The notes beneath the pieces were generated by a model. That model ran no database searches. It was given only the letters and a program-made list of their open reading frames with translations, and was not told the DNA's origin. Positions 1-64,000 of a stretch of DNA of 64,000 bases are shown one piece after another (within the stretch, counting starts at the first letter, position 1; the number at the start of each line of letters is the position of its first letter). A program made the position numbers and the translations under genes. The stretch comes from Marsupella aquatica (lineage: Eukaryota > Plantae > Marchantiophyta), in NCBI GenBank assembly GCA_973895155.1, contig OZ316893.1, forward strand, positions 9,363,839 to 9,427,838, given 5' to 3'.

Positions 1-563
1 AAGTAGGAGACCCGGCATCGCGAATTCTATAAACGAATTGCACTAGTAGGCTCGTCTACGCTTCAAGGGCGCATTTTTTATACGCCAGTCAAGCTTTAGC
101 CCGTGGAACAGAGAGATTGCACCAAAGTTTGATTTGGGCAAAATAATACCTACACTGCTCCTGAGCATCTTCCTTGCCAATGCTTGTCTCTTGACTTCTG
201 AGCTTTTATCTGTTCAATGACATCCGTCCCCAGTCCAGCGAAAGGAAGCTCTGTACGCCAGCAGTCCCGTTCGGATTTCATGCTTTTTTGCAATTTGTCA
301 ATCACCTGGTCAGCCAGGATCAAGTGGTCAGAACTCCGCGAGAGACCCAAACGCATTGGGTCACATGTCGGCACAGATCTAACAATCAAAGAAGGCAAAT
401 TCTGCGCCAAATGAGTCTAATGCATTAAAGATCCTCCGTAAGGTTGATGAAAGCATTGCCTACCTTGTTTTGCTCTTTCCTGATGTAACCAGTCGCACCA
501 GGGATTAACCTGCAAAAAATTCAAATGAGACCTATGACGAGCAAGCCATCTAGCAATGCACGT

Positions 564-759
564 TAGAAATGCTACATTGGGCTTGCACTTAAAATAGAAA
601 CCATGCATAAAGAATTCACAGAAGATTACTTTATGAAGGCGATTGCCAATTTGATGAGGGATAGAAATGCTACATTGGGCTTGCACTTAAAATAGAAACC
701 ATGCATAAAGAATTCACAGAAGATTACTTTATGAAGGCGATTGCCAATTTGATGAGGGA
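564..759. repeat. Perfect 98-bp tandem duplication
   Basis: tagaaatgctacattggg...gatgaggga at 564-661 and again at 662-759. Confidence 0.9.
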
Positions 760-3082
760 GGATTTTAGCCCTGCGACACGGACAAAATTGATGATGAATG
801 TCAACACTTGTCAAACGATACATTTCCAAACTTCAGGTATAAGATTCAAATGTGCATTTCATGACCGGAACCGACTTGTACTTTGCTCCTAAATCGTCCG
901 TTCCCTTATCTTCCAATTGACTAAATTAAACCAAAAGCAATCTACTGGAGCGAGCTCCTTGCCAATGCTAAAAAGAATTCAAGTAACAAACATTTGGCGA
1001 CTTCCTCTCAGATGTCGTCTCAACAGATGTCCTCTCCACATACTAGATGCAGTCTAATATAGTCACCACCACAACCAATACAGAATCTGAGGGCAAAGTA
1101 GTACCTTGATTAGAGACCACTCGGTAGGCTGAGGTAAAAGCCCTGAGAACGGTGGAAAGAGTAATCCAAGCCAATACAGATACCACTACCACGACTACAG
1201 GCTCCAATTGCGAAAGATTTTCATTTGCAATCTGCCGTGCCAATGTCAGCTTTTCCCCCACTTCCAATTCCTCCAGCAATATCTTTCCCTTTTCCATTAT
1301 TTCCAATCTCGCCTTTTCCATGATTTCCATCCTCGTCCACGCGCAACGGAGCACAACACAACAAGCTGGACTCCGCTCTCCCTTCGTGTCCGTATACACG
1401 GATCTTCGGCTGGCTAAGCAATTAACCCACGAGCTTGCTTGGGCAAACAGACAGACAAAAAATTTGGATCTCGTGATAGGGCTGCAGATTGCAAACCCGG
1501 TGGATCCTCAGAAGCGCCCGAAAACCTTCTCTGTCTCTGAACAAAATAAACGTACTATGTGAGAGTAGCCTCTGGATTAAAAGGTCCTCCTGTGAATACC
1601 TCTCCCTCCTCCGAACAACTCTTACTCCTCCGCACCGAAAAAAAGACAAATACTTCTGTCTGTTCATCACAAGGCAATCATTGAACGCTCTTCTTTTCGT
1701 GGTCCCCTCACATCCCCGACTGTCAGCTCGAAGCCGACAGCATACACGAGACAACTTCAAGTGGCCACACGGGAAATCTCCCAAATCAAAAACTCCACTC
1801 ACCGGAGTTAAATTAATTAGATGTGATCCGTCGGTGTCCACGACCCACGAGGCAATGATAAACAATCCGTGCACTCACTCAAGCCCAGTCAAGCGCCAGA
1901 ATAAGTCAAAGGTGTTGTTTCCTTCGATTAAGTTCCGTTTTGTGAGCGTTTTGTTCCGTTTCGTGAACGTTCAGTTCGGTTGTATTCGGTTCAGTTCAGA
2001 AGCAACACCGGCCGTCAATCCTACCTTTCCAGATACCGCTGCTGTATAGCGGCCCGCGCCTATTCCGAGTTCGTCTCTGTTCAGAATCGAATCAAATGAG
2101 ACGAGGGAAGAGACCGCTCGACTCAGAATCCCGCGGCTCCTCTCTGCCTATTCCTCCTATCCGATTCTTTCCGTCTCTCCTTCCTTATTGTAAGGCACTG
2201 TGACAGAAACCAGGAATATTAGTATACGAGGAGCTCTCTGGGCCACTCGCATCCACTCCAGTAAACTAATAAGTATATACCCGCTTTTATGTGGCCTACT
2301 AAATAGAAGCTAAGAACCTTCCTTACTTATAATGCTCCTCTCTGGACGCTCCCTATTGGATTGAACGGGAGAAGGACGACAGTGTGGACCTGACCTTCTA
2401 GCATCACGAGATGGACTGAAATGAGTACCCTGCGGTGTGGACAGAGACCAAAGCGATTAGCATCCTCAGTGCCTGGCCTCTTCTCAATGACCGCTCGTCA
2501 CCTATTCAAACCAGTCGCGATGCTCAAACCTCGTACAGCCAACGCAGATCGTCGACTGCGAGTGATATCCAGTAGTAGTGCGAAGTCAGACTACGGCGGG
2601 GCCTTTTCCAATCTCAGGCCACCGAACGACTGGTAAGCTACAACGTGCTAATCTTCAAAACCGCTATGCCCATCGCTTCGGAAAATAATCAGCGAGAGAA
2701 ACAAAATCCCATCATTCCGATGCTGCAAAGCGGCAGTACCAAGAGCATCCAGGAAACATCGAATTCAACCACAAAGTTGACGGCAATACCAAGAGCATCC
2801 AGAAAACAGCGAATTCAATCACAAAGTGGAGGAATGATTAGCGAATTCTGCTAAGGAGACGACCTGTCATAGAATTACGCAAAGCCGACAACTGGCCAGA
2901 TCGTCGACTCGGACTGATGTACAATGATCGTAAACCGACGATCAGGCTGCAGCTTTTCGATACCTCAGGCCTCAGGCTTCGGCACGACGACCATCAAGGC
3001 TACAAGGTTACGAATCAGGACAGCCGGAATACCAATAGCGTCGAGGAAACAGCAAGTTCAACAAAGTGGACAAGTGAAAAGC

Positions 3083-3680
3083 TCGATAGTTCCGTGTTGC
3101 CGTGAACTACTGCAGTGCCCTTCAAACGATGATACCGTGCGCTATAAGCTCGATATTCCGTGTTGCGTGCACTACTGCAGCGCGCTTGAAAGGATGATAC
3201 CGCGCGGTATAAGGTCGATATTCCGTGGCGCGTGGACTACTGCAGTGCCGTTCGAACGATGATACCGTGCGCTAGAAGCTTGATATTCCGTGTTGCGTGA
3301 ACTACTGCAGCGCCCTTCAAAGGATGATACCGCGCGGGATAACTTCGATATTCCGTGGCGCGTGAACTAGTGCAGTGCCCTTCAAACGATGATACCGTGC
3401 GCTAGAAGCTCGATATTCCGTGTTGCGTGAACTCCTGCAGCGCCCTTCAAAGGATGATACCGCGCGGTATAAGCTCGATATTCCGTGGCGCGTGAACTAC
3501 TGCAGTGCCCTTCAAACGATGATACCGTGCGCTAGAAGCTCGATATTCCGTGTTTCCTGAACTACTGCAGCGCCCTTCAAAGGATGATACCGCGCGGTAT
3601 AAGTTCGATATTCCGTGGCGCGTGAAGTACTAGTGCCCTTCAAAGGATGATATCGCGCGGTATAAGTTCGAAATTCCGTG
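3083..3680. repeat. 65-bp minisatellite, about 9 units alternating A/B (130-bp dimer)
   Basis: (c/t)gatattccgtg recurs at 3151, 3216, 3281, 3346, 3411, 3476, 3541, 3606; A units have caaacgatgataccgtgcgct, B units aaaggatgataccgcgcggtat. Confidence 0.92.
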
Positions 3681-4011
3681 CTGCTTTCTATCCGTGAATA
3701 AGTGCGGTTCGCAGGAGGGTACCGCACGGTATTATTTTATCAGCGGGGCCCACTACAGTAGAGCTTTGCGGAACCGTACCTCGCAGAGCAGATACGTCGA
3801 CGGCCGGACTTTAGGTCCTCCGAAATCTGAACTGACCCCACGTGCTGTGCTGTGGGAGACGGGTTTACACTTTACAGAAAGAGAGACTAGCGTGATTACA
3901 CTATGGGGTACATATAATGTCTTAGATTTCCTTGGGCAAGCTCCACCTATAAAGGCCTACGGGTTACCCATAACTTTACCCTACCTTTCATTATACACAT
4001 TATACACTGCA

Positions 4012-4143
4012 CAGGTTCACTAGGAATGGGCTTGAGCTCAGGTTCACTAGGAATGGGCTTGAGCTTCACAAAAAATGATGAGTGCTCCACCTTTATAGTG
4101 AGTGCTCCACCTTTATAGTGAGTGCTCCATCTTTATGGTGAGT
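4012..4143. repeat. Short tandem repeats (27-bp x2, 20-bp x3)
   Basis: caggttcactaggaatgggcttgagct twice; tgagtgctccacctttatag three times. Confidence 0.8.
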
Positions 4144-5173
4144 ATTGAGGCATAGAATGGGGCTTTTATAGGGGGAGGTGTGGTTTAAACTGGAGTTCCA
4201 TTGCTAGGTGTTTTGTCTACCATAACTGGTCATCCAAGTATGGAGGGAGACCACATATGGAAGGCAAAATACTTCTTTCCACACGTGTCAACCATATATG
4301 GGAGGCAAAATACCTCATAATGGAATGAGCGGGCGCCCTTAGCATCATGTTAAGGGTGTTTGGGTGATTTTAAAACAACTTGGATTCTAGTTATCAGAGT
4401 GCAGCCGATCAAGGGTCAGATTAGAATTAAATGTGTTTTTGTAAAACACATATTTATCTGGCCTCTTAGGATTGCAATCAGGTTCTTACTGAACATACAG
4501 ATCGGCCGTCCAATCATCACGCCTTCCGCCATTTGTTTAGCACAATTGATCCAGACTTGGCTCTTAATTCAGACATCCATGCAACAAGCATCTTGCTTCG
4601 AATCTGTGCATCTAACTAAGAAAAAGGATTGGAAAGCAAAGGCAAGGAGGAGTACTTTTGTGAGAAAACTCTGCTCATGCAATCTGTCTTATTCTATTCT
4701 CCCAAAGCAGATCGCTTTTCAGGATTTTAGGTTGTGCAGACACAATAATTGTCCCCAGTTGGTGGCTCAACAATGGGCATTTTTCTCCATGGGATCAATG
4801 CAGATCAAAGCAGCAGAGCTCTAAACCAGACTATATACTCCAGAGAGCAAGACTTGGCACTTCTGCAACTTTGGCAAAAGTTGCAAAAGTTCTGCCGCCT
4901 CCAACCACTTTGAAAAAAATACTAAAGGAAAGGATGAACAGGATATCAAGATCTTCATACAAAACTGTCACACTAAAAAAGTGTGATCTGATACCTGGCA
5001 CTCAAGCATCGTTCTTATCATTGCTTTAATTATCAAAGATGCCAATGGAAGGAATTGGGCACCACTCTCCATATAAAAGGAGAAGTGTCCAAGACTTCTC
5101 ACTTTTTCACATTTCTCTCCTCTAGGGTGAGACTTTGCTCCACAACTTCAGGAAAAATGTGCTAACAATGGTG

Positions 5174-6857
5174 AAACCTGGTGGATCCAGGTTTTGTCAT
5201 GGACAGTGGCGCTTTAAGGGTAAGCCTGGTCCTAAAGCAGGTTCGGATATCTACCTATTCTTGTTTTTACAATATTGAAAAATTAATATCTTGGACCAAC
5301 TACAAGTTTTATGGGAGCCAGTAGCTTCAAGTTCTCTAGAAATATAGTTCTTCCATTAACGTAGCCAACAGCTCACTCTAGGACTTTTGTCACATCTAAG
5401 TTCCTTATGAGTCATAGGTTTGGAAGCACAGGGTACATCCTTAAACAACAGCAAGGAAGAGAATAGAGATCTCTGCCCCTACCTACACTAGCCATGATGG
5501 GTCCTGGTCCTGGCTAAATTCTGTATGCTATTTTGGGAGGCTCTGTTCCTGGTGGTTGCTTTCAAGTATGGTATTACTGAAGGGGGGTACATAACATCAT
5601 CAGTTATCAACCATCAATGACTAATATCAATTATCTCAAAAATTTCTGAATCTCAGCAAATTTTTTAATCTCAGCTGAGGAGTTGAGATCCCCTTTGAAC
5701 CTCCGAGCATCTCAGCTAGGCAGCTGAGATTGACTAAATCTCGGCTGACCTTGCCGATTTGGGCATACAGACCTAAAAAAAACAATAGTGAAAAAATGAA
5801 TTAATTCTCCTTCAACTTTTTTCTCGCATTGCAACTTGGTGGGCTCTCTAAGATGAGGTGGCAACTAATATCAGGTCAATTGATGAAATTGACTGATAAC
5901 TGATGAAATTAATAATTATCTCTTGCTTAGGGTCAGTTCTCAGAGGGCTCATTGTTCTCCTCATGAAAAATTGGGGATGAATTGAGGTTGAAAATAAGTT
6001 TCTGATCTCTCTTCTTAGTTTGAGTTTTAAGGTGGGCAAGGTATAATTTTGATTTGCTATGGCTAGAAGGGTTACATCTAGCCCAACAATTTTATGCTAA
6101 CAACTATTGTGCTGAATATTCGAATGCTCACAAATTGCTACACATGTTACAATCCGATAAGCATGGAGTTGATACAAGAGATAGGCAATTCACCACTCCA
6201 AAAACCTTTGTCCTTGGGAACACACAAGAGACTTTAATGTCTACACTTTAGGTCCATTAGCCATATCAAGTTATAGACTAAGTAAGCTCTCCCTATCTCT
6301 TGGATTGACTTGTAACGTACAATAACTTTAAGTTCCACTGACATCTAGGTCCTACTAGTGAAAATAGAAGTGGCACATTTAGCCTTATTTAATCAAGTTT
6401 GTACTTGACTACGGTCAGAATCACTGTGGTTATTGAGTAACTCTGCTAAGACCCAGGAGTAAATGCCTAACATAAGGTGATCTTGAAGAGGGTGCAACAG
6501 AATATTGACCGTCGCATGGAGGTTGGAGGCAGGTTTGCCACTGTATTTGGCCTGGCGTGGAAGCTACTAGGATAATTCTACGACCATACTTTGAAGTCAA
6601 GATTCTCTTCCGGAGGGTTTGGAGGATCTTCAATGGCAATGCAAAGGTCCAAGCCACTACTCTAAGTTATTGTGATTCTCCTTTTAAGTTGAAGGGACCA
6701 ACAAGGAGATTACCCTCCTTGATATTAAGGCCCAGTATTAAGGATATGTTGGCAAAGAAGCCTCGTCAATCTAAAAAGCAACCTGATTCCTTTCTGGCTA
6801 GAGTTTTGATAGTAAACCGCCAATGTCCATTGTAGAAACCTGGATCCACCAGGTTTC
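5174..6857. mobile_element. Putative non-autonomous TIR element with about 45-bp imperfect TIRs
   Basis: gaaacctggtggatccaggttt..tggacagtggcg at 5174 is mirrored by ccgccaatgtccattgtagaaacctggatccaccaggtttc ending at about 6857; no TSD identified. Confidence 0.5.
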
Positions 6858-7749
6858 TCAACCCATTTCTTAATTTAGGCAAAACTCCAGCTCCGGGGCA
6901 TTCCCAATTGTTGTTGGCTGGTCAGTGTGGGCAAACTGCCTGGCACTTTTTGGCCCAGTCAGCTGTAGACCTGTCCCAGTGTCCCTACTCATTTTGTAGA
7001 GGGCGAAATTGTTCAAGAGCCGAGTTCAGCAATTCTACTCTGCCCATGCTGTGCAAGTGTCCAGAGCCAAGTCAATCAATTCTCCTCCTCCCGTGTTGCG
7101 TGAGTTTTCAGAAGCAACATTCAGCATGTCTACGCCCATGTTGCACTAGTGGCCAAAGCCGAGTCTATCTATTCTCCTCTTCCAATGCTACTGCCCAGCA
7201 ATATGTTTTTCTTGCAGAGAGTGTCTGCAGTGTTAGGTTGGGAGAATTAGTGATCATACCAAATGAGCTTGACCTTCAAGCCCCTCTTGGCAGTTCTGAC
7301 AGCGAGAGAATGTTGCTTTGGACGCTGTGATATCCCCAATTTGGTGTTCAGAAATCTTGTCCCAGAGCTCGAGAAATAAGTCACCCCAATTGCACAATCA
7401 TTGACTTAGACCATGCCATGACCATGACCAGTGGTGCCACTACACTGCATTTGGATGATACGCACACTGGTGGGGAAGACAGTTGCTGGAGGGTCTGAGC
7501 ATTGAGCCGTCCTCATCATTGGTAGGGAAGATTTGACAATTACCGTCGGTGTTGCAATGTGTTCATGACATGAGATGGGCAGCAAGATGTGTACATTTAT
7601 CAAAATGGTTTATCTGGTCCAAAGATTGCCAATCTCTCCTGCAAATTTGTGACAAAAGTACAAAAGACATCAATTTAATGACATATTTCGCATTTAGAGG
7701 CAAACCTGCCTGGCCCTTGGGGGGGGGGTTTCACTTCCACAAAAATGAC

Positions 7750-8000
7750 ATATCACGTGTGACGAAAAATAGGGTCGTTTTATTGGTTCTATGACTTAGT
7801 AATTTTCTCAAAAGAACAATAGGGTCTTTTAAATCCAATTTTGAGACTTAGAAGTCTATGAGTGTCTTTTTAATCAAATGTTTGGCATATTCCAACTTTA
7901 TAGGGGTCATTTTTTTGTGAATCTTACATTTTAGGGGGTCTGGGGCCTAAAAACGTCATAGGTGATGGGGAGGCCTCCATATAGTGAGACCCCCAAGGTC
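7750..8000. repeat. Dispersed repeat, second copy at about 22650-22900
   Basis: Shared atcacgtg.gacgaa..atagg..ttttattggttcta and taggtgatggg..g..ctccat.tagtgagacccc. Confidence 0.65.
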
Positions 8001-9569
8001 TGGACCTCTAAATCCCCACTGAAATCTACATATATGTATTCAGCTTGGATAACATCAGATGGTCATTTACAATTCAGTGTTACTTAATGCTCGCAACCAT
8101 TTTGCCCAATTCCAGATTGATCAGAACAATGCAACAACCAGCAACCTGTCCTTGGGAACATCCTCACTACCTTGTGAAGGGCACTGCATTCCATTCGCCG
8201 GTCATGGTGTAAACCAATTAACTTGATGTGTCTTCAATCTTGGTCTATATTCATTCTGCCGCCAACCTTTCATCAGCTGTTTCCCCACAATTTTGAACAG
8301 AATTTGGTTGAGGATTGGATTGATGGACTTGTACCCCATCGGTGCACCATTACCTTCAATTGAATACCATATGAACTCTCCATCCAAGCAAAGTTGCACG
8401 ACAAGCTGGATGGAAATTAGGGTTTAGGAACTAAGTTTGTTACGCATACCCAATCAATAGAAGATTGAAATCAAAAAAGCAAAAATTAATTGGAGAATGA
8501 CCACTTGCTTAAGAAGAAGATAACCCTTTTTCTTTTTATGTTATACCAGTTCTACCATTGTACATTATACCAGTTTGCCCAGAGTCGTTGGTTCCTCCCA
8601 AACAGTTTTCAACTTAATTTGTTATTGTGCTGATTTTGGAAATTTAATATCAGGGCTGCAACGCATATATTAGCATCACTCCAAATACATTGGAAGCTGA
8701 ATCTTCCACACAGGAGTAAGTTGAATAGAGGTGGGATGGAGGGACAACACCGCAAGATTTTTGAGGAGGTATTTTTCCTTCAGCAAAAGATGTGGTTGCA
8801 ATTTTGTCAACTAGAGCTCTCGCCAATGGGAAGCTAAGTAGGTTGTCACTTCTATGGCAGATTCAGTTCCATAAGTGGTCATTTTTGAAGGCTGACCTTA
8901 GTCAACGTCCTCAGTTATTTCATAACATGCATAATGTAAGCAGGACTTAGTTGGCATCGATAACCTGGTCACAAGTTAAAAGTTAACCTGTATACGAATT
9001 GGGGGACAGGTTGGTAAATAATTTTATTTGGGGCAAGGTCAATAAATTTGATTGATTTGGGGGACAGGTTAATAAAAAGCTGGAAAAGGGACTTATGTCT
9101 GTGATTTGGGTATGTCCTCTTGGTTTCAGTGGAAGGATGTGAAGGAGGTTTTTCTTGCATCTAGTGCCAGTATTCTTAAATTATTATAGCCAAGGCATTA
9201 AGTGCAAATGGTGGGTTTTCAATGGCGCATGGATGTCAGGGCGATCCCTACTATACAATTATTTGGGGGAAGATATATGCATAAAAATCTTACAAGTGGA
9301 GAAGGTCAATCATTTTCTATGGCAATTGGTTCATTGCATTAACACTAACAACGACTTTATTTGGCTGAAGAAGTATTTGTAGAAATGAAGCTGGAAGCAT
9401 TGCCCCTTTTTTCTCTTAATTGTGTGGGCAGTGTGAGGGGGATTGTATGAAAATGGGGGATACCATAGTGCCATTGACTCCATACAATAATTCTAGAAGT
9501 CTATAAGAAATAAATTAATTTAAATATCCTGCTTGTGAGGCAAGAGGGAAACTATTCAACAGCTTTTTG

Positions 9570-10046
9570 CTAACCTGTCCCCCAAAACTATCTGATATTA
9601 CTAATGTGCCCCCAGAACAAAATTATTCATCAACCTGCCCCCCATTTATATTTGGGTTAACTAGTATTAACTTGTATATGGTTTTGAGTACCATGTGGCA
9701 AGTCGCTAAGGGCTAGACTTAGCCCTCCGCCCCCTTTTCCCCTTCTCCGTTTTGTTTTTAATTCCTGAGTAAAAACAAGGGTCAAAAGTGTCGGGTTTTT
9801 ATGAGGGGGGTGTGGAGCGAAAAGCGACGTGCTTTTGCCCCTCCCAAAGCCTACGACTATGCCCTACAATGGGGAAGGGGGGCCGAGGGGGTTGCAAGGG
9901 GTTAAAGCTAGCCAGTAGCAACGCACCACATGGCAACAGGAACCCACATACAAGTTAATACTAACACAAATATAAAATGAGGGACAGGTTGATAAATAAT
10001 TTTGTTTAAGGGACACATTAGTATAGGTAGTTTGGGGGACAGGTTA
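9570..10046. mobile_element. MITE with long (over 100 bp) imperfect TIRs
   Basis: taacctgtcccccaaa...attaacttgtat...ccatgtgg is the inverse of ccacatgg...atacaagttaatac...tttgggggacaggtta; related ggggacaggtt motifs at about 9000-9070. Confidence 0.7.
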
Positions 10047-11601
10047 TTAAAACACAAATTCAATGAGCTTGGAGTGAAAGCATGAAAAAATAAAGTAGTG
10101 GTAGCCAGTGACTTTCACATTCATGCTATTTAAAAAAAGAAAAATCATGGTCCCATCGGACTTTATGCCTAGGTTTGAAGCATCCAAATTCTTAGAAAGT
10201 TTTCACAAAGATGCACAAAATGGAGGATGCACTTTTGAGACAAGTCAAGGTTAAGCAAGATCTGCTGTATTTGAGGATTCTCGTGATAGGAAGTGCGAGT
10301 GGACACAGGGCAGCCTAGGTGTTTTCAGTTGGGTGCTTTTCATTTAAATCTTTTCATCCCAAAGGGCAGGGGTACACTGACAGCACTACATAGCATTCAA
10401 CCACAGTTTCACCGTTGCCGTGCATAAGCTGGAAAAGCATAACACGCATTAATTTTAGTAGTGACAGCCTACTTTCATATGCCCCTTGCAAAATCCGGAG
10501 TTACTCCTTCCCTTGGGACTGTAGGATTGGAACCATCATCATCTCCGTACCTCTTAGAATCATTCCAGTACCTCTAAGATTCATTCTTCAAGATAGTCCA
10601 AAAGCCTAAAACAGGTCAAAATTCCAGAGTCGCAAGAAGTTAGCTGGATGTGCTGAATAATTAGGCTCGCCCGTGAAACCCTTACTGATCACAATGGAAT
10701 GATTCTCCGGCTGTGCGTGATTGTGTATAAGACAAACATTTGCATGTTTTGAGAGCCAACGGCCTACAAGACCAGCAGTTACTGTTCTACTGCAACATCA
10801 AGTAGTCGAGTCCCATGGTACTAAAAGCATTTATAACACTTCAGAGGTCATACCGCGATATCCAAACTCCATGCAAGCGATATCTATTACCTCAATCACT
10901 TCAAACACATGAAGGGCGCATGCAATTCTCAAGACAATGACAAGGTGGCTTAGTAGCCAAGATGGAGACAGTACTTTTTGAAAACTTCTGAAGATTTCAT
11001 TGCTGATAAACTAGGTACAGAAGGCTTTGCTGCAGTCTGAGTACTTAGTAACAAAGGGACCGACAGGCCTACTCTATTGGAGCTTGTTCTTACTCCACAA
11101 AATGAGAGTAGCATTCGTCCCCTCGTAAAAGACTACCAGGAATCTGCCCAATTTAATGGGACATAAGACAAATCACCTCTGCAGTTGAAAGAGACTCAAC
11201 TGTAAAGAAGTGAAGCAAGCTTAAATGAGAAACAACAGACAGTGACCTTCAAAGTTTCCAAAATGCCATACGATCATTGCATTATTTGTACAGGCTACTT
11301 CTCCAAAACCCAAGATGAACCACAGCTGCAAGTCACATAGTCTACAACTCAAAGGCACTCAAAGAATTCAGGAGATAAAAGCATCCAAGGACACTGTCTA
11401 CACAGAGAAAGATGTATTTAGAGCATGGAAGCCCTGACTGAAGTCAGAAAGTCAATTTCTTTTATCGATTATCCAATGCAAATTTTCTTGACGCTTCTTT
11501 TGCAAACACGACCTTAAGGATCTATGCTCACCACCCTCAGGAAAGAACTCTACCTTTGTATCTGTACTTTTACATGTTCCCGCTGGATCAGCATTCCCGT
11601 T

Positions 11602-14600
11602 TTAATATCGAGTGCGTTTTCTCCTATTTCCCAAATCCTCTTGGTCTTCCTGATCAGTTTCAAGGACCCAAGTTCAGCATAAACTCATGACAATTCTTGG
11701 GTTAAATACGCCTGACCTTCGATAAGATTCTTGGTTTAAAGTAAAACTGAATAGGAGAGAAATCACTGTTTGACATCTGCTCGAGAGATTTGAAATCGAA
11801 TCTAATAAATGAGCGGACCAACACAGAGGAGGACATTTATTAAGCAGATACATCTGTTGAAACATTCAGCTAAATTTTCTAGAACATCAAGAGTCCACCA
11901 TTCATTCATTTAAATAACTTCATCCTTTGGTTTGATGGCTACCCGATGAAGCATTTGGAAAGAACACCACATCATGTTCAGGCCTTTCCCGGTGACATCC
12001 ATTTGGAGGTTATAGCATACCTTGGTTTCAGAAATATCAAAATTGTCGGTGAGCAAAGGCATGATGTTATCCTCTCCCATTCCGTCGACCTCCATTCTCA
12101 CACTATCTGCAGCCTGCAGTTCCGGCTGTACCTGGTGGCAAGGAAAACACGTGGTAGTGAGATTGCAGTCATACTCAAAGGGAACAGATCTCTCCATGCG
12201 GCGAATTTCAAGCCCAGTTTGCTCATCTCAGCATTCATGAGTTCCCGATACACGGACTGTATGCTACTATGTGAAGAGTTGGGAGAAAATCTGAGAGGTG
12301 GTCGGTAAACGTTCAACAATTGTCACAGATGGTATCAATTCTTGAAGTAACTGAATGTCTGTACACTGTAAAATTATGTGCTGAGGAGAGAATATCAACA
12401 AACGTGCAAAATATGGAATTTACCTCATCATCATCATCAACAGAATCAACTGCTGCAGTCTCATCCGATTCTGTTTTACATTTCATATGCACAATTGGGC
12501 CTAGTGCTGCACTATCCAAGCCTTCAGTACTCGTTCCTTGGGGAATATTTAAATAAACTGCCCCTTTGTACATCCACTCATCAGTCTCATCACTATAGAA
12601 ATCTTCAAACAGCTCTCCACAAAGGGCACACGCACTTTGGTTCTCATCTGCTGGTACAGCTACAAGCTCCGTATTCTCTTCCTGTATACCAGGCTCCTCC
12701 GCAAAGAAAGAGGGAGCGAATTCAGATGCTGCTGCAGATGTACCACTAAGCCATTCTTTGGCACTTACAAACCATTTTCGGGATACTTTCTTCTGAGACT
12801 TCTGTCTCCGGTTTCTGGATACATGCCAGTCCATATGCTTGCTATGCTCATCCTGGACTTTGAATCTTAGTCCACATGTCTTGCACTGTCTAGGAAAGTC
12901 AGAATAAAGAGCTTCCAACACATATTCATGACGTTCACGTAGAAGCTCCTGCTTGAACTCAACGCCAAGTAACTCTTTCTTGGGTTTGAGTGAGCTATGG
13001 GGCACATCCTGGATTGCCGGTCCAGAAGGAGATGCAGTGATCGCAATTGCAAGAGTGGCCGAGACGGTGGTAGAAGGCATACTGATAGATGTGGAGGGGA
13101 GGGGACCAGCAGGTACAAAGCTGGCATTTGGGGTAGGTTGTGCTGCTCCTACAAGACCTGATGGATTACCAGCAGTAGGAGCAGGTTTGTTTTGACCTGT
13201 TGTACCTATCATACCCTGTGCTACCAAATTGGAGAGTAGAGAGGAAATGGATGGGGAAAAACCACCACCATCAGCTACTGATGTTGTGGTAGAAGCAGAA
13301 CCCACAATCGTAGATGCAGGGGGCGGTCCTGGTGGAAGGGGAGGTTGAGGAAATCTCTGAGGTTGTCCACCAAACGTGGTCATTTGGTTGACAGTAGTTG
13401 CTACTACAGAAACCTGTGACTGCTGGGATTGCGATGTCTGAACTTGTGCAAACTGCTGCAGTGACTGCCCAATTACACCTGAGATAGGTGGTTGTGGTTG
13501 TGGTTGTGGTTGTGGTTGAGCCAAGGGTTGTGATTGTTGGGATTGTTGTGATTTCTGAGCTTGTGCAAGCTGCTGCAAAGACTGCACAAGTTGCATCGAG
13601 ATATGGGGTATGACTGGTGCCGTTATTTGAACAGGTTGCCATTGTTGAGTCTGAGGTTGGTTCAATTGTGGAAGTGTTTGTTGTCCTGGAATTTGCTGTG
13701 CTTGATGAAGACCTGGCAGCTGCTGCGCCTGCTGAAGTCCTGATCCTTGGGATGCTGACTGAAGAGTTGGGCCCTGCTGTGCTGACAGATGCTGTAGTGT
13801 CTGCTGGAGTGACTGTTGCCCGATTTGTAGCAATGGCGGCACTACCTGTGATGAAGGTCCCTGCTGCAGAGCTATGCCTTGAGGAGCTTGTGGGGGAGGC
13901 TGTGAAGACTGTAGTTGGGCAGAGAAATGCATCGGATGTCTACCCTGTAGGTGGCTCGATTGCTCATGTTGCAGTTGATGGTGTAGCTGCTGATTTTGAG
14001 GCTGAGCGGAAACAAGAGGAGGAACCTGCTGACTACCTGATTGCTGCGAGAGTCGGGTTGGGGATGGTGGGTGTCTATGAGACTGCTGTCGCTGCTGGAA
14101 TGACAAACCAGATGACGGCGTGACTTGAGAAAGATTGTTGTAAGTGGGTGATCCTCCGCCAAAATTTCCAACATTTGGGCGGGAAGGTTGTCGTGATTCA
14201 AAATGGCCACTATGGAGAGAAGGTCCCACGCCATTGCTAGGTGTAGGCGGTGTTCCGGCACGGGGGAGGAGGCTTTGCGAGGACCTTGCGGTTGGGGAGA
14301 TATTGCTTGATACAGATAGCAGAGACGGTCCAGGGCGAGTCCTTGCCGGAGGGCTAAGGTTGCGTAGACTATTCCCCTGGGATGGCCATCCAGCATTGGG
14401 GCGGGGACCAGACAGCGGCCCTCGCGCAGCCCCAGGAGCCTGATCCATCGGGGGAATTCCGGATTCACGGCCAACTGCTGACTCCATGCTCCTCCGTTCC
14501 TCGTATTCCTGCACATTCCATAAGAGTATTAAGGAGTATTAGAAATGAATTCAATTAGTTCCTCGCCATGAAAATAAGGCTGCTCGAACCAACGGAATAA

Positions 14601-17600
14601 GGCTGCTCGAACCAAGGGAGGATCTATTCGACACCCGTCTGTAAGGTGGTATCTAGACGAGCTTGCCAAACATTTTGAAAACTACACCAACTCACTCCGG
14701 TGGACTGCAAAGCTTCTTTGACGGCTTACGCCCTGAGGATACACAAAACCATAGATGCTTCCAGAAACTCTTCAGTTTGAATACACGAAGACTGCCAAAA
14801 TTGAAATTGTCACTAATGGAGCTCGTGGACACTTGTTCAACCTTCCACAAAAACATCTGTGTAACAGGTATAAGTGCTAGGAAATTAAGGGTGTCGAGGG
14901 CTAACCTTGAGAGAACGGCGGTCACTACCAGGATGACCCTGCTCCATCGGAGCTCCTGGTCCATTCCTTCGCCAGTTACTATGATCAACAAAACCTGCGT
15001 CTTGGCTAATTCTTGTAAGTCGTCCTGTCTCACCCACAGGAATGTTCCTACCAGATTCTTTGGGATACCAATCTTCCTTCGCGAGTCGATCACCTGTCAT
15101 TGGTTCATCCCGGGCTGGTGGTGATGGTCCTACTCTTGGACTCATGTCTTCCCAGACGTACTCTTCCTCTTCAGCTTTTAGCCAGTTATCACGAACCCCT
15201 CGTCCCCTTCCCTCCATACTGTCACTGGAAGCTTGGCCAGGGCGAAATGACCCTCCTCTACCCGGTCCTGGTCCCCTGTTATATCCATAACTATCCATAT
15301 CTGTACTTCTCGGAGACTGTCTCCAATCATAACCATTTCTTTGTCCATATCTAGCACCGGAGCCCCTAGCTTGATCGTGCCCAAATCCCTCACCCTCTGC
15401 GTCCCGGAAATATCCAGCTTCCCACCCTTCTCTCTCTGTCATTCTACCAGAACCAGATCTCCGGCCATTAGTGGGACCATTCCTAGGCCCATAATCATCG
15501 TACTCTCCTTCAAATGATGCATCTCCACTAAAACCCGGATCTGTATAGTCCTCTCTCTTCCTGCGTGACGGTACCTGCAAAAATGTAGGCGATAGAATGT
15601 ATCATGTTATTAGCACAGAATCCTGACTGTCCACGAGCGCCTCAAGATGCACGGTTATTTACTGGTCAACACACATCTAGCCACGTCTCCTCAAGAGCCA
15701 ACATCACTATGGTCACAAATTAACTACCAAATCGATCATCTTCACTCGTCATGCTTATCCATCGTTGTAATTTAACTTTTCTCGGCAACATACTCTATCT
15801 TGATGAGGGTAACAAAAGGACATGAACTGTACAGTGCGCAATCAGATATCCTCTCAATGGGCTAAGAATTGCGAGGAACGACAACATACAGGAGGTCTCT
15901 TTAGCTGGGTATCCGACCATCCTTTGGAATTCTCCCTAATATTAGAACCCTCTGTGACCCGTGCTGCAGCAGTTCCGTTACTTTCTGGTGGGGCACGTTC
16001 AGCCTGGAGTAATACATTAAAGACAATGTCACATAACCCTCAGGTTGAAAGTATCATGATTACAACGTACTACTTAGCAATTCGCTGGCTTCATTGCCAC
16101 CCTCAGGAATCCAGATTCTCACTAATCAATATTCCAGGTGAGCTCGGAATGTCAATACGGGATAAATCCTACTAACATAACATCACCCCCAGTTTTGTGG
16201 TTAGTCAGCACTCAAGGTAGCAAAACTGCTTTGTGGAGAAATTAACTGCAATGGGAGACTGAAGCACAAACCTGACCACTTTGCTGTAGCCGCTGCCGTT
16301 GAGCTTCCAAATATTTTGGATTCACGTGGATGCCATGACCAGGTCGAGGCATCGAGGACTCATGACCAGGTTGTGGTAATGGATTTTCAGCAGGCCGAGC
16401 TGGTGGGGTACCTCCTGATGGACCATTTGGAGCAGCTGATGATATCTGGAGCTCACTCTCTATCACCCGAAGTGGTCCTGGTGGAAAAACACCTCGCCAG
16501 GTCCTGAATAAATGTTCCATGGCGGGGTTGGTGCTGGGATCAACTTGCCTATATGCATGGCAAAAAACCTGCTTTCATACAGAGGCAAAGTCATGAGATG
16601 TCTGAACCTTCAGAGGAACATCACCAGGGTTAAACAAAACGCCAAAGAATGAGAAGCATCACTTGACACTACAAAATTTGTGACCTCATTCCAGAAACCC
16701 ACTGCGTTCCAATGAGAGAAGACATCTACCTCTGGCAGCCTGGCTGCAAAATACTTTATGTAGTCTCCACCAATATTCTTTACAATGCTGTCCAACAAAT
16801 ATAGTGAGGGCAGTTTTTGCTCCTTGGGCACCTGAAAGACGAACAGATCGCATTTGATTACCTACTGGAAGTAAATTCATAGCCATCTTTGCAAAAACAA
16901 AAGTAAAAATATATTTGACACCAAAAAAATGTGAATATTCCACATCAATACAGTCCTCTGACATTAAAAGTTTCGCGGACACAAAACCTCTGGTGTCACA
17001 GTTGTTGCTAGGTCCAATTTCGTGCAAAGGGAAGAAAAAATCTTTCATTCTCGGCTTCTTCGTTATTTTGGCTTTACATACAGACTTGGATCCAGACGGA
17101 TCAAGTTAGAGCTTCTTTTTTTTAATTCCATCTGTTGAAAGCGGTGTTGCATTGAGCTAAAAAAAAAAGGCTTTAAATAAGCACACTAACGACATTCTAT
17201 TCGGTGATGACATCAATGCACGATCGGAAACTGTAAAAAGTCAGGAGACGCCCTAAACCTCAGCCTTTCAACGTTTGATCTCATCAGCAGCAGTAAAATT
17301 AGGTCGACTAAAAGTCGAACGACGGGTGTCTATAAATTTGTCTCAATTATAGATTTTGGCTCATCAAGGTGAAGCTCCTATAGGAAATGGGAAGATCTGA
17401 AACCGTCCAAGTACTGTATGGCTACCAAAATCTACTTTTCCAAATCTTTGCAATCAAACCTATCGGAAAATACATCAGACCAACACACGCAGATCAGCTT
17501 CGCCAAGCGTACAATCACTATGTTCAATCGGATTTCCGTCACTCCCACCATGGACTTCTCGCTTTGTCTATCAGTGTGGTAACGTAAGCACTTGGCAAAA

Positions 17601-18832
17601 GATTTTCTTGACATCGAATTGTGTCTACACTCGAGTGTTTAAATAGTGGTGTCCTCGTGCAGTGCGAAGCGATGAATTGGCAAAGCAAACCCTGGGAAGA
17701 AATAGTCTGCCAGAGACAAGCCTATGAGATATGGGCAGAGTTCCGCGTACATTTGCGGATATGAAGCAGAGGGACTGAATGGAGCCCAATCTACAACAAG
17801 TAAACTTGAAGCAATATGAATCTTCTAAGGGAATGCACCGAAACTGAACAGTGCAACTATCGGGAAGAACACGCAAATCCCGTACCCAAACCATTATGAT
17901 CTGCTGGAGACCACGACCAATGACCATGACCAAGACCAAGACAATGCTTCAAGAACATACACTCGAAAACAAGAAAAGAAGACGGAGCTCATGTCGAAAA
18001 TCTTTCAAAGAATCCTTTAGGTCAAGAGCGCATGGAAAATGAATACCAAAGGCACAGTTGCCAGTGAAAAGGTATATGACTTTCCAGTGAACATCAACAA
18101 ACACAACGATCGGGTAGACGGTGTCGGACTGTCTTAGAGCGAGATATTCCTGCAAGCCGAGAAATGCGCGTAAGAGACGACACCGACCTCCATGATATGG
18201 TTACAGACGGTAGAAGAAATGCCCTTGGCAGCATGCGAGTTCTCTCCAGCAATGATCGTAAGATTGGTGATGATTAGTTTGGAGTTGAATGTGAGTTCCG
18301 CCAATGCCGACTTGTACGAAGAAACCAGCTCCCTCATTGATTCTTCCCTTTCTATGTCGACATCGACGACCCTTTCACTAGCAACGACAGCTCTCTCGGG
18401 CTCTCGTATCCTCTCCGGTGTCCTCTCCTCCTCCCTATCCCTATTTTCAAGACCACCCCTTAATCTCTCCATTGGCGCCCCTCCTCCTCTCCCTACTGCA
18501 TGAGGCACATCCCTGTGGACATCTCTTTCCATTATTCTGCCCTCCCGTTCAGGCATTCGTCCTGCCAGTGGAACGCTAGCCTTTGGTGGCGGTGGCTCCC
18601 TGTCTATTAATCTAGGTCTGTCCATCATCACTGGCCTTTCTGGCAATCTCTCTCTCTCCAGTATCCCTCTCTCCGAGATCAAGGTCCTGTCTACTGCCCT
18701 ATCCCTGGGGTCCGAAGCTCCTCTGTTTCGCTCAACGTCATCCCGCGCTACTCCTCTATTTTTCATCGCCAGCTCTCGCAGCCTATCGGTGCTTCTCTGC
18801 TGCTGCCTCTCCCGCTCCACCGAGATATCCAT
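11602..18832 (-). CDS. PCF11: PCF11/PCFS4-like pre-mRNA cleavage and polyadenylation factor, 8 exons, about 1356 aa
   Basis: Exons 18832-18188, 16831-16730, 16568-16272, 16003-15890, 15574-14906, 14508-12424, 12131-12021, 11649-11602, all GT-AG and in frame. CID domain ([23 protein letters not shown]; [14 protein letters not shown]), [22 protein letters not shown], zinc fingers [13 protein letters not shown] and [32 protein letters not shown]; last exon ends RRKRTRY* (least certain exon). Confidence 0.93.
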
Positions 18833-20124
18833 GTTGTCGCTCTAAAGGTTTCACCTCTCCTCTCGACCAGAGTAGGAATGCACGTGGCCAACGGAGCAGA
18901 CGGACTCCTCAAACTTCATTGACATTCCGACAATCCATGGTAGAATGCCCGCAGAATCTTATCTCCATCTCATCCCCACTCCGCACTAATCTCCTCATCC
19001 ACCTCCATGATTCCGCAAGCATCCGTCACGCCCCCCTCTTTCCTTCGTTTAGCCTAAATATTATAAACCCTCTACTGTACCTCCTTTTTATGTCCTCGGT
19101 CAATAAAAACTCCTCTGCTGCAAACCCTTCAGCCCTAAATCCACCTGCACGAACCGCATCTGCTCTGCTCGTCCCTTGTTTTCTCTTCGTCCGTCCACCA
19201 CTCGAGGATGAACTCCTACCTCTCCCTCCTCTATCTGCTACTTCCACCAACAACGAATAGAGAACAAGAAGATGCCCTCCAAGAGAGAGCAAAATCCTCC
19301 GGTTCTTCCCACCAGAACTAAAATCCGACTACACTGTGAGTCGTCCTCTCCGGAAAGAATCCAAAATCAGTCCGAGCGCTGCCAGCATGCTGTCATCTTC
19401 CGCCCGACTGCCTGCTGGATGAAAAACCGGAGTAAAAAACACATAGCACCGTTCTGGCACAACTCACACTACAGTAGAAGAAATTGCTCACCACGCAAGG
19501 TACTATTCTTGTAGTTCCCTTGCCTGCCTTTCAGCAAGCAGCGAGCAGCATGAAGAAACGGGAGCCAAAAACACAGTGCACCTTTTGCGACGACTTACAC
19601 TACCGAAACAGACGAAAATCGCGATTCTTCTCGTTCGTTTGCCCGCCTGTCTGCAAGCGGCAGCATGCATTCATTCACTCCTCCATTCCTCCATTCCTTC
19701 TCCCATTCACTCCACAGCTGCTGCTGTTCTAAACTCCGTAACGAACCAGCGCCCTGCGTTTTTTCACCAACGCATCGCTTCTACACCTCCCACTCCCACT
19801 CCCACTCCCACGCTGTCCTCCATCGCCTTCGTCTTCTTCCCCCGGCCCTAAAACATTTGCACGAGAGACACTATGAGGCGCATATACATTCACTACGGAT
19901 CCTCCGAAGAAGAAGAGAGACAGAATGGTGTGGAGAGTTCTTCGACGGGAAGCGAAGGCGATTGAAGGGCGGGTGAGTACCGATAAACGTGCAAGCTTGC
20001 CGGGGAAGGTACCTGAGTGCCGGGTTGGAATTTCGCGTGGCAAATGTCACCATATGTAACACAAGATGGCGAAGACGCTCGGAATATTCTTTATCTCATT
20101 TTCCTATTTTCCTTCTTTCGGGCT

Positions 20125-20570
20125 GAAGGGGTCTATGGCTAGGTGGGAACTGGCTAATAGATGGAAGATAGATTCTGGCTAATGGTGTCTATTGCTAGGT
20201 GTGAAACTGTGTAAGATATAATATGGAGAAGAAGAAGCTCGGAATACTCTTTATCTAAATTTCATATTTTAGGGCCAAAGAGGTCTATCGCTAGGGGAGA
20301 ACTGGCTAATGGATGGAATTTAGACTCTGGCTAATGGTGTCTATTGCTAGGTGTGAAACGGACATAGGTTCTGGCTAATTGGGTGTCTATGGTGGGGCGG
20401 AACTGGTTGATGGATGGAAGATAGATTTAGGCTAAGGATGGCTATTACATTCTAGCTAGTGGGGTCTGTTGCTAGGTGGGCAAGTGACGTAGAGTATGGC
20501 CAACAGGGTCTATGGCTAGGTGGGAAACTTGCTAAAGGGGTCTATGGATAGGTGGGAAACTGGCTCATGG
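20125..20570. repeat. Degenerate short-unit repeat upstream of PCF11
   Basis: Multiple copies of g(g)tctat(g/t)gctaggtggg(a)aactggctaa. Confidence 0.65.
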
Positions 20571-21259
20571 AAGACAAAAAAATAACTAAACTATGCTAAA
20601 AGTGTGAAGATTTTGAACATAGGTGGAATCTAGCAAAGATTTTGCCACTAAGAAAACATGGGTCCCGGATACACCCAACTTGAGAGCACAGGAGAACTAT
20701 TTGCTTCCAAGCTTTTTACTGGAATGCCTTTGGAAAGATGTGAAAAATCAGCAAAGGAGAGTAACCCCTTTTTTTCAAACAGGAAGAATATATTGTCCTT
20801 GCTTCCTTATATGCTTTAGGGTAGAGTGGAAACTGAGAGTAAACTAACTCATATTTACAAGCCCGCATGGGAAGTTCTTTCCAAAATTCCTGACAGCATG
20901 CCTGGCCACATCATCACATTTGATCATATGGTCATAAACACAAACAATGATATTCTAGACAAGAAACAAACACAATTGTACATGTTTGATGCAAGAAGGA
21001 AAAACAGCTTGATCAGGTAAATGTAAAGAGATCAAAAACATTGGAAAGCAAATTTTGAAACAAGGGGGTAAAACAAAGTAATCAATTTAGTGTCTCGTTA
21101 ATGATACATGAGTGTTATACATCATCATGCTTGTATATATTGTTTACTTCTTTGCAAGTTTTTAAGAAGACAACCAATACAAATGTAAATAGTTAGAACC
21201 CCTTGGATGCCATAATATAAAACAAAGTGATTTGTCTCCTTAATAAATACTTCATCACC

Positions 21260-21880
21260 TCTTAGTATTTGAATACATCTGCCAATAGGTTCAATAGAAA
21301 GCTAGAGAAATTCAAAAGCTAAAAATCTCCTTAGTACTTGAAAAAATCTCTCAAATGTCACACTCATTGGAAAGCTAGATAAAATTTTTAACTCATGATC
21401 TGCTCACTAGTTGACAAAATTTATCAATGATAGGTTTATGGAAAGCTAGAGAATTTATAAAACTCATGATTTGTATAGTATATTTTTGATGAAATCTCTC
21501 ATTGTCATGCATTGGAAAACTAGAGAAATTTAGAACTCATGATCTCCTTAGTACTTGACAAAATCTGAGTGACCTAATATTTGTCAATGTCAAGCTCGTT
21601 GGAAAATTAGAAACTCATGATCTCCATAGTTCTTGACTAAATCTCAATTTTAAACTCATTCATTGGAAAACTAGAGTTCATATACTCATGATCTCTAGAG
21701 TACTGTCTTGACAAAATCTCTCAATGTCACACATTGGAAAACTAGAGAAATTCAAAAACTCATGATCTGTTTAGGCTTGATCAAAATTCATCGATGTGAG
21801 GCTCACTAGAAACCTCTAGAAATTGACACTTGTGATGTCCTTAGTAGTGGACAAGATCTGTCAATGTCACATTCACTGGT
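21260..21880 (+). repeat. About 70-bp degenerate tandem array (left arm)
   Basis: ggaaa(g/a)ctagagaaatt..aactcatgatctc.ttagtacttgacaaaatct..caatgtca repeated about 8 times. Confidence 0.8.
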
Positions 21881-22999
21881 GACAAATGGCTACCGGAGAC
21901 CCTAGATTTTAGAGTACGTAGAATTTTCTTGGGAGGCCATCACAAGGCATGGGGTTGGCCATTCCCAAGGTTGCGCAATGGGCATTAAAGGGAGGTGGCC
22001 ACTATAAAGGAGGCTGCCATTAGAAAAGGGGAATGACCATCATGGAAAATGAGATGGCCATTGTAGAAGGAGGAGGTGGCAGGTGCAAAAGAGAAAGGAA
22101 GGAGTAACCAATGGAGATGGTCATTGCAAAAGAAGAAGAAAAAGGAATGGCCATTGCAATTGGAGAAAGGGAATGGCCCTTCACAAGAATAAGAAAGGGG
22201 TGGCCATTGCATAAGGATGAAGGGAGATGGTCACCAAATTAAAGGAAGGATCGGTCGTTGGATGCTATCCATATGGACATTGATTTTTCAACCATCTCAA
22301 AATCACCAGTTTAAGGTGCTATGAATTCCCTAAGGCGGGTGAGGCCATATGGATGGAGTGTCGAGTTGCAATGGCCAAATTGAAGGAGAAACTTGCATGA
22401 CCATATCTTGGGCGTTTGGGGTCCATTTGGGAGCCATTTTAGGTTCATGATCAGGGAGGAGGAGGCAATTAAAAAAAATTCAGAAGTGAATTCTAAATGA
22501 TGTTTCATTTTGACAATTTGTGGGGCTCTTTTGTGTTATGGCAAATCGGTGATGGCCAGGAAGATGTCGTGTTGGAGTGCATTGATATACCAATTGTGTT
22601 GTAGTTGTAAACCTATTTGGTGATTCAAGGGTTTCACTTCCACACAAATGGTACATCACGTGCGACGAAGGATAGGATTGTTTTATTGGTTCTAAGGGAA
22701 AACTTAAGAATGTTTGTAGAAGAACAATGGGGTATTTTAAATTCAATTTTGATATTTATAAGAACATTAGGGTCCTTCCTTTCTATTTTGCACCTGCCAC
22801 CTCCTCCTTCTTAGTAAGGGGTTATTTTCTTACAGTTTAGGGGTCCAAGGCATAAAAACATCGTAGGTGATGGGAAGGTCTCCATGTAGTGAGACCCCCG
22901 AGTTTGGTGAATACACTTGCTATCCTATCAAATACCTACTTGCATATAGAAATAGAAATACATTTGCTATCCTGTCAAATACCTATTTGCATATAGAAT

Positions 23000-23466
23000 T
23001 TTGTGAACCCCCATGTTCATGTGTGTGATGAAGTGAAATCAATTTTCAGAAAGGCGATAATCGACGGTTTTCAGTCTCCCGATGATATTGGTGTGTGCTC
23101 GTACAAAAGAAAACGCTCAAAAGATAGAGGAGATCTATCAAACAGAAGGTTGAATGTGAAGGAATTGAGTTTTTTTATGGTTTTTGCTTACACATTGGAG
23201 AAATCATGTTTCTACCATTCTTGATTGATCGTTCTGAGTTACATTGAACATTAGTGCCACAAGACAGATTGGAGGACAACACTCAACTGTTGACAAAATA
23301 GCGCTTGTCGATTTGGTGGGAAGACCACACAACAAACGAGCCATCACTTCACCCGAAGGATTTGTAGTTTTTTTATTTAAGAAAAGCTATGGTGTGAGGG
23401 GGAGACCAACAATTGTTTCTTTGACATAGAGGCTACATTTGGCGTCAACCTGTGTTCAGAGTGAGC
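23000..23466 (+). repeat. About 480-bp repeat, inverted copy at 29718-30320
   Basis: cacattggagaaatcatgtttctaccattcttgattgatcgttctgagttacattga is exactly inverted at about 30037-30092. Confidence 0.85.
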
Positions 23467-23609
23467 TTCAGTTGAAGACTAGAGGGATGCAAACAATTCA
23501 AGTCGGGAAGCAAGCATTGTGGACAAGCGATGGCGACGTAATCAAAGAAATCAATTTGCAGCGGCTAAGTTTGTGATGGTGACAAGATTGTGACATCTCT
23601 TAATCGAGA

Positions 23610-24088
23610 AAAGGTTTCCAATGAGCCTCAGATTGAAATTTTTTGTCAAGTTCCAAATGAGTTTTGAATTTCTTTATCTTTCCAATGAGTGTGAGTATAA
23701 GAAATTTTGATCATGAGTTCATGAATTCTTTTAGCTTTCTGACATTGACAAATTTCATGTCAGATTTTGTCACAGTACTAAAGATATCATGAGGTTTTCA
23801 ATCTCTTTAGCTTTCTAATGTGTGTCATTGAGATTATTTGTCAAGAATTAGAGAGATCATGAGTATCTTAATTTCTCTAGTTTTCCAATGAACTTAACAT
23901 TGATAGATTTTGTCAAGTACTAAGGAGATGATGAGTTTTTAATTATCGGGAACTTCAGAGCACGTCTCAAAGGCCGGGACTCTCCCCCTGTCATCGGGCG
24001 ACCGGGGAGCTTCGAGCATGTGATTTTGCCCCAATGGTTTTTACTCTAGCTTTCCAATGAGTGTGACATTGAGAGATTTTATCAAGAC
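23610..24088 (-). repeat. Inverted copy of the 70-bp array (right arm)
   Basis: ctagctttccaatgagtgtgacattgagagatttt.tcaag and agatcatgagt are reverse complements of the left-arm unit. Confidence 0.78.
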
Positions 24089-24091
24089 AAT

Positions 24092-24681
24092 TGTCGTGCG
24101 CATACATATCGCTACACAACATACATCGTTTGTCACACACATCCAAACATATCCACAATGCAGCATCACAAACACAAGAGAGTGGAACTCATGTCCACAC
24201 ATGTCCAAAACCCACAATTAATCTCAATAGAATCCGAACAATGATCGACGCCAACAATACACACTCAATCTCGTCCGATTCGATCACACACATATGTCGA
24301 GCCAACGCACCTTGCACTCAAGGAATCCACGCTACATAGATAGAGCTCTCAGGCACCATAGCCACCACACAAGCTCCCCTCTCCAAGGCTCAACATTGAA
24401 ATATAACCTTTCAATGCCTCACAAGAGAGAACTACCCTCTCACACAAACCTAATGGAACCCTATCGGCTCCAATAGCACACATACAAAACGTATATACTC
24501 AACTAGCACTATATACTATAACAACATCTAGAATGGTGTGACAGCTGTTGTGCGCATACACATCGCTACACAACATACATCGCTTGTCACACACATCCAA
24601 ACATATCCACAATGCAGCATCACAAACACAAGAGAATGGAATACAAGTGGAACTCATGTCCACACATATCCAAAACTCACA
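24092..24681 (-). repeat. 3' LTR region of the gypsy element: two adjacent TG..CA blocks (24092-24543, 24546-24681) sharing about 125 bp
   Basis: tgtcgtgcgcatacatatcgctacacaac and tgttgtgcgcatacacatcgctacacaac; polypurine tract (plus-strand cgcccccct) adjoins at about 24684. Confidence 0.65.
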
Positions 24682-24859
24682 ATCGCCCCCCTAGCTGGGA
24701 GTAAGGTCCCCTAACTCTAGCTAGCCATGAGTTCTACAAGGCTGATATACACATTTTTAAGTATGAAGATCAGGAGGCCGGGTGCAAGTGAGCCCCATTG
24801 ATCACCTTCCTGCAATCCATATCGGCCAAGAGAACACAAATGATAACTAGTTGGCTTCA

Positions 24860-26011
24860 CCGACATTGAGGACACACCATGATCCACTAGGAATCACCTG
24901 CAATGGTGGTGTCAAACATGACATGTGCCATCCTCTAGAACATTTATCACAAATCAACATATATAGTAGCTGCTCCCTGGGCAGATCCACACAACATACA
25001 TTTCAAGCCAGCACGAACATGTGCCAGGCTTGGATCTACTGTACCATCAATGTTGGGAAGGTGACATGGTGCACAGTTGCGCACATGATCCTTCCAAACC
25101 ATACCATCGCGTCCCTCCAACATCAGGACACTAGAAGGCAACACTTCATGCACACGTAAGATTTTCCGGCCTGCGGTCACATCAAGTGTCGTGGGTGTTG
25201 TTTGCTGCAAATAAACATAATCATCAGGATGAAATCATTGAATGCTTGCACGGTAACCTCCTCCACGAATAGTGGCATACCTCAAAGTATCACAATGTTG
25301 GGGAATGGCAAGGTTGTCAAAAGCCATGGGCATCACTCTTTGAAATACCCGTGCTCTCTCTGAACACATCTTGACCCAAACATCAAGATCATCCAAGTTC
25401 ACAACTGGTGCAGCATCACGACGAATAGCTGCTAGCAAATCTGGCTCTCTACCATAGAGCAAAAAGTAAGGTGAGAAGGATGCAAGTGATGCTTGCCGAC
25501 TGAAATGGTAGCCCATAGCTAACCAAGGTAACTAGAGATTCCAATCTCCCAGGTGACCAACCTGCAAGCCATACTTACGCAATCCTCTCTTCATAGTCTG
25601 CACAACTCTCTTAGCTAATCCATCTGCCTCAGGATGATCACGAGAGGTAGTACGATGATCAATCAGAGCTTGCTCACACAAATTCTCAAACTCTCCATGG
25701 AACTCAGTTCCCTGATCAGTCAACACCTCAACTAGTGCTCCAAAATGACTGAGTACACGATCCAAAAATGTAGCAGCAACTCCTCCACTGGCTTTATCTG
25801 GCAACGCCATTAGCTCAATCCACTTGGAGAAGTGCTCCACCATGAACAAAACATACCAATGATGACATTGGGTAAGAGGTAATGGACCAGCAAAATCCAA
25901 ACTCCATGATCGGCAACGGGTGCAACTGGGGAGTGGGAGCATTAAATGATGCTATCACTCTATCACATACCACACACTTAGCTATCAACTGCTGGACATG
26001 AGTGTGCATAC
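24860..26011 (-). pseudogene. Ty3/gypsy integrase remnant with C-terminal PHD finger
   Basis: CVVCDR zinc-binding end, WSLDFAGPLP, VLTDQGTEF, HPEADGLAKR, SPYFLLYGREP; frameshifted CMLC..LICDKCSRGWHMSCLTPPL..W.CPQC. Confidence 0.85.
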
Positions 26012-29000
26012 TGTTATGATTTACTCTTAGATCTAGAGTTACGACTATATCGTAGTTAAGGCTAACCTTAGTTGCAGACTTGGTTAGGTTAGTCATGCTG
26101 TGCACACTCTATAACCAAGAGATGTTTGTTTGGAGAGACGGAACTCAGGCTCATTGTTACGGAGCCAGTTGAGAGATAGGGAGAGCTTGCACTATGGATG
26201 CTTGGTATGGCCGGTCGGCCTAGAGTGCAGTAAAGCTCTTGTGTGTTCCCGTGGATGTAGCCTCATGTGGAGATGAACCACGTATCTCTTTGTGTCGACT
26301 ACTGTGCGTTGGATGATTCATGGGCTTGCCGTTGTGATTGTCGTCTATGCTCAATAATTGGTATCAGAGCATGCCTGGGAGGTGATGAGGTTTTTTCATG
26401 ACGGTTTTCCAGCGTTCAGTGTCGGTGTTGCATTTGGAGTTTCATCGCATGAAACTCAAATGTGTGTGGCTAAGCAGATAGATTAGTGAGAGGGCTTTCT
26501 ATCGGTGTATAGAACTCACTAGTTGGTATCCGTGGTGCGGAGGAATCGGAGTTTGCGTCGTTCTGGATTTATTTGTGTTTGATAGTTTTTTGGGGGAGAG
26601 ACCAGAGCTCGTGTTTTCAACGGTGTGAGCTATGTGGTGCTGGAGGCGTCACATGTTATAGCTCAAGTTGGAGGTTAAGGAGAGCTGATCGTTTCGGTAC
26701 CTGAGTTGCTACCGAGTGGTTACCGAGTGCGTCGTGACGAGTGAAAGAAGCGTTCAGGTTTTTTCACAGGGTATGGAGCTTGTTCCCATCTGAACCGGGT
26801 TTCTCATCGTGACGTCCGACTCGGAGGAAGAAACGCAAAGTGCTACGGCTCAACAGTGAGATCGCGGCGAGGCGATTGTTTTGAGTCAGGGATTGGCACT
26901 TGACGCGGAGTGATGGCGACGTGACAGAAGTTTTTTCTTTGCTGGAGCAGCAGAGTGTGCCGGTGCAATTTGATAACTTTTTCCGTCGGTGGCATTCACT
27001 TTCCTCATGTAAACGGCAGCGGCAAAGGTGTGTAATCAACACAGTTTTCTTTGGAGTCATTTTTGTTTTTAAAGGGGTTTTTAAACACCCTTTTTGGTGT
27101 ATATTGTGTGTGAATACACACACAATATTGGCCGGTCTTGTACCCCCGTTTTCTCTCTCGTTTGCAGTCGCAACGACAAGCTGCGCAGCGCCGGCCGGCA
27201 CTTTTCGCGCGCTCGTACGCCCTCCGCCAGTCGATGCCGCGGCCCCGTCCCGTCATCGTATGCCCAGCCCTTAGTGTACTCACGGCTGCGTATGCAGCTG
27301 CTTCGTCCCCCGCGCCCTTCGTACACCCTTGCGCGACCCCGGCCCGGCCCCTTTATACGTGCATTTTTCTTAAGGGGCCTTAAAACCCCTTTTGGGCCCG
27401 GTTTTATTTTATTCCTCCCCCCTCCTCATTGGTTGTGCCGCATCCCAAGCCTTGTGACCCTCCATTTTAACCGCTTAGACAGGGGGAACGGCCCTCTATG
27501 AGACCTGTCGGACTGTGCGGGAATATTCCCAAAAAACAGAGAGTTGTTTTTTGGCCGTCCGACAAAAATTCTGCGCGCCGAATGGTAATTTTTTTGGTTC
27601 TTTTTTGGCGAGGTCGTAGCCATTGAAGTTAGCAACGCGGCGCACCAATCGAATTGCAATTTCGACGATGGGTTGTACTTGGCATTTTGGTTATTCCCTG
27701 AGGTGGTCAAAACAGGGGAGTTTCCCAAGGTTTTACCCACCCCGACCAAAATTTGAATAACTTTTCCGTCGAACTTCAATTTTGATTTTGGTTTTCAATG
27801 TTGGACTCCTAGCTTTGTGGGCTACGCGGCGGTGTTTAGTTTTGAGTTTTTTGAGAACTTGTAAAAAATGACATTTTTTCGTGATTTTCTCATATGAGTG
27901 ATTTGGAGGAGATTTTTGAAGACGTGGAACTTGAAGCACGAGGATCATCGCGACGGTTTGAGGTGGAGAGAGAGGAGCAGGAGAAAGAGCACGTGACACC
28001 GATACCATCACCGGTGTGGCGTGTGGTGGAGGAAGCAGTACTACTACTGGAGCTCACGGTAGTGCCAAAGAAGAAGATGGGGACTTTCAAGCTTGGGGGA
28101 CCCAAATATGAAGTGACAAAGTATGATGGGGGCTCTGACTACTTGCTATGGGAGAAGCAGGTGAAGGGAGTGCTCTATGCATCAGGGATGGGCCAACTGC
28201 TGAGCCCTTGTGAAGACGATGTTGATGAGAAACAATGGGACCGCATGCAGGAGCAGGGAGTGTGGTGTGTTACACTCTATCTCATGCCTCCCATCATCAA
28301 GCAGTTGGGTGCACATAAGGATTGCATGTCCTTGTGTTGAGGAATTGCAGAGCAAGTATCACCGCAAGGAGTTGTCGAACCGACTCTACACTTCCTACAA
28401 ATTGATGAGTTTCAGGATGAAGGAATTCGGTACGAAGTTGCAAGACCATGTGGATGCTTTCAACGACATGGTCGTTGACTTGGAAAACCTTGGGGAGACT
28501 TTGAATGATGAGACGAAGGCTCTGCAGCTTCTCAGTTCATTGCCTCCATCTTACCAGTCCCTATCACGAGTGTTGTTGCATCGTGATAGGGATACCATTT
28601 CATACAATGATGTGGTAAGTTCTCTGCTTAGTGATGATCTTCAGCAAAAGATGCACATCACGTCACAGCCTTCATCATCTGGTACTGCCCTCAATGTTAA
28701 CCGTGGGAGGAGTATGCAGCGACCAACTGGGGACCGTAGAACCCAGTTTAGATCTAAATCCAAATCTAAGTTCAGGGGTAAATTCCCTCAGAGGAGGCAG
28801 ATGACATGTTGGAAGTGCAACCAAGTTGGACACTTCAAGTGAGATTGTAAGGGAAAGGCAGCGGAAACTTCATTGGCAAATGTGGCTAGGGCTGATGGAG
28901 AAGCTGATTTACTCAATGATGAGTATATTTTATGAAGTCGGGGGTATGCCCTGTGCACGTCATCTAGGAGAGCAGATGATGTATGGATTTTTGATTGTGC

Positions 29001-29717
29001 TTGCTCTTTTCATATTTGTTACATTTGTGAGTTTTTCAGTTCTTACTCTATTTCAAACGGTTCAATTCTGATGGGAAATGATCACTCCTGTCAAATTGAG
29101 GGAATTGGGTCTGTGAAGATTCAAATGTTTGATGGCGCTGTGCGCACAGTGTCCGGAGTCAGGTATGTACCTGGCATGCGTAAGAATCTAATTTCACTCG
29201 GTGTGTTGGATTCAAATGGTCATCAATGGAGCGTTATTGATGGTGAACTTCAAGTCAGGTCGAGAGAGACAGTGATTTTGAAGGGGAGCAGACAGAAGAA
29301 TTTGTATGTGTTACAGGGCAATACTGTATGTGGAGAGGCCAATGTAACCAAGTCTCACGAGGAGATGACTCAACTGTGGCATTCACGGCTAGGCCACATG
29401 AGTGAGAAAGGTTTGGCTATCTTATGGAAGAATGGACTCATATCTGATTTGCAATCTTGTAAATTAGAGTTCTGTGAGCATTGCATTCTTGGAAAGCAGC
29501 ATCGTCGTGCTTTCGGTGTTGGAACTCATCGTTCCAAAGCAGTTCTTGAGTATATACATAGTGACGTGTGGGGTCCATCCCCGACTCCCTCACACTCTGG
29601 AAAGTTGTACTATGTATCATTTATTGACGATTACTCAAGATTTGTGTGGATTTATTTCATGATGCATAAGTCTGATGTCTTGTCCATTTTTAAGAAGTGG
29701 AAGGCCCAGGTGGAGAG
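26012..29717 (+). mobile_element. Ty1/copia retrotransposon, 5' half (LTR, PBS, long UTR, gag, protease, truncated integrase)
   Basis: LTR 26012-26356 starts TGTTA; tRNA-iMet PBS tggtatcagagc at 26359-26370; interrupts the gypsy integrase; cut off at about 29718. Confidence 0.92.
27894..29717 (+). pseudogene. Copia gag-protease-integrase with frameshifts and stops
   Basis: KYDGGSDYLLW, LLSSLPPSY, knuckle CWKCNQVGH, VRYVPGMRKNLISLG, LWHSRLGHMS, CEHC, HSDVWGP, FIDDYSR. Confidence 0.9.
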
Positions 29718-30320
29718 ACACACCAAGACCACCGGGAGACTCAAAACCATTGGTTACCGCCTTGCTAAAAATTGATTTCGCTTCATCACACACACATTCC
29801 TTCGATGAACACGGGGCTCACTCTGAACACAGGTTGACGCCAAATGTAGCCTCTATGCCAAAGAAACAATTGTTGGTCTCCCCCTCACACCATAGCTTTT
29901 CTTAAATAAAAAACTACAAATCCTTCGGGTGAAGTGATGGCTGGTTCATTTTGTGTGTTCTTCCCACCGAATCGACAAGCGCTCTTTTGTCAATAGTTGA
30001 GTGTTATCCTCCAATCTGTCTTGTGGCACTAATGCTCAATGTAACTCAGAACGATCAATCAAGAATGGTAGAAACATGATTTCTCCAATGTGTAAGCAAA
30101 AACCATGAAAAACTCAATTCCTTCACATTCAACCTTCCATTTGATAAACCAAAAAGATCATCTCCACCAAATCGATGTCCTCTATCTTTCAAGCGTTCTC
30201 TTCTGTACGAGCACGCACCAAGACCACCGGGAGACTCAAAGCCATTGGTTACCGCCTTGCTGAAAATTGATTTTGCTTCATCACACATACATTCCTTCGA
30301 TGAACACGAGGGTCCACAAA
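29718..30320 (-). repeat. Inverted copy of the 23.0-23.5 kb repeat with about 100 bp directly repeated at its ends
   Basis: caccaagaccaccgggagactcaaa..tcgatgaacacg at about 29721 and again at about 30216. Confidence 0.8.
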
Positions 30321-31844
30321 TTAATTATTTATTGTAATTGTAAATAATGGTGAGCAAGTGAGATATCTCACTTTTTGAGATACAGGTTAGTAACTGCCTT
30401 TTTGATCATCAGATTAAAATTACAAAAATATAAAAATTGAGGTTTCCTTCTAAAAATACCTTTCTCAAAAGAACACAGGGTGAAACTCCGGGTTTGCAAA
30501 AATGCCCAGATAGACTCACACAACTTGCATGGAGACATGAGAGTGAAATGTGACAACAAAAGAAGCTAGTGAGCTATCTTTGGAAAATTGGTAGCTTTCT
30601 CTAGTCTTTAAGAAAGTTGTTGCTATTAGGCTCATTGGAAAAATCTTTCCAAGTTATTTCTAAGAAGCCCAAGAAAGGCGGACTTGGTTAAATAAGAATG
30701 GAGAAATTTAAAGGAAAAAAATTGCTATTCAAAACTCTTTGGAGGCAGAAAAAGTGTTGATGAGTGAGTTTGTAAGGGGTGTCATTGGTCCATGAGCTTG
30801 GTTTATCTGGACGTACTTTTCCATACTTTACTGACCAGTTAAGTGAAACAATGCTTTATATGATGGGACCAAATTTGGGTAGGCTGTGAATCAGTTGTGC
30901 TAGTGGGAGGTATCCAAGGAGAGAGGTCTGTGACGCACTTAAATCTGCAGCATTAGATCTTCAGACTTAAGAGTACTACGGGACTTGGCATCTAGGGTCT
31001 TAAATGAACAAGGAAGGTGCCAAATTTGGTCCACGAAAACTCATTTTTCTCGTTCCAGAGGTAGGGAGCAAAATGGTAGGTCAGTATTTGGGGGAAACTT
31101 ACCAACTAAAAAAATTCACTGATGGGAGTCTATCAATATTAGTTTGGAGTAGCAACTGAGTTTACTTGTTGCACGGGAATAGCACTAGAAGATGGAATGG
31201 ACGAGGGTGTAACTCCAGACCAGTCAAACATAGATAATATCTATCAATTACTTTCATGTGGGTTACAGCACCTCCACTGAACTACTACCTTTGGAAGTAT
31301 CTTCACATCTGATGATCCAATAAAATGTATAGTTGCCACCGATTGAATGCATTCACGTTGAGGCTAGGCTAAATTTTGAAGCTGGAGATTTGACAACAGG
31401 TAACTCCCTCTAAGTGCACACTATGGGGAAAATGGATCCAACATGCACTAAATCAGGTGTTGCATTCCTTGATAGGTGCACACCCCTAAAAAGTACAGTG
31501 ATAGATAATTGTACATGATTTACTTTGTTACATGTGTAACGGGCCCCTCCATCAGTGACCCAATCAGTGAGCAGCCTCATACCGTGTATCCCTGCCCTAA
31601 ACTCTGTGCCCAAACTCCTTAAGGGGTATTTTAATTCTACTAAGAATGGGCATGCATTTTTAAGTAAATGCAATTTTAAGGGATTGTGCATTTACCAATA
31701 AGTGCATAAAGACGGTCATCAATTGTAAGCACTTTTGAAGTTGTTATTCAGTGAAATGATTCCAGGAGACTGTGTGCTGCTCAGACAATATGCTTAAAAA
31801 GTGTTTCGTTGTACAATAAAAGGGAAGAACAGGACACCATGCGG

Positions 31845-32075
31845 GAAGAACAGGATGTACAGTGTGTGCTTGGCCAGAGCCGACTGTTTGAGTTACCTTA
31901 TGAAGTGTATGCTTAGACAGAGCCGTGTACTGTACAGGAGTTGCACTACTTATAGGGTACGAACAGGATGTACAGTGTGTGCTTAGACAGAGCCTACTGT
32001 ATGTGTTATCTGATGAAGTGTGTACTTAGACAGAGCCGAATGTACTGTACAGGAGTTGTGCTACTTATAGGGTAA
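31845..32075. repeat. Degenerate tandem repeat of about 110 bp
   Basis: gaacaggatgtacagtgtgtgctt twice; cttagacagagcc three times. Confidence 0.7.
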
Positions 32076-33272
32076 TGAAGGTTTGGTCTGGGGTTACTAG
32101 CCTGTAACCCTGTGACTAGAAAATGAGGAAATGCTAACCGACAATAGCCAGGAAGCTTTTCTGAGCTCGTGGAAACAGGTTTCAGACTGGAACCCAGCCC
32201 AAACAGTCTATCATACATAATACCTGTCAGGAAAAAAGATTACCAGATAAGACTTCCGGGCACAGGGTTATGGAAGGGTTATGGAAATGGTAGTACCTAG
32301 TAGAAATGTCACACCAGTAAAATTTCTTCCTGACAAGAATGACAGTATTTGTACTCCCAAGTGTAAACCCAAGTACATTAAGTGCTACAAATCAAGGCCC
32401 ATGCAAACTGGTGTGTGCTGCTACCGTAGGATACTCCCTGGGAAGTGGAACAACATTCCACACTATACGCATACCCTCACCTCCGGTTTCTTAGGACTAC
32501 CCATGTCACTTATTCCCACCTGCCTGGTCCAATTCTGCCCGATTGTCCAGATTGACAGTTTGTTCATTCAATTATGTATCTCCATGTGATCGACGAATAT
32601 TGTTCCCGGTCCAGGTCATTGCCTCATGGCTGCTGCTCGTTTAACATTCAAATAGAGGTAAAAGATGACGAGATTTCAACTTCTGCTGGCAAAGATAATA
32701 TGCATTACCGAGGACGGCATTCGGGTTCTGAAATGAAGAGGGCGAAGGGAGATCAGAACCCAACTCGAACAGGCAGTGCTGCTAGGCAGACAGTAGAATG
32801 GATTGAACTTTGCGTTAAGCTTCATAATTATGTGCTGAATATGCATGACATCTGGACCACAAAGACCAAAAAATCATAGTTAAGAGTGAGATGGATACAT
32901 AAGACTCAGAGGGGGACCTACAGTTGAGATCATCTATGACGATGCAATGTCGAGCTATGCAGAGACAGGGCAAGTACTGCAGACAAACTCGTGAGCGTTT
33001 TCTCCGTTAAGAAATGCCTTGTGAGTAGTGGATCTTGAGAGGCGGGTTAAAGGAGACCGCCCTCAAATCAATTGTAAGCGTGAGCTTTTGTAAATGCTGA
33101 TTCGTAACGATGTTTTTTCCCAACTAACGATGAATCCCAACTGTAGGGACCTACAATTTATTTGATTGTCATTGGTGGCTTGCATTGCACACCCAAATTG
33201 ATTTGCTGTGGACACTGCAACTACTCTAAGCCAGACTAACTGACTGCCACCACAGACGACAACAGAGGTCAA

Positions 33273-35262
33273 TTACAAATTATTTAAGCTGAAATTCCAT
33301 TTCATGTGCACGAAGTACCCAGATCCATCGGAGGGCAGCTGGTACTCATCAGTTATACACAAGGACAATCCCTCTGTGTAGTTGATGAGTCTAGGTGCAT
33401 GATTTGACAGTCGAGTGCAAGCAGACATAAGCTGGTCAGGGCTTAGTTTCCTGTCAAATCGCAAGTGCCGGAGTCGTAGTTTTGTTCTGACATGTGTCCT
33501 CAAATCCTCTAACCTTTTTTCTGTGAGCTTAAATTTTCTTCTGTATCCTAGAGCTTTATCCCCAGTCTGCTCAATAAACTTGTACAAACTTGTAAATTCT
33601 GTCCTAACTGGTACTTTGACACAACCCGTATCCTCATCCACTGAAGGAGATTCAACTCCGCTCACCATAACAGGAAGCTCAGAGAACCCACCACCTCCAA
33701 CTGTACCATGTTCAGTTGCTCCATCCTCCAGTCGATTCAAGAAACATGAATAATCAGGATGAAGGGCAAGGCCATCATCAGTAAAGATCAGCTCCACACC
33801 CATAAGCCGAGCCACTTTAGCTTCCTGTACCTGTCTTGATTTTGCTGCAACTCTTCGGCTAGATGCAAGTACTAGGTCTGCCTGGTGCATAAATTGGATC
33901 CATACCTCAACACTGTCTGCACTATGGAGCCACAGACGACCCAGGAAATCTACTTTATAGCTATTTCCGATGATGAATGTGCTTCCACTCAAATTGAATT
34001 CTGTGCATCCATCCACTGCCTTGGCCAACCTTTCCAGAAGCTGCACTTGTACTTGCACAGGGACCTCCTCTACAGGAGCACGGAACAAGACTCTTACTCC
34101 TCTTCCTATATACAAAGCATTGCTAATAAGACTTAGCTGTTGTTGCAGACTAAGTTGTGATGCTTCACTCTGCCTCTGAAGTTCTGATGCTTGCTGGAAT
34201 AAGTCCGGAAGGTTAGACCTTTCATCAACTTCGGGTAAATTTATCGACAGGCCACATGCAGCAAAAAGCTTCCCGATCGATTTCCTTGTGGTTGGAAGAA
34301 ATTCATGCTCATGGGAACTTCGACCTCGGGTCTGGGGTGGAGGCAGAGATATCTCTACTTTTTCCAACGAGTCATCACTTGCCTTGCCTCGGATATAGAA
34401 CTCAAAGTGGTACGCGAAACGTTTAGTAGCTTCTCCTCCCTTTGCAGTGGTCAAGTACTCCTGCAGAAGCTGAAATGACTTCTGGTTCGTCGCCTGTAAT
34501 GAGTAAGCTACCAAGTCATTTCATAAATACAACTATTTTACAGAAAGCCCTACATGAATTTGTAAACATCGATCATCAGTGATACTAAGATCTTCAGCTA
34601 TTTTGAAAGGAGCAACCTCTTGACATAAACCACTTTTTGGAAAGTCCTGGTCCAAAACGAGGGGCAGCAGGGAGCGAAAGATAACGTGCAACAAATTGTT
34701 AACATATCTTCTGCTATTCATTTTACAATAAGAAGAACACACGAAATTGCCGAGACGTCTGTGCTGGAATAAGATGCCTATACGTGTTGGGATGCAAGAG
34801 TATGACATTGGGCCTTTGCAAGGAACCCACACACTAAGCAATTGAACCACTAGCACGGTGGGGTTGCGAATATGGTTGGTACAGAAGAAACAAAGACCTC
34901 CTGCCATTATCATCCGCAACGCGCAGTATCATCGTGAACCTGATGATTCTCTTCTTGAAAGACCCAAAACCTGTCTGAACTTTGCAAAGGATAACAATGT
35001 GGGAACCATTGGACCGACAACTGGACGTATCTCGTTTGGGTAAAGAGATCACCTGTTGAACAGGCTGATTGTGAAGAAGGTCAGGGTGAATGAGTTTGTA
35101 AAGACGACGCAGCTCTCCTTTCAAAGTACTTGTGCTGCCGGGCGAATCGTGTCCCTGTCGAGTGAGAATTGGAGCGCGCACCAAACAGGGATTCGGACCT
35201 GGACTCAGAATGGAACTCTGGACCTTCAAGGTCGGCCAGCTCCATCGCTTCCATGCCCGCAT
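33273..35262 (-). CDS. TCAIM-like (DUF4460/DUF4461) protein, 2 exons, about 476 aa, probable organellar presequence
   Basis: Exons 35262-35053 and 34493-33273 joined by a phase-0 GT-AG intron give LRRLYKLIHPDLLHNQPVQQATNQKSFQLLQEYL..FEFYIR..LFAACGL; C-terminus VHMKWNF. Confidence 0.8.
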
Positions 35263-37382
35263 TTGTCATCTACGACAAACCAAAACCACTTAGGTTTGTT
35301 CCTATACCACAAATAGCGCAAAACACCTACACAAATTAAACGGAGCAGCAAGGGCCATAAATGTCTGCTTGCTATGATTCATGCACAATCCATCAATGCT
35401 TCTTTAACTGGTTTAGATTGAATTTCTCGTACAGCCTTCCATAACGATACACCGTACGAGCTCCTGAGCTTTGTAATTCTTTTTGTTATGAATTATTGAC
35501 AGATATCTCTCACTGCTCAACGGATATCTGGCGATTGGCTCTCTCACTTCTCGACAACCCCAGAAAATCAACGGATTCAACAGCCTGAGAAAATAAATAT
35601 CCTCGTGCGAGAAGGCAGCTAGTCTTTCATCTTAACAATCGTACCAGGTGTCTTTACTGTGCTGCTTGTTGTCGCGTGCAGTATATGGCTGCCTACCTAC
35701 CTAAGACTCGTACCATAGTTCTTTTATCTTCGATTGCACTTCATTTTGTTTGAGCAACCAAGCAGTAAAATAACGTAGCCAGTCCCCCACTCTCCGGTGA
35801 GCACAATGAGTCCGGTATGCAACTGTGAGGACCAGTGGTACTATCTACCTACTTTATATGAACTAAGATTGTAATGTCTCGATATGTGCTAGTCTAACAT
35901 AGTAGTGCCTCAACTCTGTCAAAGGACCACATATTACCGACAGCAACGGTAGATCACAATTTTAGTTCGTTTAACAGGGTTAATTATTTACTGACTCGTT
36001 GCACTGTCAGATTCAACTTTCTCATCTTGAACTATCATGTCACACCTCTTTCGCCAATCGAAACCACATGGGGATTGAGAGCACTTTCAAGGTACCTGTG
36101 TGATATCCGCCGTGCCGTTTGTTAGTGAGACCGCTTCCTCTCTGTTACTTCAGCTCGATTGCTGCGCCCGATTGCATGTAACCTAGATAAAGCTTCCGGA
36201 TCTGGACCAAGGGCTTCATCACCACGACTGACTGCTAATTCAGATTGCATTCAAATAGAAAGTTTATGGGTCTGGATGTAGATATGGAGGAGCATGATCG
36301 AGACCAGAGAATAAGTGAAACCCTTCGCACGGAACTGAACAAGAGCCACGAGCCAGCAGGTTGATTGCTCTCGAAAACTAGCAACAGTTCGAGACCAAAA
36401 CGAGACGCACCTTGATTCCGATCTCTTCGTAGATTTCTTCAATACTGCAATTAGTTGTTACAATCTAATTAGTGTGACTGGTAAAGGGTGTGATTGGTAA
36501 ATTAGTCTTCCTAACTGTTTGAAAGTGGCACACAATTTTGGGTCATGAATTTCATAAGCTTCAACAAGTCCTTTCAAACTCAAGAGTCCAATGACAAAAT
36601 TCTGATCTGCAAATGCACTTCACACCACTTGGTTATCCCTGTGATTGTGGAAACTGGAAGACAAAAGAAATTACCCTTGGTGCCATCCTCACAAACGTCA
36701 TGAATTATTACCCTCTTTCTGGTAAATGCGTGTCAAAAATTAGCAGGTACACTGTGTATTGTGCCATGCAGCACATGATTCTTCATATCACAATATAGCA
36801 TACTCATCCTGGAACATGCTTTAGTTTTTGTCTTGTAGTGATCTGAAAGTAAATAAAATATGAGAAATAAAGTGTCTACCAAGAAAAGCACAGTGACCAA
36901 GAAAAGGTACAATCAAAAGATGCTACGATGTGTGCACTTAACTCAGGGTGCCTTATGACTGACACTCCTTTCAATAAAAACCATAAACCTAGAAAAGAAA
37001 AACACGAGGAGAACTTAAGAGGGTATGCATTCATGTTCTTCAACATCATTTCTCTCACTCTTGGTGGTGGAGCCTTTGGTTTCATCTCTAAGAAAACACA
37101 TATTGTGAAAGGGAAGGGGGCTGCCAAAATAAGTTCAAAACACTCTAGAATACCTAAAACTAAAAGGGTCTAAAAATTAATTAAAAATGTATAGAATACA
37201 AAGACTACCCCACATTTAGGAATAAGGCTTAGGGTTTAGGGTGACACAAAAATCTGAATAAGACAAAATCTGTAATGCTGAATAAGACAAAATCTATAAT
37301 GTGCATTCACCATATAGCAGCTTCAAAAATTAGCAGGTACACTGTGTATTGTGCCATGCAGCACATGATTCTTCATATCACA

Positions 37383-37535
37383 ATAAACCAGATTGCTCTT
37401 TTACATCACTTAGTGTTATTGTAATTTCTGATAATTAGACATTTACCCCAACTTTTTCATACTACAATAAACCAGATTGCTCTTTTATATCACTTAATGT
37501 TATTGTAATTTCTGATAATTATACATTTACCCCAA
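37383..37535. repeat. About 82-bp tandem duplication; 37324-37385 also duplicates 36733-36795
   Basis: caataaaccagattgctctttta..catttaccc twice; tcaaaaattagcaggtacactgtg..catatcacaata twice. Confidence 0.8.
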
Positions 37536-38677
37536 TTCAATTAGTACCTGATGTATTCCTTTTGGATTTTTGTACCATACTTGTGTATCTTACTTATAAA
37601 GCCCCAACTATAAGCTAGAGTGGTGGGCTAGGTTTTTAGAGTGAAGCCTCTAGACCCTAACTCCATGGCTCATTCATGTGGATGTAAAACTCATGACTAT
37701 GATGTATTTCAAAAATAAATAATGCATTAAAAATTGGGTTCTATGTCCACACCATAACATATGTGCATAGAAAAAAGTATGATATGTTATGAATAATTAT
37801 TAAAATGATGACATGCATGATAATTGTTTTTATCATTCAGAGAATGTGAGTAAAGTATATATTTTGGTGATATATTTATTGTCCTCCCCTCTATTCATGA
37901 TCAAAGAACAGGTAGTTGGGGCTAGTTTTATTGATAAGGCGCAACGCAAAGTTAATATATTTTGAGGGCTACAGTCTAGAAGTTTCACTCAGGACAGTTG
38001 CTCAGTAAGGTCAAAACTGACCGTGACTTGAAATAAAGACAAAATTGAAAGTGACGGTGGACAAAACCAGGGATGGGGGCAAAGATGACTAGGAAATAGC
38101 ATATGCTTCTTCGTAGTTGCAAATTTCTTTTTGTCTTCATCTCTATTTATGTTCAAGGAATAGATAATCAGGCTAGTCCTTATTGTCTACTACAAACTTC
38201 TGGAGGATATTATTTTTTTCTGACTTGTTCTTTCTATGTCCTAACTTTATTGTACATCAGAGTTTTCATATATACATTTAATATACTGTATAATAATATT
38301 TACTTGTTTTTTAATAAGTTAAAATCAGGATGTCTACTGAGTATCATGTCCTTCACCTTTTGACGCCATCGCCCTATGTCTAGTTCTGTTGTTAAATCGT
38401 CCCCAGTGCAGCAGGGGACCTTACTCTCTCTATACTGTATTTATTCTGCTCCCATAGGTAACATTGGTGCTGACACATATGATCAGCCTAATAACCCACA
38501 CAGACGTGATTCATGGCATGAATGTAAATAAACATTACATTGTCACCACTTTATGAATGTTACAAACAGGGCCCCAAATCTGAAAACTAACAAGACAGGA
38601 GACAATTGGAGAAAACAAATACACACACAATGTGGATTTCAATATATACTCATACACATGTCAAGTAGTCTCGGGGC

Positions 38678-38853
38678 AAGATTTGTTAAAACGTAGCTGA
38701 TGATCATAATGGAAGTCAAACAAAAAGATGAATGAATCAACAAGCAAGTGCATGGACAAACAAACAAGATTTGTCAAAACGTAGCTGATGATCATAACGG
38801 AATCTGAACAAAAGATGAATGAATCAACAAGCAATATGCATGGACAGACAAAC
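38678..38853. repeat. About 88-bp tandem duplication
   Basis: aagatttgt.aaaacgtagctgatgatcataa..gcatggaca twice. Confidence 0.8.
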
Positions 38854-41730
38854 AAAACAAGGTCTTTCTCTTTAAGTGCACTTTTATATGATTGGAATTA
38901 TCAGCACGCATCTCGAGTGCCTCCTTGATCTTGTAATATTAGTTTTTCATTGCCAGTGCTATGCACAGTAATAATATCCCCCCAAACGTCTCACCTAGTC
39001 TGGAATGTCCCGTCCCCCACCCCCAAAGTTTGCTTGTGCCTCAAATATCATGGACAGTGGTCTAGAAACTTTACTCTAGCCTCCCTAGGCTCTTTGCCTT
39101 CCTAGATCCTGTATGTCTCATTATATATTACTTTTCATTTTCATTGCTCAGTAGGCAATTATAACATTTGTCCCCTAATGTCGCCCTCATCTCCAATGAT
39201 CCTACTTTGGGCTTAGGCATTCAGTATCCTTTGTACGGCCAAGGCTGTTGGTCATATGGCCTGGCCTCTAGCCAAATTCTTTGTCACGGTCAACCTATGT
39301 GATTTACCTCGGAGCTCTACCAGATATTTCAGTTTACCACTCAGGAGGGTTTTAGTTTGCAGTTGTGGGAAACTCTTTGTTGGGAACTCTAGGGTTTACT
39401 GGGCTCTTTGGGCTTGCTGGAGATTTCCCCTTGCTTTTGGTCCTTTGCTTACCCTAAACGTTGCAGCCCAGGTTGAAATTATATGGTTCCTCAACAAATT
39501 CTGCTGCCACTATTTTAGGCTGGTCAGTGCACAGACCCGGCATCTGCACAGAAAACAGGTCTACAATAATGCGTCAACCTCTCACAAACCATCCGTTGTC
39601 AATAAAAAGTTCAATGATATTGAGTTGACCTGGGGTGGGTGTTGGGGGACCCATCTCAACTCAAAATTTCCTTAGTTAAGTATGCTGGAAGTTGGGTTTC
39701 AATGAAGGCACTGGATTGATATTTTCTGTAATCTATAATTATAACTAATGGCAAGGAAACGCTAGAGTTGGGCTTTGGACTTCTAAAGTGGGGCCTCTAG
39801 ACTCAGACACTGGGGTCCCACCAAACTTTATGTGGATAGAAAGAAGGATGGGATATTATGTATGTCAAGATGATAATCATACATGATGATTGTAATCATA
39901 TTTCTACTTATATACAAAGAATGGGCATTCATTATCATGGTGAAACCAAAGCAAAAGGGACACAACTTGTCAAGCCTCCTAGCTTTTATATTTCCTGTAA
40001 TGATTGACCAAAGCAAAAGGGCCACAACTGGTGAAGGCTACTGGCTTTGATATTTTGTGAACAGTTTTTAAGTACCTTGTCACTAAAGATATTTCAATTT
40101 TTAATAATATCAATATTTTTTTGTATTTACAAATATGTCACAATGTTAGTATATAATTCCCCAAGTTACTTTGGTGAACTTGTCATCTATATTGAAAATT
40201 GTGGTATATTTGTATAATCTTTAGTATGTGGCAAAATAATTAAAAACTTATTTAAAAAATCATGGTATATTATACAACACAAAGTGAAATACATCTTTAG
40301 TGACAAAGTAATTAAAAGCTGATACTAACATGGTTTTTTTAGTATTCACAAATTTGTCAAGGTTTTGTATAAAGATGACAAATTTAATTAAATACTCAAA
40401 GGTGGACTATACCAAAAAAAGAAGGTGTACTATACAAAAATAATGACATATTTATAAATACAATAAGAACAGTGGCAAAATTACACATGACAACATCTTG
40501 ACAATGTGGGGGGGGGGGGGGGGGGGTATATGTGTGTGGGTGGAATGGGTTTTGTGGGTAGTGGATTGGAGTTCTAATTATCTGCTAGGCCCCTCGTTGT
40601 CCACTTTGTGGCCCTGATTTAATCCTCTCTCCTTCCTGGTGCGGTCCCTGTCGGATCCATTGGGGCTTACCCTGGTCTGGGTTCCCTACAGAAAAACTCA
40701 CATTGGGATGGGGGGAGTCCTAATTGTATTTCCTTCCCATTTCGGTTCAAGACAAAAATCTTGACAATCTACTTCTATAATATGCAATGCCGCCAAAAAG
40801 CTCTTTGGCCTGCTTACAAATTCAGAAATGGAGGGAACAAACCTGAGCCGTCAGATTTTTTCAAAGATTTTTTTGTACCCTTGGATTGATTGACTAGGTA
40901 TGTCAAATGATATGGTCATTTTAATAATAAAATACAAAGTATAGTAGACGATACTGATCTGACATCGTATATGAGAAGATACTTATGTGACATCATCTTA
41001 AATGTCTTTTTTTTTTCAAGTATGAAAGTACACACGAATGATAGGATAATCTTTTGGGGCATGAGAAATTTTGGATTTTTGCAGAGCCTATGAAACTCTA
41101 GTAGGAAGGAAAATGGGTTAATTTTCTCCTTCTTTTTCTTATCTGTATTTGGTTGTGCATTTTTTCTGTTTATTTAATGGTGCCAATGTAAGAAAAAAAG
41201 GGAGTACTGGTGTTGCATAGGAGTGTAAAAATAGGAAAAGGGGGAGAGAAACAAAAATATTCCTCTCCCAATAGTATCAAAGCACCCGGGGCCATTATCT
41301 CTCTTGCACTAGCTCTCACCCTCCCACATCTTTGCTCTCCCGAACAATATAGTTTTCACAACAAAACAACATCTACTTCCAAAATAAAATAAAATGCAAA
41401 AGCAAAGTCAACTGTTTTTTACATGTTTTGATTATATTTTTGTTTTATGTTTTATAGAAAATCGGTCCCAAATTTGTTATTCCATCTATATCTCCAACAT
41501 TCTCTTTGAAAATCTTTTCAAAAAATGCATCTTTTATGAAGACCAAGAAGATCAAGCTCCCAACATCTTTTCTCCACAAGACATGTATTGCTTGACATGC
41601 TCCCTCATCTCTATTAGTCTCGCTTTTGCCCTAATTCTTTCCCAAGTCTGGAGACTAGCTCTTTGCCCCCATTTGCATCTTTTTTTTGTCTTTTGTTCCA
41701 TCTTTTGTATCATTAACAATAAGGATTTCT

Positions 41731-43668
41731 TGTTGAGCATAGACTACATTCGTAACTGCAAGCCCATGAACCATCCAACGTACAAGAGTTGACACAGAGA
41801 GATACATTCACCTCCACATGAGGCTACGTCCACGGGAGCACACAAGAGCTTTACTGCACTCTAGGCCGACCGGCCATACCAAGCATTCATAGCACAAGCT
41901 CTCCCTATCTCTCAACTAGCTCCGTAACAATGAGCCTAAGTTCCACCAGGGTCTGGCATCAGCCCTGGCTATACTCACAACGACACTCCCGTTAACATTA
42001 GCTAAGTCTTAATCCGAGTTAGCCTAACTGTGGTTAGCTCATGAGTCACAAGACTAGAGCAATATCTAACAAACTCCCCCTTGACTCTTGTCTTGGGGAC
42101 TGGACTAATTGCTACCATATGGAATCCTCAGCGAGAAGTTCTAGACAATCACCTAAACAGGTCTCCCCCTAAAAACCACAAGGGTTAACTAAGGGTTAAC
42201 TAGAACTAAGCCGTAGCCAAACTGGAATGAGTAATCCATATACAAATAGTCACATATTGCTAAATAACTCTACTTGCACTATAACTGCAAAACCTACAAA
42301 GTAGCACGGTGTCTTGAGAAACTCTCCAAAGGAATCACCTTGGTAAAGGCATCAGCGGGATTGAGCTTTCCATCAATCTTGACTAGCTCAAAAATTTTAT
42401 CAGAGACTGCTTGCCTGATAAAATGGTACCTGATATCAATGTGCTTCACCCTGCTATCCATCACCTGGTTAGCAGCCAAGTGAAGAGCACTATGACTATC
42501 ACAGTTTAGAGTCATTTTGCCATGCTCTAAATCCATCTCCGCGATCAACTTGTCAACCAAATTGCTTCCTTTGCTGCTTGTGTTGCTGCAACATACTCTG
42601 CTTCTATAGTAGACTGAGATATACACTTTTGCAAGGTAGATTTTCAACTGATACATCCTCCTCCAAGAGTAAATACAAACCCAGTTGTAGACCTCCTTGT
42701 GTCCAGACAGCCTCCATAGTCAGAATCTACATAGCCAACTAACGTTCTATCTGATCTGTTATCAAACAGTAATTCATAGTCCTGTGTTCCCTTCAGATAC
42801 TTGAGAATCCATTTCACAGCTTCCCAATGTACCTTCCCTGGATTTGACATGAATCAGCTGACCTTGCCCATCGCTAGGGCTAAGTCAGGCCTAGTACAAG
42901 TCATCAAATACATCTGCCTCCTGCCTTCTCATAAGGAATCTTAGCCATCAGACCTTTTTCCACAACATCCGTAGGATAGAAAGCCGATGATAACTTGAAA
43001 TGTGAAGCTAAAGGAATACTCACTGGCTTACAATTTTCCATGTTGAATCGTGCAAGTACTTTCCTCGCACGCTGGCCTTGACTCAAGCACAACTGTCCAG
43101 TATAAGAGTTCCTAAAAATCCTCATCCCTAAGATCCTCTTGGCCTTACCAAGATCCTTCATCCTGACTTCAGAACTCAATTTTGCCTTGAGTTTGTCAAC
43201 CTCAGATTGATCTTTAGCCACAATCAGCATCTCATCCACATAGATAACCAGAATGATGAAACCAAATATACCATTCTTGACTAATTTCATATACACACAA
43301 GGATCATACACCATCCTTGTAAAACCTTGAGCAAGCATGAAATCATCAAATCGCTTGTTCCACTGTCTGGGAGATTGTTTCAATCCATACAAGGACTTGA
43401 GCAATCTGCAAACTAAGTTCTCTTGGCCCTTCTTCATAAAGCCTAGTGGCTGTCTCATGAAGATCATCTCTTCCAAGTTGCCATAGAGAAAAGCAGTAAC
43501 AACATCCATCTGATCCATCACCAGACCAAAAAATACAACAAGCTGACACAAGATCCGAATTGTGGAATACTTAGCCACCGGTGAAAAGACCTCATTGTAA
43601 TCCACTCCTTTCTCCTGAGTGAATCCCTTAGCAACAAGCTTTGCCTTGTAGATCTTATCTCCACCCCA
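41731..43668 (-). mobile_element. Ty1/copia 3' half (RT, RNaseH, PPT, 3' LTR 41731-42071)
   Basis: LTR TGTTG..TAACA, PPT (plus-strand ctccccctt) at about 42074; LTR resembles 26012-26356 in inverse orientation. Confidence 0.92.
42294..43668 (-). pseudogene. Copia reverse transcriptase and RNaseH, disrupted
   Basis: YKAKLVAKGFTQ, QMDVVTAFLYG, LLKSLYGLKQSPRQWN, IYVDEML, GYVDSDY, KHIDIRYHFIR, NPADAFTK. Confidence 0.92.
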
Positions 43669-45198
43669 CAACTACATTTTTGCATTTCGGGACCAGGTGT
43701 AACCTAACCCAAGAATACGTTTGTTCCATTAAAGTTGGACTATACGTTGTTAATCTCCGGACTGTTGTCAGATGTCGTCCGGAGATTCGACGGGATCAGA
43801 TAATGTTGAATGTCGTGACGTTAAGTTTACGTCCTTTAAGACACGATAAGTTACCTCGTATCATACGTTGTACCTCTCATTACGTCTTCCTAGACGAGGT
43901 AACTTACCTGTTTCCTAAAGACATAAATTAGAACGATGTATAGGACGACATCCATAATTTTAGGCATTTGGAACGACGTATCTGCAGATACATTGTCATA
44001 GAATACCATGCGTACATTGGGAAAAACGAAGTTAATTCCACATATCAGCATTGGACAGACTCAACTATAGGCGGGAGGTTCACTATAGCCAGCATTCCCG
44101 AGTGAAGACATCAAAGGTCCTCAGTGTAGAGAAGTTGAACCGTGGGAGGCAAAGTGTTTAGCTATGGTGCGGAAGTTCTTTGCAAATGTGCATTGTTGTT
44201 TCCTCCCACTTGGTGAGGAGGAGAAGATGGTTCAAGGGTTCTTTTACCGTGGAGGGCTTGTTGACAAGCTATGTACCTCACAGACCGATTTCTTGATTGC
44301 AAATACGTGGAAACAGGTTGTGGAGCACTTCAGTGACTATGTTGGCTTGATCGAGCATTTTGCTGAAACCTTGCATTTCATCTCTACTCGGTGGGTAGAG
44401 TGCTCCATTCTTGCCAACAAGCAGCTGGACCCAGGAGAGTTCTTGTTGCATCCGAGCAGTGATCGTGGTCTGGAAGATTCGCCCGAGGATGATGATGGTG
44501 AGGCCTACCCTCCCACCTTGTCTAAATGTGAGTTGTCACCCACTGGACTTCAGATTGCTATGTTTGATTACAAGGAAAGTTGTGCAGCCGAGGTGGAGGC
44601 TCAAAGGCTACAGGCCGGTGAAGCTATTGGCCGAAAGAATTGGAATGCCAGCCAAAGGCGTGCTTCGTACAACAAGAGGAAAGCGGACGAGGAGTACTAC
44701 TGGTTTGGAGAAGGGACTCCTTAATCAACATCAGTCTGGAGGGAGGTTGTAGAGGGATGACCATGACTCATGTAGGCTACATTTGCAGTAGAAAGGATGG
44801 TAGAGCTATAGTGTATCTCTATTTGGTCTATTGCAACAATAAACACATCCATGAATGTTATTTGTCGCAAAAATTGTGTGGTTTGAATGTTGTATCTTTT
44901 TCCTGTGATTAACATCGAAAATCATTTGTTACGTTGAATGAAACGTCGTATGTAAATTACTAACGTCGTTATACTCGTGGTAATATAATTTTGTCGCTAC
45001 ATACATCGTTAAGTACGTCATTTTTACCTTGTTACGAAGTAGAGGACGACGTTAAAGAGAGTTATAACATCAGATAATGGTTTGGTACACGACGTTGAAT
45101 CGTGTTACGTCGAGGAGGCTTAGCTATAAACGACGTAGAAAATTGTGCATCGACGTAAAATTCCAAGGATGACGTTAATGACAAGTATCCCTTGTAGC
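43669..45198. mobile_element. Small CACTA-like non-autonomous unit carrying a BRCT ORF
   Basis: Dense acgac/gtcgt/cgacgt motifs at 43740-44030 and 44920-45180; degenerate ends caactaca and cccttgtagc. Confidence 0.45.
44164..44724 (+). CDS. Single-BRCT-domain protein, 186 aa
   Basis: Intact ATG ORF; RGGLV..TDFLIA..FISTRWVECSILANKQLDPGEFLL fits the BRCT GG / THxI / WxxxS pattern. Confidence 0.65.
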   Translation: MVRKFFANVHCCFLPLGEEEKMVQGFFYRGGLVDKLCTSQTDFLIANTWKQVVEHFSDYVGLIEHFAETLHFISTRWVECSILANKQLDPGEFLLHPSSDRGLEDSPEDDDGEAYPPTLSKCELSPTGLQIAMFDYKESCAAEVEAQRLQAGEAIGRKNWNASQRRASYNKRKADEEYYWFGEGTP

Positions 45199-46179
45199 AG
45201 AAGGCCGAGGGATCATGTGCATAAATGTATGGTTGTTACTTGTTTCTTTACCAAGTTATTAACACAAGCCCATCCCACTCTCCAAATACATAGATGCCTA
45301 GGCCATGAAATATGTGTGTTTATATGCAAGGAGTGACAATAGTCAATACAAATGGTGATAGTGAGTCTATCATGTCAATCCTCATCGTCTGCAAGAGCTG
45401 ATGGCATGAAGCCCTTCCTACGGCGTGGGAAGATGGGAATCACAATGGACCATCCTCCCATGGTCTGCATCGGAACCATAATGCATTGATCCACTTGGCT
45501 AGGAAAAACTATAGTCTCACTAAACTCAGTCCCGCTTGGTGCAACACGGGTCGTGTCCACACGATAAAATCCACACTCATCCTTCACCATGGTAGCTCTT
45601 GCTGGAGGTGACATGATGGACTTGTGCCACCTCACCTCTAGCACCGTGGTGGTAAACGAGCCAAAATTAACATCCAAAATATCCAAGACTATGCCACAAT
45701 AAGGAACCTCAACATCACCTATATCGGTCACCATATATACTCCAGAGTTACAAGTACTCTTCTTCATATGGTCCGTCCTCCAAGTCCGAAAATGGTGCCC
45801 TGACTCATACATGTGAGTATGAGTCATAGCCCACATCGAAGGCCCCCTAATGATGTTCTGTACATCAATGGGAATGATTGTAGGGCCATGCATTGCCAAG
45901 AGCCCCTCCATGCGCTCCAAGGCCCATATGCGAAATGATGCATGAACACGCTCTCGTGCTGCCCCTATCCGCTGCTGCTCCACCCATGCCCTGCAATTAC
46001 TGGGTCACATATACATTAGTGACCACCCTAAACCCTAAACCTTGAATGTACATTTTAAATCTAAGTAGGACTCAACATGAAGGATTATGTCCCTACCTAT
46101 ACAACTCTCTCCAATCTGACATCTCCGTGCAGTTCTCCAACACATAATTGTGGATCTGTCGGCAAAAAATGTCATCATG

Positions 46180-49100
46180 TGTTGCGCCGCTAACCTGGGC
46201 CTTAAATCCAGTTTAGTGCCATGGTGCGACCTCGACCACCAGTAAGGGTGAGGGTTCGGGCAAGGAGGTGTGTAGTGACCTCAATTAGCCCTAAGTCGGG
46301 CTAAGTCGATATACTTACTGGTATAACACCTGCGTAATTCGTACTAGTCATAGGTATATTTGTTTTCCACCGCTGGAATATTCCCTCAGTTAGTGACTCG
46401 GACTAACTCCCGGCTTGGGGCCTTTCAAGCCATCGACACGACAGGACCTTGTGACATACAATGAGTGGCAATCCCTACCATTAGTCCGCACCTGGTACGT
46501 CCCTTAAAATGGCGCCTTTGCCTAGACAAAGCATACACACAACACCAGTTACTTGCGGAAACATTAGGGGGAAAAGACTACATTTACTCAACGAAGCATC
46601 AGTTTACATGGTTGACTCGACTTCAAAGGGGGTCAGCAAGCCCAACGGTAGTCAATGCCCAGTCTCTATGAGGCCCTGCCTCGCACTTGCCCAACAAGCT
46701 CGACTCTGGCTCTCACTCCTTGGTGCGCTCTGACCCTGCTCAGGCCGAGACTCCCCATGCCTCACCTTTCTTCTGCTGAGATAACTAAGCCTTCTCCCCC
46801 CTCCATAGCGGAAGGGGAAGCCTAAATACTACAATCGCGGAGGAGAGCCGGAGGATACTGCCTTCCGGGATAATACCTACTGACTAACTACCTACTGACT
46901 ACTGGCCGCACCGCACTGACTGGTTGTCCGTCGACGACAAGGTGCCGACCGGGATGGCAGCGGCCAAGCCTACTGACAAACTCTAGTCCGTTGATGGACT
47001 CCATCCTACGTTGGCTGATCCTAACTGATCCGGCCCTAATTCTTCTTACTGCCGCTAATCGGCGCCTAATGACAGTCATTCTGTCGTTACGCCTAACCAA
47101 AAGATGTCGCTGTCTTAACTGCCTCGTGCGGCGCCTGCTTCCACCCTTCGCTAACCACCCCTTACGTGTGTGCAGTGGTTGGACCAGGGCTGGTCCCCTT
47201 GTCGGGACGAGACCTCGAGCCGCCTTGATCAGAGGTGGGCCCAGGTTTTCCCCGCTGGAGGACGAGCAGGGTAATGCGGTCTTGCAAGGCCCTGTTGTCC
47301 CGTACCGCCTCCTCCGCCTCATTTGCAGCTTCATCGGCCTCAGTCTGGAGCCGTGCTACCTCTAGATTGAGCTGGTCGATGGAGTTGCGATGGATCTGGT
47401 CCTGCGCTAGCAATTTATCTCGTTCGGCGGAGAGACTAGCCACCTGCTGTGCTGCCTACAGGAATTGTTTGTTGAGGTCGGTCAGGCTGGTAACCCGAGC
47501 CAAAGATTCTGAGCGTAATTGAAGCACGGTGTCGTCCAGCTTCTTGAGTTCGGCCTGCGCTCCGCTTAACTCCTGGTTTAGTCCGTCCCTCTGTTCGACG
47601 GTGTGAACTAACTCCTCGCGGCGGGTTGTTGTCTCCTCCTCGAGGTGCTCTACCAGCATCTGGAGGCGCCCGATCTCATTCCCCTTCGCCATGAGTTCTT
47701 CTTCCAAGCGGCTTACGATCCATGGTTGGTGCTCTAACATGAAGAAGGCTGGTTGAAAGTACGTCGAGACTTGTTGTCCGATGTATGTTGCCAGCTCCCC
47801 AGACATAGTCTGGCTAAACTTCTGGACCAGGTCGTAGGCCATGGTCCCCGGGGCTACTTGGTAGTCCTCCATCCTCTCGGGTACCGGTGGCTCCTCGGGT
47901 GGAGCAACGATCTCCTCTGTAGTCAGCGCTGGGGAGGGGAAGATATCTTTAGGTGGTGGAGGGATTGGGGGTGGTTGTACTGCGGGTAGTGGAGGCTCAA
48001 CGGAAGGGGGCGGCGGAATTTCCACAAGAGGAGGTGGCAGAGTATTAGTCGGGGCTTCCGGCTCGGGGTTTGCCCGAGGGACGGTAGTCCGCGTGCTCGG
48101 GGTTGCCTCCTTCGGGGCGAGGGTGACATTAGTCGGGGCTGAGGTGGCCATATTCTCTGGCCTCCCGCCGTGCCTTGTACCAGGCGAGGATAATGGCGAT
48201 ATGACTTCCCAAGTAAGTCTTCCCCCCAATAGCCATACCACCGTGAGCCCGCTTCAGCTCCCCCGAGAATCTTCGGTAGAAGAATTGGGCCCAGTTTCGT
48301 CGTTTGTACTGTTCCACCTGCACGATCGTGCAGAGGGAAATCTCGGATCGTGGCTCAATCATGTGTAGGGTAGTCCGTATGAAGTTAAGCCGCTCCATAC
48401 AGGTTAAGTTGGTGCACGCCCCCTGCTTGTATCCGTTGTCCGTCTTACCCTCGGGTTTGAAGTGCCGCGGCGTATACTCCTTATCCCGAATTCGGATTTC
48501 CACCGGCACCGGCCCGGTTGGTAGGCAGAAGATTTGCGTTAACCGATGCTCCGTGAGTGATAAGGCCTGCCCCGAAACCTTGGTGGTCGACGCGTCAGTG
48601 TCGAAATTGGAGATGAACTCACAAATTTCCTTCGGCCCGGCGGCGCACGGCCTCTAAAGCAAGTGAGCAAACTGCTCCAACTGATGCTCCTTTAGATAGT
48701 CCGCATGTTCGAGTTTCTTGATCGCGATCCAGACTACTTCGGGGACGCGGATTACCTGTAATAAGTTGGACTTCGGGTTATCCGGGGGCCGTCGGGTCTG
48801 GTTGGTCGGGGGGTTTACCGGGGCAGGTGCAGGCGCGGCGTTGGTCCGCGTTGTTGATTCGGGGGCCATCGTAGTCCTTGGCCGCTTACGAGGATGTTGT
48901 TCGAGTTGTGGACTAGCTCGCTCGGAACCCGAAGAACACTCTGTGTTGATTACTGGACGGACTTGGGACCGGTTCGGCGGTACACCGGTGGTCATCGGCT
49001 GAGGCACTGGTGGTATCGGGGTAGCCATATCCCAGTTGAAGGCGTTGGAGCTTTCCCCGAGGAATGTAAGATTACGCGCCACTTCCCATTGTTTGCTGAT

Positions 49101-50025
49101 GTCTTCTTGGCGCTTTTCGGCTGTGATCTGCTGGTCTAGGTACCCTGGAATCTTGTCGAACTCCGCTTGAGTAAGCCGTTGGCTGCCCTTCAGCTTAAAG
49201 AACTTTGCTGGGACCTCAAGAATCGCCTCTGCTACCGATCTAAGCCCTTCCTCGCTGAGATATAGTTCGGTGATGTAGTCTCGCAGCTTGTTGTAGCTGG
49301 AATCCCTGGTGATGGCTGTCCTTTCGCAATTAACCAGTGCTACCTTGGTCACCAGCTTCGCGTATCTTCGTTCGTAAGCGGCTTTCTTGGGACAAGAGTA
49401 CCAGTAAGTCTCGGAGAACTTAGCACCTACCTCGCCAAACAAGGTCCAGAATCCCAAGGCTGTAAGGGTCATACTAACCTCGTAGTCCGGTTTGTTGAGT
49501 CCACGTTCCCACCCGGCTGGTCCTCTTTCTCGTGGAGGCCTCGCTCGTCCTGACTAAATCTCGCCATATTCCGCTCCTCTCCCTCGATAATCTCCTTGTA
49601 AAGGTCGACTTGATTCGATCAGAAGGGCGAGTGGGTGGCAACGTCCGTGAATTCAAAAAAAGGTAGACATGAGCAAATGGCCCGCAGCACCATCGGCTCC
49701 TCTCTTATGGAGGTGCCAGGATGAGCCCGAGCGTGAGAAGGCCAGGCCGTTTGGTCATTGATAACGAGCTGAAGTCGGCGCCTCGGTCCAAGCGTGATTC
49801 CTCCAACTGATTTTTACTCCGCTGCCGCCACCGTACCTCTGTCGTGCGTAATAATCCTCTTCCTGAACTCGTAATTATTCGGTCATTTTAACCTACTCCT
49901 AATCTATTCATAATGGCAACAGACGGCTACACGTGCTATTCTACGCTATGGCTACGGTCCTAGTGCCCGTATAAGGCCTAATCTACGACCTGGATTCCGT
50001 TAAGTGACACGTTACCCGTGTCACA
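46180..50025. mobile_element. 3846-bp solo-LTR-like insertion with TGT..ACA ends and 5-bp TSD TCATG
   Basis: tcatg at 46175-46179 and 50026-50030; removing the insert restores the transposase frame KKRSLH-DDIFCRQ. Confidence 0.85.
47162..49472 (-). pseudogene. Degenerate accessory ORF resembling gypsy extra ORFs (plant-transposon domain, Pro-rich linker, coiled coil)
   Basis: ORFs 48654-49472 and 48129-48509 share a frame across a TAG; 47456-48241 and 47162-47443 likewise; one frameshift between; motifs ICEFISNF, NWAQFFY. Confidence 0.55.
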
Positions 50026-51648
50026 TCATGTAATGATCTCTTCTTTGACGCGCCCATCACTTGCAACCCACCGTTGTCATCATCTTGTGCCTCTTCCCAA
50101 GCTGTGGGAGCTTGTGTGTCCAAACTCCCTATCACCCCGCTTGAGTAGAATAGGCACTCCGACATGATATACCCTATTGCCATACTTCCCTCTGGTCGAG
50201 CGGGTTGGTGCACCCAAGACTTTAGCACTTTCATGAACCGCTCTACCCAATACATCCACCGCGCATGCATTGGACCAGCAATGGCTACCTCGTCCACCAA
50301 ATGACATAGCAAATGCAACTGCATGTCAAAAATACATGGGGGAAACACCTTCTCCATATTGCACATAACACGGGCAGAATGTTCCCTCATCTCGGGAATC
50401 TCACTCTCCTTTATTTCCTTGGCGCATACCCACCTGTATGGGGTACTCAAAATTTTGTCAAATTATTAGTATGATAAACATATGCAATGATCATAGCATA
50501 AATATATGCCAACAAGACTATGCTCACCTGAAAATGGAGCACAACTCATACACTGTATGTCAGAGTAGGCGTCGCTGTCTAGAATCATCGCAACAACGCA
50601 AGACAGCAGGTAACACATGCTGAATCAACTTGTGATAATTATGAGACTTCAAGCCTATTGGGGGTATGTGGTCATCCCTTGTAGTGCACCCACGGAAGCC
50701 GACTCCGTAATGGCTAGGGAACTTCATTTCACATATCATCCCGTTCATCTCCTTCAATATCTGTCTTGGCAAAACCCAAGGAGCAGGTGGCTTCACTAGA
50801 AGAATCCGAGGTAAACTGAGACCGCAATATGTGACTCATTTTGGCTCATGTGACTTCATTGTGACTCAACGTGACTTGACCCACGCTGTGACCCTTGGAG
50901 TTGCAAAAGTTGAGACCAAAAAATGGAAGTCACTATTGATACTGGGCTTTGCAACTTGTTTGATACCCATTTGTGACTGATCTGTGACTTTATTGTGGAG
51001 TCTAGCCTTGTTTCTACGTGACTGCAATATGACTTCAGCGAGTCACATCGTAAGTCACAAACATGACTTACCCACATTCAACAACGACTAGCGTGTGACC
51101 ATTTAGTGTCACAGGAGAGACCAATGGAGACCCTAGCCCGCGTCACACAACAGAACCATTTGGGACTCTATATACTCATGTTTATAACTAATAAGGTTCA
51201 CATGCAAGTTATAACCATGACTAATGAACACAGAGGGACAGTTCATAAGGAGAGAGAGCACTCCACATTACAATACATAGAAACCTGATGTTCTAACTTT
51301 AGAAATATAACACATTGAATACAAGAAATGAACATAGCATGAATGACATCCACATGAAACAAAGCATCATATAAGCAGATCCTACATAAAACATTCATAA
51401 GAATTAAACACAATCACAATCTTGCTAAAAAATGAAGATCATTTGAATTCCAATGGAATAGTTTACAATGTGATCAATGTAATTCAGACAAAACAGGAAC
51501 TCATAATTGATGACTGCAGGATGAGATAACTGAAAGCACATGCATGATACTATGAATCTCCAAGAGGACATGATTCTTGTACTACTTCTTGACATCTAAA
51601 ATCTACATAACATGACTCACACTACAAACAAATAATGGCATGACATTG

Positions 51649-54600
51649 TTATGGATCCTCTATGAACTTGCTTGGCCATAATACCAAAGAACCTACAGCA
51701 TCTCCAAGTGTCTTTTGAGGAGGATCATCATTTGTGTTTGGAATGGGAAGGACAGCTTTAGGTTTCACTAGTAATGTGACTAACACTACTGAATAACCTG
51801 GGGGAATCCTCTTGCCATGGAACGATGTGGAACCAACCTGCACTCTGCCAAATCCTACTCGTGTTCCACTCTCATCAACAGCTAACAAGCCACTTTGTCC
51901 CTCAGCATTAGGTGCTTTCCCCACTTCCACCTTAGATCTTTCTGCCAGCACCGTTCTTGGAGGTTTGTATGAAACCTTTGACGTGGCTCTGCTCCCACCA
52001 GCAGACTTGCTTCGTGTGCGCATGCTTCCTCTCTTCACAGTAGTGAAGCTAGGCTCAGTAGGTTCCTCTGTTAGGACTGTCACAGTAGCAGGTTCATCAC
52101 CTGGAAGTGTCATACCAACTAACTCTTTGGTTGGATTTATCTCAACAAGAGGCACACCTGTCATTGAGAATGATACATTCTGCAAATCATTTATCTCTGC
52201 AATGGAGTCAAGATCTACATAGCATGAATCTGGCTCAATGGTATCATTGTCATGCTTGCTGATATCCTCATTTGCCCCAACATTGATATCATCCACTCCC
52301 TTGCCAATGTCATCCTCATCCAAACATGGTTGACTGCCCTCTGTCAAACAAGTTGCTTGTACAGACTGCAACTTTGTTGTCTCTAAATTACAGCGAGTAT
52401 TTGCCAGGTTCTCATACTTCTTCTCTGTAGCACCTGTCTTATTCTCTATGGACACAACAACCACAATATATGTTACTGAAAATAACACATTCAACAAACA
52501 ATGTCAATTCAAACTATACATTTAATAATCATATCCCACACAGTTGTAAAGGCCTTACCTTCAAGCCTACATGTCGTTGGCATGCCAGAAGAGTGCATCG
52601 ACTTTGCCACCTCAAGTGGTGATGGTGGAACTCCTGCAGAATTGGAATCAATTTTATCTCTCACCGACACAACAGCTTCCATTAATGTCTTGAAGTTCAC
52701 ATGGAACAAGTCAGTCAATGAATTCAAACGTTCATTGATCTCTGGAAGACATGTTTTGACAGCCTTCAAACGACCACTTATCTCTGTAAGTGAAGATCCA
52801 CCTCCCTACATGACACAGGGGTATAGGTTCAATCACTCCATATGAAATGTTGGGCAATATATGCACAATCAATGTTATATACAGTGTACACCTGAAATTC
52901 AACACGGGTCATTCAATTACCAATCAGAACTCATATAACTTACATGCTTGGAGGATTCAGATGCACCCTCTTGAGCCCGGGTGTTCACAATTTCAGCCCT
53001 CAACTCTTCTTTTGAAGGGCTTTGCCCCAATTGGGCTTTCTGCACATGCATGGCAAACACAAGTTATCATTATTATTCAGGGAACGTACACTAAAAAACA
53101 AAGTGAACAGTACATAGTGTAGCATAAATTACATAGCTAGGCCATTGATTCTTACCAAACGTTTTGCTGTCGGTGCAGTGCCGGTCCTTCCTGTCAGATT
53201 AGGGTTCTGAACACTCAACCTGGCCTCGGTCATCTGTGAACTCTTCTTTTTTGAAGCATTTGTTACAAAATAAGCTACTAACCTTGCCCATACTTTATCA
53301 TCACAACTGGCTGGTGGAGGCATATCTGGCTTCTCCCCACCTTCCTTCCAAGCCTTATGCATTCTCCACCTCTCTTGCTTGATGATTTTACCTGCTGTAC
53401 TCTCTAAGCAACCTATGTCCACGCCATCATCACTGCCCACATAATTCCATTTGCCAGCAATATTTTCACATACAGTCTTCCAATCTTTTGGATGTTGTTT
53501 TCTAAAATTAATAACACTCACATCTAACCAACGCAATACTTCAGCTTTCAAATCAGCATGCCATCGGTTCTTGCGAGGACACTCAGCATCCACCCATTGT
53601 CTCATTCAACTTTACGTTCCCTTTCTTTGTCACCTCCCCTCGTGCACTGCTCTCGATAGTATTGGGCGTTGTATTGGCCACCCCTTGATTCACCCTACCT
53701 GGGGTTCTGAAGCCACCTGGGAAAATACAATGCCATTCATGCTTGAGAACTACATACAGTAGAATGGATGACAGCAACATTCAATGCTTCACTTCAAGAA
53801 AAATTCTTCAAACTCACATACCTGTAGCTCTGCCTGTAGATGCCTGTGCAGGGACTGCACTCTGGAATTGTTGCGACCCTGGACCACCTGTCCAGCCTAG
53901 TATAGGGGCCGGATGATGTCACTTTCTAGGTATGTGTGTGCAAACAGATGTACTGAAAACTAAGTACAAACTGTAGGAAAACAACTGAACATTCACCGAC
54001 ATACCTGGCCCCCTTCCGTGCTGCATCTGCATAGGGGCATTAGTGAATACTTGAGTCGATGGTTCGACTGTCCAATCTGCACACATACATTTTCTATCAT
54101 TATACATGTGCAGAATCCCCCCCACGTGAATGGACTCCAGATATAATGAGTTCTTCCATTGCTGACAAGATCAGATATTACCTGCCCCTCTTCCAGTGTT
54201 TGTAGGTACTGTATTTTGATATCCCTGCCAATTACCTTCACCACCTTCCCAACCTTGTTCATTCCACGACCCACCACCATCCTCCCAACCTGGTTCAACC
54301 CATGTTTGTCCTTGTGGACATTGGAACTGATCATTACCAGCATTTGCCCATTCAGGTTGGGCAGAATCTGCATGCAATGGCAGGTGGACAGAATTTCATG
54401 TTGTCTGCATCCAATACATCCCAAACAATGTCAAAAATTGATATGCAGTCTGAAATTCAGGAGTGCCATGCCTTCACAAAGAACTGGCATATAGATATAT
54501 ACTCACATCCCCATGGTTGAGGTGGACGTCCATACCCACGAGATTGTGGGTTTGGACCTGCTCTGCCTCTACCACGGGCATAACCTAGAGCTTGCCCCCT

Positions 54601-55411
54601 GCCATAGTATTGGGCACCAGCCTGGGATCTACCACTACTACCACCTCGCCAACCTTGATCAGAGGTCAGCCCCCCTGCTGGTATGGTGCATGCACAAGCT
54701 TCGAAGGCAAAACAAAACTGGCAGGATGCTGCATCACATCACCAACTACAATGTCAGGAACTAAGCAAGGTACATATGTGTAGTACTGAACATATGAAAC
54801 CTCTAAACAAGATTTTTTAACTCAAAACCTTGTTGGGAAAACTACTTACCTGTTTCTTTTGGGGCTGCTCTGCAATGTATTCATCTTCATAACCCCCATC
54901 CTCATCCATTTCCTCTGGAAAATACTCATCATCTGCATCTTCTTGTCTAGTGTCTGCACCCACCTGTGCAGCATCAATGTCATCTCCACATTCTGCCATT
55001 GTAGGTACGACCTTCTTGCTCAACCTGTCACTCCGACGCACAGGCCCAGAGATAGTGCTGGTCACCCTTCTTGCGTACTCCTTTTGTTTCTTTGAAAATG
55101 CTGTGGCTCTACAACATTCCAATATGAGAATACAGTCACAATTTCAGTGCCACATTGAACTATTCATGTCACACAAACTCAGCGGAGGGGTGTAGTTGAG
55201 AATCGTTCCCTTACAATTCAGCCACATCCTTTTCCAGATCCAGTTCTGCGATTTTGGCTTTCACGTATGCTCGTTGTTCCATAGCTTTCCTTTCATACTC
55301 ACACATCTCTGTGTCACTCTGTTCCATCCTACTGGACCACAAAAACATGTCATCTATGGTCACCCCGTATAACACAATGCAACCACAATCACCAGGCATC
55401 CATCCATACAT
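51649..55411 (-). CDS. CACTA TnpA-like multi-exon gene (Ptta/Transposase_24-like region and Tnp1-type C-terminal domain); exon structure approximate
   Basis: 53129-53605: PPASCDDKVWARLVAYF..KKSSQMTEAR; 51649-51900: VGFGRV..FHGKRIPPGYSVVLV..LPIP..TLGDAVGSLVLWP; GT-AG sites between short exons. Confidence 0.7.
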
Positions 55412-55483
55412 CTGTGTTGCTTCAGAATTACTTTATTACACATCCTTCCCCTCACTAATGTCCATGCAAACAATTCACATTAC

Positions 55484-58400
55484 TCATGGCACAGGCACAC
55501 TGTTGGCATCTGCATCTCTGAATTCGCCTCCTTCAGCAAATGCATCTACCCTTGTCACAGGAATGAAGTCCCCGCTATCATGAACTACAGGCACTTGGTC
55601 TGAATGCCGACGATCAAAGGCACTATGAGATTGTAAATGAAACTCAAGGTTTGATCCTTCCATCTGACGTTGCCTGGCCTGTTTATGACACACTACACGC
55701 CAACCTGGGGAGTCTTCCACATCCAGGAAGAAAGCTTGCTCCACCTGACTAGGAAACACAAATGGCTCAGACCATTCAGGCAATTTCCCTCTGAAATTGG
55801 CCAGCAAGAAACCGTCGTTGTCTCTCTTCATGGTAGCCCTGTTACCAAGCCAATCCTGCCGCACCCATGAACCTTTCATAAGAATCACAGGACTGGACAC
55901 CGCCCCATAGTCTAGAGCCCATATGTCAACTAATTCTCCCACATATCCCATCTCCATCCAGGCCCTGTCGTGATTGTGGCTCTGTTGCTCAAATACAGTG
56001 ATGAGCCCGCAGTCATTCGTCACCCTGTAGGCACTGTCACCATCCTTCACTCGAAAGTGATTCCCATATGCTCTCATCCGTTTGTAAGTCTTCACTTTCA
56101 GGCTAGGGGCATTAGACAGTAGGTAAATGTCTGCATCCATGTCTGGGTGGGTCTCGTGATGCTCTCTAATTGCCACTCTGATCCACTCCATGAAACCTGG
56201 AAAAGTTGTTCCTGTAGTGGGATGGGCCACCTTCAATGACTCATACTCCCTGAACGAACAACCACACAACATTAGCTTGGGTAAACATGAACAGGCTGAA
56301 GGAGAAAACCACACGAACACAACATTTAAGCTCATGAACTGGATTATAGCACATGTATGCACTCACTGTATCCAGGGTTCCATCACCACAGTGTTGTGCA
56401 ATACAAAGTCATGTGCCAAGTCTCTCATAGATATGGTTATGTTCTTTGTGGTTGCAGCCCCTTCCAGTACTTCACCTATCACCCCTTCCTCCTCATCAGA
56501 ATTCCACACCCTGGTCTTCACATGCTCATATTGTGCTATGTATTTGGTCAGAAATCCCAAAGTCTCATCCTTGATGTAACCTTTAGCCATGCTTGCTTCA
56601 GGTTTGTAATATGTTCTCACGTGACCTTTGAGTAGCTTCATGTACCGTTCCAAAGGGTACAACCAATGAGCACTCACAGGCCCAAATTGGTGTAGCTCTT
56701 CCACAACATGGACAAGTAGGTGGGTCATGACATCAAAAAATGCGGGAGGAAAATAAATCTCCAGGTCACACAGCACCTGAGCGACATCTTCTGTCAGTTG
56801 TGGGAAGTGTGTTTCATCCCAAACCTTCACACAAATACGACAAAACACATCACTGAGTCGCATGATCACAGTACGAACAGGCTTCTGCAACAGGCCCCTC
56901 AGGCATAAAGGCAACACCTGTTGCATCAACATATGGTAGTCATGGCTTTTCATACTACCAAGCTTTCTAGTCATGATATGCTTCTTGAAAGCACTGCCAT
57001 AGTTTGAAGGAACCTTCAAAGAACTCAACCTCTGCACAAATAGTTCCCACTCTGTGTCTGTCAGAACATAGGGCGCTTGGTACTTCAAGAGCACATCAGC
57101 TCTGTGGGCATGTGGCCTCAACCAAAGATGGGGTTTCATTCCCCTCTGTTCAAGATCCAATCTCACTGAACTAGTGTCTTTCTCCCCACACAAGAATTTG
57201 AGTAGACTCTCACAAATATTCTTTTCAATGTGCATAACATCAATGTTATGTTTGCTTGGCTCAAACTCCTGCATCGTTGCAATGCAAAAGCGTCAGGAAA
57301 TGCCTCAAGTTTAGTCTCTCTCTTCGAAATGAATGCACATGCTCTGAACCAAAACATGTATCCCAATTAGCATCAACTCCAAGAGGCTTACCCTCCAGTA
57401 CTTGAGCTCCAAGTCCAATATGCTCAGTCTTTTTACACCATATCGCTTTATTGGATCACTCACTCCATCTTCCCTGCCCCCTCGTTTGATATAGTCATCC
57501 CTCAGTGCTCCCCACTGCCTGATCTCCTTTTTGGTCACTCGTGCCGGGGGTCCACGTTGCTCAATCTCATTGCCAAAGTGTGCAATCAGTGTCTGTCTTT
57601 CTCTGTAAGGGTGATCTGCCTTCAGAAAACGACGATGGCCCATGTATATCACTTTCTGCAGGGCTCTGGAGTACTCACTGGTGACATTGCGCCCACAGAT
57701 AGTACAAGCACAATATCCTTTTGTTGTTTGGCTTGATATCATCCCATGGGCTGGGTAGTCAGCTATAGTCAGAATGACAATGGCTCTAAGGATGAATGGG
57801 TTTAACCTCCCAAGCCTCTGTAGGACATCATATGTGAGAACTCCTTCCTCCCAAAGCTTTCTCAATTCCTCCACTAGGGGAGCCAGAAACACATCTATGT
57901 TGGCAGATATAGCACTGTCTGGCCCTGGTATCAGTAGGACCATCAGAACAAAAAATCGCTTTGTAGTCATCCAAGGATGAAGGTTATAATTCAAAATAGT
58001 TACAGGCCAGCACGAAAATTTGTTGTTCTTGTCTCCAAATGGATTTACCCCATCCAATGACAGCCCAAGTCTGACATTCCTCGGCTCAACAGCAAATTCG
58101 GGATACATCTCATCTATGAGTTTCCATTGCCTTGAATCTGCAGCATGTCGTTGTAGCCCATCATCACTTTTCTTGTCAGCTGCCCAAGTCATCATCTCCG
58201 AGATGGCACGGCTTCTGAACATCCGCTGAAGTCTGGGAATGAGTGGAAAATGACGAAGTACCTTGGCGGGAACCATAGACTTTCCTGAGTTCCGATACCT
58301 GTGCTTCCCACACTTAGGGCATGTCAACGATTCTTTATACTCCTTTCTGAAAAGAACATGCCCATCAGGACAGGCATGGATCAAATCATAGTTCAATCCA

Positions 58401-59215
58401 AGATTAGATATGCATCTTTTTGCCTCGTACATGTTCTTGGGCAAAATATTACCATCTGGTAGCACAGTTGTTCGCAAGAATGCCAACAACTCAGAAACCA
58501 AAACGTTGGGGACATTGTGATTGCCGCAAATGTTCAGGAACATGATGACAAATCCCAGTTTAGAACATTTGCTACCGGGGTACAAAGACTTCCTGCCTTC
58601 CTGTATTTGCAGGGGAGAGCCAAACATCCCATCATGCCCAGGGGTTTCCTGCCCTATCTCAAACTCATCAAGAGGCTCTTTGACAGGGGGCACACTTGCA
58701 TCTGCAGCCGTATCCTTTTCGTTGTCCAGCCCATCGTGAAATGCATCCAAGTCTTGGAAGATGTCTCTCACCATCTCTTCCACATGAATTCCTTCGTCAC
58801 GTGGTGCTGCCTGAGCACCATCCCGTTGGAGAGCTGACAACCCACAGAGACCAGCTACAATATTTTCAAATGCACCAGGCAGAACCTCACTTGCCCGTCT
58901 TGCAGCATTGGCAACATCAAATTCTAACCTCCACTCCTCGTCGGAAGAATCTTCCTCTGCAGGATCATTCCAAACTCGATGTCGTGGATCTCTTCCATGA
59001 ACCGCGATATGCCACCAAACCTCATTCAGACCCCTGGTACGGGATCCTTGGCACATTGCACAAGGACATCTCATCCTACTGGCTCCTGAAAGTCTGGTTC
59101 GTAACCTTTCACGCTGCCAAAGCTTATTATCATGGCGTGATATCCTTGTGGGATGATGCAAAGGCAGTGCCTGTGCCCTGGGCTGGGTCTGGGGAGGGTG
59201 GTGACCAGGGTGCAT
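55484..59215 (-). CDS. CACTA TnpD/Tnp2 transposase (Transposase_21, DUF4218, DUF4216), 3 exons, apparently intact
   Basis: Exons 59215-57392, 57268-56367, 56249-55484; CPCAMC, IHACPDGH, CPKCG, LRHFPLIPRLQR, RNVRLGLSLDGVNPF, DVMHIEKNI, KSHDYH, FPPAFFDVMTHL, LYPLERYMK, EPFVFPSQVEQAFF. Confidence 0.95.
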
Positions 59216-59562
59216 TGTAACGGGCTGGGAGCTCTGCAGTCATGGACAGCAGTGAACAAGGATGCCTAATGGTGGTATTTGTGTTCCATATATCCCTGAC
59301 TGTATCTGCCAAAAGAGTTAACATAACGTGTACTAAATTCTCACAAACCCTAAACCACCCCAAAAGAAAAAAAACAGGTTCGCGAGTAGTGTACCTATTG
59401 TCAAGTGAATGACACAAAATTCCTAAATGTTGGAGGGTGTCACCACCTCCTCCGCTGTCCTCAAATGTACCGCCTCTGCATGTACACCCATGACCATATC
59501 AGAGTCCAATCATGTATAGTCACAGGCACAGGTGTGAGAGCGGTATCACATATCTCACCTTA

Positions 59563-60195
59563 TTACCAGGTGAGATATGGGTACCAACCCTGTTCTTGAT
59601 GCCACTCAGACCTCAAGTACTCAGGCATGTACATTAAATCATCAAGGTCTAAACCCTGCTCATGCCATGGGGGTCTTGCATCCGTGCCTACAAGCAATGG
59701 ATGCAATGCCCTCCACTGGGGGCAAGTTGCTACCAAGTCCCTCCACCGTGTATTAATTTGTCTATATTTGCAGATATCTTGTGCACAGGACACCATAAGA
59801 ACCCTCGGCCATACATGTGAAAGAACTATATCATCTGCCAAATCAGGCAACAAGGAACCACCTACAACATCGGGCTTGTCTAACTCATCTGCTGAAAAGT
59901 AGATGTCCACTTCGGACAGTGCATCCTCATTCACGATAGATTTAGCGTCTCTTGCATCCTCAGGCGGTGCCAAGAAATGTTTTAGCACCAACCCATGCAG
60001 GAGAGTCCTAACTATGGCCAGCCATATGGCAACCCGGAGGAGGAGCCGTAATAGCGCCTGTTGATCTAGGAAAGGCAACATACCCACCAAAGTCTGCCGC
60101 CGAGGTTTGAGTCCACCCAGTACGTTTACAGTGACACCCCCAGGCAGCAGGAAACAACAATCCGCCAACAGTAAAATAAGCCCAACTGCCACCAA
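59563..60195 (-). CDS. F-box-like protein (start uncertain, probably spliced)
   Basis: LLPDLADDIVLSHVWPRV..KYRQINTRWRDLV resembles the plant F-box motif. Confidence 0.5.
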   Translation of the reverse strand: MVAVGLILLLADCCFLLPGGVTVNVLGGLKPRRQTLVGMLPFLDQQALLRLLLRVAIWLAIVRTLLHGLVLKHFLAPPEDARDAKSIVNEDALSEVDIYFSADELDKPDVVGGSLLPDLADDIVLSHVWPRVLMVSCAQDICKYRQINTRWRDLVATCPQWRALHPLLVGTDARPPWHEQGLDLDDLMYMPEYLRSEWHQEQGWYPYLTW

Positions 60196-60287
60196 TCATA
60201 ACAAGGTACATTAGTTCAAAGATCACATTTATTTCAATGATCTGATTTATACAAAAAAACTTGTGTCCAAACTGATGCTACTACTCC

Positions 60288-61166
60288 TCACTCTGATTCA
60301 GAATTGCTAATGACCCATTCCTCACTTGTTGTCTCATAGTCCTCTCTATAAGGATCCTGACCCTTCCGTGGCCAGGCCTCAAAAAGATCATAGTCCATTG
60401 GGTTTTGACGCTTCCCAGCTGCTACTGATTCCACAAGCCAAGCATATGAAACCACAAACACATTATGGGACATGACATAAAAGCGAATGTCTCCCTTCCC
60501 AAACTTGCGGCAGGCTTTGGGATATGACTTAGTAATGACATGAGTGGTGTCCTCTGTTATATTCTCCTCCACTGTCCCACCTAGGTCAAGCACTGTGGAC
60601 TTGTACACTTTGCACTTAACCTCTCCAATTCCCGCCTCCACAAATACCATGCTCAGCCCTTTCAGAATGGGGGTTGGTTGCTTCGTCTCCTCAGCCAACA
60701 TACTCTTCAGCCTTGTAGAGCTCTGTCCTTTGTTGAGTACAGGTCCATATTGGAGATCAGCAAGCCGTGCCTTTGCTTCCCAGACTTCTTGTTCAGTCCA
60801 AGCTGATGCAGTAGCTTCTTCATCCTCCCACAACTCATATTGCTCAGTATCCTGTACAATCTTATGTGTTATAGAATCTGTGATCCAAGAGGCCTCAACT
60901 ACTTTTAGGCCTTGCTTAGTAATTGCAGAATTCATGTAGGACCATGACCACTTCTTTATCACTGATAGCCATGTCCCTGCAACAACATGTGTAGTCTCTG
61001 GAGTGATGTCCTGAACTACAGTGCCATGGAGCTCAGAGAATCGTTTCTGTACAGTTGGCCAATGCACTTTGGTCAACCCATGCTGGCGATGGACCAAAAT
61101 CGCTCTGACCCCTGTAAACACTGCTGGGTGGTCACACTTTCTACGTTTCCCAGGCTCCATGTACAC
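60288..61166 (-). CDS. Tandem BRCT-domain protein, about 290 aa
   Basis: Two repeats: VFTGV..HGTVVQDITPETTHVV..VVEASWITDSI and ILKGL..LGGTVEENITEDTTHVI..VVSYAWLVESV. Confidence 0.85.
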   Translation of the reverse strand: MYMEPGKRRKCDHPAVFTGVRAILVHRQHGLTKVHWPTVQKRFSELHGTVVQDITPETTHVVAGTWLSVIKKWSWSYMNSAITKQGLKVVEASWITDSITHKIVQDTEQYELWEDEEATASAWTEQEVWEAKARLADLQYGPVLNKGQSSTRLKSMLAEETKQPTPILKGLSMVFVEAGIGEVKCKVYKSTVLDLGGTVEENITEDTTHVITKSYPKACRKFGKGDIRFYVMSHNVFVVSYAWLVESVAAGKRQNPMDYDLFEAWPRKGQDPYREDYETTSEEWVISNSESE

Positions 61167-61752
61167 ACACCCTACGTGATGACAGTGAATTTTGGAAGAA
61201 TGGGTTCACCTGACAATACAAGGACAACAAAATTCCTGCTTTTTGAGTTGATCTGGCCCACTGGTGCTCAGGTCCGATTTTGATAGGTACAAGGGATATG
61301 TGAACAATACATACTAGGCACCTGCACGGATGCAGGACATTGTTTGAATATATACTACAAAATCCATATCCGCGGTGAAATGAAGTGCAACCAACTTGTC
61401 ATGGCACATACATATTTTGTTGTAAAGGAGGAGACATTCAATGACAAACTTATAGGGCAATTTGATTAATTGCATGCCTGATAATTTATACGCTTACAAC
61501 TTAGAAGTCCTGTTTTAATTTAGCAGTCTGATGAAAGTGTTTATGAAAATGACCACTCAACCTAAATACTTCCAAGAAGGCTTGTAAGGATAAGTTTTTA
61601 TAGGCATGTACCCAGCCACTGACGCCAGAGCACAAGATAAGTGCTGCCTATATAAACTCGCCTACCCAACTCCTTTTCAAAATTGGAATCTCTGCAATCT
61701 CAAAAAATAGTACATCCACATCAGGTGCACTGTGCATGTACAATGTTCAGCT

Positions 61753-62433
61753 TCACATCCAAGATATGTGATCTCTCACAGGAGTGCGCAAGGTAGGATC
61801 AATGGCATGGCGATGACAATAAAATATCCATCGATCAACACCATGTGCAGAGTGATCATAGATTTCTCTGTCACGAGCATAACCCTCTGCTTGACGATCT
61901 TTCAGGCAATGATAGTGCCACATAGTGGGACACCTAGCACAGTGGACTATGTCAGTCCAGTAGTCATCATCATGCTCACCACATGCCTTGCACCTATGAA
62001 GTGGGCAAGCTGTGGCATGAGCAGGCAAACACTCAAAACAGAAAAATCTCACACAAAAACGGTCTGGACATTTCCTAACATTTGCTGCAGCATCAACAGA
62101 GCCCTCATAGGACCCCAACTTCCCACACTGTGCACACTTAGCCTGCTTCTCCAAACAATCAGTGCACATCCAGTCTCCCTGGTGTGTTGACAGGAGGCCC
62201 ACGCTTGGACAATTGTTTTCTGCAGCAAGGTCAGACTCCGGGTTGAGGTGGAAATGCCTCATGCAAGGGCCCTCACAAATGACCAGGCCCCCACCATCGT
62301 CACAAATGGCACAACAATGAGCTGCCTTCTGGAAAATCTGACTTGCAGAGAAGTTAGTAGCATCTGCCCCAAGTACACCTGTGTTTCTCACCTCTGTCAC
62401 ACGCTTTTTGGCTTGAATTTTAGGCTGTGCCAT
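61753..62433 (-). CDS. Stand-alone EDM2/NSD-type PHD-finger module, 226 aa
   Basis: CAICDDGG..CEGPCMRHFH..CTDC..CAQCGKLGS..CPLHRCKAC..CARCPTMWHYHCL..IFYCHRHAID..TPVRDH, colinear with the PHD region of plant EDM2 as recalled. Confidence 0.85.
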   Translation of the reverse strand: MAQPKIQAKKRVTEVRNTGVLGADATNFSASQIFQKAAHCCAICDDGGGLVICEGPCMRHFHLNPESDLAAENNCPSVGLLSTHQGDWMCTDCLEKQAKCAQCGKLGSYEGSVDAAANVRKCPDRFCVRFFCFECLPAHATACPLHRCKACGEHDDDYWTDIVHCARCPTMWHYHCLKDRQAEGYARDREIYDHSAHGVDRWIFYCHRHAIDPTLRTPVRDHISWM

Positions 62434-62444
62434 GCCTGCGCATG

Positions 62445-62588
62445 AGATAGACTCTACAATTTAGCAGACTACACAAAAAGTAAAATATATTTAGGATTTA
62501 AGGTACAAAGGCATTTAGATAGACTCTACAATTTAGCAGACTGCACAGAAAGTAAAATATATTTAGCATTTAAGGTACAAAGGCATTT
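62445..62588. repeat. 72-bp tandem duplication just upstream of the PHD ORF
   Basis: agatagactctacaatttagcagact..aaggcattt twice. Confidence 0.85.
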
Positions 62589-63202
62589 GCTACTGCAATG
62601 AATTGGAATGGCCACACAAGGATGCAGAGCACACATACTTTTGGTATGTTGAGCCCACACACAAAATTGATCCCCTAATACAATTTCTCCACCAACACCT
62701 CAATTTTAATTGTGGCTATGATTCACCAAAGGAGATCTGCAACAACATTTCATGCATTTGAATCACATACAATAGTCGTGACATGTAAAACAGGCATTCT
62801 TCGAAGAGGATTGGTATGAAGCAGTGTCATAAGGGTTGTAATTTATACATCCTAAATAGGCTATGATAGTGGCTGAGACAAATAAGTGAGGCATAAATCA
62901 CATTTTGCATATTATCACATGGCCCATTAATTCATTCAACGTTGCAATGTTCACCAGGTTAAAGCAATATTAAAGCAGTCTTTCAATAGAGACTTTTAAG
63001 CGAGTTTGCTAGCCTCTTAAATTAGGATATTTTGCTTAGTGCAGGCATACTAGGATAAGTTATGTACTGTTGACCCTAAACCCTGGACCCAAAATTGCTC
63101 ATACATCAAAATTTTAAGTAAATATCCTCTGTGTTGAAGGCAGAGTGTTAAGCTATAGGTCAATGGTATCTGGTCTATGCATGTGGTGTGACAAGTGGTC
63201 CT

Positions 63203-63652
63203 CTAGAGCATGTGATCCAAACATGTGTAGACACCAAAGCCACCAGTGGTGGGGTCTGGGAGGGCAGGACAAGTGACATCACCAGGCACACTGCAGGATG
63301 GCGAGTGGTTCCAGATGATACATTGTGCTCTGTGCAAAAACCGGCATCCAAGAGAACGGTCATCCAATTCTGGGCCAGAAGCCCTACAGGCAGGACAGTC
63401 ATATTGGCAACTGTGCACACACCCTTGGCACCTAATTTGTGGCGGGTCATGTACAAGAGACACAAATACCAAGGATGTCGGGAAGGGTACTGAAGCAGGT
63501 AGAGGCCGGTTGTAGTTGTTCCTGGAAACAACAGGGTACTCAAAGTACCATGCAGACTGGGCTGGAAGGATCCCAAGTCTGACATACTCAAGGCGCAACA
63601 TCTCTGCCTTGCATGCAAGCCGCACATGTTCAGCGTTGCGGGTCCTCACCAT
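63203..63652 (-). CDS. Cys/His-rich putative zinc-finger protein, 149 aa
   Basis: ATG ORF with CQGCVHSCQYDCPAC..C..H...C..H..C..C..CLDH; family not recognised. Confidence 0.4.
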   Translation of the reverse strand: MVRTRNAEHVRLACKAEMLRLEYVRLGILPAQSAWYFEYPVVSRNNYNRPLPASVPFPTSLVFVSLVHDPPQIRCQGCVHSCQYDCPACRASGPELDDRSLGCRFLHRAQCIIWNHSPSCSVPGDVTCPALPDPTTGGFGVYTCLDHML

Positions 63653-64000
63653 TTAAGTGTTGCTTTCGTTGTGACGTCCTCTATTCACGTCCTTTGATGA
63701 GCAAGGCGAGCAGGAGGTTGACTTGCCTCACCAACAACAACCAACCTAAACTAATCAGTTCCCACTCACTGTCTTGGTTCCAACTACAGGTCATAGTATA
63801 CACATAGCATGAAACGTGCATAGTACATATTTGATTCTGAGTTTATGAGTTTCCTAAGACAAAGAGCTTGGTGATAAACCCATGTTCTCGACGGACATGT
63901 ATATCAATCATATTAAAATCCTGTTTTTTCATCCAGAAGGACCGAAAGTCTCACCTTGCAGGTTGCAGTAGAGAGAAAATTCACTGGCTATCGTGTTGTG

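What the first reader, a model, noticed from the sequence alone, without database searches (positions are those of the whole stretch)
50794..64000. Large CACTA transposon carrying a co-oriented cassette: EDM2-type PHD, tandem BRCT, F-box-like and zinc-finger ORFs
Seen: a CACTA terminus at 50794, then TnpA and an uninterrupted TnpD, then four closely packed same-strand open ORFs (59563-60195, 60288-61166, 61753-62433, 63203-63652), with no second terminus visible between them and the transposase. Known: canonical CACTAs encode TnpA/TnpD and sometimes a ULP1-like protease; captured host fragments are usually decayed; Mutator-like VANDAL elements encode VANC anti-silencing proteins. Inference: a histone-mark reader, a phosphopeptide/DNA-repair module and an SCF adaptor could form a maintained accessory system against silencing or for handling repair at excision sites. 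I know of no described CACTA with this set.
Basis: partly seen in the sequence, partly recalled or inferred. Interest (0 to 1): 0.92.

Follow-up and report, generated by a model that had tools for sequence, protein, structure and literature searches.

The report
Plant transposon carrying chromatin-reader accessory genes
A repeated plant cut-and-paste (CACTA) transposon carries, ahead of its transposase, three extra genes that evolution has kept intact, including a stand-alone copy of the histone-reading module of the plant anti-silencing protein EDM2 and a DNA-repair-type BRCT pair, which likely help the element stay expressed and get its cuts repaired, while the fourth (F-box-like) gene is missing from many copies.

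Summary
Largely confirmed, with corrections. The CACTA end at 50794 is real: it cuts an older CACTA transposase gene and has 14 subterminal motifs. No second end lies between it and 64000. TnpD has two introns but is open once spliced; this copy's TnpA is frameshifted. The region is repeated in four public runs, and one contig joins the TnpD start to the BRCT gene. Three extra genes look maintained: an EDM2-type PHD (stand-alone clade, synonymous sites saturated), a double BRCT made by internal duplication (homologs 54-60% identical), and a Cys/His-rich ORF of no known family (homologs 55-56%). All 8 listed indels in the cassette fall in spacers. A distant locus has the same PHD-then-BRCT order (weak). 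The F-box-like ORF is a weak motif in a hypervariable zone and is deleted in many copies. The BRCT lacks the canonical phosphopeptide pocket, and the PHD has lost an acidic residue that EDM2 keeps. Function (anti-silencing, repair docking) is inferred only: no RNA, far end, TSD or whole genome was available. New variant of a known kind; no description found in 10 literature searches.

The parts
50794..50808 (+). CACTA terminus (3' end of the element; TIR length not fixed without the other end). Preceded by CTT (50791-50793), the expected TSD
   Evidence: sequence; cuts an older TnpD frame
50817..51154 (+). subterminal GTGAC(T) repeat array
   Evidence: 14 motifs in 360 bp vs 0.78 window mean; repeat families
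51649..55143 (-). TnpA-like multi-exon gene; this copy is frameshifted near 53599; 5' exon boundaries not fixed
   Evidence: Transposase_24 E 3.3e-4, below cutoff; three-frame view; most copies carry 2 more bases at 53599
55211..55327 (-). 38-codon ORF between TnpD and TnpA, role unknown
55484..59215 (-). TnpD transposase, exons 59215-57392, 57268-56367, 56249-55484; open after splicing (about 1160 aa); DDE, CxxC and HxxxH motifs visible
   Evidence: Transposase_21 E 9e-68, DUF4218 E 3e-27, DUF4216 E 1e-4, Transpos_assoc E 2e-4; in-silico splicing
59563..60195 (-). 210-codon open frame (first ATG 60081) with a weak F-box-like motif near 59701-59865; hypervariable, deleted or replaced in many copies
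   Evidence: Pfam F-box E 0.06; atlas F-box clusters 0.84-0.91; frame length reached by 1 of 2000 Markov simulations; joints
60288..61160 (-). double-BRCT gene (290 aa), two repeats from an internal duplication, about 50-aa linker
   Evidence: Pfam BRCT E 2.8e-13; repeats align gap-free over 91 aa, E 2e-11; 2 homologs at 60 and 54%
61753..62433 (-). stand-alone EDM2/NSD-type composite PHD gene (226 aa)
   Evidence: profile search and names; NSD2/NSD3 PHD in PDB E 7.5e-12; clade of 11 stand-alone rows
63203..63652 (-). conserved Cys/His-rich ORF (149 aa), no known family; zinc binding plausible, not shown
   Evidence: 2 homologs at 55-56%; no Pfam, atlas or fold match
45375..50793 (-). older CACTA TnpD (C-terminal part) into which the element inserted; itself split by a GC-rich insertion at about 46180-50007
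   Evidence: DUF4218 E 3e-30 at 49986-50462; tblastn pieces 50802-50596, 50450-50004, 45866-45414

Best explanation
This is a copy of a repeated plant CACTA (En/Spm) transposon family that carries, upstream of TnpD and TnpA and on the same strand, three accessory genes under purifying selection (a stand-alone EDM2-type PHD module, a duplicated BRCT and a Cys/His-rich orphan) which likely act for the element, the PHD as a chromatin-binding factor that would help keep silenced copies transcribed and the BRCT pair as a likely docking adaptor for host break-repair proteins at cut sites. Shown: terminus, gene order, repetition, protein-level conservation, and EDM2 ancestry of the PHD. Inferred: that all three genes lie inside the element (the far end is outside the window); that they are expressed (splice-acceptor-like sites precede the PHD, BRCT and TnpD starts, which would fit one promoter with alternative splicing); and both functions. 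Host EDM2 promotes full-length transcription through intronic heterochromatin (PMC7472560, PMC7529245), which is what a methylated, multi-intron TnpD/TnpA unit needs. The element keeps only the PHD part, with a changed first pocket, so it would be a re-tuned reader or decoy rather than an EDM2 copy. The F-box-like frame is a variable insert, not a core gene. This particular copy is probably non-autonomous (TnpA frameshift, private amino-acid changes).
For: Terminus cuts an older TnpD. No end motif in 51000-64000. 6248, 12565, 631 and 915 contigs laid in 4 of 4 runs, with depth in all 30 bins. In X6 the F-box/BRCT bins (216-435) match the TnpA/TnpD bins (161-454), and record 30 joins 59149-59501, 59536-59646 and 60120-61042. 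8 of 8 listed indels in 59240-63660 lie in spacers (coding fraction 0.60, p about 0.002 counting 7 independent; 0.015 if only the three core ORFs count). PHD homologs: pS 0.73-0.85 vs pN 0.24-0.42 in 8 of 8 pairs. Same start and end in BRCT homologs, same end in PHD homologs. 11 stand-alone PHDs form one side of a branch, SH-aLRT 94. L002 has a PHD homolog followed about 440 bp downstream, same strand, by a BRCT-N-like frame (4.7 bits; 0 of 300 shuffles reach it). At 4 codons in PHD and the Cys/His ORF the majority allele of other copies equals the residue of the closest homologs.
Against: Far TIR and TSD not seen; no whole genome is held. Depth rises 4-8 fold (X6) and 2-3 fold (X2) beyond about 61.6 kb, and no listed contig spans BRCT to PHD, so the PHD/Cys-His part could belong to more numerous derivatives or another element. 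Depth is no copy number, and the laid stretch held no single-copy control. Only 12 of 96 indels, 15 of 95 joints and 40 of 1291 substitutions were listed. 9 of 9 listed substitutions in the four ORFs are non-synonymous (9 of 12 in TnpD), read here as mostly private decay of this copy. pS/pN is between distant loci whose transposon context is unknown, not among copies. L002 and L003 carry stops or a frameshift. The acidic residue before Cys1 is absent in 14 of 14 stand-alone PHDs, so histone binding may be lost. No functional data at all.
Confidence: 0.55

Rival explanations
1. Same anatomy, different job: the PHD and BRCT proteins steer insertion (tether the transpososome to particular chromatin) rather than counter silencing.
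For: PHD fingers are accessory domains of several Chlamydomonas TEs, with a proposed role in limiting harmful insertions (PMC9940879 passage). This copy sits inside another transposon in a TE nest.
Against: The PHD is a separate ORF, not fused to the transposase. One insertion site says nothing about preference. EDM2's described role is transcriptional.
Confidence: 0.17
2. The stretch beyond about 61.6 kb (PHD and Cys/His ORF) belongs to a different, more abundant element or derivative lying next to or inside the CACTA, so the cassette is a composite.
For: Depth step at about 61.6 kb in X6, X2 and partly X5; no listed contig bridges BRCT and PHD coding sequence; far end not seen.
Against: No terminal or subterminal motif in the spacer. 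X5 record 24 covers 61151-61699 in one piece. L002 shows PHD then BRCT at 43% PHD identity. The missing 5' part of the older TnpD is not within the window, so something continuous with the insertion runs past 64000.
Confidence: 0.15
3. Pack-CACTA-type passive cargo: host gene fragments captured and amplified without function.
For: Pack-CACTA capture is described (PMC13317346 passages). The F-box zone has at least 6 listed deletion or replacement joints, some at high depth. This copy and two of three related loci are damaged.
Against: Saturated synonymous sites with pN 0.24-0.42; conserved Cys/His, starts and stops across homologs at 40-81% identity; indels avoid the ORFs; a long-stemmed clade of its own rather than a recent EDM2 copy.
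Confidence: 0.09
4. The ORFs are ordinary host genes that happen to lie beside a truncated CACTA.
For: The homologs come from short unnamed contigs whose context is unknown.
Against: Depth and contig diversity like the transposase genes in 4 runs; a contig joining TnpD to BRCT. Intronless compact ORFs, unlike the window's intron-rich PCF11-like gene. None of the 9 stand-alone PHD/BRCT clusters looked up holds an annotated genome protein.
Confidence: 0.04

Closest known systems
CACTA/En-Spm superfamily (two-ORF elements: transposase TnpD plus ORF2/TnpA; PMC4158355 passages)
   Same: CACTA end, subterminal repeats, Transposase_21-DUF4218-DUF4216 transposase with introns, downstream TnpA-like gene
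   Different: three conserved extra genes and one variable ORF upstream of TnpD; the cited paper describes two ORFs
VANDAL/VANC anti-silencing system of Mutator-like elements (PMC13317346, PMC13547354 passages)
   Same: an accessory TE gene probably captured from a host chromatin regulator (VANC from MAIN; here PHD from the EDM2 family)
   Different: other superfamily, unrelated protein; VANC activity is shown, here nothing is; no target motif identified
EDM2 (ASI1-AIPP1-EDM2 complex), composite PHD (PMC7472560, PMC7529245 passages)
   Same: whole 2.5-PHD module through its C-terminal motif; profile E 1e-29 to 1e-24 to named EDM2 and liverwort proteins
   Different: stand-alone 226 aa, without the rest of EDM2; shorter second finger; acidic residue before Cys1 replaced (0 of 14 vs 86 of 89); separate clade
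TET/JBP-carrying EnSpm and other DNA transposons of fungi (PMC12730594 passages)
   Same: EnSpm elements keeping an epigenetic accessory gene, proposed to escape silencing
   Different: enzyme in fungi; here non-enzymatic reader and adaptor domains in a plant
BRCT proteins of break repair (BRCA1, Rtt107, DNA ligase 4 in PDB; DNA polymerase lambda BRCT)
   Same: BRCT fold by Pfam; weak PDB matches E 1e-3 to 1e-2. Plant Pol lambda binds Lig4/XRCC4 by its BRCT and is implicated in repair of TE excision sites (PMC4444747 passage)
   Different: donor not identified; resemblance to plant Pol lambda BRCT is recalled, and the only test (human 2jw5) gave E 1.1; canonical phospho-pocket Ser/Thr absent; long linker
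Pack-CACTA gene capture (PMC13317346 passages)
   Same: host-derived sequence inside a CACTA; fits the variable F-box zone
   Different: here the element also has TnpD/TnpA, and three cargo genes are conserved over deep divergence

Membership tests
CACTA/En-Spm | terminus beginning CACTA | tested here: met
   50794; cuts an older TnpD
CACTA/En-Spm | matching second TIR and 3-bp TSD | not testable with these tools
   beyond the window; no genome held; no match within 51000-64000
CACTA/En-Spm | subterminal repeat array (feature recalled) | tested here: met
   14 motifs in 360 bp vs 0.78
CACTA/En-Spm | DDE transposase with CxxC and H(3-4)H motifs | tested here: met
   Transposase_21 E 9e-68, DUF4218 E 3e-27; motifs read by eye in the spliced product; motif definition PMC12730594
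CACTA/En-Spm | second gene TnpA/ORF2 | tested here: met
   Transposase_24 E 3.3e-4, below Pfam cutoff; frameshifted in this copy
EDM2-type composite PHD | 2.5 atypical PHD repeats homologous to EDM2/NSD over full length | tested here: met
   profile positions 39-224 match named EDM2 proteins; NSD2/3 E 1e-11
EDM2 (whole protein) | ELP/methyltransferase-like, PGR and acidic domains | tested here: not met
   226-aa ORF, stop shared with homologs; EDM2 domain list from PMC7529245
EDM2-type composite PHD | acidic residue just before the first Cys (binds H3K4 in AIRE-type PHDs; role recalled) | tested here: not met
   0 of 14 stand-alone vs 86 of 89 long proteins
EDM2-type composite PHD | binding to H3K9me2 | not testable with these tools
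   needs a binding assay
phosphopeptide-binding tandem BRCT (BRCA1 type) | two BRCT repeats | tested here: met
   Pfam BRCT E 8.8e-6 and 2.2e-8 for the two repeats
phosphopeptide-binding tandem BRCT (BRCA1 type) | Ser/Thr-Gly plus Lys pocket in the first repeat and a short linker (definition recalled) | tested here: not met
   in alignment to BRCA1, repeat 1 has neither Ser/Thr nor Lys; repeat 2 has only the Lys; linker about 50 aa
DNA polymerase lambda-type BRCT | best match to a PolX-family BRCT | tested here: inconclusive
   human 2jw5 E 1.1, rank 35 of 38; no plant Pol lambda sequence was available to the tools
F-box protein | F-box motif above the family cutoff | tested here: inconclusive
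   13.7 bits vs cutoff 20.5, E 0.06; atlas best 0.91, F-box-named clusters; FBXL5 E 0.59
zinc-finger families (RING/PHD/other) | family or fold match for the 149-aa ORF | tested here: inconclusive
   no Pfam hit for it or 2 homologs; atlas blank; model pLDDT 52, no Foldseek match; about 7 Cys/His invariant in 3 sequences
VANC-like anti-silencing system | sequence-specific loss of silencing marks on cognate copies | not testable with these tools
   no methylation or expression data

The most novel reading that the evidence does not exclude
An old lineage of plant CACTA elements has built a multi-gene accessory module from host parts: the reader module of the anti-silencing protein EDM2, a repair-type BRCT that was duplicated and also occurs singly in another small CACTA-like element, and an orphan Cys/His protein. 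The module lets the element read through its own heterochromatin and engage end-joining at its cut sites, making it a CACTA counterpart of the VANC system with an entirely different origin.
Probability: 0.3. Interest if true: 0.88.

Novelty: new variant of a known kind. Interest (0 to 1): 0.68.

Why it matters
Plant TE anti-silencing factors with shown activity are few (VANC, TnpA). A CACTA family that has kept a stripped-down EDM2 reader under selection would be a second case of a transposon repurposing a host chromatin regulator. It offers a small, testable protein for asking how TEs get full-length transcripts out of heterochromatin. A TE-encoded BRCT adaptor would make it testable whether transposons influence repair of their own breaks. 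Natural deletion alleles of the F-box zone give built-in comparisons.

Tried and rejected
No whole genome held, so the far TIR, TSD and copy census could not be obtained. No RNA holder listed; this says nothing about expression. Structure prediction of the BRCT protein failed (pLDDT 33) and was not used. The Cys/His ORF model (pLDDT 52) gave no Foldseek match; the wide structural search was busy twice and not obtained. Scans for related loci were empty in viral contigs and genome contigs; metagenome contigs gave 3 short loci. No homolog search was left for the F-box-like ORF. The joint 59648>60138 with CT..AC ends was considered as a spliced intron and rejected: the letters between match 60122-60135, so it is the 59646>60120 deletion. 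The TAGTG at 59387 was considered as an end and rejected. The 40 listed substitutions were rejected as a dN/dS sample because they are a selected subset dominated by this copy's private changes (I mapped the 25 of 40 at or beyond 55967). The tree is the quick version, and the donor lineage of the PHD is unresolved. Host lineage not determined; a bryophyte is a guess from best-scoring named relatives. Earlier-findings look-ups by sequence, place and words found nothing on this family. Two papers were not held. No complex prediction was run, since no partner was in hand.


Full report
1. Observation. The window is plant DNA: a PCF11-like gene, a DUF4460/4461 gene, copia and CACTA pieces. No whole genome is held. 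CACTAGAAG begins at 50794 and is followed by 14 GTGAC/GTCAC motifs in 360 bp, against a window mean of 0.78 and at most 2 in any 360 bp of 59240-64000. The end is independently fixed by what it cuts: a second, older CACTA TnpD matches the element's own TnpD at 50802-50596, 50450-50004 and 45866-45414 and stops at the terminus (DUF4218 E 3e-30). Its 5' part is not in the window, so the insertion runs past 64000 or was truncated. No reverse TIR match better than 10 of 15 exists in 51000-64000, and none of the five TAGTG words beyond 59240 has subterminal motifs.

2. Core genes. TnpD is three exons with GT-AG introns of 123 and 117 nt, stop-free after in-silico splicing, with Transposase_21, DUF4218 and weaker DUF4216 and Transpos_assoc hits. 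'Uninterrupted' is thus right only for the spliced frame. TnpA is multi-exon (Transposase_24 E 3.3e-4, below cutoff). Most copies in three runs carry two more bases at 53599, so this copy is frameshifted there.

3. Repetition and linkage. Nine runs in seven studies and six organism codes hold part or all of 55000-64000; five hold half or more of its words. I laid four of them on 49500-64000: 6248, 12565, 631 and 915 contigs, with depth in 30 of 30 bins. In X6 the F-box/BRCT bins (216-435) equal the TnpA/TnpD bins (161-454), while the bin 49500-49983 is 7. In X3 and X2 that bin is itself high, and the stretch has no single-copy control, so these are hints, not copy numbers. X6 record 30 joins the TnpD start to the BRCT gene; X5 record 24 covers the BRCT start and most of the spacer to the PHD. 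Beyond about 61.6 kb depth is 4-8 fold higher in X6 and 2-3 fold in X2, and no listed contig bridges BRCT and PHD coding sequence. This is the main doubt about whether PHD and the Cys/His ORF belong to the same unit.

4. PHD. A profile of the ORF and four close homologs (81-47% identity) hit 483 representatives. The top seven are short stand-alone proteins; after them come proteins named EDM2 or PHD-type from Artemisia, liverworts, Selaginella, Ceratopteris and angiosperms (20 looked up). In PDB the best matches are NSD2/NSD3 (E 7.5e-12). In a quick ML tree of 140 rows (only rows covering most of the module were kept), the 11 stand-alone rows form one side of a branch (SH-aLRT 94, below the tool's 95 star), outside the main EDM2 group; the donor is unresolved. 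Between the window and three metagenome loci, and among them, pS is 0.73-0.85 and pN 0.24-0.42 in 8 of 8 comparisons; L001/L002 gives dN 0.29, dS 3.2. Two of those three loci carry stops or a frameshift, as expected for dead copies of a repeated gene. An acidic residue 2-4 positions before the first Cys is present in 86 of 89 long EDM2-like proteins and 0 of 14 stand-alone ones, which have His there. From recall, that residue binds H3K4 in AIRE-type fingers, so specificity has probably changed.

5. BRCT. Both repeats hit Pfam BRCT and align to each other without gaps over 91 residues (E 2e-11), which points to duplication of one captured repeat. Two homologs (60 and 54%) share start and approximate end. 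Against BRCA1, repeat 1 has neither pocket residue and repeat 2 only the Lys (pocket definition recalled), so phosphopeptide binding is not supported. I recall a resemblance to plant DNA polymerase lambda BRCT, which binds Lig4/XRCC4 and is implicated in repair of TE excision sites (PMC4444747, passages), but the only test available gave E 1.1. L002 has, about 440 bp after its PHD stop and on the same strand, a frame matching profile positions 9-72 (4.7 bits; none of 300 shuffled sets reaches it, best 4.6): weak but positionally predicted support for an old PHD-BRCT order. A separate 1.56-kb CACTA-like unit at 43670-45232 holds a single BRCT-like ORF (10.7 bits, 0 of 1000 shuffles).

6. Cys/His ORF and F-box-like ORF. 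The 149-aa ORF has two homologs at 55-56% over 97% of its length but no Pfam, atlas or fold match: a conserved orphan. The 210-codon frame is longer than chance (1 of 2000) and has a weak F-box motif. However, 6 of the 15 listed joints (of 95) delete or replace most or part of it, at depths up to 14365 in X3 and 186 of about 265 in X6, and depth at 59943 is low in all four runs. It is not a core gene.

7. Selection among copies. Of 12 listed indels (of 96), 8 lie in 59240-63660 and all 8 are in spacers; the one at 63652 keeps the ATG (p about 0.002 for 7 independent events, 0.015 counting only the three core ORFs). Against this, 9 of 9 listed substitutions in the four ORFs are non-synonymous, as are 9 of 12 in TnpD (25 of the 40 listed rows mapped). 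Six of the nine are sites where nearly all other copies differ from the window, and at four codons the majority allele matches the closest homologs. I read them as decay of this copy, and do not treat them as a dN/dS sample.

8. Mechanism. Shown: anatomy, repetition, conservation, EDM2 ancestry. Inferred: expression (acceptor-like sites precede the PHD, BRCT and TnpD starts; no RNA was available) and function. EDM2 binds H3K9me2 and promotes read-through of intronic heterochromatin (PMC7472560 and PMC7529245, passages). I commit to a re-tuned reader or decoy that helps keep the element transcribed, plus a BRCT adaptor for repair proteins: about 0.8 for three maintained accessory genes, 0.55 for the whole reading, 0.3 for the specific anti-silencing and end-joining version. 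Rivals: target-site steering, a composite of two elements, passive Pack-CACTA cargo, host genes.

9. Literature. A full CACTA is described as TIRs plus two ORFs (PMC4158355, passages). Precedents for accessory chromatin genes: VANC, probably from MAIN (PMC13317346, PMC13547354, passages); TET/JBP in fungal EnSpm (PMC12730594, passages); PHD fingers in Chlamydomonas TEs (PMC9940879, passages). A survey of 962 Spm-encoded structures mentions 'various accessory proteins' without naming PHD or BRCT in the section I read (bioRxiv 10.64898/2026.08.24.746577, abstract and section 6; its supplement is closed and may bear on novelty). Searches for CACTA+BRCT+transposon, CACTA+PHD finger+captured+transposase and the six-term TE/BRCT/PHD/F-box query returned 0 papers. 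EnSpm+accessory+PHD+moss returned only the Chlamydomonas paper. None of the 25 listed of 57 papers contains BRCT or EDM2. Searches were seen as listings. Repbase and most subscription journals were not searched.

10. Verdict. A real CACTA with a three-gene maintained accessory set and one variable insert. New variant of a known kind; function open but directly testable. Interest 0.68.

Noticed in passing
window 43670-45232: Small CACTA-like unit (decayed inverted ends at 43673-43684 and 45218-45229, ACGTC/GACGT repeat clusters at both ends, no clean TSD) carrying a single BRCT-like ORF at 44089-44724 (+) related to repeat 2 of the main element's BRCT protein (10.7 bits, 0 of 1000 shuffles). 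It suggests BRCT cargo in more than one family.
   Followed up: partly
window 45375-50793: Older CACTA TnpD split by a GC-rich insertion (about 46180-50007, probably an LTR retroelement remnant, with ORFs of no Pfam family at 47456-49553) and cut by the main element; it abuts a copia RT fragment at 42294-43671.
   Followed up: partly
window 62433 region; P0003, P0012, P0013, P0024, L003:754: Several stand-alone PHD homologs begin Met-Ala/Thr-Arg-x-Lys, reminiscent of the histone H3 tail (recalled); could be an auto-inhibitory mimic or just a nuclear signal.
   Followed up: no
window 62445-62588: 72-bp tandem duplication (96%) just upstream of the PHD start, duplicating an acceptor-like tract.
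   Followed up: no
window 59549-59579: Perfect 12-bp hairpin at the end of the F-box-like frame, beside a recurrent 34-bp deletion (59501>59536) and the left breakpoints of larger deletions.
   Followed up: no
window 55211-55327: 38-codon ORF between TnpD and TnpA with a heptad-like composition.
   Followed up: no
P0039 cluster: Triticeae also have short (227-339 aa) EDM2-like PHD-only proteins, in a clade separate from the stand-alone clade studied here; their genomic context was not examined.
   Followed up: no
window 23020-30314: Long inverted repeats (84-99%) at 23020-23466 and 29718-30314 enclose a copia fragment; probably another TIR element.
   Followed up: no
window 12313-18841 and 33273-34520: Host genes: PCF11/PCFS4-like (zf_PCFS4 E 8e-31) and DUF4460/DUF4461 (E 6e-26).
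   Followed up: no
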